Part shown: in pieces, positions 1 to 64,000 of the stretch
Position numbering within the stretch: position 1 is the stretch's first letter
Layout: each line of letters starts with the position of its first letter
Origin: an uncultured Pirellulales bacterium
GTDB lineage: Bacteria > Planctomycetota > Phycisphaerae > Sedimentisphaerales > Anaerobacaceae
NCBI GenBank assembly: GCA_964570855.1
Contig: CAZMZR010000003.1
Span: 4,684 to 68,683 of the forward strand
Reading direction: 5' to 3'
DNA: 64,000 nucleotides
The notes under the pieces: model-generated
What the model was told of the DNA's origin: nothing
Database searches by the model: none
The model's input: only the letters and a program-made list of their open reading frames with translations
Position numbers and translations under genes: made by a program

Positions 1-1
1 A

Positions 2-382
2 ATGAGCCTGGCTTGGGAAGAGAATATGGATTACCAAACGGCTGCACATTACTGTGCGAGAATTCTTAAAGAACTCATGCCCGTTAGAAAAGGCTGTGTT
101 ATCAATATCAATATCCCCCTGCTGTCAAAAGGCCGGCCGAAAGGTGTAAGATGCGTCCCTCAATCAAGCAAGGGTTTCGATGAGAATTACATCCAACAGA
201 GAAACGAACAAGGGCAAACAGTATTTCAACTGACCGGCAGAGCCCACCTGGCAGATGAGGCACCTGCCGACACAAGATCCCTGGAAGAAGGTTTTATAAC
301 AATTACGGCGTTAACTCCGGATATGACCGACAAAAGAAAAACCAGGGACCTTAAGGCCAACCTCGAAAATTTCGTCCTATAA
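2..382 (+). CDS. surE: 5'/3'-nucleotidase SurE, C-terminal part (5' end outside window)
   Basis: ORF open to the window edge. C-terminal SurE-like block LEEGFITITALTPDMT. Family assignment from recall only. Confidence 0.6.
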   Translation: MSLAWEENMDYQTAAHYCARILKELMPVRKGCVININIPLLSKGRPKGVRCVPQSSKGFDENYIQQRNEQGQTVFQLTGRAHLADEAPADTRSLEEGFITITALTPDMTDKRKTRDLKANLENFVL

Positions 383-386
383 ATCA

Positions 387-415
387 TTGACAATAAACAA
401 TTAATTGGATAGAAT
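387..415 (+). promoter_or_regulatory. sigma-70-type promoter TTGACA-17nt-TAGAAT
   Basis: TTGACA 387-392, 17-nt spacer, TAGAAT 410-415. Lies right after the surE stop and about 150 nt upstream of the CDS at 568. A 7-bp hairpin CAGTATA/TATACTG (425-442) sits near the predicted 5' end. Confidence 0.45.
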
Positions 416-567
416 GGTGTTTTTCAGTATAAAAATATACTGTGATTAGCAAAAATCGTTCACTGTAATAGTATTGTCAATTAGATAATAAACTTAAATT
501 AGTTTCAAATGATAATCATCTTCCTGGAGTATATTTAGAAGATATTCATCCGAAAGGAGATGTAACG

Positions 568-1350
568 ATGAAAAAAAAGGCTTTTACCTTAATAGAGTTA
601 TTAGTTGTAATTGCCATCATAGCTCTCCTAATGGCAATTCTTATGCCTGCCTTACAGAAAGTCAGAGACCAGGCCAAGCGAACGCATTGTGTAGCCAACG
701 TTAGAACTCTGTCTCTGGCATGGACAATGTATACAGATGATAACGACAGCAAGCTGCCCGGAGCAATGATTAATACACAAGAACACGCATGGGTTCAAAG
801 CCCACCCGATAATGCTACTTTAGAGCAAAAGATACAGACCATACGAGATGGTGTAATTTATCCTTACGCGGGCAATACGGTCGAAGTATATCGTTGCCCT
901 GCCGACACAAGGTTGAAAGATCCCAGCCAAGGAGCATATCGTAGCTTTTCAATTGCCAATGGAGCAAATGGAGAAACAAACTGGCCGACTGCTCCCCGAG
1001 GTCATGAAACAGCCAAAAAACATACCGATATCAGAAATCCCGCCGCAAAATATATTTTCCTGGAGGACGTCGATCCCAGAGGCAGCAATGTAGGCTCATG
1101 GCAGATGTACTTCAACCCGCCAGGCTTTATCGACCCCCTGGCAACATGGCATAAAGAACGAACAACTCTTGGTTTTGCAGATGGTCATGCTGATATACAC
1201 AAATGGGATGATCCGACCTTTATCGATTGGACGGAGCAGGCCATGTATGGACCGCCAGCGAGGTTCCAATTTGACCTGGTAGCCCCAAGTGACGAAATAA
1301 CAGATCTCAATTTCTTAGCTAATGGATTCCCATGCAAGTCGCATAATTAA
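568..1350 (+). CDS. prepilin-type N-terminal cleavage/methylation domain protein, H-X9-DG (DUF1559-type) pseudopilin
   Basis: N-terminus MKKKAFTLIELLVVIAIIALLMAILMP (type IV pilin-like leader plus hydrophobic helix). C-terminal H-KERTTLGFA-DG matches the H-X9-DG motif. RBS AAGGAG 554-559. Confidence 0.85.
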   Translation: MKKKAFTLIELLVVIAIIALLMAILMPALQKVRDQAKRTHCVANVRTLSLAWTMYTDDNDSKLPGAMINTQEHAWVQSPPDNATLEQKIQTIRDGVIYPYAGNTVEVYRCPADTRLKDPSQGAYRSFSIANGANGETNWPTAPRGHETAKKHTDIRNPAAKYIFLEDVDPRGSNVGSWQMYFNPPGFIDPLATWHKERTTLGFADGHADIHKWDDPTFIDWTEQAMYGPPARFQFDLVAPSDEITDLNFLANGFPCKSHN

Positions 1351-1513
1351 GTTTAGATCCAGATGTACAAGCAATCGGATTCGGAAGAATAGACACAAAA
1401 GAACATTTATTGAGATTTCTATAATTCCACAGTTTTCTCTATTAATGTATAATACATAGAATGCAGGGACTTTAATCGGTACCAATAATCGGCTCATATT
1501 CAGAGGTTGGTAA

Positions 1514-2092
1514 ATGTTCGATATATTTGAACAGCCGTGGACATTAGTTGGTGCCGCAATCCTGATTCTTTTTGGAATATTGACATTCCGCAGTATCTTT
1601 CCTGAAAAAAGACATTGGTGGCAATGGCTGTTTCCGATTATCATTGTTGCTGCGAGTTTCGGGACGGATTACCTCATAAAGACCGACCACGAAAAAATCA
1701 ATTCCGTCATCAATGCCGGTATGAAAGCCGTTAAGAATAAGGATTATCGTACGATCGAAACTATCGTTGCCGATAATTATAGTGATTCACTTCACAATTC
1801 CAAAGCAAGCTTAATGACACACTGCAGGCAGAAATTATCTCAGAACCTGGTGGAGAAAAACAAAAAAACCGGTCAACTAATAACCATATCCGGACGGAAC
1901 GCAACGGCAATCATATTTCTTACAATGACCTTCACAAAGGACAGTTACATCTCCCAAAACTATCTATCATTTCTCCAGATGAAAGTTGAATTGTACCTGC
2001 AAAAGCAATCCGATAATAATGAATGGCTCATCACCCGCGTTGAAATTCGTGAAATAAACAGACAACAAGTTAGTTGGAGCCAAACACGATAA
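1514..2092 (+). CDS. hypothetical membrane-anchored protein
   Basis: Two N-terminal hydrophobic segments (WTLVGAAILILFGILTF, WWQWLFPIIIVAASF) followed by a soluble domain of about 130 aa. No motif recognised. Confidence 0.5.
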   Translation: MFDIFEQPWTLVGAAILILFGILTFRSIFPEKRHWWQWLFPIIIVAASFGTDYLIKTDHEKINSVINAGMKAVKNKDYRTIETIVADNYSDSLHNSKASLMTHCRQKLSQNLVEKNKKTGQLITISGRNATAIIFLTMTFTKDSYISQNYLSFLQMKVELYLQKQSDNNEWLITRVEIREINRQQVSWSQTR

Positions 2093-2179
2093 ATAGGATA
2101 CAAAAACCGCATACTCCTTTCTTTGCATACTTTTAGAACAGCCCTTTAAAGTCCCACCTACCAACTCAAGCAAATTTCC

Positions 2180-2207
2180 AAAAGTTGCCACTTAAATTAG
2201 CCGATAG
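2180..2207 (+). promoter_or_regulatory. possible sigma-28 (FliA)-type promoter AAAAGTTG-N12-GCCGATAG (orphan)
   Basis: 6/8 and 7/8 matches to TAAAGTTT / GCCGATAA, but the spacer is 12 rather than 11 nt. No annotated gene lies downstream on this strand. Confidence 0.25.
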
Positions 2208-2589
2208 GAGGAGGGTGATGTTTCTATCATCTTCCTGATTAAGGCTTTGATTGCTATGTTCTTAAAATTGAACAAAAACAAATTAATCCTAAAACCCAAG
2301 CTGTTTACAATTCTCTGGTATCCAAGCAATCGAAGCTGTGTAAATTCGGGGAGCCGAAGGATAAAACCTCAACAGATGCCGCCATTGATGGTTCGTAAGG
2401 CTGAATGGCGCCGATAAAATATAAATCAGCACGATTCGTATCGCAGTTTTAATCCCATCAAGAACATATATAGTGTAATAATCCTCTATTAAAAAAGATT
2501 ACCAGAAAGTTAAAAAGATGGATTCAAATGATACAATCTATTTTAGATGTAATTGAAAAGCGAGAATCAAGCGACCTTTTCTGACAATA

Positions 2590-3672
2590 CTAATGATCAT
2601 TATCCATAAATCCAAAGATTCTAACGGTGTTTTTACCAGCCTGCTTTGCTGCATATAGAGCCTCATCAGACCGACTTGTGATGTCTTCAGGAGTATTGTC
2701 AGCATCATATTGTGAAAGGCCGACACTGATAGAAAGTGCAACCTGGTCCTTATTCCAATTCATAGGAGAACCGGCTACCGCCTCGACCATACGCTGAGCC
2801 ACAACATTGGCACCATCAAGAGCAGTATTAAGCAATATAACTGCAAATTCATCACCGCCATATCTGGCAGCGGTATCAATTTGCCTGATACATTCTTTTA
2901 TCCTCCTGCTGATTTCACAAATGGCCTTGTCGCCAGCTCTGTGCCCATATACATCGTTTATCTTCTTGAGATTGTCAACATCCACCATAATCAGAGAGAT
3001 TTTTCCGCCATATCGACGTGATCGCCATAATTCTTTTTCCAGAATTTCATAAAAAGTCTTATGGTTGACAAGGCCTGTCAAGCCGTCCGTTGTAGCCTGG
3101 CGCTGTATCTTTTCGAACAACTTTACGTTGCCTATGGATGCTCCGACCAACTGGCTAAATAGCTCTATTAGCGCTATATCTCCAGAATTAAAAGATTCAC
3201 CTTTAATCTTATCCGCCAAATTGAGAACACCAACAACTCTGTCCTGGCAAATTAAAGGAACAATTGCACAATTATTAGTCCTATAATTATCAGAGAATGC
3301 ACGTTGCGATTTTCTAATAACAGGCTTCTTGTGTGTGTCTATATCTCCAACCAATATTAACTCTTTGCTTCTTACGGCCATAACCATAAGAGATGCCGGA
3401 GTTTGACTCAAAGACACAATTTTATTGATGAGAAACGGATGATTGTGTTTATAAAGGTGTAAAATATTGCTTTTTTCATCGAGTATATATAGTGATGCGT
3501 ACCGTATAGAAACCAACTTGGGTATATTTTTTATGCATACATCTGCAATTCGATCAATATCAAGGCAGTTTATCTGACGAGCCAAAGGAGTCACTTGCTC
3601 AAGAAGAGAAAGACCACCATTGTAATTATTTTCTGTGCTACCGAAATTATTATCGGTCTGATCCATAAGCAA
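2590..3672 (-). CDS. GAF domain-containing diguanylate cyclase (GGDEF) with RxxD I-site
   Basis: C-terminal GGDEF domain (RYGGDEFAVIL). RQID lies exactly 5 residues upstream, which is the I-site position. N-terminal GAF-like region. Confidence 0.85.
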   Translation of the reverse strand: MLMDQTDNNFGSTENNYNGGLSLLEQVTPLARQINCLDIDRIADVCIKNIPKLVSIRYASLYILDEKSNILHLYKHNHPFLINKIVSLSQTPASLMVMAVRSKELILVGDIDTHKKPVIRKSQRAFSDNYRTNNCAIVPLICQDRVVGVLNLADKIKGESFNSGDIALIELFSQLVGASIGNVKLFEKIQRQATTDGLTGLVNHKTFYEILEKELWRSRRYGGKISLIMVDVDNLKKINDVYGHRAGDKAICEISRRIKECIRQIDTAARYGGDEFAVILLNTALDGANVVAQRMVEAVAGSPMNWNKDQVALSISVGLSQYDADNTPEDITSRSDEALYAAKQAGKNTVRIFGFMDNDH

Positions 3673-4222
3673 AAATACACACTTTTATTGCATATAATCA
3701 ATTCTATACAACAACACAATCTTATCAATTTTTGTATCGGATGTTTTTTAAGGCCCATTTGGTAAAAAAGTATTATTTCAACGTTTAAAATGGCCTGGAA
3801 ATGCAACTTTTCAGAAGAATCTATCCTTATTAATAAAGAAAGCATCCAACTTTTAAGCTATTGAGATTTTACATGTCTATCTCTACGTTTTCGGAGGTTA
3901 GTGAAAGGGCGATTTATAAAAATATGAATTAATTCTTTAAAAATTTCATAAAAAAAGTTGACTAATATAAAATCATGTTTTACATTTTATAAAATATATT
4001 ATAGAATTTTAGCCGTTTAAGAATCTTTTATCGATTGTTGAGAGTGAATCAATGAACTTTTCCTTTAGAAAACAATACGAATTGATATCAACCAATCGAT
4101 GCAGAATCTCATACTTTTTTACCCGTAAATATCGTTTTGTAACTTATTCATATTGCTTTCAAGCTCACGATATCACTGATGACGCAATGCATATGATGAC
4201 TTTGGATAAATAGCCCGAACAA

Positions 4223-4501
4223 ATGCAACAAGAAGTTAAAACCGAAACCATGAAAATACCAACGAAGCTTTATCGAATCGGCGAATTAGTAGCCTATACC
4301 CCCTTCTCACGACAGACTATACATAACTATACGATAATGGGTCTCATTCAGGAAGCAAAATGGACCGATGGCGGTCATCGTTTGTACGATGAATCCGTAT
4401 TTGAAAGGCTTTCACAAATCATCCAGCTTAGGAAAAAAAAGACTCTTATGGAAATAAGAGAAATTTTTTCCAAAGAAAAAATAAGGAAACAAAAAGAATA
4501 A
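4223..4501 (+). CDS. MerR-family HTH transcriptional regulator (short, DNA-binding domain only)
   Basis: YRIGELVAYTPFSRQTIHNYTIMGLI...GGHRLYDESVFERL is a typical MerR winged HTH. The start could instead be the internal MKIPTK (4250). Confidence 0.7.
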   Translation: MQQEVKTETMKIPTKLYRIGELVAYTPFSRQTIHNYTIMGLIQEAKWTDGGHRLYDESVFERLSQIIQLRKKKTLMEIREIFSKEKIRKQKE

Positions 4502-4723
4502 TTTCTCGCATAAAAGTAAGAGCAAAATAGTTTTAGCTTTATATCGACTTGCTTTTATTAAAAATAAAAATTTGTAGAAAGAAACGAAAGGATCAAGGAT
4601 GATAAATTCGGTTTCGCTTTTAACATATCTTCTTTCCTTTTCCAGCTTCGTTTTTACCTGTAATGAAGGAACTTTTATATGGAGCTGCTTGTAAAATAAT
4701 ACCCCCGATAGGAAGGATAGTTT

Positions 4724-5140
4724 ATGAATCTGACATCATTGATAACAGATAATATTTCTGAAATACTGAAGAAGATAATAGAATTCACACAAGCTCGCCA
4801 AAAAATTCTCGCTCAAAACATAACGAATCTGAACATGCCGGGTTTTATACCTAAAGAGTTGGAGGTGAATGAGTTTTCCGACTTGTTACACAACGCTATT
4901 GACGAGCATATAAGATCTCAGCGCCTCATTTTACAAGATAGCGAAAATATCAAATTCGGTTTAAGTGGCAGCTTTGTGGCAAACCCGGTTAACGATGAAA
5001 CCAGCAAAGAACTCCTTGAAGAAAACAGAGACGAATATATTGAATTACAAGTCAACAAGCTTTGGGAAAATTCCCTAAACCAAAAAATGGCAGCAGAATT
5101 GCTCAAACAGAAACAAGATTTTATCCTAAGCAATTATTAA
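4724..5140 (+). CDS. flgB: flagellar basal-body rod protein FlgB-like
   Basis: 138 aa. The N-terminal block ILAQNITNLNMPGFIPKE resembles the rod-protein signature (N-I-A-N-x-x-T-P-G-Y). Lies beside fliA. Confidence 0.5.
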   Translation: MNLTSLITDNISEILKKIIEFTQARQKILAQNITNLNMPGFIPKELEVNEFSDLLHNAIDEHIRSQRLILQDSENIKFGLSGSFVANPVNDETSKELLEENRDEYIELQVNKLWENSLNQKMAAELLKQKQDFILSNY

Positions 5141-5346
5141 ATATTTCGAGAAATAACACATTAATTCAGGGATTGTGTTTACAGAAAATAAAATATTAAG
5201 GATCGGCGAGTATTTTAATAAGTCGGAAACAATTTTAATTAGAGAGGATTTATTATAAGCCTATCCTGATATCCTTATGAATATTGATACTATTTATGAT
5301 TTTTCGTTTTTAATTAAGTTTTTGGCAAAATCTGTCGGGGGTCCTG

Positions 5347-5373
5347 TAAAGTTATCGGCTTAAAAGTCGATAA
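5347..5373 (+). promoter_or_regulatory. sigma-28 (FliA)-type promoter TAAAGTTA-N11-GTCGATAA
   Basis: 7/8 plus 7/8 match to TAAAGTTT-N11-GCCGATAA with the exact 11-nt spacer. Lies 75 nt upstream of the fliA GTG start. Confidence 0.55.
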
Positions 5374-5447
5374 GTAGTTGAGAGGCTTGTTGTAATCTGA
5401 GGATCTGTACTATTGTTTAGCACAATTTCTTTTCATGGAGGAATACT

Positions 5448-6227
5448 GTGAAGACCGAACAAGAACTCAATATCGACCAAATATGGGAGAATTTTTATAA
5501 AAACCGGGCTGACCAATATCGCAACCTGCTTATGGAACATTACCGGAGCCTTGTCAGATATTGTGCAGAACGATTACATAGCAAATTGCCCGATAAAGTT
5601 GAGTTGGACGATCTTATCAGCGCCGGTAATTTCGGACTTATGGATGCCATTGATGCGTTCGACCCGAATCGCGGCGTAAAATTTGAGACATACTGCTCAC
5701 CCCGTATCAGAGGCTCTATTCTCGATGAGCTTAGGAGCATGGATTGGGTTCCGCGTTTAGTCCGAGCGAGAGCACACCAGCTTTCAAGAGCCACACATTC
5801 ACTCGAAACACACCTTGGTCGCAAACCAACTCAAAAGGAACTCGCCGAAGAGCTGGAGATGGATATGGATGAGTTCAACAGACTTCAGCGAGATGCCAAT
5901 GCAGTCAGCCTGGTTTCTCTCACCACAAAATACAACGAAGGCGATGGTGAAAAAGATATTCGTGAAATAGATGTTATTAAAGATGAGAGAAGTAAAAATC
6001 CTGTAATCGAAGCTCAAAAGCGAGATCTAAAGAACCTTCTAACAAAAGGCCTGACTCGTGCGGAACGTCTTATAATTGTCTTGTATTACTACGAAGAAAT
6101 GACAATGAAGGAAATTGGCGCAACGCTCGACTTATCCGAATCACGAGTCTCACAGATGCACTCATCTATTATTGCACGTCTAAAAGCTCAGATGAATACT
6201 CGAAAAAAGGAGTTCTCAGTTGAATGA
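5448..6227 (+). CDS. fliA: RNA polymerase sigma factor FliA/WhiG (sigma-28)
   Basis: Regions 2-4 of a group-3 sigma (GNFGLMDAIDAFDP, MTMKEIGATLDLSESRVSQMHSSIIARLK). GTG start with RBS GGAGGA 5437-5442. Confidence 0.9.
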   Translation: MKTEQELNIDQIWENFYKNRADQYRNLLMEHYRSLVRYCAERLHSKLPDKVELDDLISAGNFGLMDAIDAFDPNRGVKFETYCSPRIRGSILDELRSMDWVPRLVRARAHQLSRATHSLETHLGRKPTQKELAEELEMDMDEFNRLQRDANAVSLVSLTTKYNEGDGEKDIREIDVIKDERSKNPVIEAQKRDLKNLLTKGLTRAERLIIVLYYYEEMTMKEIGATLDLSESRVSQMHSSIIARLKAQMNTRKKEFSVE

Positions 6228-6441
6228 TAATCTATTCGCTAACTCTTGTGATAATCAAAAAAATCTCTCTCTTACCTGATATACACCACTAGAAATTCTT
6301 ATCATCCATATATTCAACCTGGTTATTGAATTTTTGCACATAATCAGGCTTTTTGCGTAGATTTTACATACTTTTCCAAACAGATTTGATTTTCCCGGTA
6401 TTTTCCTTATACTAAATTGCTTTCTTAAAAGGAGATTCATC

Positions 6442-7341
6442 ATGAAATTTACTAAAATGCATGGTTTAGGCAACGATTATATCTATGTCAATTGTTTCAA
6501 TGAAACAGTTGAGAACCCGGAAGAGCTTGCCAAAATCGTCAGCGATAGGCATCGTGGAATCGGTGCTGATGGATTGATTCTTATAATACCCTCAAATACC
6601 GCTGATGTTAAGATGCGTATTTTCAACGCAGACGGCTCCGAAGCCGAGATGTGTGGTAACGGCATCCGATGTGTCGCAAAATACGCTTACGAACATAAAT
6701 TAATAACAGCCGGTGAATCATATTCGGTTCCCGGACAAATGTCTTTCCCTGCTTCAATAAACATAGAAACCGGTAATGGAATCCTAACTGTGGGACTGAT
6801 GGTCGATGAAAACGATACAGTACGCAAGGTTTGCGTGAACATGGGTCAGCCGATTTTGTCGCCAAACAAAATTCCTGTTGATATAACGGGCGAAACAGTG
6901 ATAGAACGGCAAATATCTATATCAGGGGAAGAATTATCGATGACATGTGTATCAATGGGTAATCCACATGCAGTCTTTTTCTGTGATGATGTAGCTTCAA
7001 TTGAGTTGAAAAAACTCGGACCGGCTATTGAAAACCATAGCCTGTTCCCTAACAGAATCAACGTCCATTTTGTTCAGATTAATAAACCTTCGGAATTTAT
7101 TATGAGGACATGGGAGCGAGGCAGCGGAATAACAATGGCCTGCGGTACCGGTGCCTGTGCCTGCTGTGTTGCTTCAGTACTCACCGGAAGGCAGGAACGT
7201 GTATGCATCGGCCACTTACCAGGCGGTGATCTTGCCTTAAACTGGTTCGAGGCAGATAATTGTGTATATATGACAGGACCTGCTGTGGAAGTCTATGAAG
7301 GTATTTGGCCCGGAAATTCATGCTCACATACAAAGCCTTAA
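6442..7341 (+). CDS. dapF: diaminopimelate epimerase
   Basis: MKFTKMHGLGNDYIYV N-terminus. Catalytic Cys motifs CGNGIRC and ACGTGACA. RBS AAGGAG upstream. Confidence 0.9.
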   Translation: MKFTKMHGLGNDYIYVNCFNETVENPEELAKIVSDRHRGIGADGLILIIPSNTADVKMRIFNADGSEAEMCGNGIRCVAKYAYEHKLITAGESYSVPGQMSFPASINIETGNGILTVGLMVDENDTVRKVCVNMGQPILSPNKIPVDITGETVIERQISISGEELSMTCVSMGNPHAVFFCDDVASIELKKLGPAIENHSLFPNRINVHFVQINKPSEFIMRTWERGSGITMACGTGACACCVASVLTGRQERVCIGHLPGGDLALNWFEADNCVYMTGPAVEVYEGIWPGNSCSHTKP

Positions 7342-7677
7342 AGGTCGGCAAAATTCCACGGCTACTCCAAATCTCTGAGATGGTCTATTTCCATAACCAC
7401 CCGAATCATCAGTATCCTCTGTTCTCAATACTTTTGCATAACCTGCTATTTTACCCCCGAATTCAAGCAGCCCGTGAGTTGGTGGTATCCTTAAATTTAC
7501 TTTTAATAAATCGCCTGGTTTGTATGCATTCGAGTCGGTCTTAAAATATAAACCGCCGGGACAAAGATTAACGGTACAACCAGCCTGATATTGTTCCTTT
7601 AATGAACCAACTTGAACACAGGAAATGTCAAACTTCACTCCCAAACGTTTAAATTTTCGTTCTTCGGATCCTTCCAT
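7324..7677 (-). CDS. PilZ domain protein (c-di-GMP receptor candidate)
   Basis: RKFKR (RxxxR) followed by NLCPGG (variant of D/NxSxxG). 117 aa. RBS GGAGG. Its 3' end overlaps the dapF 3' end by 18 nt. Confidence 0.65.
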   Translation of the reverse strand: MEGSEERKFKRLGVKFDISCVQVGSLKEQYQAGCTVNLCPGGLYFKTDSNAYKPGDLLKVNLRIPPTHGLLEFGGKIAGYAKVLRTEDTDDSGGYGNRPSQRFGVAVEFCRPLRLCM

Positions 7678-7871
7678 TGAATACCTCCATGCAAAATCCT
7701 TTATAATCTATCATCCACATTGAATTACAATAATATAAAGAGCAAAACTTATTCCAAAACACTTTCATGTTAATACCCCATTTTAACTTCCACAAGTCCA
7801 TCAGCAGTATAAGGTTATGGATATTATTAATAAGATAAGATATATATACATTTATTTAATTAGTAGAGGAC

Positions 7872-7887
7872 GTTGATATATATCAAC
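7872..7887. promoter_or_regulatory. perfect 16-bp palindrome GTTGATATATATCAAC (operator-like)
   Basis: Read directly. Lies in the divergent PilZ / histidine-kinase intergenic region. Confidence 0.4.
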
Positions 7888-7889
7888 AA

Positions 7890-7990
7890 CAAGCTTTGTC
7901 TTAATTGCTTTTCTTCGTAATTTCTTTATAAATTATCAAGCTTTAGTTGCTTATTTTATAGAATGTTATGTGTTTTTGCTAAACAAGCTT
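7890..7990. repeat. three CAAGCTT heptamers at exact 47-bp phasing (7890, 7937, 7984)
   Basis: Read directly. Copies 1 and 2 extend to CAAGCTTT and both are followed by TTGCTT. Confidence 0.5.
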
Positions 7991-8020
7991 CCCTCGCTGT
8001 CCGAGAAAAGTAACGTAGAT

Positions 8021-8036
8021 GTTGTTATTTATCAAC
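8021..8036. promoter_or_regulatory. second GTTG-N8-CAAC site (GTTGTTATTTATCAAC)
   Basis: Same outer half-sites and length as 7872-7887. Ends 9 nt upstream of the -35 hexamer at 8045. Confidence 0.35.
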
Positions 8037-8044
8037 ACGAGTAC

Positions 8045-8073
8045 TTGACAGTATAACACAAAGAGCATATTAT
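8045..8073 (+). promoter_or_regulatory. sigma-70-type promoter TTGACA-17nt-TATTAT
   Basis: TTGACA 8045-8050, 17-nt spacer, TATTAT 8068-8073. The ATG of the kinase gene is at 8081, only 8 nt after the -10. Confidence 0.5.
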
Positions 8074-8080
8074 CATAACT

Positions 8081-9208
8081 ATGGGTGAACAACGAGAAAT
8101 TGATACAAACAACTCTAAGGTTTCTAAGGTACATACTACAAATTCCTTTTTGGATTTTGACTTATCTGCGAGGTCGTTCATCCGGTTATTACCAATTGGA
8201 ATCATTATCTTTAATCAAGATTTAAAGATTATAGAGGCAAATTCCCAGGCGGCAGAGATGATTCATGTAGGCACTTATATCGATAAATCTCTTGCAAAAG
8301 GAACAGATGACAAGATATGGCAAAACTGGACCAAACTTCTCAAAGAAGTAACTTCAACAGTAAAAACATTCAGGTTTAACGAAGTAGAATATACTGTTGA
8401 TAACAAAACCAAACTCCTGAGAATAATCTGCACATCCTTCCAGCAAACTAAGACCTCAGGAAACAATGGCGGAATCATCCTAATAGAAGATGTCACCGAA
8501 AAAGCCGACTTTCAAACCCAAATTACCAATACTGAAAGATTGGCCGCCGTTGGAAAACTTGCCTCCAAGGTCGCTCACGAACTTAACAATCCTTTGGATG
8601 GAATACTACGATACATAAATCTTACATTGAGGGCTGTTGATCAGGAGAATCTCGAAAAACCAAAAGAGTACCTAATCCAATGCCGTCAGGGACTTATGCG
8701 AATGATTCAAATCGTAAAAGAGCTTTTGGAATTCTCCCGCAGCACTTATTCACCATTTGAATTTGTCTCAATAGAACAAATTGTCGAAGATGCCCTCAAA
8801 ACGATGAACTTAAAAGTAGAAGCTCTTAATATACAGATAATAAGAAACTACAATGCCGGCCTGCCAAAAATCAGAAGTGGAAATCTGTTCCAGGTATTCT
8901 GTAACCTCACAAAAAACGCCCTTGATGCAATGCCGGACGGCGGTCAAATAAAAATCTCAACTTCTTTAGAAAATGATAACACTATTGTTGTTGAATTTCG
9001 TGACACCGGTACGGGATTACCGCCTGAAAATATTAAAGCTATATTCGAGCCATTTTTTACGACAAAAGAAAAAGGTAAAGGTACCGGCCTGGGACTGGCA
9101 ATATGCAGGGATATAATCGAGAGATATCACGGCACCTTAACCGCTCGGAACGCCCCGGAAGGCGGCAGCATTTTCAATGTATATTTGCCGGTGCCAACTA
9201 ATCCTTGA
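8081..9208 (+). CDS. cytoplasmic PAS-type sensor histidine kinase
   Basis: H-box VAHELNNPLDG. N and G boxes (NLTKNALDAM, DTGTGL, GKGTGLGLAI). PAS-like N-terminal half. No TM segment seen. Confidence 0.85.
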   Translation: MGEQREIDTNNSKVSKVHTTNSFLDFDLSARSFIRLLPIGIIIFNQDLKIIEANSQAAEMIHVGTYIDKSLAKGTDDKIWQNWTKLLKEVTSTVKTFRFNEVEYTVDNKTKLLRIICTSFQQTKTSGNNGGIILIEDVTEKADFQTQITNTERLAAVGKLASKVAHELNNPLDGILRYINLTLRAVDQENLEKPKEYLIQCRQGLMRMIQIVKELLEFSRSTYSPFEFVSIEQIVEDALKTMNLKVEALNIQIIRNYNAGLPKIRSGNLFQVFCNLTKNALDAMPDGGQIKISTSLENDNTIVVEFRDTGTGLPPENIKAIFEPFFTTKEKGKGTGLGLAICRDIIERYHGTLTARNAPEGGSIFNVYLPVPTNP

Positions 9209-9235
9209 TACAAATAAAAATCCTTTGGAGATTTT

Positions 9236-10621
9236 ATGAACGAAAAGAACATTCTTGTAATTGACGACGATAAAATCATAACAGACTCTCTTTGTGAGTT
9301 TCTGTCTCTCGAAGGATTTCAGACCGACGGCGCTGAAACTATCAAGAGCGCCCTGTCTAAATTGGATGAAAAGCGCTATAACCTGATCATAACAGATGTC
9401 AACCTGCCCGATGGTAACGGCCTCGATTTACTGGATACAATTAAGAAAAAATATCCGCAAACAGTAGTTATTGTAGTAACCGGTTACGGCACTATAGACA
9501 GTGCCGTCAAAGCTATAAAACAAGGCGCATACGAATATCTGACAAAACCCATTATTGATGATGAATTGCGATTGGCGGTTGAAAAAGCCATTCATCAACA
9601 ATCGCTTATGAGCGAAAACGAACGTCTGCGATTGCAACTCGAACGCAAATACAGGTTAGAGAATATCATCAGTCAGGATTATAAAATGTCAAAGATTTTT
9701 GACCTGATCGAAGCAATCGCCGACACCAGAGCTACAATATTAATGACAGGCCCCTCCGGTACAGGTAAAAGCCTGCTGGCAAGAGCAATACACAACCGTT
9801 CGAGCCGGCGAAATGAAGCTTTCGTCGAGGTAAGCTGTGGAGCCCTTCCGGAGACACTGCTCGAAAGCGAGCTGTTCGGACATGTAAAAGGGTCATTTAC
9901 AGGTGCCGTTAATAATAAGGAAGGCAAGTTTTTAGCTGCAAACGGCGGAACAATTTTCCTGGATGAAATTGCCAATGCTTCACCGGCACTTCAGAACAAG
10001 CTGCTACGGGTTTTGGAAAATCAGCAATTCGAACCGGTCGGCAGCAATAAAACAGAAACTGTCAATACCAGAATTATACTCGCCTCCAATCGTAATCTGG
10101 AACAGGAGGTACAGCAAGGCAGATTCAGGGATGATTTATACTACCGGATAAATGTAATAACAATAGAGCTGCCGCCTCTGTGTGAAAGAGTCAGTGACGT
10201 CCGTTTGTTGGCGGAACATTTTTTGAGGATTTATTGTGCACAGAACAACAGGCAAAAGTTCGGTATAACCGATGAAGCGATGCAATATCTGGAGCGCTAT
10301 TTTTGGCCCGGCAACGTTCGCGAACTGGAAAAGATCATCGAACGAGCGGCATTATTAGGCAAAGGTAAATTCATAGGTCCCGAAGATTTGCCGGATGTAA
10401 TTAAACAGGAGCAAAAACAGCATCAGACAATATACAAATCCATAAGCCTTAAAGAAGCTCTGGCCGAACCCGAGAAAAATATTATCCGCCAGGCCCTGGA
10501 AACCAATCACTGGAACAGACAGGCCACCGCCAGGGCGCTTCAGATAAACCGCACAACATTATTCAAAAAAATGAAACACTACGGTCTTTACGATGAGGCC
10601 GAACAATTAGGATTGATCTGA
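9236..10621 (+). CDS. sigma-54-dependent response regulator (NtrC family)
   Basis: Receiver domain (LIITDVNLPDGNG). AAA+ domain (GPSGTGKS Walker A, GSFTGA loop, FLDEI Walker B). C-terminal Fis-type HTH (RQATARALQINRTTLFKKM). Confidence 0.9.
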   Translation: MNEKNILVIDDDKIITDSLCEFLSLEGFQTDGAETIKSALSKLDEKRYNLIITDVNLPDGNGLDLLDTIKKKYPQTVVIVVTGYGTIDSAVKAIKQGAYEYLTKPIIDDELRLAVEKAIHQQSLMSENERLRLQLERKYRLENIISQDYKMSKIFDLIEAIADTRATILMTGPSGTGKSLLARAIHNRSSRRNEAFVEVSCGALPETLLESELFGHVKGSFTGAVNNKEGKFLAANGGTIFLDEIANASPALQNKLLRVLENQQFEPVGSNKTETVNTRIILASNRNLEQEVQQGRFRDDLYYRINVITIELPPLCERVSDVRLLAEHFLRIYCAQNNRQKFGITDEAMQYLERYFWPGNVRELEKIIERAALLGKGKFIGPEDLPDVIKQEQKQHQTIYKSISLKEALAEPEKNIIRQALETNHWNRQATARALQINRTTLFKKMKHYGLYDEAEQLGLI

Positions 10622-10692
10622 AAAAACGATAGCAGAATCGAGTTAGTTCTTATAACGGTAAAATACTATACTAATTCAGGGCATTCAACACA

Positions 10693-10996
10693 GGGTGACA
10701 TTTTTCCTATCTCCTCATCGATAAAACAGTTAGCATAAAGACCCCTGCTTTTTGCGGAGGGAGGGGAGAAGGAAGAGAAAAGCAGGGGCAAAAATGAAAA
10801 AGCTATTGTTATTATATCTCATTTGAAGGCCCCGGGTCAACACAAATACCCACAAATTAGACGGGAAAACGGCTTTTTTTACATTTTTTTATCGTCCGAA
10901 AACAGCGGATATAAACTGCCATCGATAAGCATATTACCGGCGTGACACTCAGCCATATTCTTATACCCTATAACATAATAATCCAAAATGTCACCC
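10693..10996. repeat. 304-bp non-coding segment bounded by perfect 12-bp inverted repeats GGGTGACATTTT / AAAATGTCACCC
   Basis: Arms at 10693-10704 and 10985-10996, read directly. Lies between two convergent genes. Confidence 0.5.
10742..10788. other. 11-bp-stem hairpin CCCCTGCTTTT / AAAAGCAGGGG with a 25-nt purine-rich loop
   Basis: Stem arms 10742-10752 and 10778-10788. Loop TGCGGAGGGAGGGGAGAAGGAAGAG. The opposite strand gives a C/U-rich loop followed by TCTTTAT. Confidence 0.5.
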
Positions 10997-11077
10997 CCGC
11001 TATCTGACCTTTTATGGAATTTCCTCAAACGACGAGAGACCAGGGAATCTGAAAAACAACATACATAGAATATGAAA

Positions 11078-11548
11078 TCAGTCTTCCTTTTCTAATGCCT
11101 CTTTCAGATTCAATCCTTCTTCTTTCATGTGTTGCTCGGTAGCCTCAATCTTATATTTATGTTTTTTGTGCATTCTCACAAATAACCAGCGGGGAATCCT
11201 CAGGCTACCTGTAGCGCTAAAAATGCAATTATCCTCACCCTTTGGCTCAATAAGAAATTTATTCTCCGGCACTAAAAGTGATAATGGAAACAACGACCTG
11301 TATCGAATTTCTCTGTTCCGTACAATTTTTGTTATACGAAATTTAAGTTTATGCAAATCGCCATGAAGATATTCCTCTGCATAAATGATTGAGCCTTCCT
11401 GCAAAGGTTTGCCCTTAATCCAGCGAATATCTACATGGTCGGGGTGCCAGGCCCTGTAAGCCCCCCCATCTTTCAAACACCGGATCAGCCACTTGAACAC
11501 CCTTTCCGGCGATGTATGTACTTCAATTGAATCTTTCAAATTAATCAT
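11078..11548 (-). CDS. SRPBCC (START/polyketide-cyclase-like) family protein
   Basis: Start moved to MINLKDSIEVHTSPERVFKWL with RBS GGGGGAAGG, because the longer ORF runs into the tRNA. The N-terminal pattern is typical of SRPBCC proteins. Confidence 0.7.
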   Translation of the reverse strand: MINLKDSIEVHTSPERVFKWLIRCLKDGGAYRAWHPDHVDIRWIKGKPLQEGSIIYAEEYLHGDLHKLKFRITKIVRNREIRYRSLFPLSLLVPENKFLIEPKGEDNCIFSATGSLRIPRWLFVRMHKKHKYKIEATEQHMKEEGLNLKEALEKED

Positions 11549-11570
11549 GTTAGGCCTTCCCCCTAAAGAA

Positions 11571-11654
11571 TGCCCAGGACTGGAGTCGAACCAGCACGAG
11601 ATTGCTCTCACTAGCCCCTCAAGCTAGCGCGTCTGCCTATTCCGCCACCTGGGC
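11571..11654 (-). tRNA. tRNA-Leu (anticodon GAG), type II with long variable arm
   Basis: Manual cloverleaf: acceptor GCCCAGG/CCTGGGC plus discriminator A; 3-bp D stem GCG/CGC; anticodon stem CTAGC/GCTAG with loop TTGAGGG; variable arm GAGA-GCAA-TCTC; T arm GCTGG-TTCGACT-CCAGT. CCA is not encoded. Confidence 0.9.
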
Positions 11655-11688
11655 TTTAATGTCGATTATCGGGAAAAAATACAGGTTG

Positions 11689-12372
11689 TCAACTACCTTT
11701 TTGATTGTCCCAGAGCAGGATATGCAGCCGCTGGCTAAAAGCAAAGCCGGTGCGCTTGCATAAATCGGCCACAACAGGAGCTTTTTTAAGAAGTTCATCT
11801 CTGGTAGCCGCCTGCGGCATGAGCATCACTTTTTCCAAATCGACATTCGTTAGTTTATCTATTGTCTTTTCTATCTCAGAAAAGTCCGACTCAACATCAA
11901 CTACAAATTTTAGTTGATAATTATAATTGTCAATCAATTCACCAAGAACCGCCATATCGAGTCTCGAATCCTCGTGAATCGCTGCAAGTCCCTCCTCATC
12001 CGGAACTGAATTACTTAACTTTGGACTTATACTCATTAAATCACACGGCATATCCGCAATATATGCAATGCCGGCGGTCTCGATTGTTACGTGTTTTTCA
12101 GTATCTTTAAGTTCTTTTACCAGTTCAGGCAGATCTGAATTTATCATCGGTTCACCGCCGGTTATTACTACATATCTGCAAGGCCATTCCTGAACTTTAC
12201 GAACTATTTCGGCAATGGTCTGCCGCCGCCCTGCTTCTTTGGACCAGGCGTATTTCGTGTCACACCATCGGCATCGCAGGGGACAACCCGCCAAACGCAC
12301 AAACACGCTGGGGACACCTGCCATAAATCCTTCGCCCTGTAAAGAATAGAATATTTCATTGACTGTCATCAT
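11689..12372 (-). CDS. queE: 7-carboxy-7-deazaguanine synthase (radical SAM)
   Basis: N-terminus TVNEIFYSLQGEG...FVRLAGCPLRCRWCDTKYAW is characteristic of QueE. Adjacent to queC. Confidence 0.9.
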   Translation of the reverse strand: MMTVNEIFYSLQGEGFMAGVPSVFVRLAGCPLRCRWCDTKYAWSKEAGRRQTIAEIVRKVQEWPCRYVVITGGEPMINSDLPELVKELKDTEKHVTIETAGIAYIADMPCDLMSISPKLSNSVPDEEGLAAIHEDSRLDMAVLGELIDNYNYQLKFVVDVESDFSEIEKTIDKLTNVDLEKVMLMPQAATRDELLKKAPVVADLCKRTGFAFSQRLHILLWDNQKGS

Positions 12373-12399
12373 TTTTGCAACAGGCAGTAAAAAACCCGG

Positions 12400-13104
12400 C
12401 TAAATATTATCAATATATTCAATCGGATCCTTTTGCCCTGCTTCGGTGAAGCCTTTTAATCTCAGCCGGCAAGAATCACATCGCCCACAACTTCTACCCT
12501 GCCTGTCCGGGTCGTAGCAACTATGCGTCAGGGAATAATCTACGCCGAGTTCGGTACCTTTGAGAATAATCTGGGCCTTAGTCATATTAATGATAGGAGT
12601 ATGGATAAAATATTGTCCTTTACCCTTAACAGCAGCAGCAGCAGTGGCAAGATTGGCGGTTTTCTCAAAAGCCGTAATAAATTCTTCACGACAGTCAGGA
12701 TAGCCACTGTAATCGGTCGAATTGACACCGATAAAAATGTCAAAGGCGCCCAACACCTCAGCCCAGGCAAGCGCATAGCTTAAAAATATTGTGTTCCGAG
12801 CGGGTACATAGGTCAACGGAATTTCTTCAGAATTGCTTAGATCGGTTCTGTTTTTCGGCACGGCAATATTTGAATCGGTAAGTGCTGAACCGCCAAAAGC
12901 AGCCAAATCTATATCGATAATGCGATGTTCAACGGCTTGAAGATATTCAGCAATTTTTTTTGCGGCTTCAATCTCCCGCTTATGCCGCTGACCATATCGA
13001 AACGTCAAAGCACAGCATTGAAAATGTTCGCTTCGAGCTATAGCAAGCGTAGTGGCCGAATCAAGGCCGCCACTTAACAAGACAACTGCTTTTTTCTCTT
13101 TCAC
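12400..13104 (-). CDS. queC: 7-cyano-7-deazaguanine synthase
   Basis: PP-loop [13 protein letters not shown]-terminal Zn cluster CYDPD...CGRCDSC. GTG start with GGAG RBS. Confidence 0.9.
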
Positions 13105-13520
13105 AAATCAACTCCGGTTAAAAAGACGATTTTCACTCAGTGGGGCTATTCGGGAAATATCCTAATATCGTTAATCTCAGAATTCTGCATTTTCTTTATG
13201 AAACCAATACTTAACTCTTCATTCGTTACATTCATGCCTTTGTTCGTCTCAACCACAGGTTTATTCAATTCAATTGCTTCCTTTTAAAAAATTAATCACT
13301 TAAACAAGAATTATTGATAGTAACCATATCCCCTCTTAATATCACAACCATCGGAATAATAAATATAACTGACCTTCCGGTCCCATGCAATACTTTTAGC
13401 AGGAGTGCCCCCGACAGCAGACGGGACATTATTTGTTATTATCCATACCAAATTATTGCTTGTTTTACATTAATATAACGATTATATTATTAGTGAAGAA
13501 CTGATAAGAGAGGCCAAATA

Positions 13521-13874
13521 ATGAGTAAACGGGCAGAAATAGAATTATTCGACAATCCCCGTCCTGAACGAGACTATTGTATTATAATAAGATCACCTGA
13601 ATTTACAAGTGTTTGCCCTCGAACAGGCCAGCCGGATTTTGGGGAAATTGTCATCGAATATTGTCCCGATAGATTGTGTATAGAATTAAAAAGCTTGAAA
13701 TTCTACCTGCAGGGTTATCGCAATAAAGGAATTTTCTATGAAGCTCTTACAAACGATATTCTTGACGATCTGTCCGGTAGATGTGAACCACGCTGGATGA
13801 AGGTCACATCCCGATTCACACCTCGTGGCGGAATAACGACCGAGGTGGTAGCAGAATATAGAGTTAAAAAATAA
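13521..13874 (+). CDS. queF: NADPH-dependent 7-cyano-7-deazaguanine reductase (type I)
   Basis: Catalytic-Cys block [15 protein letters not shown] and QueF motif ELKSLKFYL. 117 aa. Confidence 0.9.
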
Positions 13875-13899
13875 AGTATTTCTTATCTGAGGTGACAAA

Positions 13900-14403
13900 A
13901 TGGCAATAGTATTTCACTGTGAGCATTGTGGCAAAGAAATAAGAGCGGCTGATAATGCCGGCGGGAAATGGGGAAAGTGTCCTACTTGTCAACATAAAAT
14001 TTATGTTCCCAGTTTGGGCGATGATGAAGAGTTGAAGCTTGCTCCGGAAAATAACAGCGAACTGGAAAGAGAAAAAAAATTAATGGCAGAAACATATCGA
14101 CTCACCCAAGACATACTCAAGGAAAGAGACATCCCGGAAGGGCCATCGGCACCCGCAGGAGCAGTCTATGAAATGAGTGAAAACGAGTTGAAAAAAAATA
14201 TTATAATGTACCTTCGTCAAATGGAAAACGGAGAACTGGACGAAGCAGAAAGAACCGCCGCCTTAATATCTCCATACAAATCCAAGGTCACTGAAATAAT
14301 CGACAGAATCGCACTCAGTGAAATACCCGAACCACAATTATCCGATATCGCACCTCAAGTTCTATCGGGTTTGATAAGAACATTACGTTCGAAAATAAGC
14401 TAA
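13900..14403 (+). CDS. hypothetical zinc-ribbon protein
   Basis: N-terminal CEHCGKEI...CPTCQHKI (CxxC-x17-CxxC). The rest is helical/acidic with no recognised motif. Lies 25 nt after queF. Confidence 0.5.
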   Translation: MAIVFHCEHCGKEIRAADNAGGKWGKCPTCQHKIYVPSLGDDEELKLAPENNSELEREKKLMAETYRLTQDILKERDIPEGPSAPAGAVYEMSENELKKNIIMYLRQMENGELDEAERTAALISPYKSKVTEIIDRIALSEIPEPQLSDIAPQVLSGLIRTLRSKIS

Positions 14404-14605
14404 ATACAGAACAAAATACCATAAACTTAAAAAACACTTCCTGCAGATAAATCCGAAGTGATTTTATCGGCCGCTGTAGTTTTTTTAAAATTAGTAAAAT
14501 CCCCGGATTTGGCTCTAATGAAACCATTTCTTATATTTTACGTAGAAGAAATAGTTAAGAAACAACCCCACCAAAATAGTATAACAACTTGGAGGGAAAT
14601 TTATT

Positions 14606-16378
14606 ATGTCCTTTGAGACAACTGCAGTACATGTGACACATGAAACCATCAGCAAAGTCGGCGGAATAGGTGCCGTCCTACAGGGCTTCTTCACATCCAA
14701 GTCCTATCTTAACGCTGTCAGTCGATCCATTCTTGTTGGACCATTGTTCACCACCGAAGGTTTTGTACACGAACGACTCGGTGAGAACAGTGAAGTTCTT
14801 TATTCATCGATGGACGGTTTTGTAAATACAGGATATGTCCAGGCCTTTAGGAAAATCGAAAATTTCTATAATACGGGCATTATATACGGCAGACGAACAT
14901 TCACCGATAAGGAAACGGGTATAAAAAGCTCGCCCGAGGTTGTACTGATCGATGTACGACACATGGATAAGCATCCGGTTAACGAATTTAAAAAACGTCT
15001 TTTCGAGGAATTCGGAGTACAAAGCAATTTATACGAACATCTGTGGGAATTCGAGCAATATATAAGATTGGCTCCGGCGGCGATTGAAGTGCTTAAAGCA
15101 ATCGGAGCCGCCGAAGATTCAACAATCATTATTGCACACGAGTTTATGGGAATGGCCACCGCTTTGGCAGCCATTCTTGAGCCATCCTGCAACTTCAAGA
15201 CTGTTTTTTATGCTCACGAGGTTGCTACAATGCGCCGAATAGTGGAAGAACATCCCGGTCACGACACGATGTTCTATAATGTTATCAGGCAGGCACATAA
15301 AGACAGACTGTATGTTAACGATGTATTCGGAGACCAGAATTCTTATTTCAAGCATTCACTTGTTGAAGCATCAAAATACTGTGACCATATATATGCCGTG
15401 GGCGACTATGTGGTGGACGAACTGCGCTTCCTCGCACCTGAATTCGAAACAGCCAACATCGACGTTGTATATAACGGGATACCGGCTTACCAAACCAGTG
15501 TCGCAGAGAAGCGTGCGTCAAAAGAAAAACTTCAACGATATTGTGAAAATCTTTTAGATTATAGACCGGATTTCATATTCACACACGTAACAAGACTGGT
15601 ACGAAGCAAGGGAATGTGGCGAGACCTGCGTGTGCTCGAACATATAGAAAAAGAATTCAGAACCCAAGGTAAAACAGGAGTATTATTCGTTCTTTCGACC
15701 GAAGTTTCGTCAAGGCGGAACCGTGATATTTGCACAATGGAATCTACATACAACTGGCCTGTAGCTCACCGTGAGGGTTGGCCTGATTTGTCCGGCGGGG
15801 AAGCGAATTATTATACAGCAGTACAGGAGTTCAATGCCAAAAGCAGGAATATCAAAATCATATTCATCAATCAGTTCGGTTTCGAACCTCAAAAGTGCGG
15901 CAGAAGGATGCCCGATGATATAGAATTTATGGATATTCGCAGGGGAAGCGACGTCGAATTTGGTCAGAGTATTTACGAACCGTTTGGGATTGCCCAGCTT
16001 GAACCGCTGACTTTTGGCGGTATATGTGTCTTTAGCAGCGTTTGTGGATGTTCAGGCTTTTTGCGAGATATCACCTGTGGAGAAGCAATAAAGAACATTA
16101 TTATCGCCGATTACACCAATCTTGGAATGCATGATTTTACCGAAATCGAAGACCTATTACAAATTGACCGGGCCGTACGAGACCGGATAGAAGCAAGTGA
16201 GAGTGAGAAGGTCGCAATGCAAATATGCTCTCGGCTGCCGAAAAATGATGCTGAAATCGAGAGTATGATCCAGGCCGGTTTTGAACTTGCAAAAAATATG
16301 AGCTGGGACATTGTTGTAAATGACTATCTGCTGAGTAGTTTGCAAAAAAAACCGGACAAAATCCACGTGACACCATAG
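14606..16378 (+). CDS. glycosyltransferase, glycogen(starch)-synthase-like (GT3/GT4-like)
   Basis: N-terminal HETISKVGGIGAVLQG resembles the E-x-x-N-K-V-GG-I motif of glycogen-synthase-type GT-B enzymes. RBS GGAGGG. Confidence 0.55.
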   Translation: MSFETTAVHVTHETISKVGGIGAVLQGFFTSKSYLNAVSRSILVGPLFTTEGFVHERLGENSEVLYSSMDGFVNTGYVQAFRKIENFYNTGIIYGRRTFTDKETGIKSSPEVVLIDVRHMDKHPVNEFKKRLFEEFGVQSNLYEHLWEFEQYIRLAPAAIEVLKAIGAAEDSTIIIAHEFMGMATALAAILEPSCNFKTVFYAHEVATMRRIVEEHPGHDTMFYNVIRQAHKDRLYVNDVFGDQNSYFKHSLVEASKYCDHIYAVGDYVVDELRFLAPEFETANIDVVYNGIPAYQTSVAEKRASKEKLQRYCENLLDYRPDFIFTHVTRLVRSKGMWRDLRVLEHIEKEFRTQGKTGVLFVLSTEVSSRRNRDICTMESTYNWPVAHREGWPDLSGGEANYYTAVQEFNAKSRNIKIIFINQFGFEPQKCGRRMPDDIEFMDIRRGSDVEFGQSIYEPFGIAQLEPLTFGGICVFSSVCGCSGFLRDITCGEAIKNIIIADYTNLGMHDFTEIEDLLQIDRAVRDRIEASESEKVAMQICSRLPKNDAEIESMIQAGFELAKNMSWDIVVNDYLLSSLQKKPDKIHVTP

Positions 16379-16503
16379 GAATTTACCATTTTAACCATAT
16401 TTGCAGATCAGACCGGATATAATGGAAATCCCTCCCAATCATATCAACAGCCCATAAAACACCGGGTTCTATATAATCTCTTTATAAAAATCACTAAAAA
16501 ACC

Positions 16504-16532
16504 TTGATAAAAGGTTATTTTTGTGTTAATAT
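16504..16532 (+). promoter_or_regulatory. sigma-70-type promoter TTGATA-17nt-TGtTAATAT (extended -10)
   Basis: TTGATA 16504-16509, TG 16524-16525, TAATAT 16527-16532. About 145 nt upstream of the protease gene. Confidence 0.4.
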
Positions 16533-16677
16533 AAGTAAATATAAATAAAGTCTATGTTGGCTTGTCATAGTGAGTTTTATTCTCAATAGCCCTTATATTT
16601 ACTTATAGTCTCAAAACTCAATGAAGCTCACACATATTACCACCCCAAAAGGGGGGGGAATCAATAGCAGTTAACAT

Positions 16678-19600
16678 ATGAAAAAGAAAAGACTTACAAA
16701 CCTCGCTATATACTTGCTCGCACTGGTTTTCGCACCAATTATATCCGCTGATGTAACGGAACGATTTGCCTCCGACGAAATTATCGTAAAATTCCGTGAA
16801 AATGCCGCTAATATCATTGAAAAACAATTAGACAACCCGGTCGATACTATCAATATATCTCCACAGATAAGCCAGCTCAATACAAAGTACCAAATAAGGC
16901 AGATAAGCCCTCTTTTAAAAGGCTTTCGAACCAAACATCAACAGCTACAATCACTCAGTCATAAAAGAGCTGACCTTTTAACGCAGAAAGATAAACGCAT
17001 TCTCAGAAGACTACAGCGAATGCCCGCGAACGGAACAATCCCGAATCTTGAACGAATCTACAAGATAAAACTCGATTGTCCGACCGAACAATCACTCCAG
17101 GAAGCTCTTGAGGCCTATAGAAATAATCCAGAGGTCGAATATGCCGAGCTAAATTATAAAGCATCAATAGAATCCGCTCCTAATGATCCTTTATATATTA
17201 ATCAATGGTCACTGAGCAAAATAAATGCACCGGATGCATGGGATATTTACACTGGAAGCTCAAAGATAATCGTTGCAGTCTTAGACACAGGTGTAGATTA
17301 TGATCACAGAGATATAGCGGGTAATATGTGGATCAACGATGATGAATACGAAGGCATTGAGGGAATCGATGACGACGATAACGGTTACATTGACGACCTG
17401 TATGGCTATAACTTTATCTATAATACTGAAGATCCATTTGACGATCATGGTCATGGAACACACTGCGCAGGTATAATCGCCGCTAAAGGTAACAATGAAC
17501 TCGATATATCCGGAGTATGCTGGAACACCAGGATAATGGCCCTGAAAGCCTTCAACTACGATGCAGGTGGATACACACACGACTTAGTTGAAGCAATTTT
17601 TTACGCTGTAGCAAACGGAGCTGATATTATTTCCAACAGTTGGACAATCGATGATGTGCCTAACGAATTACAGTCAATCAAAGAAGTGTTTGAATATGCC
17701 TACAGCCAGGGAGTAATATCAGTTGCAGCAGCCGGTAATCAAAACACAGATTCACCAAGATATCCAGCTTATTATCAGAATGTAATTTCCGTAGCAGCAA
17801 CTAACTCACAAGACGACAGGTGGATTGATACTAATACCGGTTTAGGTTCTAATTATGGCGATTGGGTGGATATAGCAGCACCTGGAGTTAATATTTTGTC
17901 ACTAAGAGCTTCAAATACCGGAGAAGGCGTACTCTATAACCAATATGCAACCAGTTTAACTGGCACTTCTATGGCCTGTCCCCATGTTGCAGGTGCCTGT
18001 GCACTTTTACTATCCGCTAATCCAACGATGAAATATCGCGAAGTTTATAATAAACTTATTGAGACAGCCGACCCGATTTCACCGGGAATTTGCAGATCAA
18101 ATGGACGTCTTAATCTTTCCAAAATAATGCAGGCAGTAGTGCCCACTCAAGGATATATCAATTTTGATCAAGATTATTATACCCATACAAGTAAAGTGGG
18201 TTTATTGTTGTCGGACCGAGACCTTAAGGGCAATGGTAGCCATGAAGTCACCGTCACAACTCAAAAAGGGGATATAGAAAATATAGTACTATACGAAACA
18301 GAAGCTGCTTTTGGTGTATTTACCGCTAAAATTTCTATCAACACAGGATCACCCAATATAAACGATGGCATATTACAGGCATCTTCCGGTGAAATTATTA
18401 CCGCAACATATTTTGATCCCGATGAAGGTTTGGGTAATTCGACATCCACGGATATCGCCTTCATAGATTATGAAGCACCGATATTAACAAACATGCAAAT
18501 TGAAGTTCAGGCACGCCAGGCTACGATAACGCTGACAACCAATGAATCAACCAAAGCTATAATCCGTTACGGATTGGTACCTGACGATGAACAATTCACT
18601 TCGTCCGAAAACCTTACTTTGACTACGGGTCACACTTTCACGCTTCAACCTCTCAATCCTGAAACAGATTACTACTTTGTTATTGATTTGATCGATGTGG
18701 CGGGAAATGAAGTCTCAGTCGAAAATAATAACCAGTATTATTTGTTTTCAACATCTTCAGATACTATCGGTTTCCGCGTGCCGGAGGCTTATTCAACCAT
18801 TCAGTCAGCAATAAATAACGCTTCCGACGGGGATACGATATGGGTCGCCGACGGTCGCTATACCGGCACAGAAAATAAGAATATAGACTTCAAAGGAAAA
18901 GCCATCACCGTTAAAAGTGAAAACGGACCTGATAACTGTATTATTGACTGCCAAAGCCAGGGGTTCGGATTTTACTTCCGCATGGGTGAAGGACTTAACT
19001 CAGTCCTGGATGGTTTCACTATATGGAATGGAAACGTCAGTGGACGCGGCGGGGGAATTTATTGCGACCAAAGCAGCCCTACAATCATCAACTGCATTTT
19101 CTCGGACAATACAGCCGGACAATATGGTGGTGGAATGTATAACTTCAATAACAGCAATCCATTATTAATTAACTGCTTATTCGCACAAAACTCCGCAGGC
19201 ACAAATCAATCCGATTCCGGCAACGGCGGAGGAATCTGCAATCTTGCTAATAGCAATCCAACACTGATTAACTGCGAGTTCTTCAAAAATTCTGCTACTT
19301 ACCAAGGAGGTGGAATATATAATGAAGAAAACAGCAGTCCAACTATAATTAAATGTTTCTTCTACGAAAACGATTCAAGAAACGGTGGTGGTATATATAA
19401 CTTCTCTAACAGTAATCCGGTACTGACCAACTGCATATTCGTTGACAATTCTGCCAAATTCGGCGGTGCTATACAAAATGCCTCTTCAATTAACCTCGAG
19501 CCTTCGATAACCACTCTTATTAACTGCACATTATTCAGAAACAGTGCCGAAAAAATGGGCGGCGCAATTATGAACTCCTCGGGCGGCGCTTCCATACTGA

Positions 19601-20478
19601 ACAACTGCATTCTCTGGGACAACAATGACCTCGATGGTTCGGACGAATCGGCTCAAATCAATAATTCTACCGGCAGTCAAAATACAATCGTCAATTATTC
19701 CTGTATCCAGGGCTGGACCGGAAATATGCAAGGCATTGGTAACATTAATGAAGACCCGGTCTTTTTCGATGTAGATAAAGATGACTATCACTTAAAAAGT
19801 ACAGGCTGGCGATGGGATAATCTACGACAACGATGGCACTACGATGACATAACAAGCCCATGTGTTGACTCAGGTAATCCAGGCTCACCTTTGAAAGATG
19901 AATTGCCGGCTATACCTGGTGATGCCACAAATGAATGGGGAATTAACTTACGTATAAATATGGGGGCATTCGGTGGTACAGCCGAGGCAAGCATGGCCCC
20001 GCACAACTGGAACCTGCTGGGAGATTTGAATAACGACGGAAATGTCAACCTAAAGGACTTTGCGGCTCAAATCCAAACCTGGGCGGGAACTGAAAATGAG
20101 CTCCCGGGTGATTTGGATCGAAACGGTACCGTGGATAGAACAGACCTTACAATGCTGGCAGACGATTGGCTGGAATATATAAAGCCACCTTATGTGAATA
20201 TCACATATCCAACTGACGGTGGAGTTTTTGATGGACCGGCTGCTGAAGTCCTGATCGAAGTTGAAGCATGGGATACGAATGGTTCGGTAGTCAAAATGGA
20301 ATTCTTTGCCGATGGAATTAAGATAGGAAAAGACAACAACGGTTCCGACGGCTGGAGTTTCAACTGGACAGAGCATTCTGTCGGCGAATATTATCTTACC
20401 GCAAGAGCAACAGACAACGGAGGAGCAATCACAACTTCAAGCCAGATTGTAATCTGGATTATACCACTACGTGATTAA
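16678..20478 (+). CDS. secreted multidomain subtilisin-like serine protease (S8) with beta-helix repeats, dockerin-like pair and Ig-like C-terminus
   Basis: Signal peptide. I9-like propeptide. Catalytic D/H/S (LDTGVDYDH, HGHGTHCAG, GTSMACPHVAG). Fn3-like segment. PbH1-type repeats. GDLNNDGNVNLKDF and GDLDRNGTVDRTDL (dockerin-type Ca loops). Confidence 0.9.
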   Translation: MKKKRLTNLAIYLLALVFAPIISADVTERFASDEIIVKFRENAANIIEKQLDNPVDTINISPQISQLNTKYQIRQISPLLKGFRTKHQQLQSLSHKRADLLTQKDKRILRRLQRMPANGTIPNLERIYKIKLDCPTEQSLQEALEAYRNNPEVEYAELNYKASIESAPNDPLYINQWSLSKINAPDAWDIYTGSSKIIVAVLDTGVDYDHRDIAGNMWINDDEYEGIEGIDDDDNGYIDDLYGYNFIYNTEDPFDDHGHGTHCAGIIAAKGNNELDISGVCWNTRIMALKAFNYDAGGYTHDLVEAIFYAVANGADIISNSWTIDDVPNELQSIKEVFEYAYSQGVISVAAAGNQNTDSPRYPAYYQNVISVAATNSQDDRWIDTNTGLGSNYGDWVDIAAPGVNILSLRASNTGEGVLYNQYATSLTGTSMACPHVAGACALLLSANPTMKYREVYNKLIETADPISPGICRSNGRLNLSKIMQAVVPTQGYINFDQDYYTHTSKVGLLLSDRDLKGNGSHEVTVTTQKGDIENIVLYETEAAFGVFTAKISINTGSPNINDGILQASSGEIITATYFDPDEGLGNSTSTDIAFIDYEAPILTNMQIEVQARQATITLTTNESTKAIIRYGLVPDDEQFTSSENLTLTTGHTFTLQPLNPETDYYFVIDLIDVAGNEVSVENNNQYYLFSTSSDTIGFRVPEAYSTIQSAINNASDGDTIWVADGRYTGTENKNIDFKGKAITVKSENGPDNCIIDCQSQGFGFYFRMGEGLNSVLDGFTIWNGNVSGRGGGIYCDQSSPTIINCIFSDNTAGQYGGGMYNFNNSNPLLINCLFAQNSAGTNQSDSGNGGGICNLANSNPTLINCEFFKNSATYQGGGIYNEENSSPTIIKCFFYENDSRNGGGIYNFSNSNPVLTNCIFVDNSAKFGGAIQNASSINLEPSITTLINCTLFRNSAEKMGGAIMNSSGGASILNNCILWDNNDLDGSDESAQINNSTGSQNTIVNYSCIQGWTGNMQGIGNINEDPVFFDVDKDDYHLKSTGWRWDNLRQRWHYDDITSPCVDSGNPGSPLKDELPAIPGDATNEWGINLRINMGAFGGTAEASMAPHNWNLLGDLNNDGNVNLKDFAAQIQTWAGTENELPGDLDRNGTVDRTDLTMLADDWLEYIKPPYVNITYPTDGGVFDGPAAEVLIEVEAWDTNGSVVKMEFFADGIKIGKDNNGSDGWSFNWTEHSVGEYYLTARATDNGGAITTSSQIVIWIIPLRD
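19048..19626 (+). repeat. about 7 tandem parallel-beta-helix (PbH1-like) repeat units inside the protease CDS
   Basis: Recurring GGGIYN-x-x-NS-x-P-x-(L/I)INC-x-F-x-x-NSA units of about 22-30 aa, read in the translation. Confidence 0.6.
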
Positions 20479-20628
20479 AAAAAGAGTCGGCCAAAATTAA
20501 GCTATGGCATAATTGATAGATCAATCTCGATTTACTTGTCTTTTGATAGCACATAGAAGTCATACATCTTATCTTTCGAAAAAGTATATGATGTTCCTTG
20601 GTTATCCCATCGAGAAAGGTAAAATTAT

Positions 20629-20657
20629 TTGACTACAAAGCAGAGTTTAATTACAAT
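20629..20657 (+). promoter_or_regulatory. sigma-70-type promoter TTGACT-17nt-TACAAT
   Basis: TTGACT 20629-20634, TACAAT 20652-20657. The GTG start of coaE is at 20666. Confidence 0.35.
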
Positions 20658-20665
20658 TTGTATCC

Positions 20666-21280
20666 GTGTGTAAGGCTGGAAAGAAACCAATTATCGGGAT
20701 ATTAGGTGGTATTGCCTCAGGTAAAAGTACCGTCGCCGCTGAATTTGTTAAATTAGGCTGCAAGGTTATCGATGCCGATAAAATCGCCCATAAGGCACTC
20801 GAAAAAAAAACTGTAAAAGAAAAAATTCTGGAATATTTCGGCCCGACGATTTTAGATCGAGAAGGCAAAATTGACCGCAGGAGATTAGCCGAGATTGTTT
20901 TTGCCGATGCCGAAAAACTTGCCTTACTTAACAGGGTAATTCATCCTCTTGTTTTCGAACAGGCCGAGCAACTCATAAAAAAATACAATGACCAAAAACG
21001 AGTCAAGGCAATCGTACTGGACATACCTCTACTGGTTGAAGTTGGCTGGTTTGAACGATGTGATAAGATTATTTTTGTAAATTGTGAGCCTGAATTAAGG
21101 GCAAAAAGAGCCGAAAAAATGGGTTTTAATAAAAATCAGCTTAAAATTAGAGAAAATTTTCAAATTTCTCTGGACAAGAAGGTTAAGCTCACCGATAATA
21201 TCATTGAAAACAATTCAGGTTTCTCGGCATTAGTCAGGCAGGTCGCTGATATTTTCTCTTATATTGTGGGTAATTATTAA
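20666..21280 (+). CDS. coaE: dephospho-CoA kinase
   Basis: IIGILGGIASGKSTVA P-loop at the N-terminus, typical CoaE length. GTG start; no in-frame ATG is available. Confidence 0.85.
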   Translation: MCKAGKKPIIGILGGIASGKSTVAAEFVKLGCKVIDADKIAHKALEKKTVKEKILEYFGPTILDREGKIDRRRLAEIVFADAEKLALLNRVIHPLVFEQAEQLIKKYNDQKRVKAIVLDIPLLVEVGWFERCDKIIFVNCEPELRAKRAEKMGFNKNQLKIRENFQISLDKKVKLTDNIIENNSGFSALVRQVADIFSYIVGNY

Positions 21281-21486
21281 GAGGGGTTAATTACAGATCG
21301 TTCGTGTTAGTAATACCCGTTTTATATAACAAATTAATTTAACTTCTGCTATTCAAAGTTCAATTCCTATTGAAATCCTACGGGAAATGGGAAAATTGTT
21401 CTGTGGAATTGTACTTTTACCGCCGATGCCGGCGGAGACAGGCTCCGCAGGGGTGGTAAGAAATTTTAACAAATGAAAAAGGAGTA

Positions 21487-22986
21487 ATGATGGCTAAAGC
21501 TGTAAAAAGCACAACCAAAAAACGAAAGACCTCAAAGAAAAAGGCAGTCAAAGAAGAGCAAGCTGTTACCGAACAAACCGAGGAAAACCAGCCGGAGACT
21601 GAACCGGTAACTGCTACGGCAACGGCCGAGGAAACCGCCGCTCCGGAAACTGAGGACCAAGTCCAGGAAGCTGAAATGACGGATGAGGAATCAACTCATG
21701 CCAAATACGAGCGGATTAAAAAAGGCAACTTATATTTAACCGACCTGCAGAAACTCACTGTCGCAGAACTGCACGAGATTGCCAAGAACGATAATATTAT
21801 CGAATACAGCGCTCTTAAAAAGCAGGATTTGATTTTCCGTATTCTAAAAGAACGCATCCGCCAGAACGGGCTTATGTACGGCGAAGGTGTTTTGGAAGTG
21901 CTGCCCGACGGTTATGGATTTCTGCGAAATCCGGACTATAATTATTTGTCATCGTCTGACGATATCTATGTCTCTCCTTCTCAGATAAGACGTTTCGGCC
22001 TGCGAACAGGTAATATCGTCTCAGGCCAAATTAGACCGCCGAAAGATTCTGAAAAGTATTTTGCCCTTCTGCGAGTTGAAGCAATTAATTTCGAAAATCC
22101 CGACAATCTCGCAGAAAAAATAGTATTCAGTGATTTGACACCATTGCATCCGGAACAACGCTTTATCCTTGAGACATCATCGGAAGAGCTGAATATGCGG
22201 ATCATTGATTTGGTTACTCCGGTAGGTAAAGGTCAGCGTGGTCTTATTGTTGCTCCGCCTCGAACCGGCAAGACGATTCTGCTGCAGAAAATCGCAAATG
22301 CATTGAGCACCAATCATCCAGAAATCAAACTGATAGTGTTGCTAATCGACGAACGTCCCGAAGAAGTGACAGAAATGGCGAGGAAAACCGCAGAAGACGT
22401 AGAGGTGATCAGTTCGACCTTCGATGAGCCGGCGGCACGTCATTGCCAAGTGGCCGAAGTTGTTATAGAAAAAGCAAAACGACTTGTCGAGTACGGCGTA
22501 GATGTAGTGATACTACTGGACTCGATAACACGCCTTGCCCGTGCCTATAACACCGAGATGCCACACTCTGGCAGAATCCTGACCGGTGGTGTTGACGCCG
22601 GTGCAATGCAGATGCCCAAGAAGTTTTTCGGAGCGGCAAGAAATATCGAAGAAGGCGGTTCACTTACCATTTTCGCAACGGCATTAATCGACACAGGCTC
22701 GAAAATGGATGAGGTGATTTTTGAAGAGTTCAAGGCAACCGGAAATATGGAATTGCACCTTGACAGGCGTCTTGTTGACAGAAGAACATGGCCGGCAATA
22801 GACATTAGCCGAAGTGGTACCAGACGTGAAGAACTCCTGCTCGACCCCAAAGAGCTTCAACTGATATATCGGCTGCGAAGAGTTCTAAGCGAATTAAACC
22901 AGGTTGAAGCAATCGAACTGCTGAAAAGCAGACTTGCAAAGACAAGGACCAACGCCGAATTCCTGATGACGATGAACATGGATTAG
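21487..22986 (+). CDS. rho: transcription termination factor Rho (with about 75-aa low-complexity N-terminal extension)
   Basis: [12 protein letters not shown]-binding domain. Walker A PPRTGKT. C-terminal Rho ATPase domain. The N-terminus is K-rich, then E/T/A/P-rich. Confidence 0.95.
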
Positions 22987-23086
22987 GCCGACATAGCATA
23001 AGGACGCCATTTTAAAAAGCCCGCTTGATTCGCAGGTTTGCGCCTGATTGTTCTCTTTACATTACAGTTTTTTTATATTAAAATCA

Positions 23087-23121
23087 AATTCCGGTCGTTA
23101 TTATTATGCCGGAATTTTTTT
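23087..23121 (+). terminator. intrinsic terminator after rho
   Basis: AATTCCGG (23087-23094) / CCGGAATT (23109-23116) form an 8-bp stem with a 14-nt loop, followed by a T-run to 23121. Confidence 0.65.
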
Positions 23122-23149
23122 ATTAACAAATGTCGAAATCCGGTGAATC

Positions 23150-26100
23150 ATGAGCGAACAACTATCGAAAGTTTACGAACCTAAAGCAATTGAGCAACAG
23201 GCAAATGTAATATGGTCTTCGCAACCATACTTTCACGCCGAACCTTCGGGCGACCACGAAAAAGCCTACACTATTGTAATTCCTCCGCCTAATGTAACCG
23301 CCCCGCTGCACCTCGGGCATGCGCTTAACAATACCCTGCAGGATATCCTTATCAGATACCGCCGGATGCAGAATTATAATACCTTGTGGATGCCGGGAAC
23401 CGATCATGCCGGCATCGCTACTCAAACCGTAGTAGAGAAGCGAATACTTTCTGAAGAAGGCAGAAAACGTACCGATTTCGAACGGGGAGAATTTGTCGAA
23501 CGTGTACAGGCATGGAAGGATGAGTATGAACAGCGAATCATAGACCAACTAAAAGCGATGGGCTGCTCGTGCGACTGGCAGCGGACGCGATTCACAATGG
23601 ATCAGGTATGCGCCAAAGCCGTGCGGGCTGCGTTCTTTAAGCTCTTTAAGGACGGTTTAATTTATCGAGGCAAAAGATTAGTCAACTGGGACCCCGCAAC
23701 ACAAACGGTATTGGCCGATGATGAAGTAGAGCATGAGACGGTCCAGGGGCATTTCTGGTATATGAGATATCCTCTCGTTGAACCGGTTGACATTGCGGGC
23801 AAACGAATTGAATATGTGACCGTAGCAACAACCCGGCCGGAGACCATGCTCGGCGACACGGCCGTCGCTATGAATCCGACGGATAACAGGGCGGAATATC
23901 TGGTTGGTAAGAAAGTCCGGCTCCCGATTGTCGGTCGTATAATTCCCATCATTGCCGATGAGCATGTCGTTCTGCCAAATCCGGAAAGCGAGGATGAAAA
24001 AGCAAAATTTTCCACCGGCTTTTTGAAAGTGACGCCGGCCCATGATCCTGATGACTGGGAAATCGGCCAAAGACACGGCCTTGAAATTATCAATGTAATG
24101 GCTCCTGACGGCTCGATCAGCGATAAGCACGGCTGGACGGATGCCGGTGAGCCGGAAGCCCAGTCTCTGTTAGGTATGGACCGTTTCGAGGCGCGCGAAG
24201 CGATTGTCGAATGGTTCCGCCAGGAGAATCTGCTCGAAGAGGTACGCGAATATACCCACGAAGTCGGGCACAGCTATCGAAGTCACGTCCCCATCGAGCC
24301 ATATCTGTCTGACCAGTGGTATATCGCCGTGAAAAAGCCCATCGACCACCTGAAAGAGAAAATCGGCGGAGGACCTATCGATGGCACGGATGTACCGGCC
24401 AATTCCTTAGCAGGTCTGGCGTTAAAACCACTGCTTGACGGCCGATTGCGATTCATCCCCGAACGTTACTCCAAAACCTATCAAACATGGTTAGAGAACC
24501 TCCGGGACTGGCCCATCAGCCGACAACTCTGGTGGGGACACAGAATACCTATATGGAGTAAAACGTATCATTTAACATTAAAGAATTGGGAAAGAATCGT
24601 CCTCGAGGAAGATGGATTAGATCATTTCTCTGTTTATGATCCTATAAAAACGGGTTTTGCATGGCAGATTATTAATATCGATTCGGGTCAACAAATACTA
24701 AATCCGCAAAGCGAGTTAGTCCCGATTACAAAAGAAACTGAAGGCGAATACATAGTCTATATATGCCCTGGATCCGATTCAAAATGGACAGAGGAGGGAC
24801 TACAAAAAGCAGGTTACACACAGGATACAGATGTCCTTGATACGTGGTTTAGTTCGGCGTTGTGGCCGTTCAGTACTATGGGCTGGCCGGAAGATACGCC
24901 GGAACTGAAATCATTCTATCCGGGTGACGTACTCTGCACCGCACGCGAGATTATTACATTATGGGTCTCGCGAATGGTAATGATGGGCCAATACTGCGTT
25001 GGAGATATTCCCTTTAGTGACGTCTATATTCATGCAATGATTCAGGACGGCGAAGGACGCAAGATGTCAAAGAGCCTTGGCAACGGAATCGACCCGTTAG
25101 TAGCTATCGACAGCCACGGAGCAGATGCGATGCGATTCACGTTGGCCAGCATGACAACCGACACACAGGATATTAGAATGCCTGTGGCCCAGATGACACT
25201 GCCCGACGGCCGCCAGACCAATACATCTCCCAAGTTCGATCTCGGCAGAAATTTCTGCAACAAGCTCTGGAACGCCTCGCGCTTTGCTATGATGAACCTC
25301 GAGGGGATAGACCCGGCAAAATTCGACGCCGACAAAATGGATATTACCGATAAATGGATTCTCTCCCGATTGGCCGGGACGATATCCCAAGTGACCGAGT
25401 CCCTGAATGACTTCAAATTCAGCGATCCATTATCTCAGCTATATAAGTTCTTCTGGAACGATTTTTGTGACTGGTATCTTGAATGGGCCAAACCCAGAAT
25501 GCAGGACGAGCAACAAAAGCCTATCGCCCAGAGTGTTTTGGCATTTGTACTGGACCAAACTTTGCGTTTATTGCATCCTTTTGTGCCGTTTATCACCGAA
25601 GGAATATTCCAGAAACTAAATGAAACAGCACCTATAAGAAAACTCCAGGGAATAGCTCAGATCGAGCAGAACAATGCCCTGGTGGTCGCTCTTTGGCCGC
25701 AACCATTAGATTCATTGATTAACGATACAGCCGAACAGGATATAACGATAATCCAGAATCTGATACGAGCTGTAAGGGATGTCAAGAACAAATACAATGT
25801 TATGACTCTTGATGCTGTTTCGGCAAACGCGGAACAGAAAATATCACAGATACTAAACAAAAATGCAGAATTAATCTGTTCTATGGCAGGTGCTCAGGAG
25901 TTCCGGGCAGGACCCGATATTCTAAAACCTCGGAACGCAGCCACCGCTCTTGTCGAAGGCATACAGATTTACGTGCATAATGTTATCGATGTGGAAGCTG
26001 AAAGAAATCGGCTGGAAAAACAAAAGCAACAAATAGAAAAAGCCAAACAATCGGTTGAAACCAAACTGGCTAATGAAAACTTTATAACGAAAGCCAAACC

Positions 26101-26197
26101 TGAAGTAGTAGCTCAAGCTAAAGAAAGGCTCAGCCAGTTGACAGAGCAATTAGAGACCGTTACGAAACATATTCTGGAATTAGAACAAAGTGAATGA
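23150..26197 (+). CDS. valS: valine--tRNA ligase
   Basis: HIGH-type PNVTAPLHLGHA, KMSKSLGN, WWGHRIPIW, DVLDTWFSS. C-terminal coiled coil. Confidence 0.95.
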   Translation: MSEQLSKVYEPKAIEQQANVIWSSQPYFHAEPSGDHEKAYTIVIPPPNVTAPLHLGHALNNTLQDILIRYRRMQNYNTLWMPGTDHAGIATQTVVEKRILSEEGRKRTDFERGEFVERVQAWKDEYEQRIIDQLKAMGCSCDWQRTRFTMDQVCAKAVRAAFFKLFKDGLIYRGKRLVNWDPATQTVLADDEVEHETVQGHFWYMRYPLVEPVDIAGKRIEYVTVATTRPETMLGDTAVAMNPTDNRAEYLVGKKVRLPIVGRIIPIIADEHVVLPNPESEDEKAKFSTGFLKVTPAHDPDDWEIGQRHGLEIINVMAPDGSISDKHGWTDAGEPEAQSLLGMDRFEAREAIVEWFRQENLLEEVREYTHEVGHSYRSHVPIEPYLSDQWYIAVKKPIDHLKEKIGGGPIDGTDVPANSLAGLALKPLLDGRLRFIPERYSKTYQTWLENLRDWPISRQLWWGHRIPIWSKTYHLTLKNWERIVLEEDGLDHFSVYDPIKTGFAWQIINIDSGQQILNPQSELVPITKETEGEYIVYICPGSDSKWTEEGLQKAGYTQDTDVLDTWFSSALWPFSTMGWPEDTPELKSFYPGDVLCTAREIITLWVSRMVMMGQYCVGDIPFSDVYIHAMIQDGEGRKMSKSLGNGIDPLVAIDSHGADAMRFTLASMTTDTQDIRMPVAQMTLPDGRQTNTSPKFDLGRNFCNKLWNASRFAMMNLEGIDPAKFDADKMDITDKWILSRLAGTISQVTESLNDFKFSDPLSQLYKFFWNDFCDWYLEWAKPRMQDEQQKPIAQSVLAFVLDQTLRLLHPFVPFITEGIFQKLNETAPIRKLQGIAQIEQNNALVVALWPQPLDSLINDTAEQDITIIQNLIRAVRDVKNKYNVMTLDAVSANAEQKISQILNKNAELICSMAGAQEFRAGPDILKPRNAATALVEGIQIYVHNVIDVEAERNRLEKQKQQIEKAKQSVETKLANENFITKAKPEVVAQAKERLSQLTEQLETVTKHILELEQSE

Positions 26198-26269
26198 GTG
26201 GAAGTGGAGCAATAAACTGTCAAGCATATCGACTCATTGACCCATTTGTCGGGTAAAGGCGGTGCAAAA

Positions 26270-26665
26270 ATGGAAACGGAAGCCGAACTGTCACGGATAA
26301 TCATCAACGAAATGTCAGACCAGCAGATAATTGTCCTTAAAGAACGTCACGGCGAGCGAAGTTTCCCTATCGTAATCGGCATAGTCGAAATTTTTGCAAT
26401 CGACCGGCGTCTGAAAGGCATCAAACCCGCCCGGCCAATGACGCATGATCTGCTGGCGAATATCATTGAAAATCTCGGTGCAAAAATAGAGAAGATAGTA
26501 ATAAACGACCTGCGTCACCACATCTTTTTTGCAAAAATTCATTTGAGCCTGAACGGACGAAAAATCGAAATCGACTCACGGCCATCCGATGCAATTGCAC
26601 TTGGCACAGCAACAAGCGCCCCTATTTTTGTTGCTGAGCATGTTTTTGAGCAGGCTTCTCAGTGA
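26270..26665 (+). CDS. bifunctional nuclease (BFN/DUF151) family protein
   Basis: RPMTHDLL and SRPSDAIALG blocks. I prefer ATG 26270 (RBS AAAGGCGG) over the TTG at 26237 in the ORF track. Confidence 0.65.
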   Translation: METEAELSRIIINEMSDQQIIVLKERHGERSFPIVIGIVEIFAIDRRLKGIKPARPMTHDLLANIIENLGAKIEKIVINDLRHHIFFAKIHLSLNGRKIEIDSRPSDAIALGTATSAPIFVAEHVFEQASQ

Positions 26666-27200
26666 AAATGGTTGAAATAATCAGCAGTCCAATCCCCACG
26701 CACAGTAAACTGTCGGCAACATTAAAAGCAGGCCAGTGATAATCGCGATAATAGACATCAATGAAATCCCGTACCATGCCGCCGTTAAAAATTCTATCGT
26801 ATAGATTACCGGAGACTCCGGCGGCAAAAAAACCAAGAGCTACATGGACTAAAAACGGCTGTCGGCCGCTATTAAAAAAAACCACAACGATCACAATTAA
26901 TGCGATAATTGAAACCGCCACTAAAAAAAAAGTATTGCCGGCCATCATCCCCCAGGCGGCACCGTCATTGAGCGCCCTTACAAACTGCAAACAACCCTCA
27001 ATAACAGGATAAGTATGTCGATCATTAAGCCATTCGAAAACTGTCTTTTTGGTCCACAAGTCAACCATCAAACCGATCAGGGCCAGTGTCCAGAATGTCA
27101 GATGCGCTTTTAAATTCGGAAATATAAAGCTAAGATGCTTTGATGAAGCCTGGGTTATGTCAAGCCGGGCATTATTCTCATCTGTTTTGGCTTGTTTCAT
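26622..27200 (-). CDS. lspA: lipoprotein signal peptidase II
   Basis: NDGAAWG and WPAFNVADS motifs, four hydrophobic segments. Its 3' end overlaps the convergent BFN gene by 44 nt. Confidence 0.85.
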   Translation of the reverse strand: MKQAKTDENNARLDITQASSKHLSFIFPNLKAHLTFWTLALIGLMVDLWTKKTVFEWLNDRHTYPVIEGCLQFVRALNDGAAWGMMAGNTFFLVAVSIIALIVIVVVFFNSGRQPFLVHVALGFFAAGVSGNLYDRIFNGGMVRDFIDVYYRDYHWPAFNVADSLLCVGIGLLIISTIFTEKPAQKHAQQQK

Positions 27201-27348
27201 AAATGGTCTCTAATACACCATATAAACAGAATATAAAAACTTTCCATCGAATATTTCAAACGACACGGGATTATATCACAGTAAGTATTGCTGTCAAAAA
27301 CTTTTAGCTATAGATACGATTTTGCCCTCGCATACACTTTAACAACAT

Positions 27349-27377
27349 TTGACATAATCGGCAGGTTAATATATCAT
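27349..27377 (+). promoter_or_regulatory. sigma-70-type promoter TTGACA-17nt-TATCAT
   Basis: TTGACA 27349-27354, TATCAT 27372-27377. About 75 nt upstream of the gpmI ATG. Confidence 0.45.
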
Positions 27378-27406
27378 ATTGCGATTAGATTTGGCTGTAA
27401 ATTATG

Positions 27407-27438
27407 GACGAGGCATTGCCTCGTCTTTGTTGTCTTTG
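27407..27438 (+). promoter_or_regulatory. terminator-like hairpin plus U-tract inside the gpmI 5' leader (possible attenuator)
   Basis: GACGAGG (27407-27413) / CCTCGTC (27419-27425) with a 5-nt loop, followed by TTTGTTGTCTTTG. Ends 15 nt before the ATG at 27454. Confidence 0.4.
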
Positions 27439-27453
27439 CTCGAAAGGTCATTT

Positions 27454-29028
27454 ATGACAAAAAAGAAAGCTGCTTTGAAAGACAAACCTTGTATGCTGAT
27501 TATACGCGACGGCTGGGGCTATAATCCAAATCCACAAGAAGATGAATATAACGCAATCAAATGTGCAAATACCCCGGTTGACGATATGCTTATGGCAGAA
27601 TATCCGAACTGCCTAATTCACACAAGCGGTGAAGATGTAGGTCTACCAAACGGAACAATGGGCAACAGTGAAGTCGGACACCAGAATATTGGGGCAGGAA
27701 GAATCGTCCCACAGGAATCAGTCAGGATTAGCAAAACTATCCGGGACGGGTCATTTTTTGAAAATAAAGAATTTCTCAATCTAATCAAGTTCATCAAAAA
27801 TAGCAACGGCAAAATGCATGTCATGGGTTTGTGCAGCGATATAGGGGTACATTCGCTGCTGGACCACCTCTACGGCCTACTCGAATTTGCACAAAGAAAC
27901 GGCTTAAAGAATGTCTATATTCACGCATTTACCGACGGCCGAGATTCACCGCCGGACAGCGGTGCCGGTTATATAGCCGATATCGAGAAGAAAGCCAAAA
28001 AAATGGGCATCGGCACGATTGCATCCGTTATGGGCAGATTCTATGCGATGGACCGTGACAGCCGGTGGGACCGCGTCCAAAAAGCTTACGAATGTATGAG
28101 GACCGGCAAAGGCCTGAAAGCTCCAAGCGCTTCAGAAGCAGTTTCCCAGAGTTACGAAAAAGAGGTAACCGATGAATTCATCGAGCCGACAAGCATCATC
28201 AATTCAGATAATGAGCCGGTAGCCACGGTCAATGACGGGGACGGTGTTGTGTTTTTCAATTTTCGCGGCGACAGACCCCGGGAAATTACGCGAGCATTTG
28301 TTTCGCCGGACTTCAAAGAGTTTCCCAGGACTACCAGGCCCGACATTTATTACGTCTGCTTGACCGAATACGATGCAACCATCCCTACACCGGTGGCATT
28401 TCCCAAGCCACCGAAAATGAAAAATATCCTCGGAGCTTACTGGGGATCTTTGGGCCTAAAGCAATTTCGTTGTGCCGAGACGGAAAAATACGCACATGTG
28501 ACATTCTTCTTCAATGATTACACGGAGAAACCGTTCCCCGGCGAAGACAGGCAAATCGTTCCCTCACCACGGGTGCGAACATACGATTTAAAGCCGGAAA
28601 TGAGTGCATACGAGGTTTGCGAAGTCGTATTGGAAAGATTAAATTCGCAAAAATACGATGTGATAGTGGTCAACTTTGCCAATCCGGACATGGTTGGGCA
28701 CACCGGCATATTGTCTGCAGCGGTCAAGGCCGCTGAAGCGGTCGATGAATGCGTCGGCAAAATTCTTGATAAAGTTAAGGACTTGGGTGGTTCGGCAATT
28801 ATCACCGCCGATCACGGCAATTTCGAGAAAATGGCAGACGGCAGCCCTGAAAATCCTCACACCGCACATACTATCGGCGATGTACCATTGATCATATTCG
28901 ACAAACGCCATAAGAACAGCAAACTCCGACAAGACGGCAGATTGGCCGACATTGGCCCTACACTGCTGGATATGATGAGCCTGCCGCAACCGGAAGAAAT
29001 GACCGGAAAAAGCCTGATAGAAAATTAG
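27454..29028 (+). CDS. gpmI: 2,3-bisphosphoglycerate-independent phosphoglycerate mutase
   Basis: LIIRDGWG, catalytic-Ser block GNSEVGHQNIGAGR, ITADHGN. ATG 27454 with RBS AAAGG is preferred over the TTG at 27379. Confidence 0.9.
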   Translation: MTKKKAALKDKPCMLIIRDGWGYNPNPQEDEYNAIKCANTPVDDMLMAEYPNCLIHTSGEDVGLPNGTMGNSEVGHQNIGAGRIVPQESVRISKTIRDGSFFENKEFLNLIKFIKNSNGKMHVMGLCSDIGVHSLLDHLYGLLEFAQRNGLKNVYIHAFTDGRDSPPDSGAGYIADIEKKAKKMGIGTIASVMGRFYAMDRDSRWDRVQKAYECMRTGKGLKAPSASEAVSQSYEKEVTDEFIEPTSIINSDNEPVATVNDGDGVVFFNFRGDRPREITRAFVSPDFKEFPRTTRPDIYYVCLTEYDATIPTPVAFPKPPKMKNILGAYWGSLGLKQFRCAETEKYAHVTFFFNDYTEKPFPGEDRQIVPSPRVRTYDLKPEMSAYEVCEVVLERLNSQKYDVIVVNFANPDMVGHTGILSAAVKAAEAVDECVGKILDKVKDLGGSAIITADHGNFEKMADGSPENPHTAHTIGDVPLIIFDKRHKNSKLRQDGRLADIGPTLLDMMSLPQPEEMTGKSLIEN

Positions 29029-29153
29029 GACTGCTATATTAATAAAAGAATCAATAACCTGAAATTGTGAACCAATCGTTGTTTTATACGGTTTTGATGT
29101 ATAATTGAAGTAGTTGCTCAATAATATGCAAGTGACGGCAAGCGAGATCAACA

Positions 29154-30950
29154 ATGGGGCAAATAGTAGTTCTTGACCAGAATATGGTGAATATGATAGC
29201 CGCAGGCGAGGTGATTGAACGGCCTGCCAGCGTGGTCAAGGAACTTACGGAAAACAGTATCGATTCCGGAGCAACAAAAATTACAGTATCTATCGAGGAC
29301 GGCGGCAGAAAGTTAATCTCTATCACCGATAACGGCTGTGGAATGGATGCCGACGACCTTGCGCAAGCATTCGAATCACATACCACCAGTAAAATTAAAA
29401 CAAGCACGGATTTGCATGGTATTGCAACGCTTGGATTCAGGGGCGAAGCATTGGCAAGCATTGCCTCTGTAGCGCAAGTCAAAGCTGTAAGCAGAGTTAA
29501 AGATTCGTTGGAAGCTAATAGTATTGAGATCGATTGTGGTAATAAGGCCGATGTTAGCCCATGCAGTGCCGATTACGGCACAACAATTCAGGTCAGGGAT
29601 ATTTTTTACAAATTGCCCGCACGGCGTAAGTTTCTCAGAACCGCCAATACCGAAATGGGTCATATTACCGAGCAATTCACCCGTATCGCTCTGGCAAATA
29701 AACAACTGGAATTGACACTCGTTCACAATGGAAGAGAGCTTTGTCGATTATCAGCAAATGACGGCCTTCGTCAGAGAATAACCGCATTGTTTCCAACATC
29801 TTCAGGCGGCATATCCGAAAACCTGATCGAAGCCGAAAGTAATGAAAAAGGGCTGCACATCTTCACCTTTATGGGCAAACCCGATATTTCAAGAACGAGC
29901 GGTAAATTTCAATATATTTTCCTTAACGGCCGATTCATACGTGATAAATTTATTTCACACGCAATCAAAGAAGCTTATCGCGGACTCCTTGAGCCGAACA
30001 GGTTTCCTATTGTTTTTTTATTTATTCAGATGTCCCCTGAAGACTACGATGTTAACGTACATCCGACGAAAAACGAAGTGCGTTTTTACAACGCCAATTT
30101 CGTTCATTCGCAAATCCTCGGTGTTCTTCGGGAAAAGCTTTTAGGGACAAATCTTCAGACATCGGCAAAATTACCTTCGATCTCAGAGCAAAAAATCACC
30201 TCTACCCGTTTGGCATCCGGGCAAAACCGGAAAATTGCCGATGCAATGGCCGAATTTTTCAAAAAACACAGGCCCGCCCAAAGACAAGAGCATCTACGGT
30301 TCCAGCCAGGTTCATCCGGAACAAAAGGCGAGGCCTTGCCCGGAGCTTCATCACGAGATACATCGCGTGACACAGAATATGACAGAAAATTCCTGCAGAT
30401 ACACGATAGTTTTATCGTAGCCCAAACCAAAGAAGGATTTGTCTTGATCGATCAACATGCACTTCATGAACGCATCATATACGAAGATTTATGCAGACGG
30501 ATACGAAAAAGCAAACTCCAGTCACAGAAACTGCTGATGCCTGAAAGCTTCGAGCTAACCGACAACCAGGCTGAGGTATTGGAGAAGAATACAAAACTGA
30601 TAGAGCAATTAGGAATCGAGCTTGTCCCGTTCGCCCCCAGGACCATGGCTATCCAGGCCTTTCCTACCCTGCTGTCAAAGGCTGAGCCGCTGGATTTTAT
30701 CCAGGATCTAATTGATATCCTCGATAACAAGGATACAGGCTCAGACCCGGACAGATTGCTTGATGAAGTCCTGAACATGGCTGCATGCAAGGCGGCAATC
30801 AAAGCAGGCCAAAAGCTGACAACCAGTGAAATTGAACAACTGCTTGCCGATAAAGAAAACGTGGATTACTCAAGTCGTTGTCCTCACGGCAGACCCACAA
30901 CAATTGAATTTACAATAAGCGACCTGGAAAAGCAATTTAAGAGAACCTGA
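29154..30950 (+). CDS. mutL: DNA mismatch repair endonuclease MutL
   Basis: GHKL ATPase (IAAGEVIERPASVVKELTENSIDSGAT). C-terminal DQHALHERIIYE matches the DQHA(X)2E(X)4E nuclease motif. Confidence 0.9.
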   Translation: MGQIVVLDQNMVNMIAAGEVIERPASVVKELTENSIDSGATKITVSIEDGGRKLISITDNGCGMDADDLAQAFESHTTSKIKTSTDLHGIATLGFRGEALASIASVAQVKAVSRVKDSLEANSIEIDCGNKADVSPCSADYGTTIQVRDIFYKLPARRKFLRTANTEMGHITEQFTRIALANKQLELTLVHNGRELCRLSANDGLRQRITALFPTSSGGISENLIEAESNEKGLHIFTFMGKPDISRTSGKFQYIFLNGRFIRDKFISHAIKEAYRGLLEPNRFPIVFLFIQMSPEDYDVNVHPTKNEVRFYNANFVHSQILGVLREKLLGTNLQTSAKLPSISEQKITSTRLASGQNRKIADAMAEFFKKHRPAQRQEHLRFQPGSSGTKGEALPGASSRDTSRDTEYDRKFLQIHDSFIVAQTKEGFVLIDQHALHERIIYEDLCRRIRKSKLQSQKLLMPESFELTDNQAEVLEKNTKLIEQLGIELVPFAPRTMAIQAFPTLLSKAEPLDFIQDLIDILDNKDTGSDPDRLLDEVLNMAACKAAIKAGQKLTTSEIEQLLADKENVDYSSRCPHGRPTTIEFTISDLEKQFKRT

Positions 30951-31870
30951 TGAATAAATGGTGGCTATTGTTATTAATCTCATCTCTTGCCGTTATAGGA
31001 TTCGTATTATTCCGTATTCAAAACGACCAAACACCGGATGTAACCATTCCCTCCGGCAAGCCTGCAAGAATTGTCTCACTGGCCCCGAACCTTACCGAAA
31101 TTCTTTTCGAGCTGGGGCTTGATGATAATATTGTGGCAGTTACCAGTGATAGTGACTATCCCGCCGGGGCAGCCGACAAAATTAAAGTAGGTACATTTTG
31201 GCAGCCAAATACAGAAGCTATCATAGCATGTAAACCGGATTTGGTGGTTACTTTGGACTTTGAGCAACAAAAAGCAGTTGCAGAGACATTAAGTCGGCTG
31301 GGCTATCGTGTTTTGACATTAAAGAGAGATAAAATTGAAGAGCTTTGGATATCTATTCAAAAAATCGGTTTGGCAACAGGTTGCAGGCAACGTTCTGATG
31401 AAATAATCAATAACATTAAAAGCAAATTGAGCGAATTGCAAAGTAAAACCATATCAATCGATAAAGTCAAAGTTCTATGGATAATTCAACCGGAACCTTT
31501 AAGAGTAGCAGGTAGAAACACCTTTATAAACGAATTGATAGAGTTGGCCGGTGGTGAAAATGCTATCGGACCTACTATCCAGCAGTACCCATCTATAAGC
31601 ACGGAAGAGCTTCTGGCCTGTGGTGCCGGCGTAATAATTCAATCGTCAATGGATTCCGGTGATATCGAACAACAACAGCAGGCCGCTGAGCTTTACTGGA
31701 GCAATTATCCAAATTTACCTGCCGTCAGGAACAAAAGAATTTACGTGCTTAGTTCCGGAGCAACATTGAGACTGGGACCAAGATTACCAAAGGCGGTTGA
31801 AGAAATCGGTCGCTGCATATTTCCGGACATATTTATAAGTGACCCAGCCGAATACGAGACCAATGAATAA
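30950..31870 (+). CDS. ABC transporter periplasmic substrate-binding protein (BtuF/FhuD-type, cobalamin/heme/siderophore class)
   Basis: N-terminal anchor/signal. RIVSLAPNLTEILFELGLDDNIVAVT is typical of Peripla_BP_2 proteins. The ATG shares its A with the mutL TGA. Confidence 0.75.
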   Translation: MNKWWLLLLISSLAVIGFVLFRIQNDQTPDVTIPSGKPARIVSLAPNLTEILFELGLDDNIVAVTSDSDYPAGAADKIKVGTFWQPNTEAIIACKPDLVVTLDFEQQKAVAETLSRLGYRVLTLKRDKIEELWISIQKIGLATGCRQRSDEIINNIKSKLSELQSKTISIDKVKVLWIIQPEPLRVAGRNTFINELIELAGGENAIGPTIQQYPSISTEELLACGAGVIIQSSMDSGDIEQQQQAAELYWSNYPNLPAVRNKRIYVLSSGATLRLGPRLPKAVEEIGRCIFPDIFISDPAEYETNE

Positions 31871-31871
31871 T

Positions 31872-32588
31872 ATGAAAGAAAAAGTATTATTTTCCTGGAG
31901 TGGCGGCAAAGACAGCACATTGGCCCTATACGAAATTCTAAAAAGCCATGATTATGAAATAGCCGCCCTGCTGACAACGATAACCGAGGAATATGACAGA
32001 ATCAATATGCACGGCGTAAGGATGAATTTACTTGAAATGCAGGCGGACTCTCTTGGTTTATCTCTCGAAAATATACTCATTAATAAAAATACAACGGACA
32101 AGCAATACGAACATAAAATGCGTCAGGTCCTGACGAAATATCTGGCTGCGGGAGTAACCTCAGTAGTTTTCGGAGATATTTTTTGGGATGACCTGAGGGA
32201 ATACCGTGAAAACAATCTGAAAAAAGTGGGAATGACTGGGATATTCCCTTTATGGAAAATAAATACCGAAGCCCTCGCAAAAGATTTTATTAAATCGGCT
32301 TTCAAGGCGGTTATCACCTGCATTGACACACAAAGTCTCGATAAGATATTCGTAGGTATGACATTCGATAACAAGTTCTTACTGAAACTACCTCCCAGCG
32401 TTGATCCATGTGGTGAAAATGGAGAATTTCATTCGTTCGTCTATGATGATCCGATATTTAAATACAGGATACCACATGCCATAGGTAAAATTGTTTCGAA
32501 GGACAATCGTTTTTACTATTGTGATTTATTGTCCCAACAGGATCACCAAGTCACTGGTGACACATATCTAACAGGTCGGACAAACTGA
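31872..32588 (+). CDS. PP-loop ATP pyrophosphatase, Dph6/MJ0570-like (adenine nucleotide alpha-hydrolase)
   Basis: MKEKVLFSWSGGKDS (SGGxDS PP-loop) at the N-terminus, about 240 aa. Alternative upstream starts at 31839 and 31863 overlap the preceding gene. Confidence 0.7.
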   Translation: MKEKVLFSWSGGKDSTLALYEILKSHDYEIAALLTTITEEYDRINMHGVRMNLLEMQADSLGLSLENILINKNTTDKQYEHKMRQVLTKYLAAGVTSVVFGDIFWDDLREYRENNLKKVGMTGIFPLWKINTEALAKDFIKSAFKAVITCIDTQSLDKIFVGMTFDNKFLLKLPPSVDPCGENGEFHSFVYDDPIFKYRIPHAIGKIVSKDNRFYYCDLLSQQDHQVTGDTYLTGRTN

Positions 32589-33619
32589 TGACTGAAATAT
32601 TAACGATAAAAAAACTGGCGGTCAAAGTTTGCATCGGTCTGGTTATACTTTTAGCTGTTATGTGTATATGCACTTTGTCAGGTACTCAAAAAATTTCTTT
32701 ACAGAAAGTCCTTGACGGCCCCGGCCAAAAACCGGGCGAAAATATAGACTACGAAATTTTCGTTGGTTACAGGTTACCCCGGGTATTTCTCGCCGTTCTC
32801 GTAGGGGCCGCTTTAGCATGCTCAGGTGTTGTTCTGCAGGCAATTTTACGAAATCCGCTTGCCGACCCTTATATCCTCGGGATTTCCAGCGGCGCCGGAT
32901 TAGGAGCAATTATTGCAATTATCTCCGGCATGACCTGGAGCCTCTGGGCCGGATCGCCATTAGCCATTTTCGCATTCATCGGTGCATTAACAACGGTCTG
33001 GCTTGTATGGAGTATCGGTCATTTTGCCGGCAGGTCCCAGGTCACTTCCCTGCTTTTAGCCGGAGTTGTTGTTAACGCTTTTTTCTCCGCCGTCATTATG
33101 TTTCTTACCTCGATAGCAAAAAGCGAACAGCTTCGCTCCATAATATACTGGTTGATGGGCAATATAACAGATAAAAGCTCCTCGGTACTATTAGCCGGTA
33201 CCATCTGTATCACAGCAGGAATAATCTGTTTATTCAGCATTTCCAACAGACTAAATATTATCACGTTGGGAGAATACGAAGCGAAGGGGCTTGGCGTTGA
33301 CACGGAAAAAACGAAAATCCTCGCTTTTACTTTCACCGCTTTCATAACAGCAGTAGCCGTCAGCCTGAGCGGACTAATTGGATTCGTAGGGCTTATTGTC
33401 CCTCACGCAGTCAGGCTCGTTTTCGGTCCCGACCATCGCCAGCTACTGCCCTTAAGCGCGATAATCGGAGGCATATTCCTGGTGATTGCCGATACACTTG
33501 CCAGAACAATATTCGGGCAGGAACAGCTTCCGGTCGGAGTAATCACCGCCATTGCCGGCGGGCCGTTTTTTCTGATTTTGCTGGCAAGATATACTAAAAA
33601 AGTTAGCTGGTCAAAATGA
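32588..33619 (+). CDS. FecCD/BtuC-family ABC transporter permease
   Basis: About 9-10 hydrophobic segments. Conserved LLAGVVVNAFFSA and GxIGFVGLIVPH blocks. TGATG overlap with the previous gene. Confidence 0.85.
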   Translation: MTEILTIKKLAVKVCIGLVILLAVMCICTLSGTQKISLQKVLDGPGQKPGENIDYEIFVGYRLPRVFLAVLVGAALACSGVVLQAILRNPLADPYILGISSGAGLGAIIAIISGMTWSLWAGSPLAIFAFIGALTTVWLVWSIGHFAGRSQVTSLLLAGVVVNAFFSAVIMFLTSIAKSEQLRSIIYWLMGNITDKSSSVLLAGTICITAGIICLFSISNRLNIITLGEYEAKGLGVDTEKTKILAFTFTAFITAVAVSLSGLIGFVGLIVPHAVRLVFGPDHRQLLPLSAIIGGIFLVIADTLARTIFGQEQLPVGVITAIAGGPFFLILLARYTKKVSWSK

Positions 33620-34437
33620 GCAATACCGTAGAAATCAAAAACCTCACTTTTAGCTATACAGATAAGGTAATTCTGGACGACCTTAGCCTCGATGTAAAAC
33701 AGGGGATATTCGTAGGTATAATCGGACCAAACGGTGCCGGTAAAACAACCTTACTGAATCTCCTCTGTGGATTATTGAGACCCAAAACCGGTACTATCGA
33801 AATAGACGGGACAAATATAGAATCTTTCACAGTCAGAGAACTTGCACAAAAAGTAGCCGTTGTCCGCCAGGAATTTGTACCTGTCTTCGATTTTACGGTG
33901 GCCCAGACCGTATCTATGGCAAGAACACCATATTTGGGAACATTCGGATTTATGGGCAGAACAGACAGGCAAATAGTACACGATGCGCTCGAAGCAACCG
34001 ATACAGGCATATTTGCCTCTCGTATTCTTGGAAGCCTTAGCGGAGGCGAACGACAACGGGTTTTTATTGCACGGGCACTCGCACAAAAAACACCGATTTT
34101 GCTCCTGGATGAGCCTACCAGCTTTTTGGATTTGAAACATCAGGTCAACATATATGATTTACTCAAGGCGGCCCAGCTCGAACAAGGTAAAACGATCATT
34201 GCTGTCACGCATGATATCAACCTGGCGGCCCAATATTGCGATGTAATATTGCTTCTCGGTTCCGATAGCAGCTTCAGATACGGCTATACAAAAGATGTTT
34301 TATCAGTTGAGCAAATCACAAAAGCATTTGGTGTTAATATTTATTCCGGAAAAGTTGGTCAGGAACACTTTTTCATTCCATTGGGCAAACGTGCAAAAGA
34401 CAGCGAACAGGCCAATAAAATGCAAGATAAAACCTGA
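33616..34437 (+). CDS. ABC transporter ATP-binding protein (FecE/BtuD-type)
   Basis: Walker A GPNGAGKTT, signature LSGGERQRV, Walker B LLLDEPTSFLD. ATGA overlap with the permease gene. Confidence 0.9.
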   Translation: MSNTVEIKNLTFSYTDKVILDDLSLDVKQGIFVGIIGPNGAGKTTLLNLLCGLLRPKTGTIEIDGTNIESFTVRELAQKVAVVRQEFVPVFDFTVAQTVSMARTPYLGTFGFMGRTDRQIVHDALEATDTGIFASRILGSLSGGERQRVFIARALAQKTPILLLDEPTSFLDLKHQVNIYDLLKAAQLEQGKTIIAVTHDINLAAQYCDVILLLGSDSSFRYGYTKDVLSVEQITKAFGVNIYSGKVGQEHFFIPLGKRAKDSEQANKMQDKT

Positions 34438-34570
34438 CCGTATCTCTTTTGTTTTCAAGGTGTTAGTTCCATTTAAACGATTTGTCTTGAATAATTATAC
34501 CATCCTCCCTATACTTTTCGAGTTTGAATTAAGACCTTTGGCAAAACAAAGATTGTGCAAAACCTGTTTT

Positions 34571-34591
34571 AAAATGCTAAAATAGCATTTT
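34571..34591. promoter_or_regulatory. perfect 9-3-9 palindrome AAAATGCTA-AAA-TAGCATTTT: candidate Fur/Zur-family-like operator overlapping an extended -10, or alternatively a terminator hairpin of the ABC operon
   Basis: Read directly. TGCTAAAAT (34575-34583) lies inside the palindrome, with TTGTGC at 34553-34558 (19-nt spacer). 53 nt upstream of the DksA-like GTG. Confidence 0.4.
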
Positions 34592-34643
34592 TAGGGAAAA
34601 TCCACAATAAAGAGTATTAGCAACAAGAAAGGTAGAGAAAGAA

Positions 34644-35102
34644 GTGGCACAAAAACGCAAAAAGACTTCAAGGGAAAAAGTAAGCTCTACTCGAAAAAAG
34701 AAATGCGGCCTGACAGCCTCGGATATGAATCATTTTAGACAATTATTGTTGGAAAAACGCATCGAAATCCTCAGAAATGTATCAGAAATTGAAGACGAAG
34801 CTCTAAAGAAATCCAGACTGGACGCAACCGGAGATTTGTCAAGCATGCCAATCCACATGGCGGACCTGGGAACCGACAACTACGAACAGGAATTCGCCCT
34901 GGGGCTTATGGATAGTGAAAGGAAACTTCTACGGGAAATTGATGAGGCCCTGGGACGCATCGAACAGGGAACCTATGGTACATGCACAGGTACCGGCCAA
35001 AAAATATCAAAAGCCCGTCTCGAAGCTCAACCATGGGCCAAATATTGTGTTGAATATGCACGATCGCTGGAAAAAGGCTTAGCGGTTGAGCAAGAAGAAT
35101 AA
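34644..35102 (+). CDS. DksA/TraR-family protein with degenerate zinc finger (CxxT-x17-CxxY)
   Basis: Coiled-coil N-terminal part, HMADLGTDN tip region. C-terminal GTYGTCTGTGQKISKARLEAQPWAKYCVEY aligns with the DksA C4 finger but keeps only 2 Cys. GTG start. Confidence 0.75.
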   Translation: MAQKRKKTSREKVSSTRKKKCGLTASDMNHFRQLLLEKRIEILRNVSEIEDEALKKSRLDATGDLSSMPIHMADLGTDNYEQEFALGLMDSERKLLREIDEALGRIEQGTYGTCTGTGQKISKARLEAQPWAKYCVEYARSLEKGLAVEQEE

Positions 35103-35104
35103 AC

Positions 35105-35326
35105 TTGAGTATGAAATACCGATGTCCTATCTGCAATAAACATTTTAACCCCTTAAAAAAGGGACAATTCGAAAAAGCCGATTTCTTCCCTTTTTGTTCT
35201 GAGCAATGCAAGCTTATCGACTTAGGTGCATGGCTGGATGTCCGCTATAAAGTAGCCTCCAGCTTGCAGTCCCAGGAATCAGACATACCCTCAAATACAT
35301 CCACTTCCGATTCCGGTATTCAATAA
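35105..35326 (+). CDS. yacG: DNA gyrase inhibitor YacG-like zinc-ribbon protein
   Basis: CPICNKHF...FFPFCSEQCKLIDLGAWL matches the YacG CxxC...CSxxC...DLGxW pattern. Starts 2 nt after the DksA-like stop. Confidence 0.7.
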   Translation: MSMKYRCPICNKHFNPLKKGQFEKADFFPFCSEQCKLIDLGAWLDVRYKVASSLQSQESDIPSNTSTSDSGIQ

Positions 35327-35456
35327 ATAACCACATCAACATATAAAATCTTGTTTAAAAAGTCTTGAAATCGACCGATAATACATTATATGTACTTTTT
35401 TACGTTTACCCTTTACTAAACCAATGACGTTTGTAACCTTACCGAAAGGAGACAAG

Positions 35457-36782
35457 ATGGTCAGTGGCAAAGAAACATCCAAATTTACCGATGAATTACT
35501 CTTTCCTAAAATCTTTCAAACTTTCCGTATGGCTATACAACCAACCAAATTTATTATTACATTCTCGGCCCTTGCTATCATAAGCCTGTCCGGCTGGCTG
35601 ATGGATTTCAGCAAGACCGTTTGTGTAGCCCATAACAGTGCCGGTGAAACCCTATCAACAGAGTTGCAGATTTATATGATGGATCCGACACAAGTCAATT
35701 TTTTCATTGAAAATTATAAGGGACAACAACAAGGCGAAGGAGTATTCTCTACACTATGGCATTTCGGCTCACAAAAGTACCATAACAGCCTGAAAGAACT
35801 TTTCGAATTGAACTTTGCAAGTATCGTGACAAATCTGGCCGACTGTTTCACAGCTTTGAGATGGGCACTAAGATACCATTTAATCTACTGCATTATTTTT
35901 GCTGGTATAATACTTGCCGTAATTTCCATTGCCGGTGGTGCCATTTGTCGAATTTCTGCTTTGCAAGTCGCCCTGGGTGAAAAACCGGGTCTGACCGAGG
36001 CTCTGCGTTATAGCATAAAAAGATTTACAAGCTTTGTCACGGCACCTATAGCCCCGATTACTATAATTATCTTCATTGGTTTTTTTGTTTTTCTTTTAGG
36101 ATTGTTAGGGAATATTCCAAGGATCGGTGAATTACTGGTTGTTATCGGTTTGCCTTTGGCTTTAATTGCCGGTGTTCTTATCACCGTTGTTGTGATAGGA
36201 ACATTTGCAGGATTCAACCTGATGTTTCCTGCTGTAGCATACGACGGCTCCGACTGCTTTGACGCGATAAGTCGTTCCTTTAGCTATGTTTACGCAAGAC
36301 CATGGCGGATGCTTTTCTACACTTCAATCGCCTTGGTTTATGGTTCAATTTGTTATATATTCGTTCGGTTTTTTGCTTTTTTATCACTCTTGATCTGCCA
36401 CTGGTTTTTGCGACTCGGATTATGGGCAAAAAACGGCAGTCTCGAAACCAATAAACTCGACGCTATATGGCCGGAACCGGAATTTATGAAGTTAATGGAT
36501 CCTTCAGGCCTAATCATAACAAACTGGACGGAAAAAGCGGCGGCCTTTCTGATTTACTTATTCCTTCTGGCTGTTATCGGTTTGGTAGTCTCTTTCATTA
36601 TTAATTTTTACTTCTCTGCCAACACTATCATCTATTCGCTTCTACGTAATAAAGTTGATAATACCGCTTTGGAGGATATTTATACACCTTCCGATAAAAT
36701 AGAAACAGAACTAAATATGAAGGATATTGAATTTCAACAAAACTCACAGGAATCAGAGCCGGGAGAACAAACTGATTCTTAA
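35457..36782 (+). CDS. hypothetical multi-pass membrane protein
   Basis: At least 7 hydrophobic segments, acidic C-terminal tail. Start set at ATG 35457, preceded by AAAGGAG (35445-35451). Confidence 0.5.
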   Translation: MVSGKETSKFTDELLFPKIFQTFRMAIQPTKFIITFSALAIISLSGWLMDFSKTVCVAHNSAGETLSTELQIYMMDPTQVNFFIENYKGQQQGEGVFSTLWHFGSQKYHNSLKELFELNFASIVTNLADCFTALRWALRYHLIYCIIFAGIILAVISIAGGAICRISALQVALGEKPGLTEALRYSIKRFTSFVTAPIAPITIIIFIGFFVFLLGLLGNIPRIGELLVVIGLPLALIAGVLITVVVIGTFAGFNLMFPAVAYDGSDCFDAISRSFSYVYARPWRMLFYTSIALVYGSICYIFVRFFAFLSLLICHWFLRLGLWAKNGSLETNKLDAIWPEPEFMKLMDPSGLIITNWTEKAAAFLIYLFLLAVIGLVVSFIINFYFSANTIIYSLLRNKVDNTALEDIYTPSDKIETELNMKDIEFQQNSQESEPGEQTDS

Positions 36783-36863
36783 ACGCCATAGCAATAATAG
36801 AGGAAGCTTATTATTTATTTATAAATACAACTGAAGTTTTAGGAACTGTATTGCCAAGCGAAA

Positions 36864-38852
36864 ATGCCCGAGACGAACATAAACAAACAATTAAGCATTA
36901 AAAAACAAAACCAGCCGCAATTCCCAACTGCCCCCCCTGCTGTATTACTTCGTTTCCGCAGGTCATTAATCGTAATTACTCATATTTTTGTTTTTGCCGC
37001 TTCATTGATGCTCTCATTTCTTGTTATACATAATATGCAGTTCAAGCATGCATGGTTCATTGATATATATCCTATCTTGCTCCTGTTTATGCTCGTCGTT
37101 AAGCTGCCTGTTTTCGGCCTTTTCAAACAATACAGAGGCTGGTGGAGATATGTCGGTATTTCAGACCTCATTGGTATCGTTCATGCGTCACTCATGAGCA
37201 CCTTAGTCATAGTAGTTGTATGGTTCATCCTCAGTAACACCAACTTTGCAATTAAATATCTTCCTCCGGGTATGGCCGAACCTGCTGAAGGCGTCTGTAT
37301 TGCTGATTTGTTTGCTACAGTTTTGCTTCTGGCAGGGCTGCGAATGATTATACGGCTATATTACGAGGCGTCCCGCACAGTCGAGGTCGGAAGGCTTAGA
37401 AGATTTCTTATAATCGGCGCAGGCAATGCCGGCGAAGCGTTACTTCGAGAAATACACAGAATGCCTGTTGTACAATATGAAGTAATAGGTCTCATCGATG
37501 ACGACCCTGCCAAGCAGGGCACTCACATTCATGGAATATCTGTTCTCGGTACGGTAGAGCAACTACCTGGAATCTGCAAGGATCACAATATCGAAGAAAT
37601 AGCTATTGCAATGCCTTCGGCAAGCCACCGACAACTCAGACGCGTCATTCAGGTCTGCGAAGGTACAAAAATCAGATTTCGCACCGTACCCCATATCACC
37701 GATATTGCTTCCGGTAAATTTCGTGTCTCCCAGATTCGAGATGTCGATATAAACGACTTATTGGGTAGAGAAACTGTGCAGCTTGAATTGGATTCGATAG
37801 AAGCTTATGCAAAAGAAAAAACAATTCTTGTCACCGGCGCCGGCGGCTCCATAGGCTCGGAATTGTGCCGTCAGCTATGCAATTTCAAACCTAAACTTCT
37901 TTTGCTCGTCGAACAGGCCGAAAATCCGCTTTTCTATATAGAAAGGGAGTTAAGAACACGATTTCCAGCGGTCGATATCGAAACGCTTATTTGCAATATC
38001 ACAGACAAGAACAGCCTTGAGCAAATATTCGACAGGTATAATCCGCAGGTTGTGATTCATGCCGCCGCTCACAAACATGTCCCTTTAATGGAGCTTAACG
38101 CCACACAGGCGATAATTAATAATATCGTCGGTACACAAGTTGTTGCAGATGCATCAGAGAAATTCGATACAACAAATTTTGTCATGATAAGTACGGATAA
38201 AGCCGTCAATCCAACCAGTATAATGGGCTCATCCAAACGGATTGCTGAAATGTATATTCAGGATCTCAGCAGAACGAGCAAAACACATTTTGTCACTGTA
38301 CGTTTCGGCAATGTTCTCGACTCCGAAGGTTCTGTTGTACCTATTTTCAAAAAGCAAATAGCTCAGGGTGGTCCGGTAACCGTTACACATCCTGAAATGA
38401 AACGTTATTTTATGACCATCCCGGAGGCAAGTCAGCTCGTCCTTCAGGCGGCTGCCATGGGAAAAGGCGGAGAAATCTTCGTTTTGGATATGGGTGAGCC
38501 GGTAAAGATCGTAGATCTGGCAAGAGAGCTTATCACACTCAGTGGCTTCAGACCTGGTGAAGATATTGAAATAGATTTTACCGGCCCCAGACCCGGTGAG
38601 AAACTGTTTGAAGAACTGTCCATAGAAGGCGAAGATATGCAGAGAACAAGGCATCCAAAAATTAGTATATGGAAAAACATACCAATGGAGCGTGATAAAC
38701 TTCGCATCGGTATAAAAGAATTAATAACACTCGCTAAAACATATAAACGCACAGAAATAATAGAAAAAATTAAAGAACTTATACCTGAATATATAAGTTC
38801 TGAATTGTCTCTGGAACAAATAAATTGCAAAAAAAGTAATAAGAATAACTAA
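36864..38852 (+). CDS. membrane-bound nucleotide-sugar 4,6-dehydratase/epimerase (CapD/PglF/WbpM family)
   Basis: Four N-terminal TM helices. Rossmann motifs IIGAGNAGEAL and VTGAGGSIGSEL. STDKAVNP block. Confidence 0.85.
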   Translation: MPETNINKQLSIKKQNQPQFPTAPPAVLLRFRRSLIVITHIFVFAASLMLSFLVIHNMQFKHAWFIDIYPILLLFMLVVKLPVFGLFKQYRGWWRYVGISDLIGIVHASLMSTLVIVVVWFILSNTNFAIKYLPPGMAEPAEGVCIADLFATVLLLAGLRMIIRLYYEASRTVEVGRLRRFLIIGAGNAGEALLREIHRMPVVQYEVIGLIDDDPAKQGTHIHGISVLGTVEQLPGICKDHNIEEIAIAMPSASHRQLRRVIQVCEGTKIRFRTVPHITDIASGKFRVSQIRDVDINDLLGRETVQLELDSIEAYAKEKTILVTGAGGSIGSELCRQLCNFKPKLLLLVEQAENPLFYIERELRTRFPAVDIETLICNITDKNSLEQIFDRYNPQVVIHAAAHKHVPLMELNATQAIINNIVGTQVVADASEKFDTTNFVMISTDKAVNPTSIMGSSKRIAEMYIQDLSRTSKTHFVTVRFGNVLDSEGSVVPIFKKQIAQGGPVTVTHPEMKRYFMTIPEASQLVLQAAAMGKGGEIFVLDMGEPVKIVDLARELITLSGFRPGEDIEIDFTGPRPGEKLFEELSIEGEDMQRTRHPKISIWKNIPMERDKLRIGIKELITLAKTYKRTEIIEKIKELIPEYISSELSLEQINCKKSNKNN

Positions 38853-39347
38853 AATGAGCCTTCAATCTCATTTATTAAACTATTCTTTGCTTTCAGCCTG
38901 AAGGTATGATTATAAACCTATTGGGTATATAATATATCCAGTTTTACTCAAATATACCCCCTATATTACGAATTAAGAAAATGCATAATATGCCCATTTT
39001 AACATATTTTTATTCGGTCTTTTTCCCCCCTTTATCATACCGAAAAATATTTAATCCTGTCTCTCCATATATATTTTCGGACTATCTTTAAAAATCATCG
39101 ATTTTATATTAAAAATTAGTCTTAAAATCCCCATAGTATGACTTTCATCGAATAAATGTAACAATCAGAAATAATTTAAATAAATTCCTTTATCATCACT
39201 ATTTAGTCACATTTACTGTTTATTTTTAGATATAAATACTTAAAGCTTCTCAATCCATTTAATTCACTTCCTTATCGGTGTATTATCTCCTAATATACAT
39301 GTTATCTGCCCATTTGTAAATGTCGATATAATACGTAATTACCCAAA

Positions 39348-39376
39348 TTGACTACTTTAGCCATATGTGGTATAAT
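39348..39376 (+). promoter_or_regulatory. near-consensus sigma-70 promoter TTGACT-17nt-TGgTATAAT
   Basis: TTGACT 39348-39353, TG 39368-39369, TATAAT 39371-39376. Downstream RBS AGGAGG 39429-39434, then ATG 39443. Confidence 0.55.
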
Positions 39377-39442
39377 ACAAAATATATTCTATGAGTTATT
39401 TATTTATATTATCATTATCTTAAGAGTTAGGAGGCCGATAAA

Positions 39443-41245
39443 ATGAATGCTTTAAGAATTTCACAGACATGGAGATTAATCTCTATACTGATTATAGTCT
39501 TCCTTTTTAGTTTTCCCATACAAGCTCAATACGGCGGTGGTACAGGAGAGCAGAATAATCCCTACCTTATCTTCTCAGCCGAACAAATGAATACTATCGG
39601 AGCAAATCCTATTGACTGGGACAAACACTTCCGACTCATGTCTGATATTGATATGACAAGTGACATAAAACCACTATTCAATATTATTGGAACCAAGGAA
39701 GAACCATTCACCGGTGTGTTTGATGGTAATAATTATAAAATCCTGTATTTCACCTATACTTTCATAGACACAAATAATGTTGGTCTTTTTGGCTATGTTG
39801 ATAATCCAAATACAGAAATTACAAACCTTGGATTGATTGATCCAAATATTGTTGCGGCAAACGGAACAAACGTTGGCTCTCTTGTCGGTCACCTTCGAAA
39901 TGGATCCATCAAACGCTGCTACGCTGAGGGTGGAGTTATTTATGGTAATAAGACTATCGGTGGTTTAGTTGGTTCCAATTATAACGGAATAATAACCGAA
40001 TGTTATGCTAATGTTGACATATCAGGAAATGAGAGAATAGGTGGCCTGGTCGGAGAGAACAAAAACGGCATAATCAGTGCTTGCTATGCCAACGGTAATG
40101 TTTACGGTGGTTATAATAGTCAATATATCGGCGGGCTGGTGGCAATCAACAATTCACTGATACATCATTGCTATGCTACCGGCATGGTATCCGCTGAGGA
40201 GGGAAGTATCTTTATAAGCGGGCTGGTGGCGTACAGCCTACCGGATACTATAAATAATTGTTTCTGGGATGAAGAAACAAGCGGCATTCAAGAAAACAAA
40301 ATATTAACCGTTGAAGAAGGAATTGGTCTGACAACTACCCAGATGTATAACTCTAACACTTTTATGGATGCCGGATGGGATTTTATGGACGAGATCCAAA
40401 ACGGCACGGAAGATATCTGGTGGATTAATGAAGGTCAGGACTACCCCCGATTGTTGTGGGAATTGACTCAAGATGTGGAATATGAGTCTTTATCCGTGAG
40501 AACCGCGCTGGCAGACAATGAATCAACTTCCGAAGAGTCTGCTGATGAAGTATATAGCGACACTTCTACTGTTACTGAATACTTCACAGAACGATTTACT
40601 TCTGGTTCTGATTCCTTCGATCTATCGAATAAATCAATCATGTTCACCCCAACTACAGACGGTACATATTACAGTTTTTCCGTACAGAATATTACAGAAT
40701 TACCGACCAATCCCATAGGGGGTACAAAACTGGTATTGACTGACGATAGTTACAAGGATGCGCGCCTGAGCGATCAAAAAAAGTTAAAAATCTTTGGCTA
40801 CAATTATGAAAGATTCTTTGTCGGAAGTAACGGTTATATCACTTTTAACTTCGGAGATACAAGCCGTAACAACATACTGATGAACCATTTTAACACAAAA
40901 CGTATATCTGTTTTATTCAATGACTTCGATCCATCCAGAAGAGGAGCAGTCAGATGGAAACAGTTGGAAGATCGAGCGGTTGTCACATGGGAAAATGTCT
41001 CAGAATATGTTCCGATTAATTCCAATACATTCCAGGTTGAAATGTATTATGATGGAAAGATACAGCTTGCCTGGCTTGATATTGCAGCCAGCAATGGCAT
41101 TGTAGGTTTATCAAGGGGAACTGTTATGCCGGAGGATTTTCAGGAAACAGATTTTTCAGAACATATCCCACCATCAGATCAGGGCGGTGAGCCGGATACT
41201 GATACTCCGGGAAGTAGTTCGGGAAGAAGAAACAGAAAGAAGTAA
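39443..41245 (+). CDS. secreted GLUG-motif repeat protein
   Basis: Signal peptide (LISILIIVFLFSFPIQAQ). Six (I/V)GGLVG...CYA units. Uncharacterised C-terminal half. Basic tail SSGRRNRKK. Confidence 0.7.
   Translation: MNALRISQTWRLISILIIVFLFSFPIQAQYGGGTGEQNNPYLIFSAEQMNTIGANPIDWDKHFRLMSDIDMTSDIKPLFNIIGTKEEPFTGVFDGNNYKILYFTYTFIDTNNVGLFGYVDNPNTEITNLGLIDPNIVAANGTNVGSLVGHLRNGSIKRCYAEGGVIYGNKTIGGLVGSNYNGIITECYANVDISGNERIGGLVGENKNGIISACYANGNVYGGYNSQYIGGLVAINNSLIHHCYATGMVSAEEGSIFISGLVAYSLPDTINNCFWDEETSGIQENKILTVEEGIGLTTTQMYNSNTFMDAGWDFMDEIQNGTEDIWWINEGQDYPRLLWELTQDVEYESLSVRTALADNESTSEESADEVYSDTSTVTEYFTERFTSGSDSFDLSNKSIMFTPTTDGTYYSFSVQNITELPTNPIGGTKLVLTDDSYKDARLSDQKKLKIFGYNYERFFVGSNGYITFNFGDTSRNNILMNHFNTKRISVLFNDFDPSRRGAVRWKQLEDRAVVTWENVSEYVPINSNTFQVEMYYDGKIQLAWLDIAASNGIVGLSRGTVMPEDFQETDFSEHIPPSDQGGEPDTDTPGSSSGRRNRKK
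39779..40270 (+). repeat. tandem GLUG-motif units within the CDS
   Basis: VGLFGYV, VGSLVGHLRNGSIKRCYA, IGGLVGSNYNGIITECYA, IGGLVGENKNGIISACYA, IGGLVAINNSLIHHCYA, ISGLVAYSLPDTINNCFW. Confidence 0.6.
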
Positions 41246-41371
41246 CTATCTTAAGCTATCAGATATTCCTTCTTTCTAATGAGTTAATATAAAACATTTT
41301 AGGCATAAATTAAGCTGATTTTAATGATAGCATCTTATTAGTAAGAGATTAATAAAGAAGGCAGGTATATT

Positions 41372-42232
41372 ATGCAGATTGGAACAATCTTTTTAGAGTT
41401 CATAAATAAAAAATATTTCCGGCTGCTTAGCTTCACGCTCATAGTAATAATTTTATCCGGTTCAGAAGCTTTTGCCCTGGATCCAATGGGCCCACCAACT
41501 ACCGGTCTGATGGAAGGTCAGTATGAATTCGGAATTGATTACTCCAACAGCACAATGGACCTTAAATTGGAAGGTGGCAAATATACTGAATGGAATCATA
41601 CTACAAGTGTAACAGAATCAGGAGAGGCTGAATCGTTCACACTTAAAGACTTTGAAATGAACAAAATATATACCCATCTCGGGTACGGCATCTGGGATTA
41701 TTGTGATATGTTCTTACGCTTAGGTATAGTGAACGCCGAATTCGGTGATTCGATCTGGGAAGCAGGAGAAAAATTTGACAACCAGTCAGATATCACATTT
41801 TGCATCGGTTCTCGGGCGACCTTTTATGAGGAGGGCAATCTCAAAATAGGTAGAATTATTCAGCTTAGCTGGGCTAACCTGGCTGGGCGCTTAAAATCAC
41901 CACAATGGACGGAAGATGAGTCGAGTGACATCGAACTAATCGAAATACAAGCCGCTATAGGTCCGACATACACCACGGAAAATGGAATTTCGTTTTACGG
42001 TGGACCTTTCTTCCATTTTGTCAGCGGTGATATAGAAGAAAAATACAACGATATTAACGAGTATGGGGAAGACATAACGGCGAAATATACATGGGATATC
42101 AATGCAACCTCAAATTTCGGCGGTTATATCGGCGTACAGTTGGATGACGGCGAATATACTTTCCTCAACATCGAATACCAATGCACATCAGGAGCCGATT
42201 TATATAGTTTTAACCTAATCTACAGATTCTAA
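41372..42232 (+). CDS. putative outer-membrane beta-barrel protein
   Basis: Signal peptide ending AFA-LD. Alternating aromatic/Gly-rich strands. C-terminal ...NLIYRF (terminal Phe). Confidence 0.5.
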   Translation: MQIGTIFLEFINKKYFRLLSFTLIVIILSGSEAFALDPMGPPTTGLMEGQYEFGIDYSNSTMDLKLEGGKYTEWNHTTSVTESGEAESFTLKDFEMNKIYTHLGYGIWDYCDMFLRLGIVNAEFGDSIWEAGEKFDNQSDITFCIGSRATFYEEGNLKIGRIIQLSWANLAGRLKSPQWTEDESSDIELIEIQAAIGPTYTTENGISFYGGPFFHFVSGDIEEKYNDINEYGEDITAKYTWDINATSNFGGYIGVQLDDGEYTFLNIEYQCTSGADLYSFNLIYRF

Positions 42233-42387
42233 CTTGAACAGTGCTTTTGGCGGAATTAGAAAAAAGGAAAAAGAGAAATATCCGCCACCTTTATCAACAA
42301 GCAAATTCATTTAATAATTTACCAGCTACCTGTTGTACCGCTATCCGATTGTACCTTTGGTAGAATAGCCGATTGTAATGAGCGCAT

Positions 42388-42425
42388 AAAAAACCCCCGT
42401 GCTGTTCCGGGGGTTTCTTTTTCTG
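42388..42425. terminator. bidirectional intrinsic terminator
   Basis: AAACCCCCG (42391-42399) / CGGGGGTTT (42408-42416) form a 9-bp stem with an 8-nt loop. An A-run lies upstream and CTTTTTCT downstream. Sits between the convergent barrel and recombinase genes. Confidence 0.75.
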
Positions 42426-42442
42426 AAGTATTTTACCGTCGT

Positions 42443-43471
42443 TTAGTTTTTCAATGGATTCATATCGTTTCCATCGTTTCCATCGTTTCGAGGATGGGCG
42501 TTTTCATAGACCTCTTTGAGTCTTGTTGTCGTAAGATGTGTGTAAACCTGCGTTGTTGACAGTGATTGATGGCCGAGCAATTCCTGGACGCTTCTCAAAT
42601 CCGCACCATTATTAAGCATGTGTGTTGCAAAACTATGCCGCAGGGTATGAGGGCTGATAGCAGGATCAAGGCCCGCCATCTTTAAGTATTTATCCATCTT
42701 TCGGCGAACACTTCGAGTACTCAATCGTCGGCCATGTTTATTCACAAAAAGAACCTTCGGATCGAAATTATTGTTATTCTGAGCCCGTTTATTTCTGAAT
42801 TCCATATAATGTTGTATAGTCTGCAGGGCAGAGGCTCCGATTGGCGTAATCCTTTCTTTTTTACCCTTGCCTCTGACATGCACAACCTCGCCGAGGAAAT
42901 CGATATCCTCCATATTCAGTGCTACAAGCTCACTGACTCTTATACCTGTGCTGTATAGTGTTTCCAGGATTGCTCTGTCTCTCGCTCCGAGCCAGGTATT
43001 CATAGGTGGCGTATCAAGCAGTCTCTTTACTTCTTCATATTCGAGAAATTTCGGCAGCTTTTTATCCTGCTTCGGTGTTCTAACGGCCGTTACCGGATTT
43101 GCGCTGACATGATTTCTTTTCACAAGAAATTTATAGAAGCTTCTCAACGTCGCCAGCTTACGCGCTATCGTTGCTTTTGAGTAAACTTTTTCATTTAGGT
43201 AAGCAAGATATGCTCTGATGGAATCCGTACCTGTCGACAGTAGCAATTGGTCGATCCTAAGATCGACCTTCATTGCAACCGCCGTTGCAGGACCGCCATT
43301 ATCGAACGAAATAGATTCGCCCTCAGACCGGCCATCTTCCGGAGTTCCACATAGAAACTCACCAAATTGGGACAAATCAGCCCCGTAGCATTTTGCAGTG
43401 TGCTCGGAAAAACGTCTCTCATACTTCAAGTAATCTAAGAACTTCTGGATAATCATGCTTTCTTCTATCAT
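42443..43471 (-). CDS. tyrosine recombinase XerC/XerD family
   Basis: RAILETLYSTGIRVSEL, HTLRHSFATHML, LGHQSLSTTQVYTH (catalytic R..HxxR..Y). SAM-like N-terminal domain with an insertion of about 40 aa. Confidence 0.85.
   Translation of the reverse strand: MIEESMIIQKFLDYLKYERRFSEHTAKCYGADLSQFGEFLCGTPEDGRSEGESISFDNGGPATAVAMKVDLRIDQLLLSTGTDSIRAYLAYLNEKVYSKATIARKLATLRSFYKFLVKRNHVSANPVTAVRTPKQDKKLPKFLEYEEVKRLLDTPPMNTWLGARDRAILETLYSTGIRVSELVALNMEDIDFLGEVVHVRGKGKKERITPIGASALQTIQHYMEFRNKRAQNNNNFDPKVLFVNKHGRRLSTRSVRRKMDKYLKMAGLDPAISPHTLRHSFATHMLNNGADLRSVQELLGHQSLSTTQVYTHLTTTRLKEVYENAHPRNDGNDGNDMNPLKN
42464..42490. repeat. 3 x 9-bp tandem repeat ATCGTTTCC (third copy ends in G)
   Basis: Read directly. 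Encodes NDGNDGND in the C-terminal tail of the recombinase. Confidence 0.9.
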
Positions 43472-43553
43472 AATTTACCTGTCTATATTAAGGTTCTCTT
43501 TCTAAAAACTACAACGTCAATTGTTTTCTCCAACATTGCGGATTCCATTTGAA

Positions 43554-43793
43554 CTAATTAACATTAAACTGATGATCTTTGTTTTCTCCCAAGAGTTCGT
43601 CCGCCCGGCCAACAAGCAACTGTGTTAGTTTAAAACTTAGCACCGCCGCATCAAACCAATCGAAGTTCGTGCGATTATCCTTGGCCTGATCAATTAGGGC
43701 GTCCAATAATTCACCTTCATTTCCGTTCTCGTAACGAAAAATGAACTTCTCTGCTCCCTTATGTAAAACAAGTTGATGCCTTATTTTATGCAT
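43554..43793 (-). CDS. hypothetical protein (79 aa)
   Basis: ORF only. Co-directional with its neighbours. No motif recognised. Confidence 0.35.
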   Translation of the reverse strand: MHKIRHQLVLHKGAEKFIFRYENGNEGELLDALIDQAKDNRTNFDWFDAAVLSFKLTQLLVGRADELLGENKDHQFNVN

Positions 43794-44062
43794 TGAAATT
43801 AAATATTCCGTCCATTAGAAACCTTCCTGAAAAACCAAATCCATTCTTCACTTTCCTATTCCTAAGTACTTGCGATAAAACCGACTCTTTGGTAAACGGT
43901 ACAAGGCTTTTATCGGCCAATACTTGTTCAGGCTTTACAAATTGAATGAGAATAGATGTAAATTAACAGGAATTTTTTTCTGATTATTTTGATGATATGT
44001 TGGATCCGCTTTCATGCGGAAGTGAATTCTATTCTTCAGGTGGGCCTTTAACTTTGCATTTA

Positions 44063-45028
44063 TCAGGATTTGACTTTGAAAAAGGTCTTTCCCCCTTTTT
44101 GTTCGAAACCAATAGCACCTTTTTGCTTAAGGATAGTGACATATTTTAGCGCCTCATTGGGGCCGATGCGCATAGACGAACATATATCATCCAGCGAACA
44201 GGGTCTGCGTTTCAGCATTGAAAACAGGGTTTCCGTTTTACCCTTTACCTCTAAACGCAATCCCAACGAATCACCCTGCTCATCGTCAAATTGGATACCG
44301 GAAAAATCAGATATTATCTCACAGTTCTCACCCAACTGTTCAGATATAGACTGGAGTTTCCGGGCATTTAGTTTCCTTAGACTCATTTCAGCCGTCGGGC
44401 GAACTGCTGTGTTGAGCTGAACCTTATCGGGACGAATACGTTGGATAATAGCCCTGATTTTAGCTATTTGCCCGGAATTGGTATTTATCGTATCAACTAA
44501 AAAAACCTCAAGCCATATCCGGCCGGCAAACTCTTCTCTAAATGAACATAATCCTGAAATATGCTTCTCAATACTAATATCTCGATGTGGACGGTTTATT
44601 CGACGAAAAGTTTGCTCGTCACCGGCATCAAGCGAAGGCAGTACAATATCAGCTCTTGCACATTCTTCTCGCACATCAGCCCTGTAAAACAATGTTCCGT
44701 TGGTAACTATAGCTATGGGGATATCCGTATTTTTTTTTATCTGGTCAATAATTTCACCCAAAAGGGAATTCAAGGTAGGTTCACCCGAACCGGCAATAGT
44801 AATATAATCTGTTTCCAGCCCTTTTTTTAATGTCTCCTTTAATTCGGCAATTATCGGTTCGAGAGGTACATAAGGCTTTCGCTCAATCGTTTTTTCAATT
44901 GTCTTACCGAGCTGGCAATAAATACAGTCGAGTGTACAGACCTTAAACGGCACAATATCAACACCGAAGCTCCTTCCCAATCTCCTGGAAGGCACAGGAC
45001 CATAAAAATATTTTTTTTCTTCGGTCAA
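44063..45028 (-). CDS. radical SAM protein with C-terminal winged-helix-like extension
   Basis: GPVPSRRLGRSFGVD...CTLDCIYCQ (CX3CX2C). GSGEPTL glycine-rich SAM motif. C-terminal part of about 70 aa looks wHTH-like. Confidence 0.8.
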   Translation of the reverse strand: MTEEKKYFYGPVPSRRLGRSFGVDIVPFKVCTLDCIYCQLGKTIEKTIERKPYVPLEPIIAELKETLKKGLETDYITIAGSGEPTLNSLLGEIIDQIKKNTDIPIAIVTNGTLFYRADVREECARADIVLPSLDAGDEQTFRRINRPHRDISIEKHISGLCSFREEFAGRIWLEVFLVDTINTNSGQIAKIRAIIQRIRPDKVQLNTAVRPTAEMSLRKLNARKLQSISEQLGENCEIISDFSGIQFDDEQGDSLGLRLEVKGKTETLFSMLKRRPCSLDDICSSMRIGPNEALKYVTILKQKGAIGFEQKGGKTFFKVKS

Positions 45029-45060
45029 TTAACAGACCCTTCCGTTATAAATCTCTTTAG

Positions 45061-45885
45061 TTAACTTCTTACAAGTTCAAATATTCCCTTACACATTTTC
45101 AGTAATGTTTCGAGCCATTCTATAGGCATAATACAGGCGGCATCGGATTTTGCTTTTTCCGGTTGGGTATGAACCTCGACAAAAAGACCATTTGCACCGG
45201 CGGCAATAGCCGCTTTGGCGAGTATCGGAGCTGTTTCTCTTCTGCCTGCGCTGGCATTACCGAGCCCGCCCGGCTGCTGGGTACTATGGGTTGCATCAAA
45301 AACAACCGGACAGCCCAACTGCTGCATCGCCTCAATAGCGGTCATATCGTTGACCAGCCGGTTATAGCCGAAAAATGTGCCCCTTTCGGTAAGCAATATT
45401 TTTTTGTTGTTACAGGCATGAATCTTATCAACTACATTTTTCATCTCGCCGGGTGAGAGAAACTGGCCCTTTTTAACATTGACAGGCTTTCCCGTTTCGG
45501 CACAGGCACACAGCAAATCAGTTTGTCTACACAAAAAAGCGGGCACCTGCAAACAATCAACAACCGCTCCGGCTATTTCGGCTTGTGCCGGTTCGTGGAT
45601 GTCAGTCATTACCGGCAGATTGGTTTCTCGTCGAACTTGCGTTAGAATCTCCAGTCCTTTTTCGAGACCCGGTCCACGAAAGCCGGATATACTGGAGCGA
45701 TTGGCTTTGTCAAAACTGGCTTTGAAAATCATTCCGACGCCGGTTTTTTGGCTAATGTTCACAAGTCTGCCGGCTATATCCAGGCAAAGGTCTTTACTTT
45801 CAATAACGCAGGGACCGGCCATTACAAATAAAGAAGCATTCAAACCAATTTCAACGTCACCAATTGTGAAATTTCTTTGATCCAT
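45061..45885 (-). CDS. kdsA: 3-deoxy-8-phosphooctulonate synthase
   Basis: FKASFDKANRSS, VFDATHS and other KdsA blocks. Confidence 0.9.
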   Translation of the reverse strand: MDQRNFTIGDVEIGLNASLFVMAGPCVIESKDLCLDIAGRLVNISQKTGVGMIFKASFDKANRSSISGFRGPGLEKGLEILTQVRRETNLPVMTDIHEPAQAEIAGAVVDCLQVPAFLCRQTDLLCACAETGKPVNVKKGQFLSPGEMKNVVDKIHACNNKKILLTERGTFFGYNRLVNDMTAIEAMQQLGCPVVFDATHSTQQPGGLGNASAGRRETAPILAKAAIAAGANGLFVEVHTQPEKAKSDAACIMPIEWLETLLKMCKGIFELVRS

Positions 45886-45913
45886 ATAGTAAGTCCTACT
45901 TTAAGTTCAATGA

Positions 45914-46858
45914 TTATCCAATCGCTCTGATAATTCTTGTTCTAATGCCCGCCGGTTTGGCACCTTCAGGTACGACACAATTAACTGCATGAGGTATAAC
46001 ATTTATTTGGACCGGCAGGAATGGGCCGGGATCACCGTCAATTTCAGTTCGTATGAGTTTAACCTCAGAACTAATTGTAATATTTTTGCCCTGACGATAA
46101 ATAACATCCCGGCGGTTGGCGTGGTGTTTCAATATTGTCATGATCGAATGTTTAACCAGATGGAGTCGTGATGCACATTTGTAGATACATATATCCAACA
46201 GGCCGTCGCCGTAATCGGCATAATGCAAAATTTGCAGACCCACCGCGTATCTTGAAATGTTTCCTATAAAAACAAGCCCCGGACCGTCATAAATTTCTTC
46301 CCCGTCAACCTGAACTTTCATCGGGGCAAACCTATAGCCCCAGAATGTTCGCCAAATCGGCCAGAAGTAATCAAAGTGATTAATATGCCCGTCCCGCTGT
46401 TCGCTGACCCGCTTTACCACCTCGCCATCAAATCCGAAGCCGGCCACAGAGGTAAAGCATTTTCCATTTACACTTCCGAGATCCAGAGGCCGAATGTATC
46501 CGGCTTCAAATATTTTGATCATAGTTTTTAATTTTTCGTCGAAGCCCAATTCATTAGCCAACAGATTCTCCGTTCCGGAGGGCATTATCAATAACGGTTT
46601 GTCACTGCCTTCCAGGCCGTGTGCCACTTCTCTGACGGTACCGTCACCACCGGCTGCTATTACTAATGCGCAGTTGTAATCAACTGCTGCATCGGTAGCC
46701 AGTTCACATGCATGCGCCAGTGATCTGGTAAGGCTGCACCTTACTTCATACCCCCTTTTAACGAGGTATTTCTCAAATCGGTGCCCCATCATTTTAGTAC
46801 AGGTGGCACCGGATTTGGGATTTACTATATATGCAATGTAACCATCATCAGGCTTCAT
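45914..46858 (-). CDS. diacylglycerol/lipid kinase family protein (YegS/BmrU-like)
   Basis: AAGGDGTVREV catalytic-domain motif. About 310 aa. Confidence 0.8.
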   Translation of the reverse strand: MKPDDGYIAYIVNPKSGATCTKMMGHRFEKYLVKRGYEVRCSLTRSLAHACELATDAAVDYNCALVIAAGGDGTVREVAHGLEGSDKPLLIMPSGTENLLANELGFDEKLKTMIKIFEAGYIRPLDLGSVNGKCFTSVAGFGFDGEVVKRVSEQRDGHINHFDYFWPIWRTFWGYRFAPMKVQVDGEEIYDGPGLVFIGNISRYAVGLQILHYADYGDGLLDICIYKCASRLHLVKHSIMTILKHHANRRDVIYRQGKNITISSEVKLIRTEIDGDPGPFLPVQINVIPHAVNCVVPEGAKPAGIRTRIIRAIG

Positions 46859-46896
46859 ATAAGTACAAAAGTGTACATGTCATAAGTCCATATGGA

Positions 46897-47448
46897 TTAT
46901 ATTCCTGTTTTTTCCTTCTTAATTCGAAGAAGCTGCTCGGTAATCATGGAAGCATAACTCTTTGGGATATGTGGCAGAGCTTCCAGTCCCAGGTTTTTTT
47001 GAACATGGATTATTTTTTCGTCGTCCGGCCCTTCTATTTCCACAAAATCTCCAAGCACTTCCAACCTGTCCAAAGCAACTTCGCACCCACCAAGCCGCCA
47101 TAGACGGCGCTTTTTCTCAACTGTTAACTTTCCTTCGTATCCCAACGCCGAGAGAAGCTTTTGTGTCGATTCTGAGTCATCAACTTCTATTTCTATTTCC
47201 TGTCTCTTTTTGAAATTGCTTTTCTCTTTGGCGCCTTTATATGTCAAAATAAACTTCGTTTTCTCTCCAACAACCTGCCGGCGTAAACGAAGGCATCGGT
47301 CAGTATTGCTTAAGTTCCCGCTGGAATCATCAAAATGAATATCCATCTGCAATTGCTCAGCTACAAATTCGGCACCAAGCTGATGCAGCTTATCTTCAAT
47401 CTCTTGTAACGAATCAACTTTTAGTTTTGCTTCTATTTCAGTAAACAT
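46897..47448 (-). CDS. CYTH-domain protein (class IV adenylate cyclase / triphosphate tunnel metalloenzyme)
   Basis: N-terminal EIEAK (ExExK signature). Length and alternating basic/acidic strands are typical of CyaB/CYTH. Confidence 0.75.
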   Translation of the reverse strand: MFTEIEAKLKVDSLQEIEDKLHQLGAEFVAEQLQMDIHFDDSSGNLSNTDRCLRLRRQVVGEKTKFILTYKGAKEKSNFKKRQEIEIEVDDSESTQKLLSALGYEGKLTVEKKRRLWRLGGCEVALDRLEVLGDFVEIEGPDDEKIIHVQKNLGLEALPHIPKSYASMITEQLLRIKKEKTGI

Positions 47449-47471
47449 CTATCTGTTTTCTATCTACCTTC

Positions 47472-48848
47472 TCAATTTTCTTTATTGAGTTTCCGGACGG
47501 CATCAATAAAACCAACCGGATTAACAACCGCCCCTGCGTCCGTCTGGACGGCGGTTTTAAGCCACAGATCAACAATCGTCTTGGGATCGATATCCGGCTT
47601 AACCTGGTAAGCCAAGGCCGCCAACCCCGCCATGTAAGGAGCCGCACAGCTCATTCCCCCTTCCGTATCGTAAGTATAAATTTCCGGGCCGTGATGACTT
47701 GCAGTTGCCTTATTACTTGCAGGTACTAAAAGAACATCGTTTGGTGTACTATATTTTCCCCGTTTATAACTTGATGGATTATCAGGATCCGTTCCCGAAA
47801 TAAGTTTAAGTGTACCATATCTAAGCCATTGCCCGCTGCATGTCACAACCAGGATTCCGTTTTGTTCTGCCTTTATTAAAGTTTCCTTCCAAAGTTCATA
47901 ATTCTTCTGTTGTAAAAATGTACCTGTAGATATACTGACAACCACTATCTTCTCTGAAGCACCGGCTTCTTTGTTCATCTTTATTATTTTATCAATAATA
48001 TTACAATATATCTTATTATCCGGCATTGCAGTCATACGCATTGCAAAATAGTAAAGCGAAGCTTTGGGAGCTACTCCGCAATTTTTACCAACTGCAATAC
48101 TGGCAAGAGGAGCGCCGTGAATTGCAGGCGACTTATCTAATAAATGCATCTCTTCATATAATACTAATTGGTTTTTATACTCTATGTGGTCCTTTAATAA
48201 AGGCTGATCAAGTATTGCAATACCGATTCCCCTGCCATCAATTCCCTGTTTATGCAAACTGCGAATGCCAAGCCCCGGATTCTTGCCTTCATCAAGGATA
48301 CGAGCCGGATTGAAACCATCAGGCAGCTTGTCAGAATCTGGCCATTTGGTACTGCTGTCAAAGGGCATTTCCGCTAACAGTTCTGCATAATTTCTCAAAT
48401 CAAGTTTCTCCAACGATACACCGGCAAATCCCCAGAAGGGATCGAACTTATCAAGGTCCCCTTCGTTCCGAAGGACGATCTGTCGTTCCTGGCCGATATC
48501 GATCCCCTTACGTCCGGCGTTTATCCAAAGCAGGGTAAATGGTGTTGAGAATTCCCTCATTCTGCCAAATCTGGCGCTTATTCCGGGATAGCTGATATCG
48601 AGGATTTCCATGCCGCCATCGTTCTTCTTCGTTTCCTTCGAGGCAGTTCCGAGTAGTGCCTTGAGTTCCTCCGGTGTTGAAAGTTTATAGGCCAGCTTGC
48701 CTTCCGTCGCTGCATGGCGAACAATCTCTGCCAGGCTCGATTTTGTTTCGGTTTCTGCAAAGACGGCTATCTCCAGTAGTGACAACAAAAGTCCAAACGC
48801 GAATATTGTCACCAATGGTCTTCGTTTGAATGTGCTCATACCAAACAC
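47472..48848 (-). CDS. secreted S8-like serine peptidase
   Basis: Signal peptide. Putative triad IAILDQ (D), AIHGAP (H), GGMSCAAPYMAG (S). Confidence 0.65.
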   Translation of the reverse strand: MFGMSTFKRRPLVTIFAFGLLLSLLEIAVFAETETKSSLAEIVRHAATEGKLAYKLSTPEELKALLGTASKETKKNDGGMEILDISYPGISARFGRMREFSTPFTLLWINAGRKGIDIGQERQIVLRNEGDLDKFDPFWGFAGVSLEKLDLRNYAELLAEMPFDSSTKWPDSDKLPDGFNPARILDEGKNPGLGIRSLHKQGIDGRGIGIAILDQPLLKDHIEYKNQLVLYEEMHLLDKSPAIHGAPLASIAVGKNCGVAPKASLYYFAMRMTAMPDNKIYCNIIDKIIKMNKEAGASEKIVVVSISTGTFLQQKNYELWKETLIKAEQNGILVVTCSGQWLRYGTLKLISGTDPDNPSSYKRGKYSTPNDVLLVPASNKATASHHGPEIYTYDTEGGMSCAAPYMAGLAALAYQVKPDIDPKTIVDLWLKTAVQTDAGAVVNPVGFIDAVRKLNKEN

Positions 48849-48860
48849 GTCCTTTCCGAT

Positions 48861-51416
48861 TTACATGACGATGTTCACCAATCGGGACTTGATGACGATG
48901 ATTTTTTTCGGCTCTTTGCCTGCCATAGCGGCGATTACTTTGTCACAACTCAGGGCTTTTTGTTTTATCTGCTCCTCGTTAGCATCGGCAGGCACGACTA
49001 TTTTATCCTTTATTTTGCCGTTGACCTGAATGGCCAGTTCAATTTCTTTTTCTTTAATAAGCTGCTTATCGTATTCAGGCCAATTCTCATAAGCCAGGCT
49101 TTCTGCATGGCCGAGCTTTGCCCATAGTTCCTCTGAAATATGAGGAGAGAACGGAGAAAGAATCAGAACAAGTTTTTCTACCGCTGTCTTAGGCATAACC
49201 GCGAGTTTATTCAGATGATTGACGAAAATCATCATGGCACTGATCGCCGTATTGAAACCGAAACCCTCAATATCGTCCCCGACTTTCTTTATTGTCTGGT
49301 TCAGTAATCTAAGTGTCGCCTCATCAGCCTGGACATCCCTTACGGCGCTGTCGATTTCGCCGGTGTCCTTTTCAACAACGGCCCGCCAGAGTTTCTGCAG
49401 AAACCGATGCACACCCTCGACTCCCTGCATGCTCCAGGGCTTGATGGCCTCCAATGGCCCCATGAACATTTCATAAAGCCGCATCGAATCGGCTCCGTAA
49501 TCGGTGATGACTTTATCGGGATTGACCACGTTGCCACGGGACTTACTCATCTTCTGGCCATCCTCACCCAAAATCATTCCCTGATTGACAAGCTTCCTGA
49601 ACGGTTCCTTGGTGGTGACATACCCTAAATCATAGAGGAATTTATGCCAGAACCGAGAGTACAGCAGATGCAGCACAGCATGTTCGGCACCGCCAATATA
49701 TAAATCGACCGGCATCCAGTATTTCTCCTTATCAGGGTCCCAGCCCTGTTTGCTATTGTCCGGGTCGAGATAACGCAGATAATACCAGCAACTGCCCGCC
49801 CACTGCGGCATCGTATTTGTCTCGCGTTTTGCCTTAGAACCGTCAGGTAAAGTGATATTAATCCAATCGGTGGCATTTGCCAAAGGCGGCTCGCCTGTAC
49901 CGGCCGGTTTGTAATTCTTGACCACCGGCAATTTCAAAGGCAAATCTTCCTCCGAAAGCCCGATGATCCGGCCATCTTCGGTATGAACTATCGGAAACGG
50001 CTCACCCCAATAGCGCTGCCTGCTGAAAAGCCAGTCCCGCAGCTTATAGTTGATGGCTTTTGTTCCCTGTCCTCTCTGCTGTAGCCAGTCCGTTATCTTC
50101 TCCTTGAATTCCAATGTGCTTAGTCCGTCGAACCGTCCGCTGTTTATCGCCCTGCCGTCACCGATAAAACACAGCTTGCCTTCTCTGACTAATTCGGATT
50201 GTTCACTATCTTCCGGATCAACTACCGGGATAATCGACAGATTGAATTTCGTTGCGAACTCGAAGTCACGCTCATCGTGGGCGGGCACGGCCATAATAGC
50301 ACCGGTCCCGTAGCTAATCAAAACATAGTCGCTTATCCAGATCGGAATCTTTTCGCCGTTGACCGGATTGATTGCATAAGCGCCGATAAATTCACCGGTT
50401 TTGTCTTTGGCCAAATCAGTACGATCCAAATCGCTCTTGCGGGCCGCTTCTTCGCGGTATTTTTGAACGGCTTGTTTTTTGTCCTCAGCCGTAAGTATAT
50501 CCACGAGCGGATGCTCAGGTGCCATCACCATATATGTGGCGCCGAACAACGTATCGGGCCGGGTAGTAAAAACGCGAATATTTTCATCGAAACCATCGAC
50601 CTTGAAATCCACATCAGCCCCGATACTTTTACCTATCCAGTCAACCTGCAGTTTCTTGATGGATGCCGGCCAGTCAACTTCAACCAAATCATCGAGCATC
50701 CTTTCAGCGTATTTCGTGATTCTTAGCATCCACTGCCGCATCGGTTTTCTTACTACCGGATACCCGCCCCGCTCACTCAGCCCCCCAACGACTTCTTCAT
50801 TCGCTAAAACCGTCCCCAACGCCGGGCACCAGTTGACCGGCACCTCAGCCTCATAGGCAAGACGATTGTCATCGACGAATTTCTGCCTATCCTGTTCGCT
50901 CAAGCCCTCGGGTATTGGTAAATCTTCAATCGGTTTGGCTTTTTGTTCATTTTCGTCGAAATAGCTGTTGAAGAATTTCAGAAATATCCATTGTGTCCAC
51001 CTGTAATAATTCGGATCAGTGGTATTGACTTCCCGGTCCCAATCGTAACTAAAACCAAGCGATTTGATTTGCCTGCGGATATTATCCACGTTCTTCTGTG
51101 TCGTCTCTTCGGGAGCGGTCCCCGTCTGTACGGCGTATTGCTCTGCAGGCAAGCCGAAGGCATCCCAGCCCATCGGGTGCAGGACATTAAAACCTTTCAT
51201 TCGTTTATAGCGAGCGACAATATCGCTTGCGGTATAGCCCTCTGGATGGCCGACATGCAGTCCCTGACCGCTGGGATAGGGAAACATATCCAGAACATAA
51301 TACTTTGGTTTTGTATCATAGCAATCGAGAGCTTTAAACGTCCCGGACTGTTCCCAAAACCGTTGCCATTTCTTCTCAATTTCGTTAAATTTATATATTA
51401 CCGTCATCGAACGCAT
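48861..51416 (-). CDS. leuS: leucine--tRNA ligase
   Basis: [15 protein letters not shown] (HIGH), QKMSKSRGN (KMSKS), CP1 editing domain. Confidence 0.95.
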
Positions 51417-51638
51417 TTATCCTTTCAACTTTTAATCAATGTTAAAGTTGGTCTTTTGTCATTACACAATAAACCAAAAATCCGGAAAAATCCATAAAAA
51501 TCGAATCCCCTCCCATATACAAGTTGAAGAACTGCAATTTGAGTAATGAACAGAATATTACCCTATTATATCAAAAAGGATAAATAGAAATGAAAATAGT
51601 ATGATTGGAAAATTACTATTACCTGCGAAATTGATGAA

Positions 51639-53240
51639 TTAACGCTCCCACATTCCGTCGGGTCGTACATAGAGCACGCCGGTATCCCGGTAGAAATTCA
51701 GACTTGCAATAGTGAAATCCACCAAAGCTTCTGTAGCAGCGTTCTGAGCATCAATCAGGTTATTTTGAGCATTGAGCACCCGGCGACTACTCGCTCGGCC
51801 GTATTCGAGCAGCGTAAGGGTGTTATTATAACGTTGACTGGCCAATTCATTAGCTTCGGTCTGTACCTTATAACGATTCGCCGCTTCGGTAAGGTCACGA
51901 TAAGCGTTGCGAACTTCCAGTTGAACTATGTCTGTGGCCAGTTCATATTCCCGTTCCCGCCGGTTTAGCGTTATCAAAGCTTTTCGATAAACACTCTGTT
52001 CAGGCACGCGATCCAACGGCAGGTCAAGCTCCAACCCAAGACTATAATCTTTACTGTTCCAATCCAAACTCTGGCGATCAGCTTGTTTCGATGATGCGGC
52101 ACCGGCAGAACCGGTTAAATTTAATTCCGCTCGAAGACTGTCGGCGGCAACATAAACTTTACGTCGGGCATCGACGATAGCATCAGCAGTGTTGACCAGA
52201 TCCAACCGCCTGAGTAATGCCGTTTCAACAGCTTCGTCATCGGAGAAATCCGGTATGGCCATTTTTAATTTTCTTAAAGAACCGAGGATATTCGTATCTA
52301 ACTTTAACTGAGCTGTGGTTGGTAAACTCAATGTTATCTTAATTTCATCGAGGGCTTGTTTATATTGCTTTTCAGCCTGAAGATAAGTGTCGAAAGCTCC
52401 AAGCTTTTCCTGGCGGACTCTTTCCAGCTCCAACTGAGGGACACGACCGGCATTAGCTAATTTATCGACCTTCTCAACGAGCAAATCCATAGTTTCACAA
52501 TTTCGCCGGGCGTTTTCCATTGCATCCCACAGTTGCAAAACACTGTAATACTGACTAATCACCGAAACAACAAACCTCTGGCGAAAACGATTAAAAGACC
52601 GTACCTGATACAATGTGTCACGTTCGGCCTGTGTGAGATTCTCCAGGACAACTTCACGTTCGCTGCCGCGAAGTAAAGGCTGCGTAATTGCAGCACTTAA
52701 AATTGAAGTCAATCCACCACGCATATTACCGGTGAGTACATCAGCCCATGCAAGGGCAACTTTTGTACTGATAGCGGTCCCCCGGGCCAGCAATTGGTTA
52801 AAACCGAAATTCGCTTCAATCCCTACCACTTCATCATTACGGTCCGCCGTGTATCCGCTGGTCACTACACCAAAATACTGTCGCTCGAACTGATGACGAG
52901 TCAGTCTAAGATCCAGGGCTTTAATGTAGAGATCTTCCTTCTGTGCCTGATATTCACGATTGTAAGCAGTCGCCAAAGCCACCGCCTGCGGCAGGGTAAG
53001 AACACCGGAATCAGGAATTGTTTTTGTGACTTGAATATCGCCGATTGACGGTTTGGTATCACTTACTTTGTAGTTTACTCTGGCACCAAAATCATCCCGC
53101 CATTTTTGGTCGATAATTTTATAGACTTGTTCGTCGGCTTGCTCTTTATAGTTGTGCTGCGCACATCCGGTCAAACCGCATAAAACCGCCGAGCCGAATA
53201 TAATCAAACCGACGAGTTCTCTGGTATAATGCCTGCACAT
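51639..53240 (-). CDS. TolC-family outer-membrane efflux lipoprotein
   Basis: Lipobox LTGC at the end of the signal peptide. Two repeats of the long helical/beta OEP architecture. 13 nt after the HlyD-like gene. Confidence 0.8.
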   Translation of the reverse strand: MCRHYTRELVGLIIFGSAVLCGLTGCAQHNYKEQADEQVYKIIDQKWRDDFGARVNYKVSDTKPSIGDIQVTKTIPDSGVLTLPQAVALATAYNREYQAQKEDLYIKALDLRLTRHQFERQYFGVVTSGYTADRNDEVVGIEANFGFNQLLARGTAISTKVALAWADVLTGNMRGGLTSILSAAITQPLLRGSEREVVLENLTQAERDTLYQVRSFNRFRQRFVVSVISQYYSVLQLWDAMENARRNCETMDLLVEKVDKLANAGRVPQLELERVRQEKLGAFDTYLQAEKQYKQALDEIKITLSLPTTAQLKLDTNILGSLRKLKMAIPDFSDDEAVETALLRRLDLVNTADAIVDARRKVYVAADSLRAELNLTGSAGAASSKQADRQSLDWNSKDYSLGLELDLPLDRVPEQSVYRKALITLNRREREYELATDIVQLEVRNAYRDLTEAANRYKVQTEANELASQRYNNTLTLLEYGRASSRRVLNAQNNLIDAQNAATEALVDFTIASLNFYRDTGVLYVRPDGMWER

Positions 53241-53253
53241 GATCTATCTTCAA

Positions 53254-54423
53254 CTATAGCCTTCGTATTCCGACCGTCTCACCTGTAACCAGCCCCATTT
53301 CAGGCGGAGCTTTGATCAGAAACGGCCGACCCCATTGAGGAAAATTCGGATTTCGCCAGAACCTTACCGGCAACTGTTCCACGATTGGTCCAACATACGT
53401 TATATACGAACGCGCAATCCTTGCCGGCTCACTGCTCTTTATAATCTCAACCTCCATCCCCATGCTAATCCGGCTCACCTGTTCTTCATTTGCATAGGCT
53501 ATAATTTCGGTAGGTCTGTCTTCAGTTATCATCAGAATCGGTTCACCTGCTAAAACGGCTTCCGAAGTTCCGTGCATGATTTGACTGACAACTCCGTCAA
53601 ACGGCGCCTTTAATTCCACAGCCTCCCGCAGGTCCAATACCTCAATCTGCTGTAATACTTCGTCCATCCGACGCTCCTGGACCTTTATAGCCTTACGGAT
53701 TACACCCAGAGTACCTTCGACCGAGGGATGATACGGCTGGAACTTGACATATTCGTCACGTCGATGTTGAGCTTGTTCTAACGCAGAATTCGCCTGCGCC
53801 AATAGAATCTCGTTTTCTTTTATTTTCGTTGAAAGAGCGTCGTATTGAGTCTGTGTTTTCTGAAGCTCATAAGGCGCAACAGCCTGTTGGCTGACAAGTT
53901 CCTCCGATATTTTCACTTCCAAAGCCAGGTCATTCAAAGTGATTCGGTCAGTTTCAATCAGCGCTCTCAACCTGAGAACATCAAGCCTTGCATTCTCGAC
54001 ATCGACCGAGAATCTTCTGCTGTCAATAATACGGTTTGTTTCCCGCTGGGTTTTATCTACGGTGAGGTTGTCCTCGGTAGGAACTAATTGCGCGGTGAGA
54101 TGCTCAATCTCTGCTAAAACAGTAGCAAGCTGCGCCTGTAATTGGCTTCGCGGCTGCTCATTATCGAGCATGGTATTGACCACCGCTACTGTTTGTCCCT
54201 GTTTTACATTATCAAACAATCGGACAGGAACACTAACAAGGCGTGCCGGGCAATTTGTTGCGATTTGTTGTCCCTGACCCTGTGCTATTCCAATGACTTC
54301 GAATCGTTGCGAACGACGCGAAAAAAGCCCCACAACACACAGCACAGCACCCAACCAAACCACGACCGGAAGTATGTGATGGCGCATACGAAACGGATAA
54401 CTTTTAAGATCTACCCTTTTCAT
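53254..54423 (-). CDS. HlyD-family periplasmic adaptor (membrane fusion protein)
   Basis: N-terminal TM anchor (ILPVVVWLGAVLCVVGLF). Lipoyl-like halves flank a long coiled coil. C-terminal beta-barrel region. Confidence 0.8.
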   Translation of the reverse strand: MKRVDLKSYPFRMRHHILPVVVWLGAVLCVVGLFSRRSQRFEVIGIAQGQGQQIATNCPARLVSVPVRLFDNVKQGQTVAVVNTMLDNEQPRSQLQAQLATVLAEIEHLTAQLVPTEDNLTVDKTQRETNRIIDSRRFSVDVENARLDVLRLRALIETDRITLNDLALEVKISEELVSQQAVAPYELQKTQTQYDALSTKIKENEILLAQANSALEQAQHRRDEYVKFQPYHPSVEGTLGVIRKAIKVQERRMDEVLQQIEVLDLREAVELKAPFDGVVSQIMHGTSEAVLAGEPILMITEDRPTEIIAYANEEQVSRISMGMEVEIIKSSEPARIARSYITYVGPIVEQLPVRFWRNPNFPQWGRPFLIKAPPEMGLVTGETVGIRRL

Positions 54424-54430
54424 ACGCTAC

Positions 54431-55129
54431 TTAAACCTCCAGCAACTGTTCCTGCATCATCAGGCTGATATTTTCGAGTCCCTCAACCTTTTGCAGTTCC
54501 GAGAGCAACTGCTGATTCTTCGTTGCATCTCGAATCATCAATTGATAGGCATACTCAACATCGTTCGTTCCATAACCGGTGCCCTGTGCCGATATGAGTG
54601 TAAAACTTCCACAGAAACGCCTGAGAATAGTAGGAATCGGGCTCTCAGGACCGATATGGGCTTTGGAGACAAAACGCAGAAAACCGTTATGCGGCTGATG
54701 TGTTCCGAAGCCAACCAGATACAGATATAATATTATTAAACTCAGAATAACAGTTCCAACAACGGCAACTGCGTACCGCTGAGAACCTGATGCCATACCA
54801 ATGACAAGCGAACAAAAAATGAAGGCTATGTCTCTCGTATCTTTAATAATATTGCGGAAACGTATAATCGCCAGAGCGCCCATCAATCCAACAGCCGTGA
54901 TGATACTTGTACCGATAACAGCCATGACCATTGCTACCACAACGGTTATTACAATCAATGACTGTACAAAAGACCTCGAATAGGACAGGCCGCTATGTGT
55001 GAAGTAATAGACCCAGGCCAGTACCTGACCGAGAACAAATGCCAGCAACAGTGACAAAAGAACCGCTTCAGGTGTAAAAAGTCCTCCGGCTGAAGGAGTA
55101 CCTTCTAATATTTCCCAAATCCTATCCAT
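54431..55129 (-). CDS. DUF4956-type multi-pass membrane protein
   Basis: Four or five TM segments with the conserved core GLMGALAIIRFRNIIKDTRDIAFIF. Soluble C-terminal part of about 90 aa. Confidence 0.7.
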   Translation of the reverse strand: MDRIWEILEGTPSAGGLFTPEAVLLSLLLAFVLGQVLAWVYYFTHSGLSYSRSFVQSLIVITVVVAMVMAVIGTSIITAVGLMGALAIIRFRNIIKDTRDIAFIFCSLVIGMASGSQRYAVAVVGTVILSLIILYLYLVGFGTHQPHNGFLRFVSKAHIGPESPIPTILRRFCGSFTLISAQGTGYGTNDVEYAYQLMIRDATKNQQLLSELQKVEGLENISLMMQEQLLEV

Positions 55130-55135
55130 GATTTA

Positions 55136-55948
55136 TCACCCATCTATCCGAGGTGCACAAAATCCTAATAAACACGAGTTCTGAATTGATGAAGCATACT
55201 TTGAAATCGATCTCTGTTGTAAGTTAAAATATTTGACCATTTGACTGAGCCAAATCGGGTAGTGTTCGGTAAATTTTATTTCCAATATAACTCCACCAGT
55301 CGTAAAGGGATTTCTCTGCCAGCCCCGGCCGTCAAATCTGACCTGTGGCAAATCAGTGACACTATAAGCAAGCTCATAGTCAAATGTTATTCTCACTCTA
55401 TTGTGAGAAGTATCCTCGTAAGCACGTCGTAAGTAACGAATAAGAACAACTGGCCTGGCTCTAATACTGTTCATATATAACTGGAACTGACCGATTGTCT
55501 CGGTGTCGGCAGTATAATTCTGCGGTGGCAGGGGCAGCCCTGAAAGCAATGTCGGTACATCACTTTCCATAACACGTGCCCGACTTTTAATAATAATGGT
55601 ATTCATACGGCGTTTAATTTCAAGATAGCGAGGGTATTCCGGTTCGTCGGTATAGCCGCGAATCCGTAATTTAAAGCGGTTCTTATGACCTCGCAGGCTT
55701 TCTTTACAAAGCCGTAATTCGTTTGAATCCAAATAAAGACTCACTATTGGATAAGCACCGCTTCGCTGCAGTTTACTATACCGGTCCATTTGTATGTAAG
55801 GTTTAATAAACTGGATTATCGCCTCAGTTTCTGATTCGCGAATATGATATTTCATCTCATGACGGCACCTGAGGGTCTGATCTGGCAGCTCGACTAATTT
55901 CCGAGAAATTCCGGAATCACTCCTGAGATGATTGCTTTTTTCATGCAT
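55136..55948 (-). CDS. VTC-domain (polyphosphate-polymerase-type, CYTH-like tunnel) protein
   Basis: Strand motifs RHEMKY, YPIVSLYLD, FKLRIRGY, YLEIKRR, YLRRAYE, RVRITFD, ILEIKF, SISKY, typical of bacterial VTC-domain proteins. Confidence 0.75.
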   Translation of the reverse strand: MHEKSNHLRSDSGISRKLVELPDQTLRCRHEMKYHIRESETEAIIQFIKPYIQMDRYSKLQRSGAYPIVSLYLDSNELRLCKESLRGHKNRFKLRIRGYTDEPEYPRYLEIKRRMNTIIIKSRARVMESDVPTLLSGLPLPPQNYTADTETIGQFQLYMNSIRARPVVLIRYLRRAYEDTSHNRVRITFDYELAYSVTDLPQVRFDGRGWQRNPFTTGGVILEIKFTEHYPIWLSQMVKYFNLQQRSISKYASSIQNSCLLGFCAPRIDG

Positions 55949-56388
55949 GAAAAATTATTCTACTGACTCACTCTAAAAATAAAAAATCCCCGGTCATAAT
56001 ATCAAATAGTATCCCTGGTACTGTAAATAATTCACCCTGCCTATATTGTTAACTTATACCCTAAGCAACTAAATACTGAAGGCATACCCCATCCAATAGA
56101 AGTTGAAAACTGGAGCTATCGTTCATCCAATTTACTTCTTTTACGATCAGGCCCAATAAACAATCCTTTATAATTACCTATTTTAGCACTATTTTAACAT
56201 ATTCACAACAGATAAGTCAATACTATTTCAGTTCTTGTAATGCGTTTTTAGTCCGTATTTAACGCTTTTTTACTTGACCAGACAGAATGGTTTCGATTAG
56301 ATTACTGGGTTCTTTTAAGAAAATATGAATATTACACTAAAAGCGGTTTTTTATTTATTTATGGTCAACAATATCCGGATACGCCTTT

Positions 56389-57711
56389 ATGGATGAAAGA
56401 ATTGTAAAAATCGGGCTTGTCGGTTTTGGAACTATCGGCAGCGGTGTTGCCAAGCTGATAAGCAAAGATGCAGATTCGATAGCCGCCAGAACCGGCTTTC
56501 GGCTGGAATTGGCCTGTGTTGTTGACATTGACACAACATTGGAACGTCCTATAAAACTGCCGGAAGGCATACTTACAAACGATTTGAATGAATTGCTCGA
56601 TGATAACACTATTGAAATAGGCGTGGAAACGATAGGTGGAACAAATGTAGCAAAACAGGTTCAAATAAAAATGTTGGAGGCCGGAAAAGACGTAGTTACG
56701 GCCAATAAAGCCTTATTGGCTGAAAATGGCAATGAACTTTACAGAATTGCCCGACAAAACGGGAGATGCATAGCCTTTGAAGCGAGTTGTGCAGGTGGAA
56801 TACCGATTATCTCGGCAATACGGACCGGATTGACTGCAAATAATATATCTGCAATGTATGGAATCGTCAACGGGACATGCAATTATATTCTCTCGAATAT
56901 GACTTCAAAAAACGAAAGATTCGACCAGGCATTAATTCAGGCACAGGAAAAAGGTTATGCCGAACCGGATCCAACACTGGATATTACCGGTATCGACAGC
57001 GCGCATAAACTCACTATCCTCGCTTCCATTGCATTTGGTTACGAAATTATGCTCGAAGACATTTTCGTCGAGGGCATCGAGAAAATCTCCAAGGATGATG
57101 TCCGTTACGGTGTTGAAATGGGCTATTGTCTTAAATTACTGGCGATCGGCCAAAAAGATGAACAAAACAGAGTCTCGCTTCGGGTGCATCCTTCATTTAT
57201 CGCCATAGACAATCCACTTTCCAGGGTCGAAGGCCCATTCAATGCCATAAGCATATTCGGCAGTTCTGTCGGACAGGTCATGTTCTACGGTCGAGGAGCA
57301 GGAATGATGCCGACTGCAAGTGCAATTGTAGCGGATATCATCGATGTCGCTCTTGGAAATTCCGCCACTACTTTTAGCCATTTGAATCTGCAATCAAGAA
57401 GCGAAGAAACATTATTAATAGATAAAATCGACAATCTCGTGAGCAGGTTTTACATTCGAATAATGTGCAAGGACCAGCCGGGCGTTATAGCTCAATGGAG
57501 CAAAATCCTGGCAGAGCACAAGATAAGTATATCCGGTGCATTACAGCATGAAGGCATTGGTCCCGATAACACCGTCCCGGTAGTAATCATTACCCACCCA
57601 ACCCTGCAGAAGAACGTTACCGCCGCACTGGACGATTTGGAGAAACTCGCCGACATCGGCGGAAAACCGGTCTGTATAAGAATTGTGGATATTCCAGAGG
57701 ATAAGGATTAG
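56389..57711 (+). CDS. hom: homoserine dehydrogenase
   Basis: IGLVGFGTIGSGV NAD-binding site, catalytic domain, C-terminal ACT domain. Confidence 0.9.
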   Translation: MDERIVKIGLVGFGTIGSGVAKLISKDADSIAARTGFRLELACVVDIDTTLERPIKLPEGILTNDLNELLDDNTIEIGVETIGGTNVAKQVQIKMLEAGKDVVTANKALLAENGNELYRIARQNGRCIAFEASCAGGIPIISAIRTGLTANNISAMYGIVNGTCNYILSNMTSKNERFDQALIQAQEKGYAEPDPTLDITGIDSAHKLTILASIAFGYEIMLEDIFVEGIEKISKDDVRYGVEMGYCLKLLAIGQKDEQNRVSLRVHPSFIAIDNPLSRVEGPFNAISIFGSSVGQVMFYGRGAGMMPTASAIVADIIDVALGNSATTFSHLNLQSRSEETLLIDKIDNLVSRFYIRIMCKDQPGVIAQWSKILAEHKISISGALQHEGIGPDNTVPVVIITHPTLQKNVTAALDDLEKLADIGGKPVCIRIVDIPEDKD

Positions 57712-58898
57712 TGACTAAATACGTTATTATAATACCTGACGGTGCAGCAGATAATCCGCTTGAGCAATTCGACGGAAAGACAGCCTTTGAAGCCGCAGAA
57801 ATACCCAATATCGACAAAATAAGTTCAATGGGCAGACAAGGTCTTGTCCGAACAATTCCTGAAGGCATGGAAGCGGGCAGCGACGTCGCTCAAATGAGCT
57901 TGTTGGGCTACGATCCCCGTCGATATTATACTGGTCGGGCACCGATCGAAGCAGCCGCCCGAAATATCAAGCTATCACTTGGTGACTGGGTTTTTAGGTG
58001 CAATCTGGTAACTATAGCCGACGGCAAAATGGCTGACCATAGCGCAGGACATATCTCAACTGCAGAGGGCAGCAAACTAATAAACGAAATGGACAGTCAG
58101 CTTGGTAACGAGCAAATGCGATTTCATACCGGAGTTAGCTATCGGCACTTATTAGTTTTCAAAAAGACCGATTTTGATGTGAAGACATACCCGCCACACG
58201 ACCATATAGGCACAGCAATAGAGAGGATATTACCTCGCGGCAAAGGCTCTGATCTGCTCATTGATCTAATGGCCCGTTCACAGCAACTCTTCGCCAATCA
58301 TGATATTAACAGAGTCAGAAAAGATCTGGGAGAAAATCAGGTTAGCTCTATCTGGCTTTGGGGGCATGGCAAACAGGCTCAGTTAGAAAGTTTTCGTAAA
58401 CGTTTCGGGATCAAAGGCGCCGCAATTACCGGGGTCGATCTTGCAAAAGGCCTGGCAATACTTATTGGCTTCGACCTGATCAACGTTCCAGGCGCCACTG
58501 GTTATATCGATACAGATTATCAGGGCAAAGGGAAAGCCGCAATAAAAGCGATTGAACAATATGATATCGTCTTCGTCCATATTGAAGCGCCTGATGAAGC
58601 TTCCCACAACGGCAATGCTGAAATGAAGAAAAAAGCTATAGAACAAATCGATAAACATATTGTCGGCCCTGTGCTCGAAGCACTTCAAAAATACCAGAGC
58701 TGGCGAATACTGGTAATGCCTGATCACCCTACACCCGTTAATAATTGTGCTCACTCGGCAGAGCCGGTACCATTTGCGATGGCAGGTGATAATATAAGCG
58801 GAATTCTAAATACTACTTTCAGTGAGACCAACGCCGCAAAATCAGGATTCAAGATAGAAAATGGTTTTGAGTTAATGGAGTATTTCCTGAAAAGCTAA
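57711..58898 (+). CDS. cofactor-independent phosphoglycerate mutase (ApgM)-like metalloenzyme; candidate non-canonical homoserine kinase
   Basis: IIIPDGAAD, HIEAPDEASH, MPDHPTP (alkaline-phosphatase-superfamily metal ligands). The GTG shares a G with the hom TAG stop. Confidence 0.75.
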   Translation: MTKYVIIIPDGAADNPLEQFDGKTAFEAAEIPNIDKISSMGRQGLVRTIPEGMEAGSDVAQMSLLGYDPRRYYTGRAPIEAAARNIKLSLGDWVFRCNLVTIADGKMADHSAGHISTAEGSKLINEMDSQLGNEQMRFHTGVSYRHLLVFKKTDFDVKTYPPHDHIGTAIERILPRGKGSDLLIDLMARSQQLFANHDINRVRKDLGENQVSSIWLWGHGKQAQLESFRKRFGIKGAAITGVDLAKGLAILIGFDLINVPGATGYIDTDYQGKGKAAIKAIEQYDIVFVHIEAPDEASHNGNAEMKKKAIEQIDKHIVGPVLEALQKYQSWRILVMPDHPTPVNNCAHSAEPVPFAMAGDNISGILNTTFSETNAAKSGFKIENGFELMEYFLKS

Positions 58899-58966
58899 AA
58901 GCTTAAAAAATCAGGATTAATTTTTAAAAAAATTTTGACTATAAGAAGTGAAGAAACAAATCAACT

Positions 58967-60202
58967 ATGGCAATAATTGTTCAAAAATTCGGCGGTACTT
59001 CTGTTGCTGATGCCGAAAAGATCCGCCGGGCAGCACGGCGTGTAATTAAAACCGTTGAAAATGGCTATTCGGTCGTTGTCGTAGCCTCAGCCAGGGGTAA
59101 ACAAACCGATCAGCTTGTCGCTGACGCTCTTGAAATTAATCCCAATCCACCCAAGCGAGAGATGGACCAGTTGCTCAGTACCGGCGAGCAACAAACGGTC
59201 TCGCTTTTTGCAATGGCTATCGACGCTATGGGCCATAAAGCAATAAGCTTCACCGGCGGCCAAATCCGTATGATGACCGACAGCGTCCATACCAAAGCAC
59301 GGATACAGAGTATAGACGCCGAGCGAATTCACAACCAACTGGACCAGGGCAAAATCGTTATCGTCGCGGGTTTTCAGGGCATAGACGAATATGAGAATAT
59401 AACCACACTTGGCCGCGGCGGTTCAGATACCACCGCTGTTGCATTGGCCGCAGCACTTGGGGCGCAGGAATGTGAAATTTATACCGATGTCGATGGAATT
59501 TACACCACTGACCCGAGAATATATAAAAAAGCCGTCAAAATGAAACAAATCAGTTATGATGAAATGCTGGAGATGGCAAGCCTTGGAGCCGGTGTTATGC
59601 ATCCTCGTGCCGTCGAGTTCGGCAAGAAATATGATGTAAAAATTCACGTAAGAAGCAGCAGTAACGATAATGAGGGAACAATAATTACTCATGAGGTGCC
59701 GCAAATGGAAGGTGTAGTAGTTTCAGGTGCAACAATACAAAAAGATATGGCCAAGATAAGCCTGGTAGGTGTAGATAATGTACCGGGCAATGCAGCGAAA
59801 ATCTTTGCACATCTGGCGAAGCACAAAGTCGTTGTCAACGATATCATACAAACAGAAATCAGCCCCGAAAAGGCGAACCTGTCATTTATGATCGTTATTT
59901 CGGATTTGGATGCCGCCAAAAAAGCGGTAGCAGAAATCAAAGACGAGGTCAACCTCCTTGAAACCTTCATTCGGGAAGATATTGCCGAGGTTTCAGTCGT
60001 TGGTGTAGGTATGCGAACTCATTACGGAGTAGCAGAGAAAATGTTCGGCGCCCTGGCCGAAGCCAAGGTCAATATTGATTCCATCACCACGAGCGAAATC
60101 CGCATCAGTTGTGCCGTGGATGAAGATCAGGCCGAAAAAGCACTCGAAGCTATCTGCAACGCCTTTGAGCTGGATCGACCTGCCAAACAACGCAGATCGT
60201 AA
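58967..60202 (+). CDS. lysC: aspartate kinase
   Basis: IVQKFGGTSV, GRGGSDTTAV, two C-terminal ACT domains. Confidence 0.9.
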   Translation: MAIIVQKFGGTSVADAEKIRRAARRVIKTVENGYSVVVVASARGKQTDQLVADALEINPNPPKREMDQLLSTGEQQTVSLFAMAIDAMGHKAISFTGGQIRMMTDSVHTKARIQSIDAERIHNQLDQGKIVIVAGFQGIDEYENITTLGRGGSDTTAVALAAALGAQECEIYTDVDGIYTTDPRIYKKAVKMKQISYDEMLEMASLGAGVMHPRAVEFGKKYDVKIHVRSSSNDNEGTIITHEVPQMEGVVVSGATIQKDMAKISLVGVDNVPGNAAKIFAHLAKHKVVVNDIIQTEISPEKANLSFMIVISDLDAAKKAVAEIKDEVNLLETFIREDIAEVSVVGVGMRTHYGVAEKMFGALAEAKVNIDSITTSEIRISCAVDEDQAEKALEAICNAFELDRPAKQRRS

Positions 60203-60229
60203 ATTCCTTGACTCTTTGTTTAATGAAAA

Positions 60230-60874
60230 ATGCCACCCAAGCAGACAAACAGCGTCTATGCAATGAGCGGGCGTAAACGCAATACCATACTATTGCTATG
60301 CCTACCGGCATTAGTACTGTTGATTCTGCTCGATAATACCTATATCAAACATAAGTGGCGGTTTCAACCGCTCTCCAAAGAACAGGTCAAAACAAACGAT
60401 CTGGAAAAATACCACACCAAATCTTTCTCTGTTGTCAATATCATTGACGGTGATACGTTGGATATCGATATCCCGGACGGTCAAAGCGAATATACGCGGA
60501 TAAGATTGCTCGGTATCGATGCTCCGGAGAAAATTACCGCATCCGGCGGGATGTATTTCGCCGAAGAAGCTACTGCATTTATAAGACAATCAGCCCTCGG
60601 TAAAGCTGTTGGAATTTATCTGGACCAGGCAAACGAGACCAGGGGCAAATACGGCAGATTGCTTGCTTATATCAAACTGCCGGATGGAAGTTTTTTAAAT
60701 GAAATTCTTCTGAGCGAGGGCTTTGCATACGCCGACCTGCGATTCGGCCATAGCTTGTATAACAAGTATAAACAAATAGAATCCCGTGCCCGCAGCACCA
60801 AAAAAGGTCTATGGCAAAATGTCACACCCGACCAAATGCCACAATGGTTACAACAGAAAAAAGATGCATTTTAG
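60230..60874 (+). CDS. membrane-anchored thermonuclease (SNase) family protein
   Basis: N-terminal TM anchor (LLLCLPALVLLILL). RLLGIDAPE and GRLLAYI SNase blocks. Confidence 0.75.
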   Translation: MPPKQTNSVYAMSGRKRNTILLLCLPALVLLILLDNTYIKHKWRFQPLSKEQVKTNDLEKYHTKSFSVVNIIDGDTLDIDIPDGQSEYTRIRLLGIDAPEKITASGGMYFAEEATAFIRQSALGKAVGIYLDQANETRGKYGRLLAYIKLPDGSFLNEILLSEGFAYADLRFGHSLYNKYKQIESRARSTKKGLWQNVTPDQMPQWLQQKKDAF

Positions 60875-61082
60875 CGGTCCGCAAACAGCCCCCGATCGGA
60901 TTTATACCGCTATAAAACATATCCAAAAATCGCCTTTGTTTTTGTCAATTTTTATGATAAACAGAGGTTAAAAAGTTTTCTGAATATTCTTTCCGCTTAA
61001 TCGAGTATTTCTTGACTTTTTAGCCGGTTACAGGTAGTTTATTCGAACAGGATAATCGGCTTTAAGGATATAAAAAAGGCTT

Positions 61083-63755
61083 ATGAAAGAGATCACAAAA
61101 CCACAGGAACAATTCGAGGATATGCGTATCCTCGACGAGCTAAAGAACTCATACTTAAACTATGCAATGAGCGTTATTGTTTCGCGTGCTCTGCCGGACG
61201 TTCGCGATGGTCTAAAGCCCTCGCAAAGGCGAATTCTTGTCGCAATGAACGATCTGAACCTCGGACCGCGAAGCAAGCACCGTAAATGTGCTAAAATCGT
61301 CGGTGACACGGGAGGTAACTATCATCCCCACGGCGACCAGGCTACCTACGGCACTCTTGTGCGATTGGGCCAGGTATGGAATATGCGTTATCCGCTGGTT
61401 GACCCGCAGGGCAACTTCGGTAGCATAGATTCGGACCCACCGGCGGCCATGAGATATACCGAAGCAAGAATGGCTGCGCCCGCCATGGAAATGCTTGAAG
61501 ACCTCAAGCACGAAACCGTAGATTTCGTGCCGAACTACGATGAGACTCGCACAGAACCGACGGTACTTCCATCTAAGTTTCCGAATCTGCTTGTTAACGG
61601 CTCGACAGGCATCGCCGTCGGGATGGCCACAAATATCCCACCTCATAATATTTCCGAAGTCTGTGACGCACTGCTGCTGGTGATAGATGACCCGAATTGC
61701 GGATTCAAGGATATCATCAAGTGTCTTCCCGGCCCGGACTTTCCGACGGGCGGAATTATCTGCGGCAGAAAAGGAATCATGGACGCTTATACAACCGGCC
61801 GTGGCCATTTAACGGTCCGGGGAAAAATAAATGTCGAATCAAACAAAAAAGGCAGGGACAGAATCATAGTCACCGAAATTCCATATATGGTTGTCAAGAC
61901 CACGATTGTCTCGAAGATCGCCGAATGCGTCCAAAATAACTCACTCCCGGAAATTTCCGACGTCAGAGATGAGTCCGACCGTCGCGGGCTGCGGATTGTT
62001 GTCGATTTGAAAAAAGACGCCGACGCAGAAATTGTGCTGAACAAACTCTATCGCTACACTCCGCTGCAAAGCACTTTTGCAATCGCCAATATCGCCCTGG
62101 TGGACAACAGACCTGAAGTCATGAACATCAGAGAGATGCTCGATTGTTTCATTAATCATCGCAAAGATGTGATCCGCAGACGAAGTCGCTTCCTGCTCAA
62201 AAGATGCAGAAACCGGGCTCATATTCTCGAAGGTCTTATCCTGGCCGTTAGTGACATCGATGAAATCATCGAACTAATCAAGAAGTCACCTGATACTCCC
62301 ACAGCCAAGCTGAACCTTATGAAAAAGCCGCTGCATCTGGCTGAGCTTGCCATATTGAAAAAAATTCTGCCTAAGGCCTTCGTCAATGAAAAAAGCAAAG
62401 GCAAGCACTACCTCACCGGCCCTCAGGCCGATGCAATCCTCACAATGCAGCTACAAAGGCTCACCGGCCTGGAGATGGAAAAACTCGCCCGTGAGTACGC
62501 CAACCTGACCGAACAAATCGAGGGCTATCTTGCTATACTGGCCGATGAGAAAATCCTGCTGGACATCATTCGTGAAGACATCCACGAAATCAAAGAGAAA
62601 TACGGTGATGCCAGACGGACAAAAATAGCAGCACAGGCAGAGGAATTTGACCTCGAAGACTTAATCGCCGAAGAGGAAGTTATCGTAACAGTCAGCCACA
62701 GCGGATACGTCAAGCGGATGCCGATTGATACATACCGCAGGCAAGCCAGAGGCGGCAGAGGAATCATCGGCTCGGATACCAAAGAAGGCGACTTTATAAA
62801 GCATCTTTTTATCGCCTCTACGCATGATTACCTGCTTATCTTTACCAATCGCGGCAAGTGTTACTGGTTGAAGGTTTATGGAATACCGAGCATGTCCAGG
62901 CAGAGCAAGGGTAGAAATATCGTAAATCTGCTGAATCTGGGCAACCAACAAGTAGCATCCATTATCAACGTTAGTAGTTTCGAAGATGAAAGTGATGACC
63001 AGACAAAACAGCAACAACTCGTTATGGCCACAAAAAACGGCATCGTCAAAAAGACAAGACTGTCCGCCTATGGCAATCCCAGATCGACCGGCGTTATCGC
63101 AATCAACCTCGACCCGAACGATGAATTGATTGGTGTTGCAATGACAACGGGCACCAACCATATTATACTCGGTACACGTGACGGCATGACGATACGTTTT
63201 AACGAGAGCCAGGTTCGTTCGATGGGACGGGCCTCGCGTGGTGTCAGAGGAATTAACCTCAGGCAGGGTGACACTGTGGTCGGCATGGTGATTGTCGAGG
63301 AAAAAGCCGCCCTGTTTACAATCTGCGAAAATGGATACGGCAAAAGAACGGGCCTTGAGAATTACCGTTCCCAGAGCAGGGGCGGAGTCGGCCTGAAAAA
63401 CATAAAAACATCCGATAGAAACGGTAAAGTTGTTGCGCTCAAGGCGGTTCAGAGTACGGATGATTTAATGATGATAACCACTCACGGGATGATTATTCGT
63501 ACCGGACTCGACCAGATTCGCTCGATCGGCAGAAACACGCAGGGCGTCCGTCTGATTAACCTCAAACCGGGGGACAAGCTGGTGGCCGCTGAAAAAATCG
63601 TCTCCGAAGATGCGGATAATCCGAAGCCCAAGGCCAACAATAACCGTACACAGCGCAAAGAAAATTCGGAATCAAAAGCCAACGGCAGGAATAACTCCAA
63701 AGCAAAAAATAAAACGCAGTCAAACTCTAAAAAAAATAAGAAACGCCCCAAATAA
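61083..63755 (+). CDS. gyrA: DNA gyrase subunit A
   Basis: [16 protein letters not shown], active-site [10 protein letters not shown]. GyrA-box/beta-pinwheel C-terminal domain. Basic N/K-rich tail. Confidence 0.95.
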
Positions 63756-63876
63756 ATAATTTGATATCAGATACTCGATACCCTACACGGGATATGGAGC
63801 AGGGGTTCCCATAGTGGACCTTACGGTAAATTCTCGATAAGTATCTGGTTACGAATATCCGGAATTGAGAATCGAG

Positions 63877-64000
63877 ATGGATAATTTTATTTATGTAATC
63901 GCCGGCAAGGAAAAATCACTCGTCAACGCCCGATGCCGGGAGCTGCTCGACGAACTTTTGGAACCGTCACAAAGAGCAACCGGTCTTTTTTCCGCCGATC
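63877..64000 (+). CDS. possible DNA polymerase III delta subunit, N-terminal fragment (3' end outside window)
   Basis: ATG 63877 opens MDNFIYVIAGKEKSLVNARCRELLDELLEPSQRATGLFSAD, which runs off the window. The N-terminal pattern resembles HolA. Only 41 codons are visible. Confidence 0.35.
   Translation, partial: MDNFIYVIAGKEKSLVNARCRELLDELLEPSQRATGLFSAD

Follow-up and report, generated by a model that had tools for sequence, protein, structure and literature searches.

In the window (the whole 64,000-nt stretch of DNA analysed here), four genes lie on the minus strand in the same direction and are separated by only 6, 7 and 13 nt. They encode, from first to last, a Vtc4-type triphosphate-tunnel enzyme (VTC), a DUF4956 inner-membrane protein, a periplasmic adaptor and an outer-membrane factor (OEP). 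Recomputing the ORFs reproduced exactly the coordinates, strand and gaps of the first-pass annotation; the peptide motifs that it quoted were all found in the translations, and searches with Pfam models confirmed its four domain assignments (VTC, DUF4956, HlyD, OEP). The flanking genes are also those it named, with the start of leuS 222 nt downstream and hom as divergent neighbour 440 nt upstream of the operon. The top promoter-like candidate of the region is a sigma-70-type site (56191..56220, minus strand; TTGACT, 18-nt spacer with TG, TAAAAT), which matches 10 of 12 positions and whose hexamers both reach a conservation of 80% or more when the upstream regions of 35 species are aligned. Between it and the VTC gene lies a weakly conserved leader of ~235 nt, which had no match in Rfam. 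Because of the short gaps (6/7/13 nt) and the conserved promoter upstream of VTC, the genes are read as a single operon; no internal terminator exceeding the shuffled expectation was found in it. As claimed earlier, the operon is devoid of ABC, RND and MFS genes, and a scan of ten large ORFs in the window detected none either.

The first gene product (270 aa; 55136..55948, minus strand) is cytoplasmic and matches Pfam VTC (E 1.3e-34, 120 bits; cutoff 23); a profile built from 66 homologues retrieves structures of yeast Vtc4 (3g3q and 8i6v; E 1e-16). Counterparts of all Vtc4 catalytic residues (K33, R95, R97, K112, Y172, R174, R186, E223, S249 and K250) are invariant across these 66 diverse homologues, so that the tunnel lysines, arginines and glutamates, on which the first-pass annotation had made its interpretation depend, are all retained. 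Furthermore, other tunnel enzymes build the hydrolytic metal site 2 from three glutamates; at two of these positions the protein carries a basic residue instead (R29 and K225), as does Vtc4, and its K250 corresponds to Vtc4 K458, which is needed in polymerisation catalysis and dispensable for hydrolysis. A canonical E-x-E-x-K CYTH hydrolase is encoded nearby in the same genome, and the VTC protein is therefore of a distinct type. These features point to a putative polyphosphate polymerase. E31, a hydrolase-type glutamate that is near-invariant in bacterial VTC proteins, is absent from Vtc4 (T198), and the chemistry of the bacterial enzyme may therefore differ.

Tunnel metalloenzymes are mostly hydrolases or cyclases, and AtTTM3 is a precedent for polymerase activity not being predictable from structural similarity alone (PMC4641920). 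The VTC protein could instead hydrolyse triphosphates or convert nucleotides and energise or gate DUF4956, which together with the adaptor and TolC would export another substrate, e.g. a small anion, a cation or a modified sugar. This reading, which we consider distinctly unlikely, would agree with the retained acidic-patch E31, with the link of MgtC and YhiD (relatives of DUF4956, see below) to stress by ions and acid, not to polymers, and with the housing of Gram-positive relatives in exopolysaccharide loci, but it is opposed by the exact Vtc4 pattern at metal site 2, by K250 and by the separate canonical hydrolase. Moreover, we know of no transporter that is energised by a tunnel enzyme.

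The second gene product (232 aa; 54431..55129, minus strand) matches Pfam DUF4956 (E 5.4e-13, 49.5 bits; cutoff 30.6) and has ~5 TM helices followed by a cytoplasmic C-terminal domain. On profile comparison, DUF4956 is a distant homologue of the MgtC/SapB/YhiD family in both its TM core and its C-terminal domain (E. coli YhiD: hhalign probability 95%, E 2.6e-8), although the Pfam MgtC score remains below the cutoff (20 versus 31.4 bits). Relatives carry the name 'YhiD' in IMG annotations. The loop R90-F-R92-x3-K96-D97-x-R99-D100 (RFRNxxKDxRD), with four basic residues, is invariant, specific to the DUF4956 family and absent from YhiD; hydropathy and charge analysis places it at the cytoplasmic face. 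DUF4956 is the best conserved of the four proteins (42-78% identity across distant cassettes); its structure prediction, at pLDDT 50, gave no usable model. We regard it as a putative translocation subunit that may conduct the chain across the inner membrane. The channel of eukaryotic VTC is formed by DUF202-type TM domains, to which DUF4956 is not related, and MgtC and YhiD have, to our knowledge, no known channel role; both facts count against the export reading. MgtC proteins differ from DUF4956 in that their genes are not known to adjoin VTC or adaptor genes.

The third gene (53254..54423, minus strand) encodes a TM-anchored membrane fusion protein of the EmrA/HlyD type (389 aa) that matches Pfam HlyD_3 (E 3.8e-10, 40.9 bits; cutoff 22.2) and HlyD_D23. 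Its AlphaFold2 model (pLDDT 75.6) consists of a TM helix (14-35), a lipoyl domain, a long alpha-hairpin (92-178/184-265) and a beta-barrel, in keeping with the earlier HlyD-type call. In a Foldseek search, EmrA (4tko, E 5e-19) came first, followed by MacA, EmrAB-TolC and HlyD; like EmrA, the model has no membrane-proximal domain. EmrA-type adaptors partner inner-membrane proteins without periplasmic domains, and the adaptor thus fits such a partner. Its TM anchor is conserved, with W23 invariant. The fourth product (533 aa; 51639..53240, minus strand) is a TolC/OprM-family lipoprotein, as first proposed, with two OEP repeats (Pfam OEP, E 8.1e-21, 75 bits; cutoff 22), a TIGR01844 TolC match under that model's cutoff (E 8e-15) and the lipobox L-T-G-C at residues 22-25.

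The linkage of these genes extends well past the genome of the window and past the conservation of its flanks, which favours the interpretation of the first-pass annotation. Of 461 species genomes with a relative, 80 (GTDB) were examined, and VTC, DUF4956 and adaptor genes are kept together in all loci long enough, including those flanked by hisS and a secretin, or by a sulfatase, instead of hom/leuS. The same triad is found with 9/9 distant VTC homologues (33-45% identity) among unrelated flanks. High-scoring DUF4956 loci of an unranked, motif-based metagenome sample possess the adaptor in 22/22, VTC in 25/25 and OEP in 11/17 cases. Rearranged orders occur (DUF4956-adaptor-VTC; DUF4956-adaptor-OEP-VTC), and the adaptor-DUF4956 linkage holds down to ~28% adaptor identity. 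A pump gene, whose possible intervention had been raised earlier, was found in none of >100 related cassettes. This evidence is wholly comparative, and the clades sampled are mostly Planctomycetota.

Such persistence of the adaptor beside DUF4956 despite new flanks, reordering and sequence divergence, the constant absence of an adjacent transporter gene and the conserved TM anchor, expected for a specific membrane partner, all argue against mere co-regulation, in which DUF4956 would be an MgtC-like regulator of phosphate/ATP homeostasis, VTC would form polyphosphate that stays in the cytoplasm, and adaptor and TolC would serve a pump encoded elsewhere. We consider this very improbable, even if the homology to the MgtC/YhiD family and the action of MgtC on F1Fo ATPase and PhoR (as cited in PMC12345266) speak for it. 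A PnpS/PhoB-like two-component system near one distant cassette could be added in its favour, but this context varies between loci.

VTC, DUF4956 and adaptor form the conserved core. An OEP gene adjoins the adaptor gene in 75/101 assessable cassettes and is not adjacent in 26/101; the four-part system of the first-pass annotation therefore stands as to this core, whereas TolC is not obligatory. The hairpin-tip motif P-Y-E-L-Q-K tracks the adjacent OEP gene, being present in 60/75 cassettes with a linked OEP gene and in 1/26 without. In several OEP-less lineages, a DUF3616-like beta-propeller is found beside or fused to the periplasmic end of the adaptor. The missing OEP genes, the differing tips and the propeller would all suit a periplasmic polyphosphate store, a counterpart of the vacuole or acidocalcisome, filled by VTC-DUF4956 and sheathed or scaffolded by the adaptor, with OEP as an optional vent or unrelated addition; the eukaryotic VTC likewise fills a storage compartment (PMC9911596). 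We rate this as unlikely, as the clade of the window has its OEP gene tightly coupled (13 nt from the adaptor gene) and the tip motif conserved with it. Furthermore, OEP-less adaptors retain the alpha-hairpin at full length (~170 residues), and it is with this element that all adaptors characterised so far dock to TolC. Outer-membrane factors are often encoded elsewhere, e.g. E. coli tolC.

The Gram-positive/gut form of the VTC-DUF4956 pair (65/120 loci of the unranked sample) has neither an adaptor (0/36) nor an OEP gene (0/36) beside it, and CotH is the next gene in 4/4 tested loci. That the pair occurs here without an adaptor counts against the export reading. This CotH-VTC ('polyphosphate polymerase')-DUF4956 set has been described as an accessory module in exopolysaccharide loci of Gram-positives, Pel among them, with no function assigned in publications; deletion of the DUF4956 and CotH genes in S. 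intermedius resulted in less Pel-dependent aggregation (bioRxiv 10.1101/768473; PMC12345266; PMC2879425). NELoc-2 of C. perfringens is one such locus (PMC2879425). The module shares its gene pair with the window, whose cassette in turn has no CotH gene. According to the first-pass annotation, bacterial VTC-DUF4956 pairs are usually discussed next to CotH rather than HlyD/TolC. CotH does not, however, mark an alternative context: CotH/LTD proteins flank several adaptor-type cassettes (L087, L089, L091, L118, L200), and some diderm cassettes hold adaptor and CotH together. The proximity of VTC-DUF4956 to secreted CotH kinases, in sister cassettes and in Gram-positives, suggests an extracytoplasmic phosphoryl or polyanion function of the exported polymer.

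We favour, at about even probability, the interpretation of the operon as a synthesis-coupled, envelope-spanning polyphosphate secretion system; the exporter proposed in the first-pass annotation is thus partly supported. The cytoplasmic VTC, like yeast Vtc4, would add the ATP gamma-phosphate to a polyphosphate chain within its basic tunnel, the exit of which would dock onto the cytoplasmic face of an MgtC-like DUF4956 oligomer. The invariant loop and the C-terminal domain would take up the chain, which would then cross the inner membrane via DUF4956. Polymerisation would be the driving force, and no ABC, RND or MFS engine would therefore be needed. The adaptor, anchored beside DUF4956, would build a periplasmic tube, and its hairpin tips would open the TolC-like lipoprotein, so that the polymer could get to the cell surface or medium.

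The proposed logic is that of the eukaryotic VTC complex (Vtc4/Vtc3 or Vtc2/Vtc1), a vacuolar polyphosphate polymerase-translocase in which synthesis is coupled to membrane transit (PMC9911596, PMC4641920). The tunnel domains are homologous with all catalytic residues in common, and a cytoplasmic enzyme is likewise tied genetically to a small multi-pass membrane protein. However, the bacterial enzyme has no SPX domain and no fused TM domain, its partner is MgtC-like rather than of the three-helix Vtc1 fold, and adaptor and outer-membrane duct have no eukaryotic counterpart. With EmrAB-TolC, MacAB-TolC and HlyBD-TolC, the cassette shares the adaptor fold, the TolC-family factor and the operon organisation, but where these have an MFS, ABC or RND engine, the cassette has its soluble tunnel enzyme and the small MgtC-like DUF4956. 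Synthase-dependent systems that secrete exopolysaccharides, such as alginate (Alg8/Alg44-AlgK-AlgE) and cellulose (BcsA/B-BcsC), likewise couple translocation to the making of the polymer at the inner membrane, and they too have a partner in the periplasm that carries an adaptor-like domain (Alg44) and an outer-membrane exit of their own. Their synthase is a membrane glycosyltransferase and their exit a TPR-scaffolded beta-barrel porin; in the operon, an inorganic polymer would be made by a soluble tunnel enzyme and would leave through a TolC-type duct. We found no published description of the VTC-DUF4956-adaptor-OEP arrangement. It is common to many bacteria and joins a yeast-type polyphosphate enzyme and a small membrane protein to the adaptor and duct of drug efflux with the ordinary pump absent; for a machine that both makes polyphosphate and exports it, the operon is at present the strongest candidate.

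The operon comprises four co-directional genes on the minus strand, which encode a VTC-domain protein (270 aa; 55136-55948; Pfam VTC, E 1.3e-34), a DUF4956 inner-membrane protein (232 aa; 54431-55129; Pfam DUF4956, E 5.4e-13), an EmrA/HlyD-type adaptor, i.e. a membrane fusion protein (389 aa; 53254-54423; Pfam HlyD_3 and HlyD_D23, E 3.8e-10), and a TolC-family lipoprotein, hereafter OEP (533 aa; 51639-53240; Pfam OEP, E 8.1e-21, two repeats). All four proteins score above the curated Pfam thresholds, and the HMM check thus confirmed the domains that the first-pass annotation had assigned. Its coordinates proved exact as well, with intergenic gaps of 6, 7 and 13 nt, leuS 222 nt downstream and the divergent hom 440 nt upstream, and the lipobox LTGC that it had claimed for OEP is present. 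NCBIfam offered no model for the VTC and DUF4956 proteins. The top-scoring promoter-like site in the region, TTGACT-18-TAAAAT (56220-56191, minus strand), is kept in the loci of 35 species. A riboswitch or leader in the 440-nt upstream region was considered and rejected: an Rfam search of this region gave no match at E up to 1, and in the comparison of the 35 species conservation is limited to the promoter hexamers.

The ten largest other open reading frames scanned in the window encode housekeeping or surface proteins. A secreted S8 protease of 1266 aa (16678-20478, plus strand) combines Chlamydia-PMP repeats, a disaggregatase-related domain, a dockerin and Big_7; such an architecture is unusual for a surface protease and has no relation to the VTC operon. 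Another S8 subtilase gene (47472-48848, minus strand) lies between leuS and the gene for a CYTH protein, and is present in some relatives only (e.g., L007, L013, L019, L033, L034; L-numbers denote homologous loci from other genomes and metagenomes) and missing from L001 and L002; its patchy distribution marks it as a variable insertion, the rest of the block being syntenic. There are also two cofactor-independent phosphoglycerate-mutase-type metalloenzymes in the window (27379-29028 and 57711-58898, both plus strand), one being a bacterial iPGM and the other an ApgM-type enzyme in a hom-apgM-ask operon divergent from the VTC operon.

The linkage of the operon genes is not restricted to this genome, as synteny was found to hold in GTDB species, in distant homologues and in metagenome loci not ranked by similarity. 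The nearest homologues (61-100% identity) belong to MAGs labelled Sedimentisphaerales, Phycisphaerae or Planctomycetota, and in close relatives the whole block is syntenic, ask-apgM-hom being followed by VTC-DUF4956-adaptor-OEP-leuS-CYTH-DAGK. A scan of GTDB species genomes with a tight VTC alignment revealed a relative of the VTC protein in 461 genomes, all of the window's own clade. In the best 80 of these 461 (58-84% identity), every contig of sufficient length carries the triad VTC-DUF4956-adaptor; among the same 80, about half of the loci have lost the upstream hom, and several have leuS displaced or inverted. One sub-clade has a three-gene cassette without OEP, flanked by hisS and a secretin gene or by a sulfatase gene. 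Nine more distant VTC homologues (33-45% identity) were taken from separate 50%-identity clusters. In all nine cases VTC is followed by DUF4956 and then by a HlyD/BSH-type protein of 368-393 aa amid unrelated neighbours, and an OEP gene comes next in four.

The metagenome loci were sampled by means of a degenerate nucleotide pattern based on the invariant motif of DUF4956, and the first 120 were classified with component HMMs, the counts referring to loci with enough flank to judge. Loci with a high DUF4956 score (n = 38) possess VTC (25/25) and adaptor (22/22) genes and often OEP (11/17). The corresponding figures for the 17 loci of intermediate score are 9/11, 5/6 and, by component HMM, 0/4, and for the 65 low-scoring loci 39/41, 0/36 and 0/23. 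Rearranged gene orders occur in the intermediate group, namely DUF4956-adaptor-VTC (L101 and L142), DUF4956-adaptor-weak OEP-VTC (L150) and CotH-DUF4956-adaptor (L118). A coincidental neighbourhood, with the block from hom to leuS simply inherited whole, was rejected in view of the occurrence of the triad with unrelated flanks and in rearranged orders. Indeed, genes that stay linked through the change of flanks, the shuffling of gene order and a fall of adaptor identity to ~28% bear the signature of a functional unit. L087 (Anaerohalosphaeraceae) comes from the same taxonomic order as the window, yet its VTC protein is only ~40% identical, and its OEP gene is followed by that of a CotH giant protein; this locus indicates that paralogous VTC-DUF4956-adaptor-OEP systems exist within Sedimentisphaerales, possibly several per genome.

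We propose, with about an even chance of being right, that the operon encodes a synthesis-coupled polyphosphate export system. The VTC enzyme would polymerise phosphate from ATP, and the growing chain would enter a DUF4956 oligomer by its basic cytoplasmic mouth and then reach the surface by way of the adaptor tube and OEP. Polymerisation would stand in for an ATPase or a proton-driven pump, as in eukaryotic VTC (PMC9911596).

The Pfam VTC match spans positions 2-232 of the 235 in the model, and a profile built from 66 diverse bacterial homologues finds the yeast Vtc4 structures with E 1.5e-16. When the alignment was anchored on Vtc4 K200 (K33 in the window protein), the published numbering of R264, R266, E426 and K458 was reproduced, which validates the residue map. 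R95, R97, K112, K121, Y172, R174, R186, E223, K225 and K250, all invariant in the 66 homologues, correspond to Vtc4 R264, R266, K281, K294, Y359, R361, R373, E426, K428 and K458, respectively; K33 is conserved in at least 90% of the homologues, and S249 aligns with S457. The tunnel Lys, Arg and Glu residues, whose possible loss had been raised in the first-pass annotation, thus all have retained counterparts. In hydrolytic tunnel enzymes, an acidic patch formed by E-x-E-x-K and E-x-E binds a second, water-activating metal (site 2), whereas Vtc4p has basic residues at these positions, which lead the chain out; furthermore, Vtc4 K458 is catalytic for polymerisation, while the equivalent lysine is dispensable for hydrolysis (PMC4641920). 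The window VTC protein reads R29-H-E31-M-K33 and E223-I-K225, so that basic residues take the place of two of the three site-2 glutamates (R29 and K225, Vtc4 R196 and K428), and one glutamate, E31, is retained where Vtc4 has T198.

A canonical CYTH protein, the second member of the tunnel superfamily in the window, is encoded four genes downstream of the operon (46897-47448, minus strand; Pfam E 1.7e-24). It starts with MFTEIEAK, i.e. with the E-x-E-x-K motif, and is followed by a DAGK/NAD-kinase-like gene (45914-46858, minus strand); the order leuS-CYTH-DAGK is kept across many Sedimentisphaerales loci. Unlike the VTC protein, it carries the full EIEAK hydrolase signature. Because two site-2 glutamates are basic as in Vtc4, against the canonical signature of the CYTH protein, the VTC protein is by its sequence probably of the polymerase type, E31 being the one residue that departs from it. 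That VTC is instead a hydrolytic or other tunnel enzyme which energises the export of a different cargo, a reading that could be set beside the retained E31 but has to face the basic residues R29 and K225, appears distinctly improbable. A search of open-access papers and bioRxiv yielded no published assay on any bacterial protein with a VTC domain. The VTC protein ends (55136-55185) in a conserved motif, C-x4-C-A-P, which reads SCLLGFCAP in the window and is shared by the same clade and several distant clusters, and the cytoplasmic domain of DUF4956 has an invariant cysteine, C173, in an RFC motif; the two proteins might bind a metal or touch each other at these residues.

In contrast to the eukaryotic VTC complex, which possesses a Vtc1-type (DUF202) three-helix transmembrane channel and an SPX domain, the window system has no SPX or DUF202 match, and its VTC protein is the tunnel domain alone, with the MgtC-like DUF4956 as membrane partner. 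It is therefore not a eukaryotic VTC complex. DUF4956 is the best-conserved component, with 42-78% identity where VTC shows ~35% and the adaptor ~28%. Its invariant positions are W39, Y41, T44 and H45 in the first transmembrane helix, followed by the turn S49-Y-S51, and the stretch G81-L-x-G-A-L-x-x-I-R90-F-R92-x3-K96-D97-x-R99-D100. Hydropathy and charge suggest five transmembrane helices with the N-terminus outside, and a cytoplasmic location for the basic loop and the C-terminal domain of 90 residues. With 20 bits against a cutoff of 31.4, the protein falls under the Pfam gathering score for MgtC; yet hhalign detects distant homology to the MgtC/SapB/YhiD family (E. coli YhiD, probability 95%, E 2.6e-8), covering the last transmembrane helices and the C-terminal domain, while the basic loop is missing from YhiD. 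A streptococcal DUF4956 homologue is likewise described as an MgtC-type transmembrane domain plus an ACT domain (PMC12345266). A PDB sequence search with the DUF4956 profile returned noise only (protoglobin, E 0.3) and no solved relative, and a single-sequence structure model gave no usable fold (pLDDT 50). We infer from the obligatory pairing with VTC, the place between enzyme and adaptor and the family-specific basic ring on the side where the enzyme would have to sit that DUF4956 may be the translocation conduit.

The AlphaFold2 model of the adaptor (pLDDT 75.6) shows a transmembrane helix (14-35), a split lipoyl domain, a beta-barrel and an alpha-hairpin of ~170 residues (92-178 and 184-265), and has no membrane-proximal domain. 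Foldseek retrieved EmrA with this model (4tko, E 5e-19), then MacA in MacAB-TolC, EmrAB-TolC and HlyD. EmrA-type adaptors serve inner-membrane partners without large periplasmic domains, and this class fits DUF4956. W23 in the membrane anchor is invariant across 12 distant sequences, which suggests specific packing in the membrane. Of 101 related cassettes, 75 have an adjacent OEP gene. The hairpin-tip motif P-[YF]-E-L-[QE]-K was found in 60 of these 75 adaptors, the remaining 15 having mostly near-variants, versus 1 of the 26 without an adjacent OEP gene, the loci not being phylogenetically independent. This pattern would be expected if the tip docks its cognate outer-membrane factor. A storage variant, in which polyphosphate has its end-point in the periplasm, is to be weighed here, next to the cassettes without OEP on the one hand and the tip motif on the other; we regard it as unlikely.

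Adaptor (lipoyl, alpha-hairpin and beta-barrel domains) and TolC-family outer-membrane factor are shared with tripartite efflux and secretion systems. However, those systems have an energised inner-membrane transporter. No ABC, RND, MFS or PET transporter was found in the operon or elsewhere in the part of the window that was scanned, and the related cassettes all lack an internal transporter gene, so the earlier statement that the operon contains no conventional pump gene stands and extends to these relatives. Because it has no transporter, the window system is not a classical tripartite pump. DUF4956 could still be an MgtC-like regulator, and the adaptor could belong to a pump whose gene lies elsewhere; the homology to YhiD would suit the first part, but we consider this explanation highly improbable. 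In L088 (Planctomycetales), an RND operon is separate, self-contained and on the opposite strand.

No CotH gene was found in the operon or among the large open reading frames scanned in the window, whereas the CotH-VTC-DUF4956 module, which is known from Gram-positive exopolysaccharide loci, has an adjacent CotH kinase gene. The VTC-DUF4956-CotH trio is an uncharacterised accessory set of Gram-positive Pel loci and of C. perfringens NELoc-2, and deletion of the DUF4956 and CotH genes in S. intermedius lowers Pel-dependent aggregation (PMC12345266). Among our low-scoring metagenome loci, the next gene encodes CotH in all four cases tested (E below 1e-56), and these loci lie within exopolysaccharide clusters (GT2-PilZ, chitin-synthase-like GT2, AlgX/DHHW, SLH proteins). 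The first-pass annotation stated that VTC/DUF4956 pairs are usually discussed next to CotH-type kinases rather than HlyD/TolC; CotH also stands beside adaptor-type cassettes. Indeed, CotH and/or LTD proteins, often of >800 aa, flank the paralogous or distant cassettes L087, L089, L091, L092, L093, L118 and L200, and giant proteins of these types adjoin five of the nine distant cassettes. Furthermore, a DUF3616-like (SdiA-regulated-like) beta-propeller recurs in 13 loci by VTC-DUF4956-adaptor cassettes, fused to the periplasmic C-terminus of the adaptor in L118 (305-2335) and L150 (2149-4107; both minus strand) and encoded by a separate gene in L046, L047, L056, L062, L068, L072, L082, L093, L136, L161 and L177. 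The propeller may process or bind the product outside the cytoplasm, and the CotH/LTD and DUF3616-like neighbours together point to an extracytoplasmic function of that product. Directly upstream of the CotH-VTC-DUF4956-adaptor cassette of L091, there is a two-component system (1027-3485, plus strand) with a kinase matching NCBIfam PnpS (Pho-type; 401 bits, cutoff 400) and a PhoB-like regulator. A link to the phosphate regulon was nevertheless discarded as inconsistent, since the two-component system of L085 is Cop/Rpp-like.

The window system takes parts and logic from tripartite pumps and from the eukaryotic VTC complex. Polyphosphate export of this kind could, more tentatively, amount to the first dedicated bacterial polyphosphate secretion machine and to a new class of inner-membrane engine, in which the product of a Vtc4-like polymerase would be threaded out by way of an MgtC-like channel and then an EmrA-like/TolC duct; the same core would feed secreted CotH and LTD proteins in Gram-positives and sister cassettes, the exported polyphosphate acting there as phosphoryl donor or polyanion partner. 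If true, this would explain the linkage of CotH, VTC and DUF4956 in exopolysaccharide and virulence loci. Among open-access papers and bioRxiv, none was found that connects a membrane fusion protein or TolC with either VTC or DUF4956. Extracellular polyphosphate was described by Rijal et al. 2020, as far as the citation in PMC12345266 conveys. The proposed system would bear on how bacteria place polyphosphate outside the cytoplasm. Further cases of surface or secreted bacterial polyphosphate have been reported, and polyphosphate synthesis in bacteria is ascribed to PPK1 and PPK2. A working bacterial Vtc4-type polymerase would, if true, add a third route of synthesis beside these two and suggest that the logic of eukaryotic VTC has a bacterial origin or counterpart, and the system would show that a polymer synthase can feed adaptor/TolC ducts in place of a transporter. 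The proposal would provide a testable function for three large uncharacterised families, namely bacterial VTC, DUF4956 and the linked secreted CotH proteins of pathogens and gut bacteria. As the operon is present in hundreds of species of sediment Planctomycetota, it may matter for sediment phosphorus and metal cycling.
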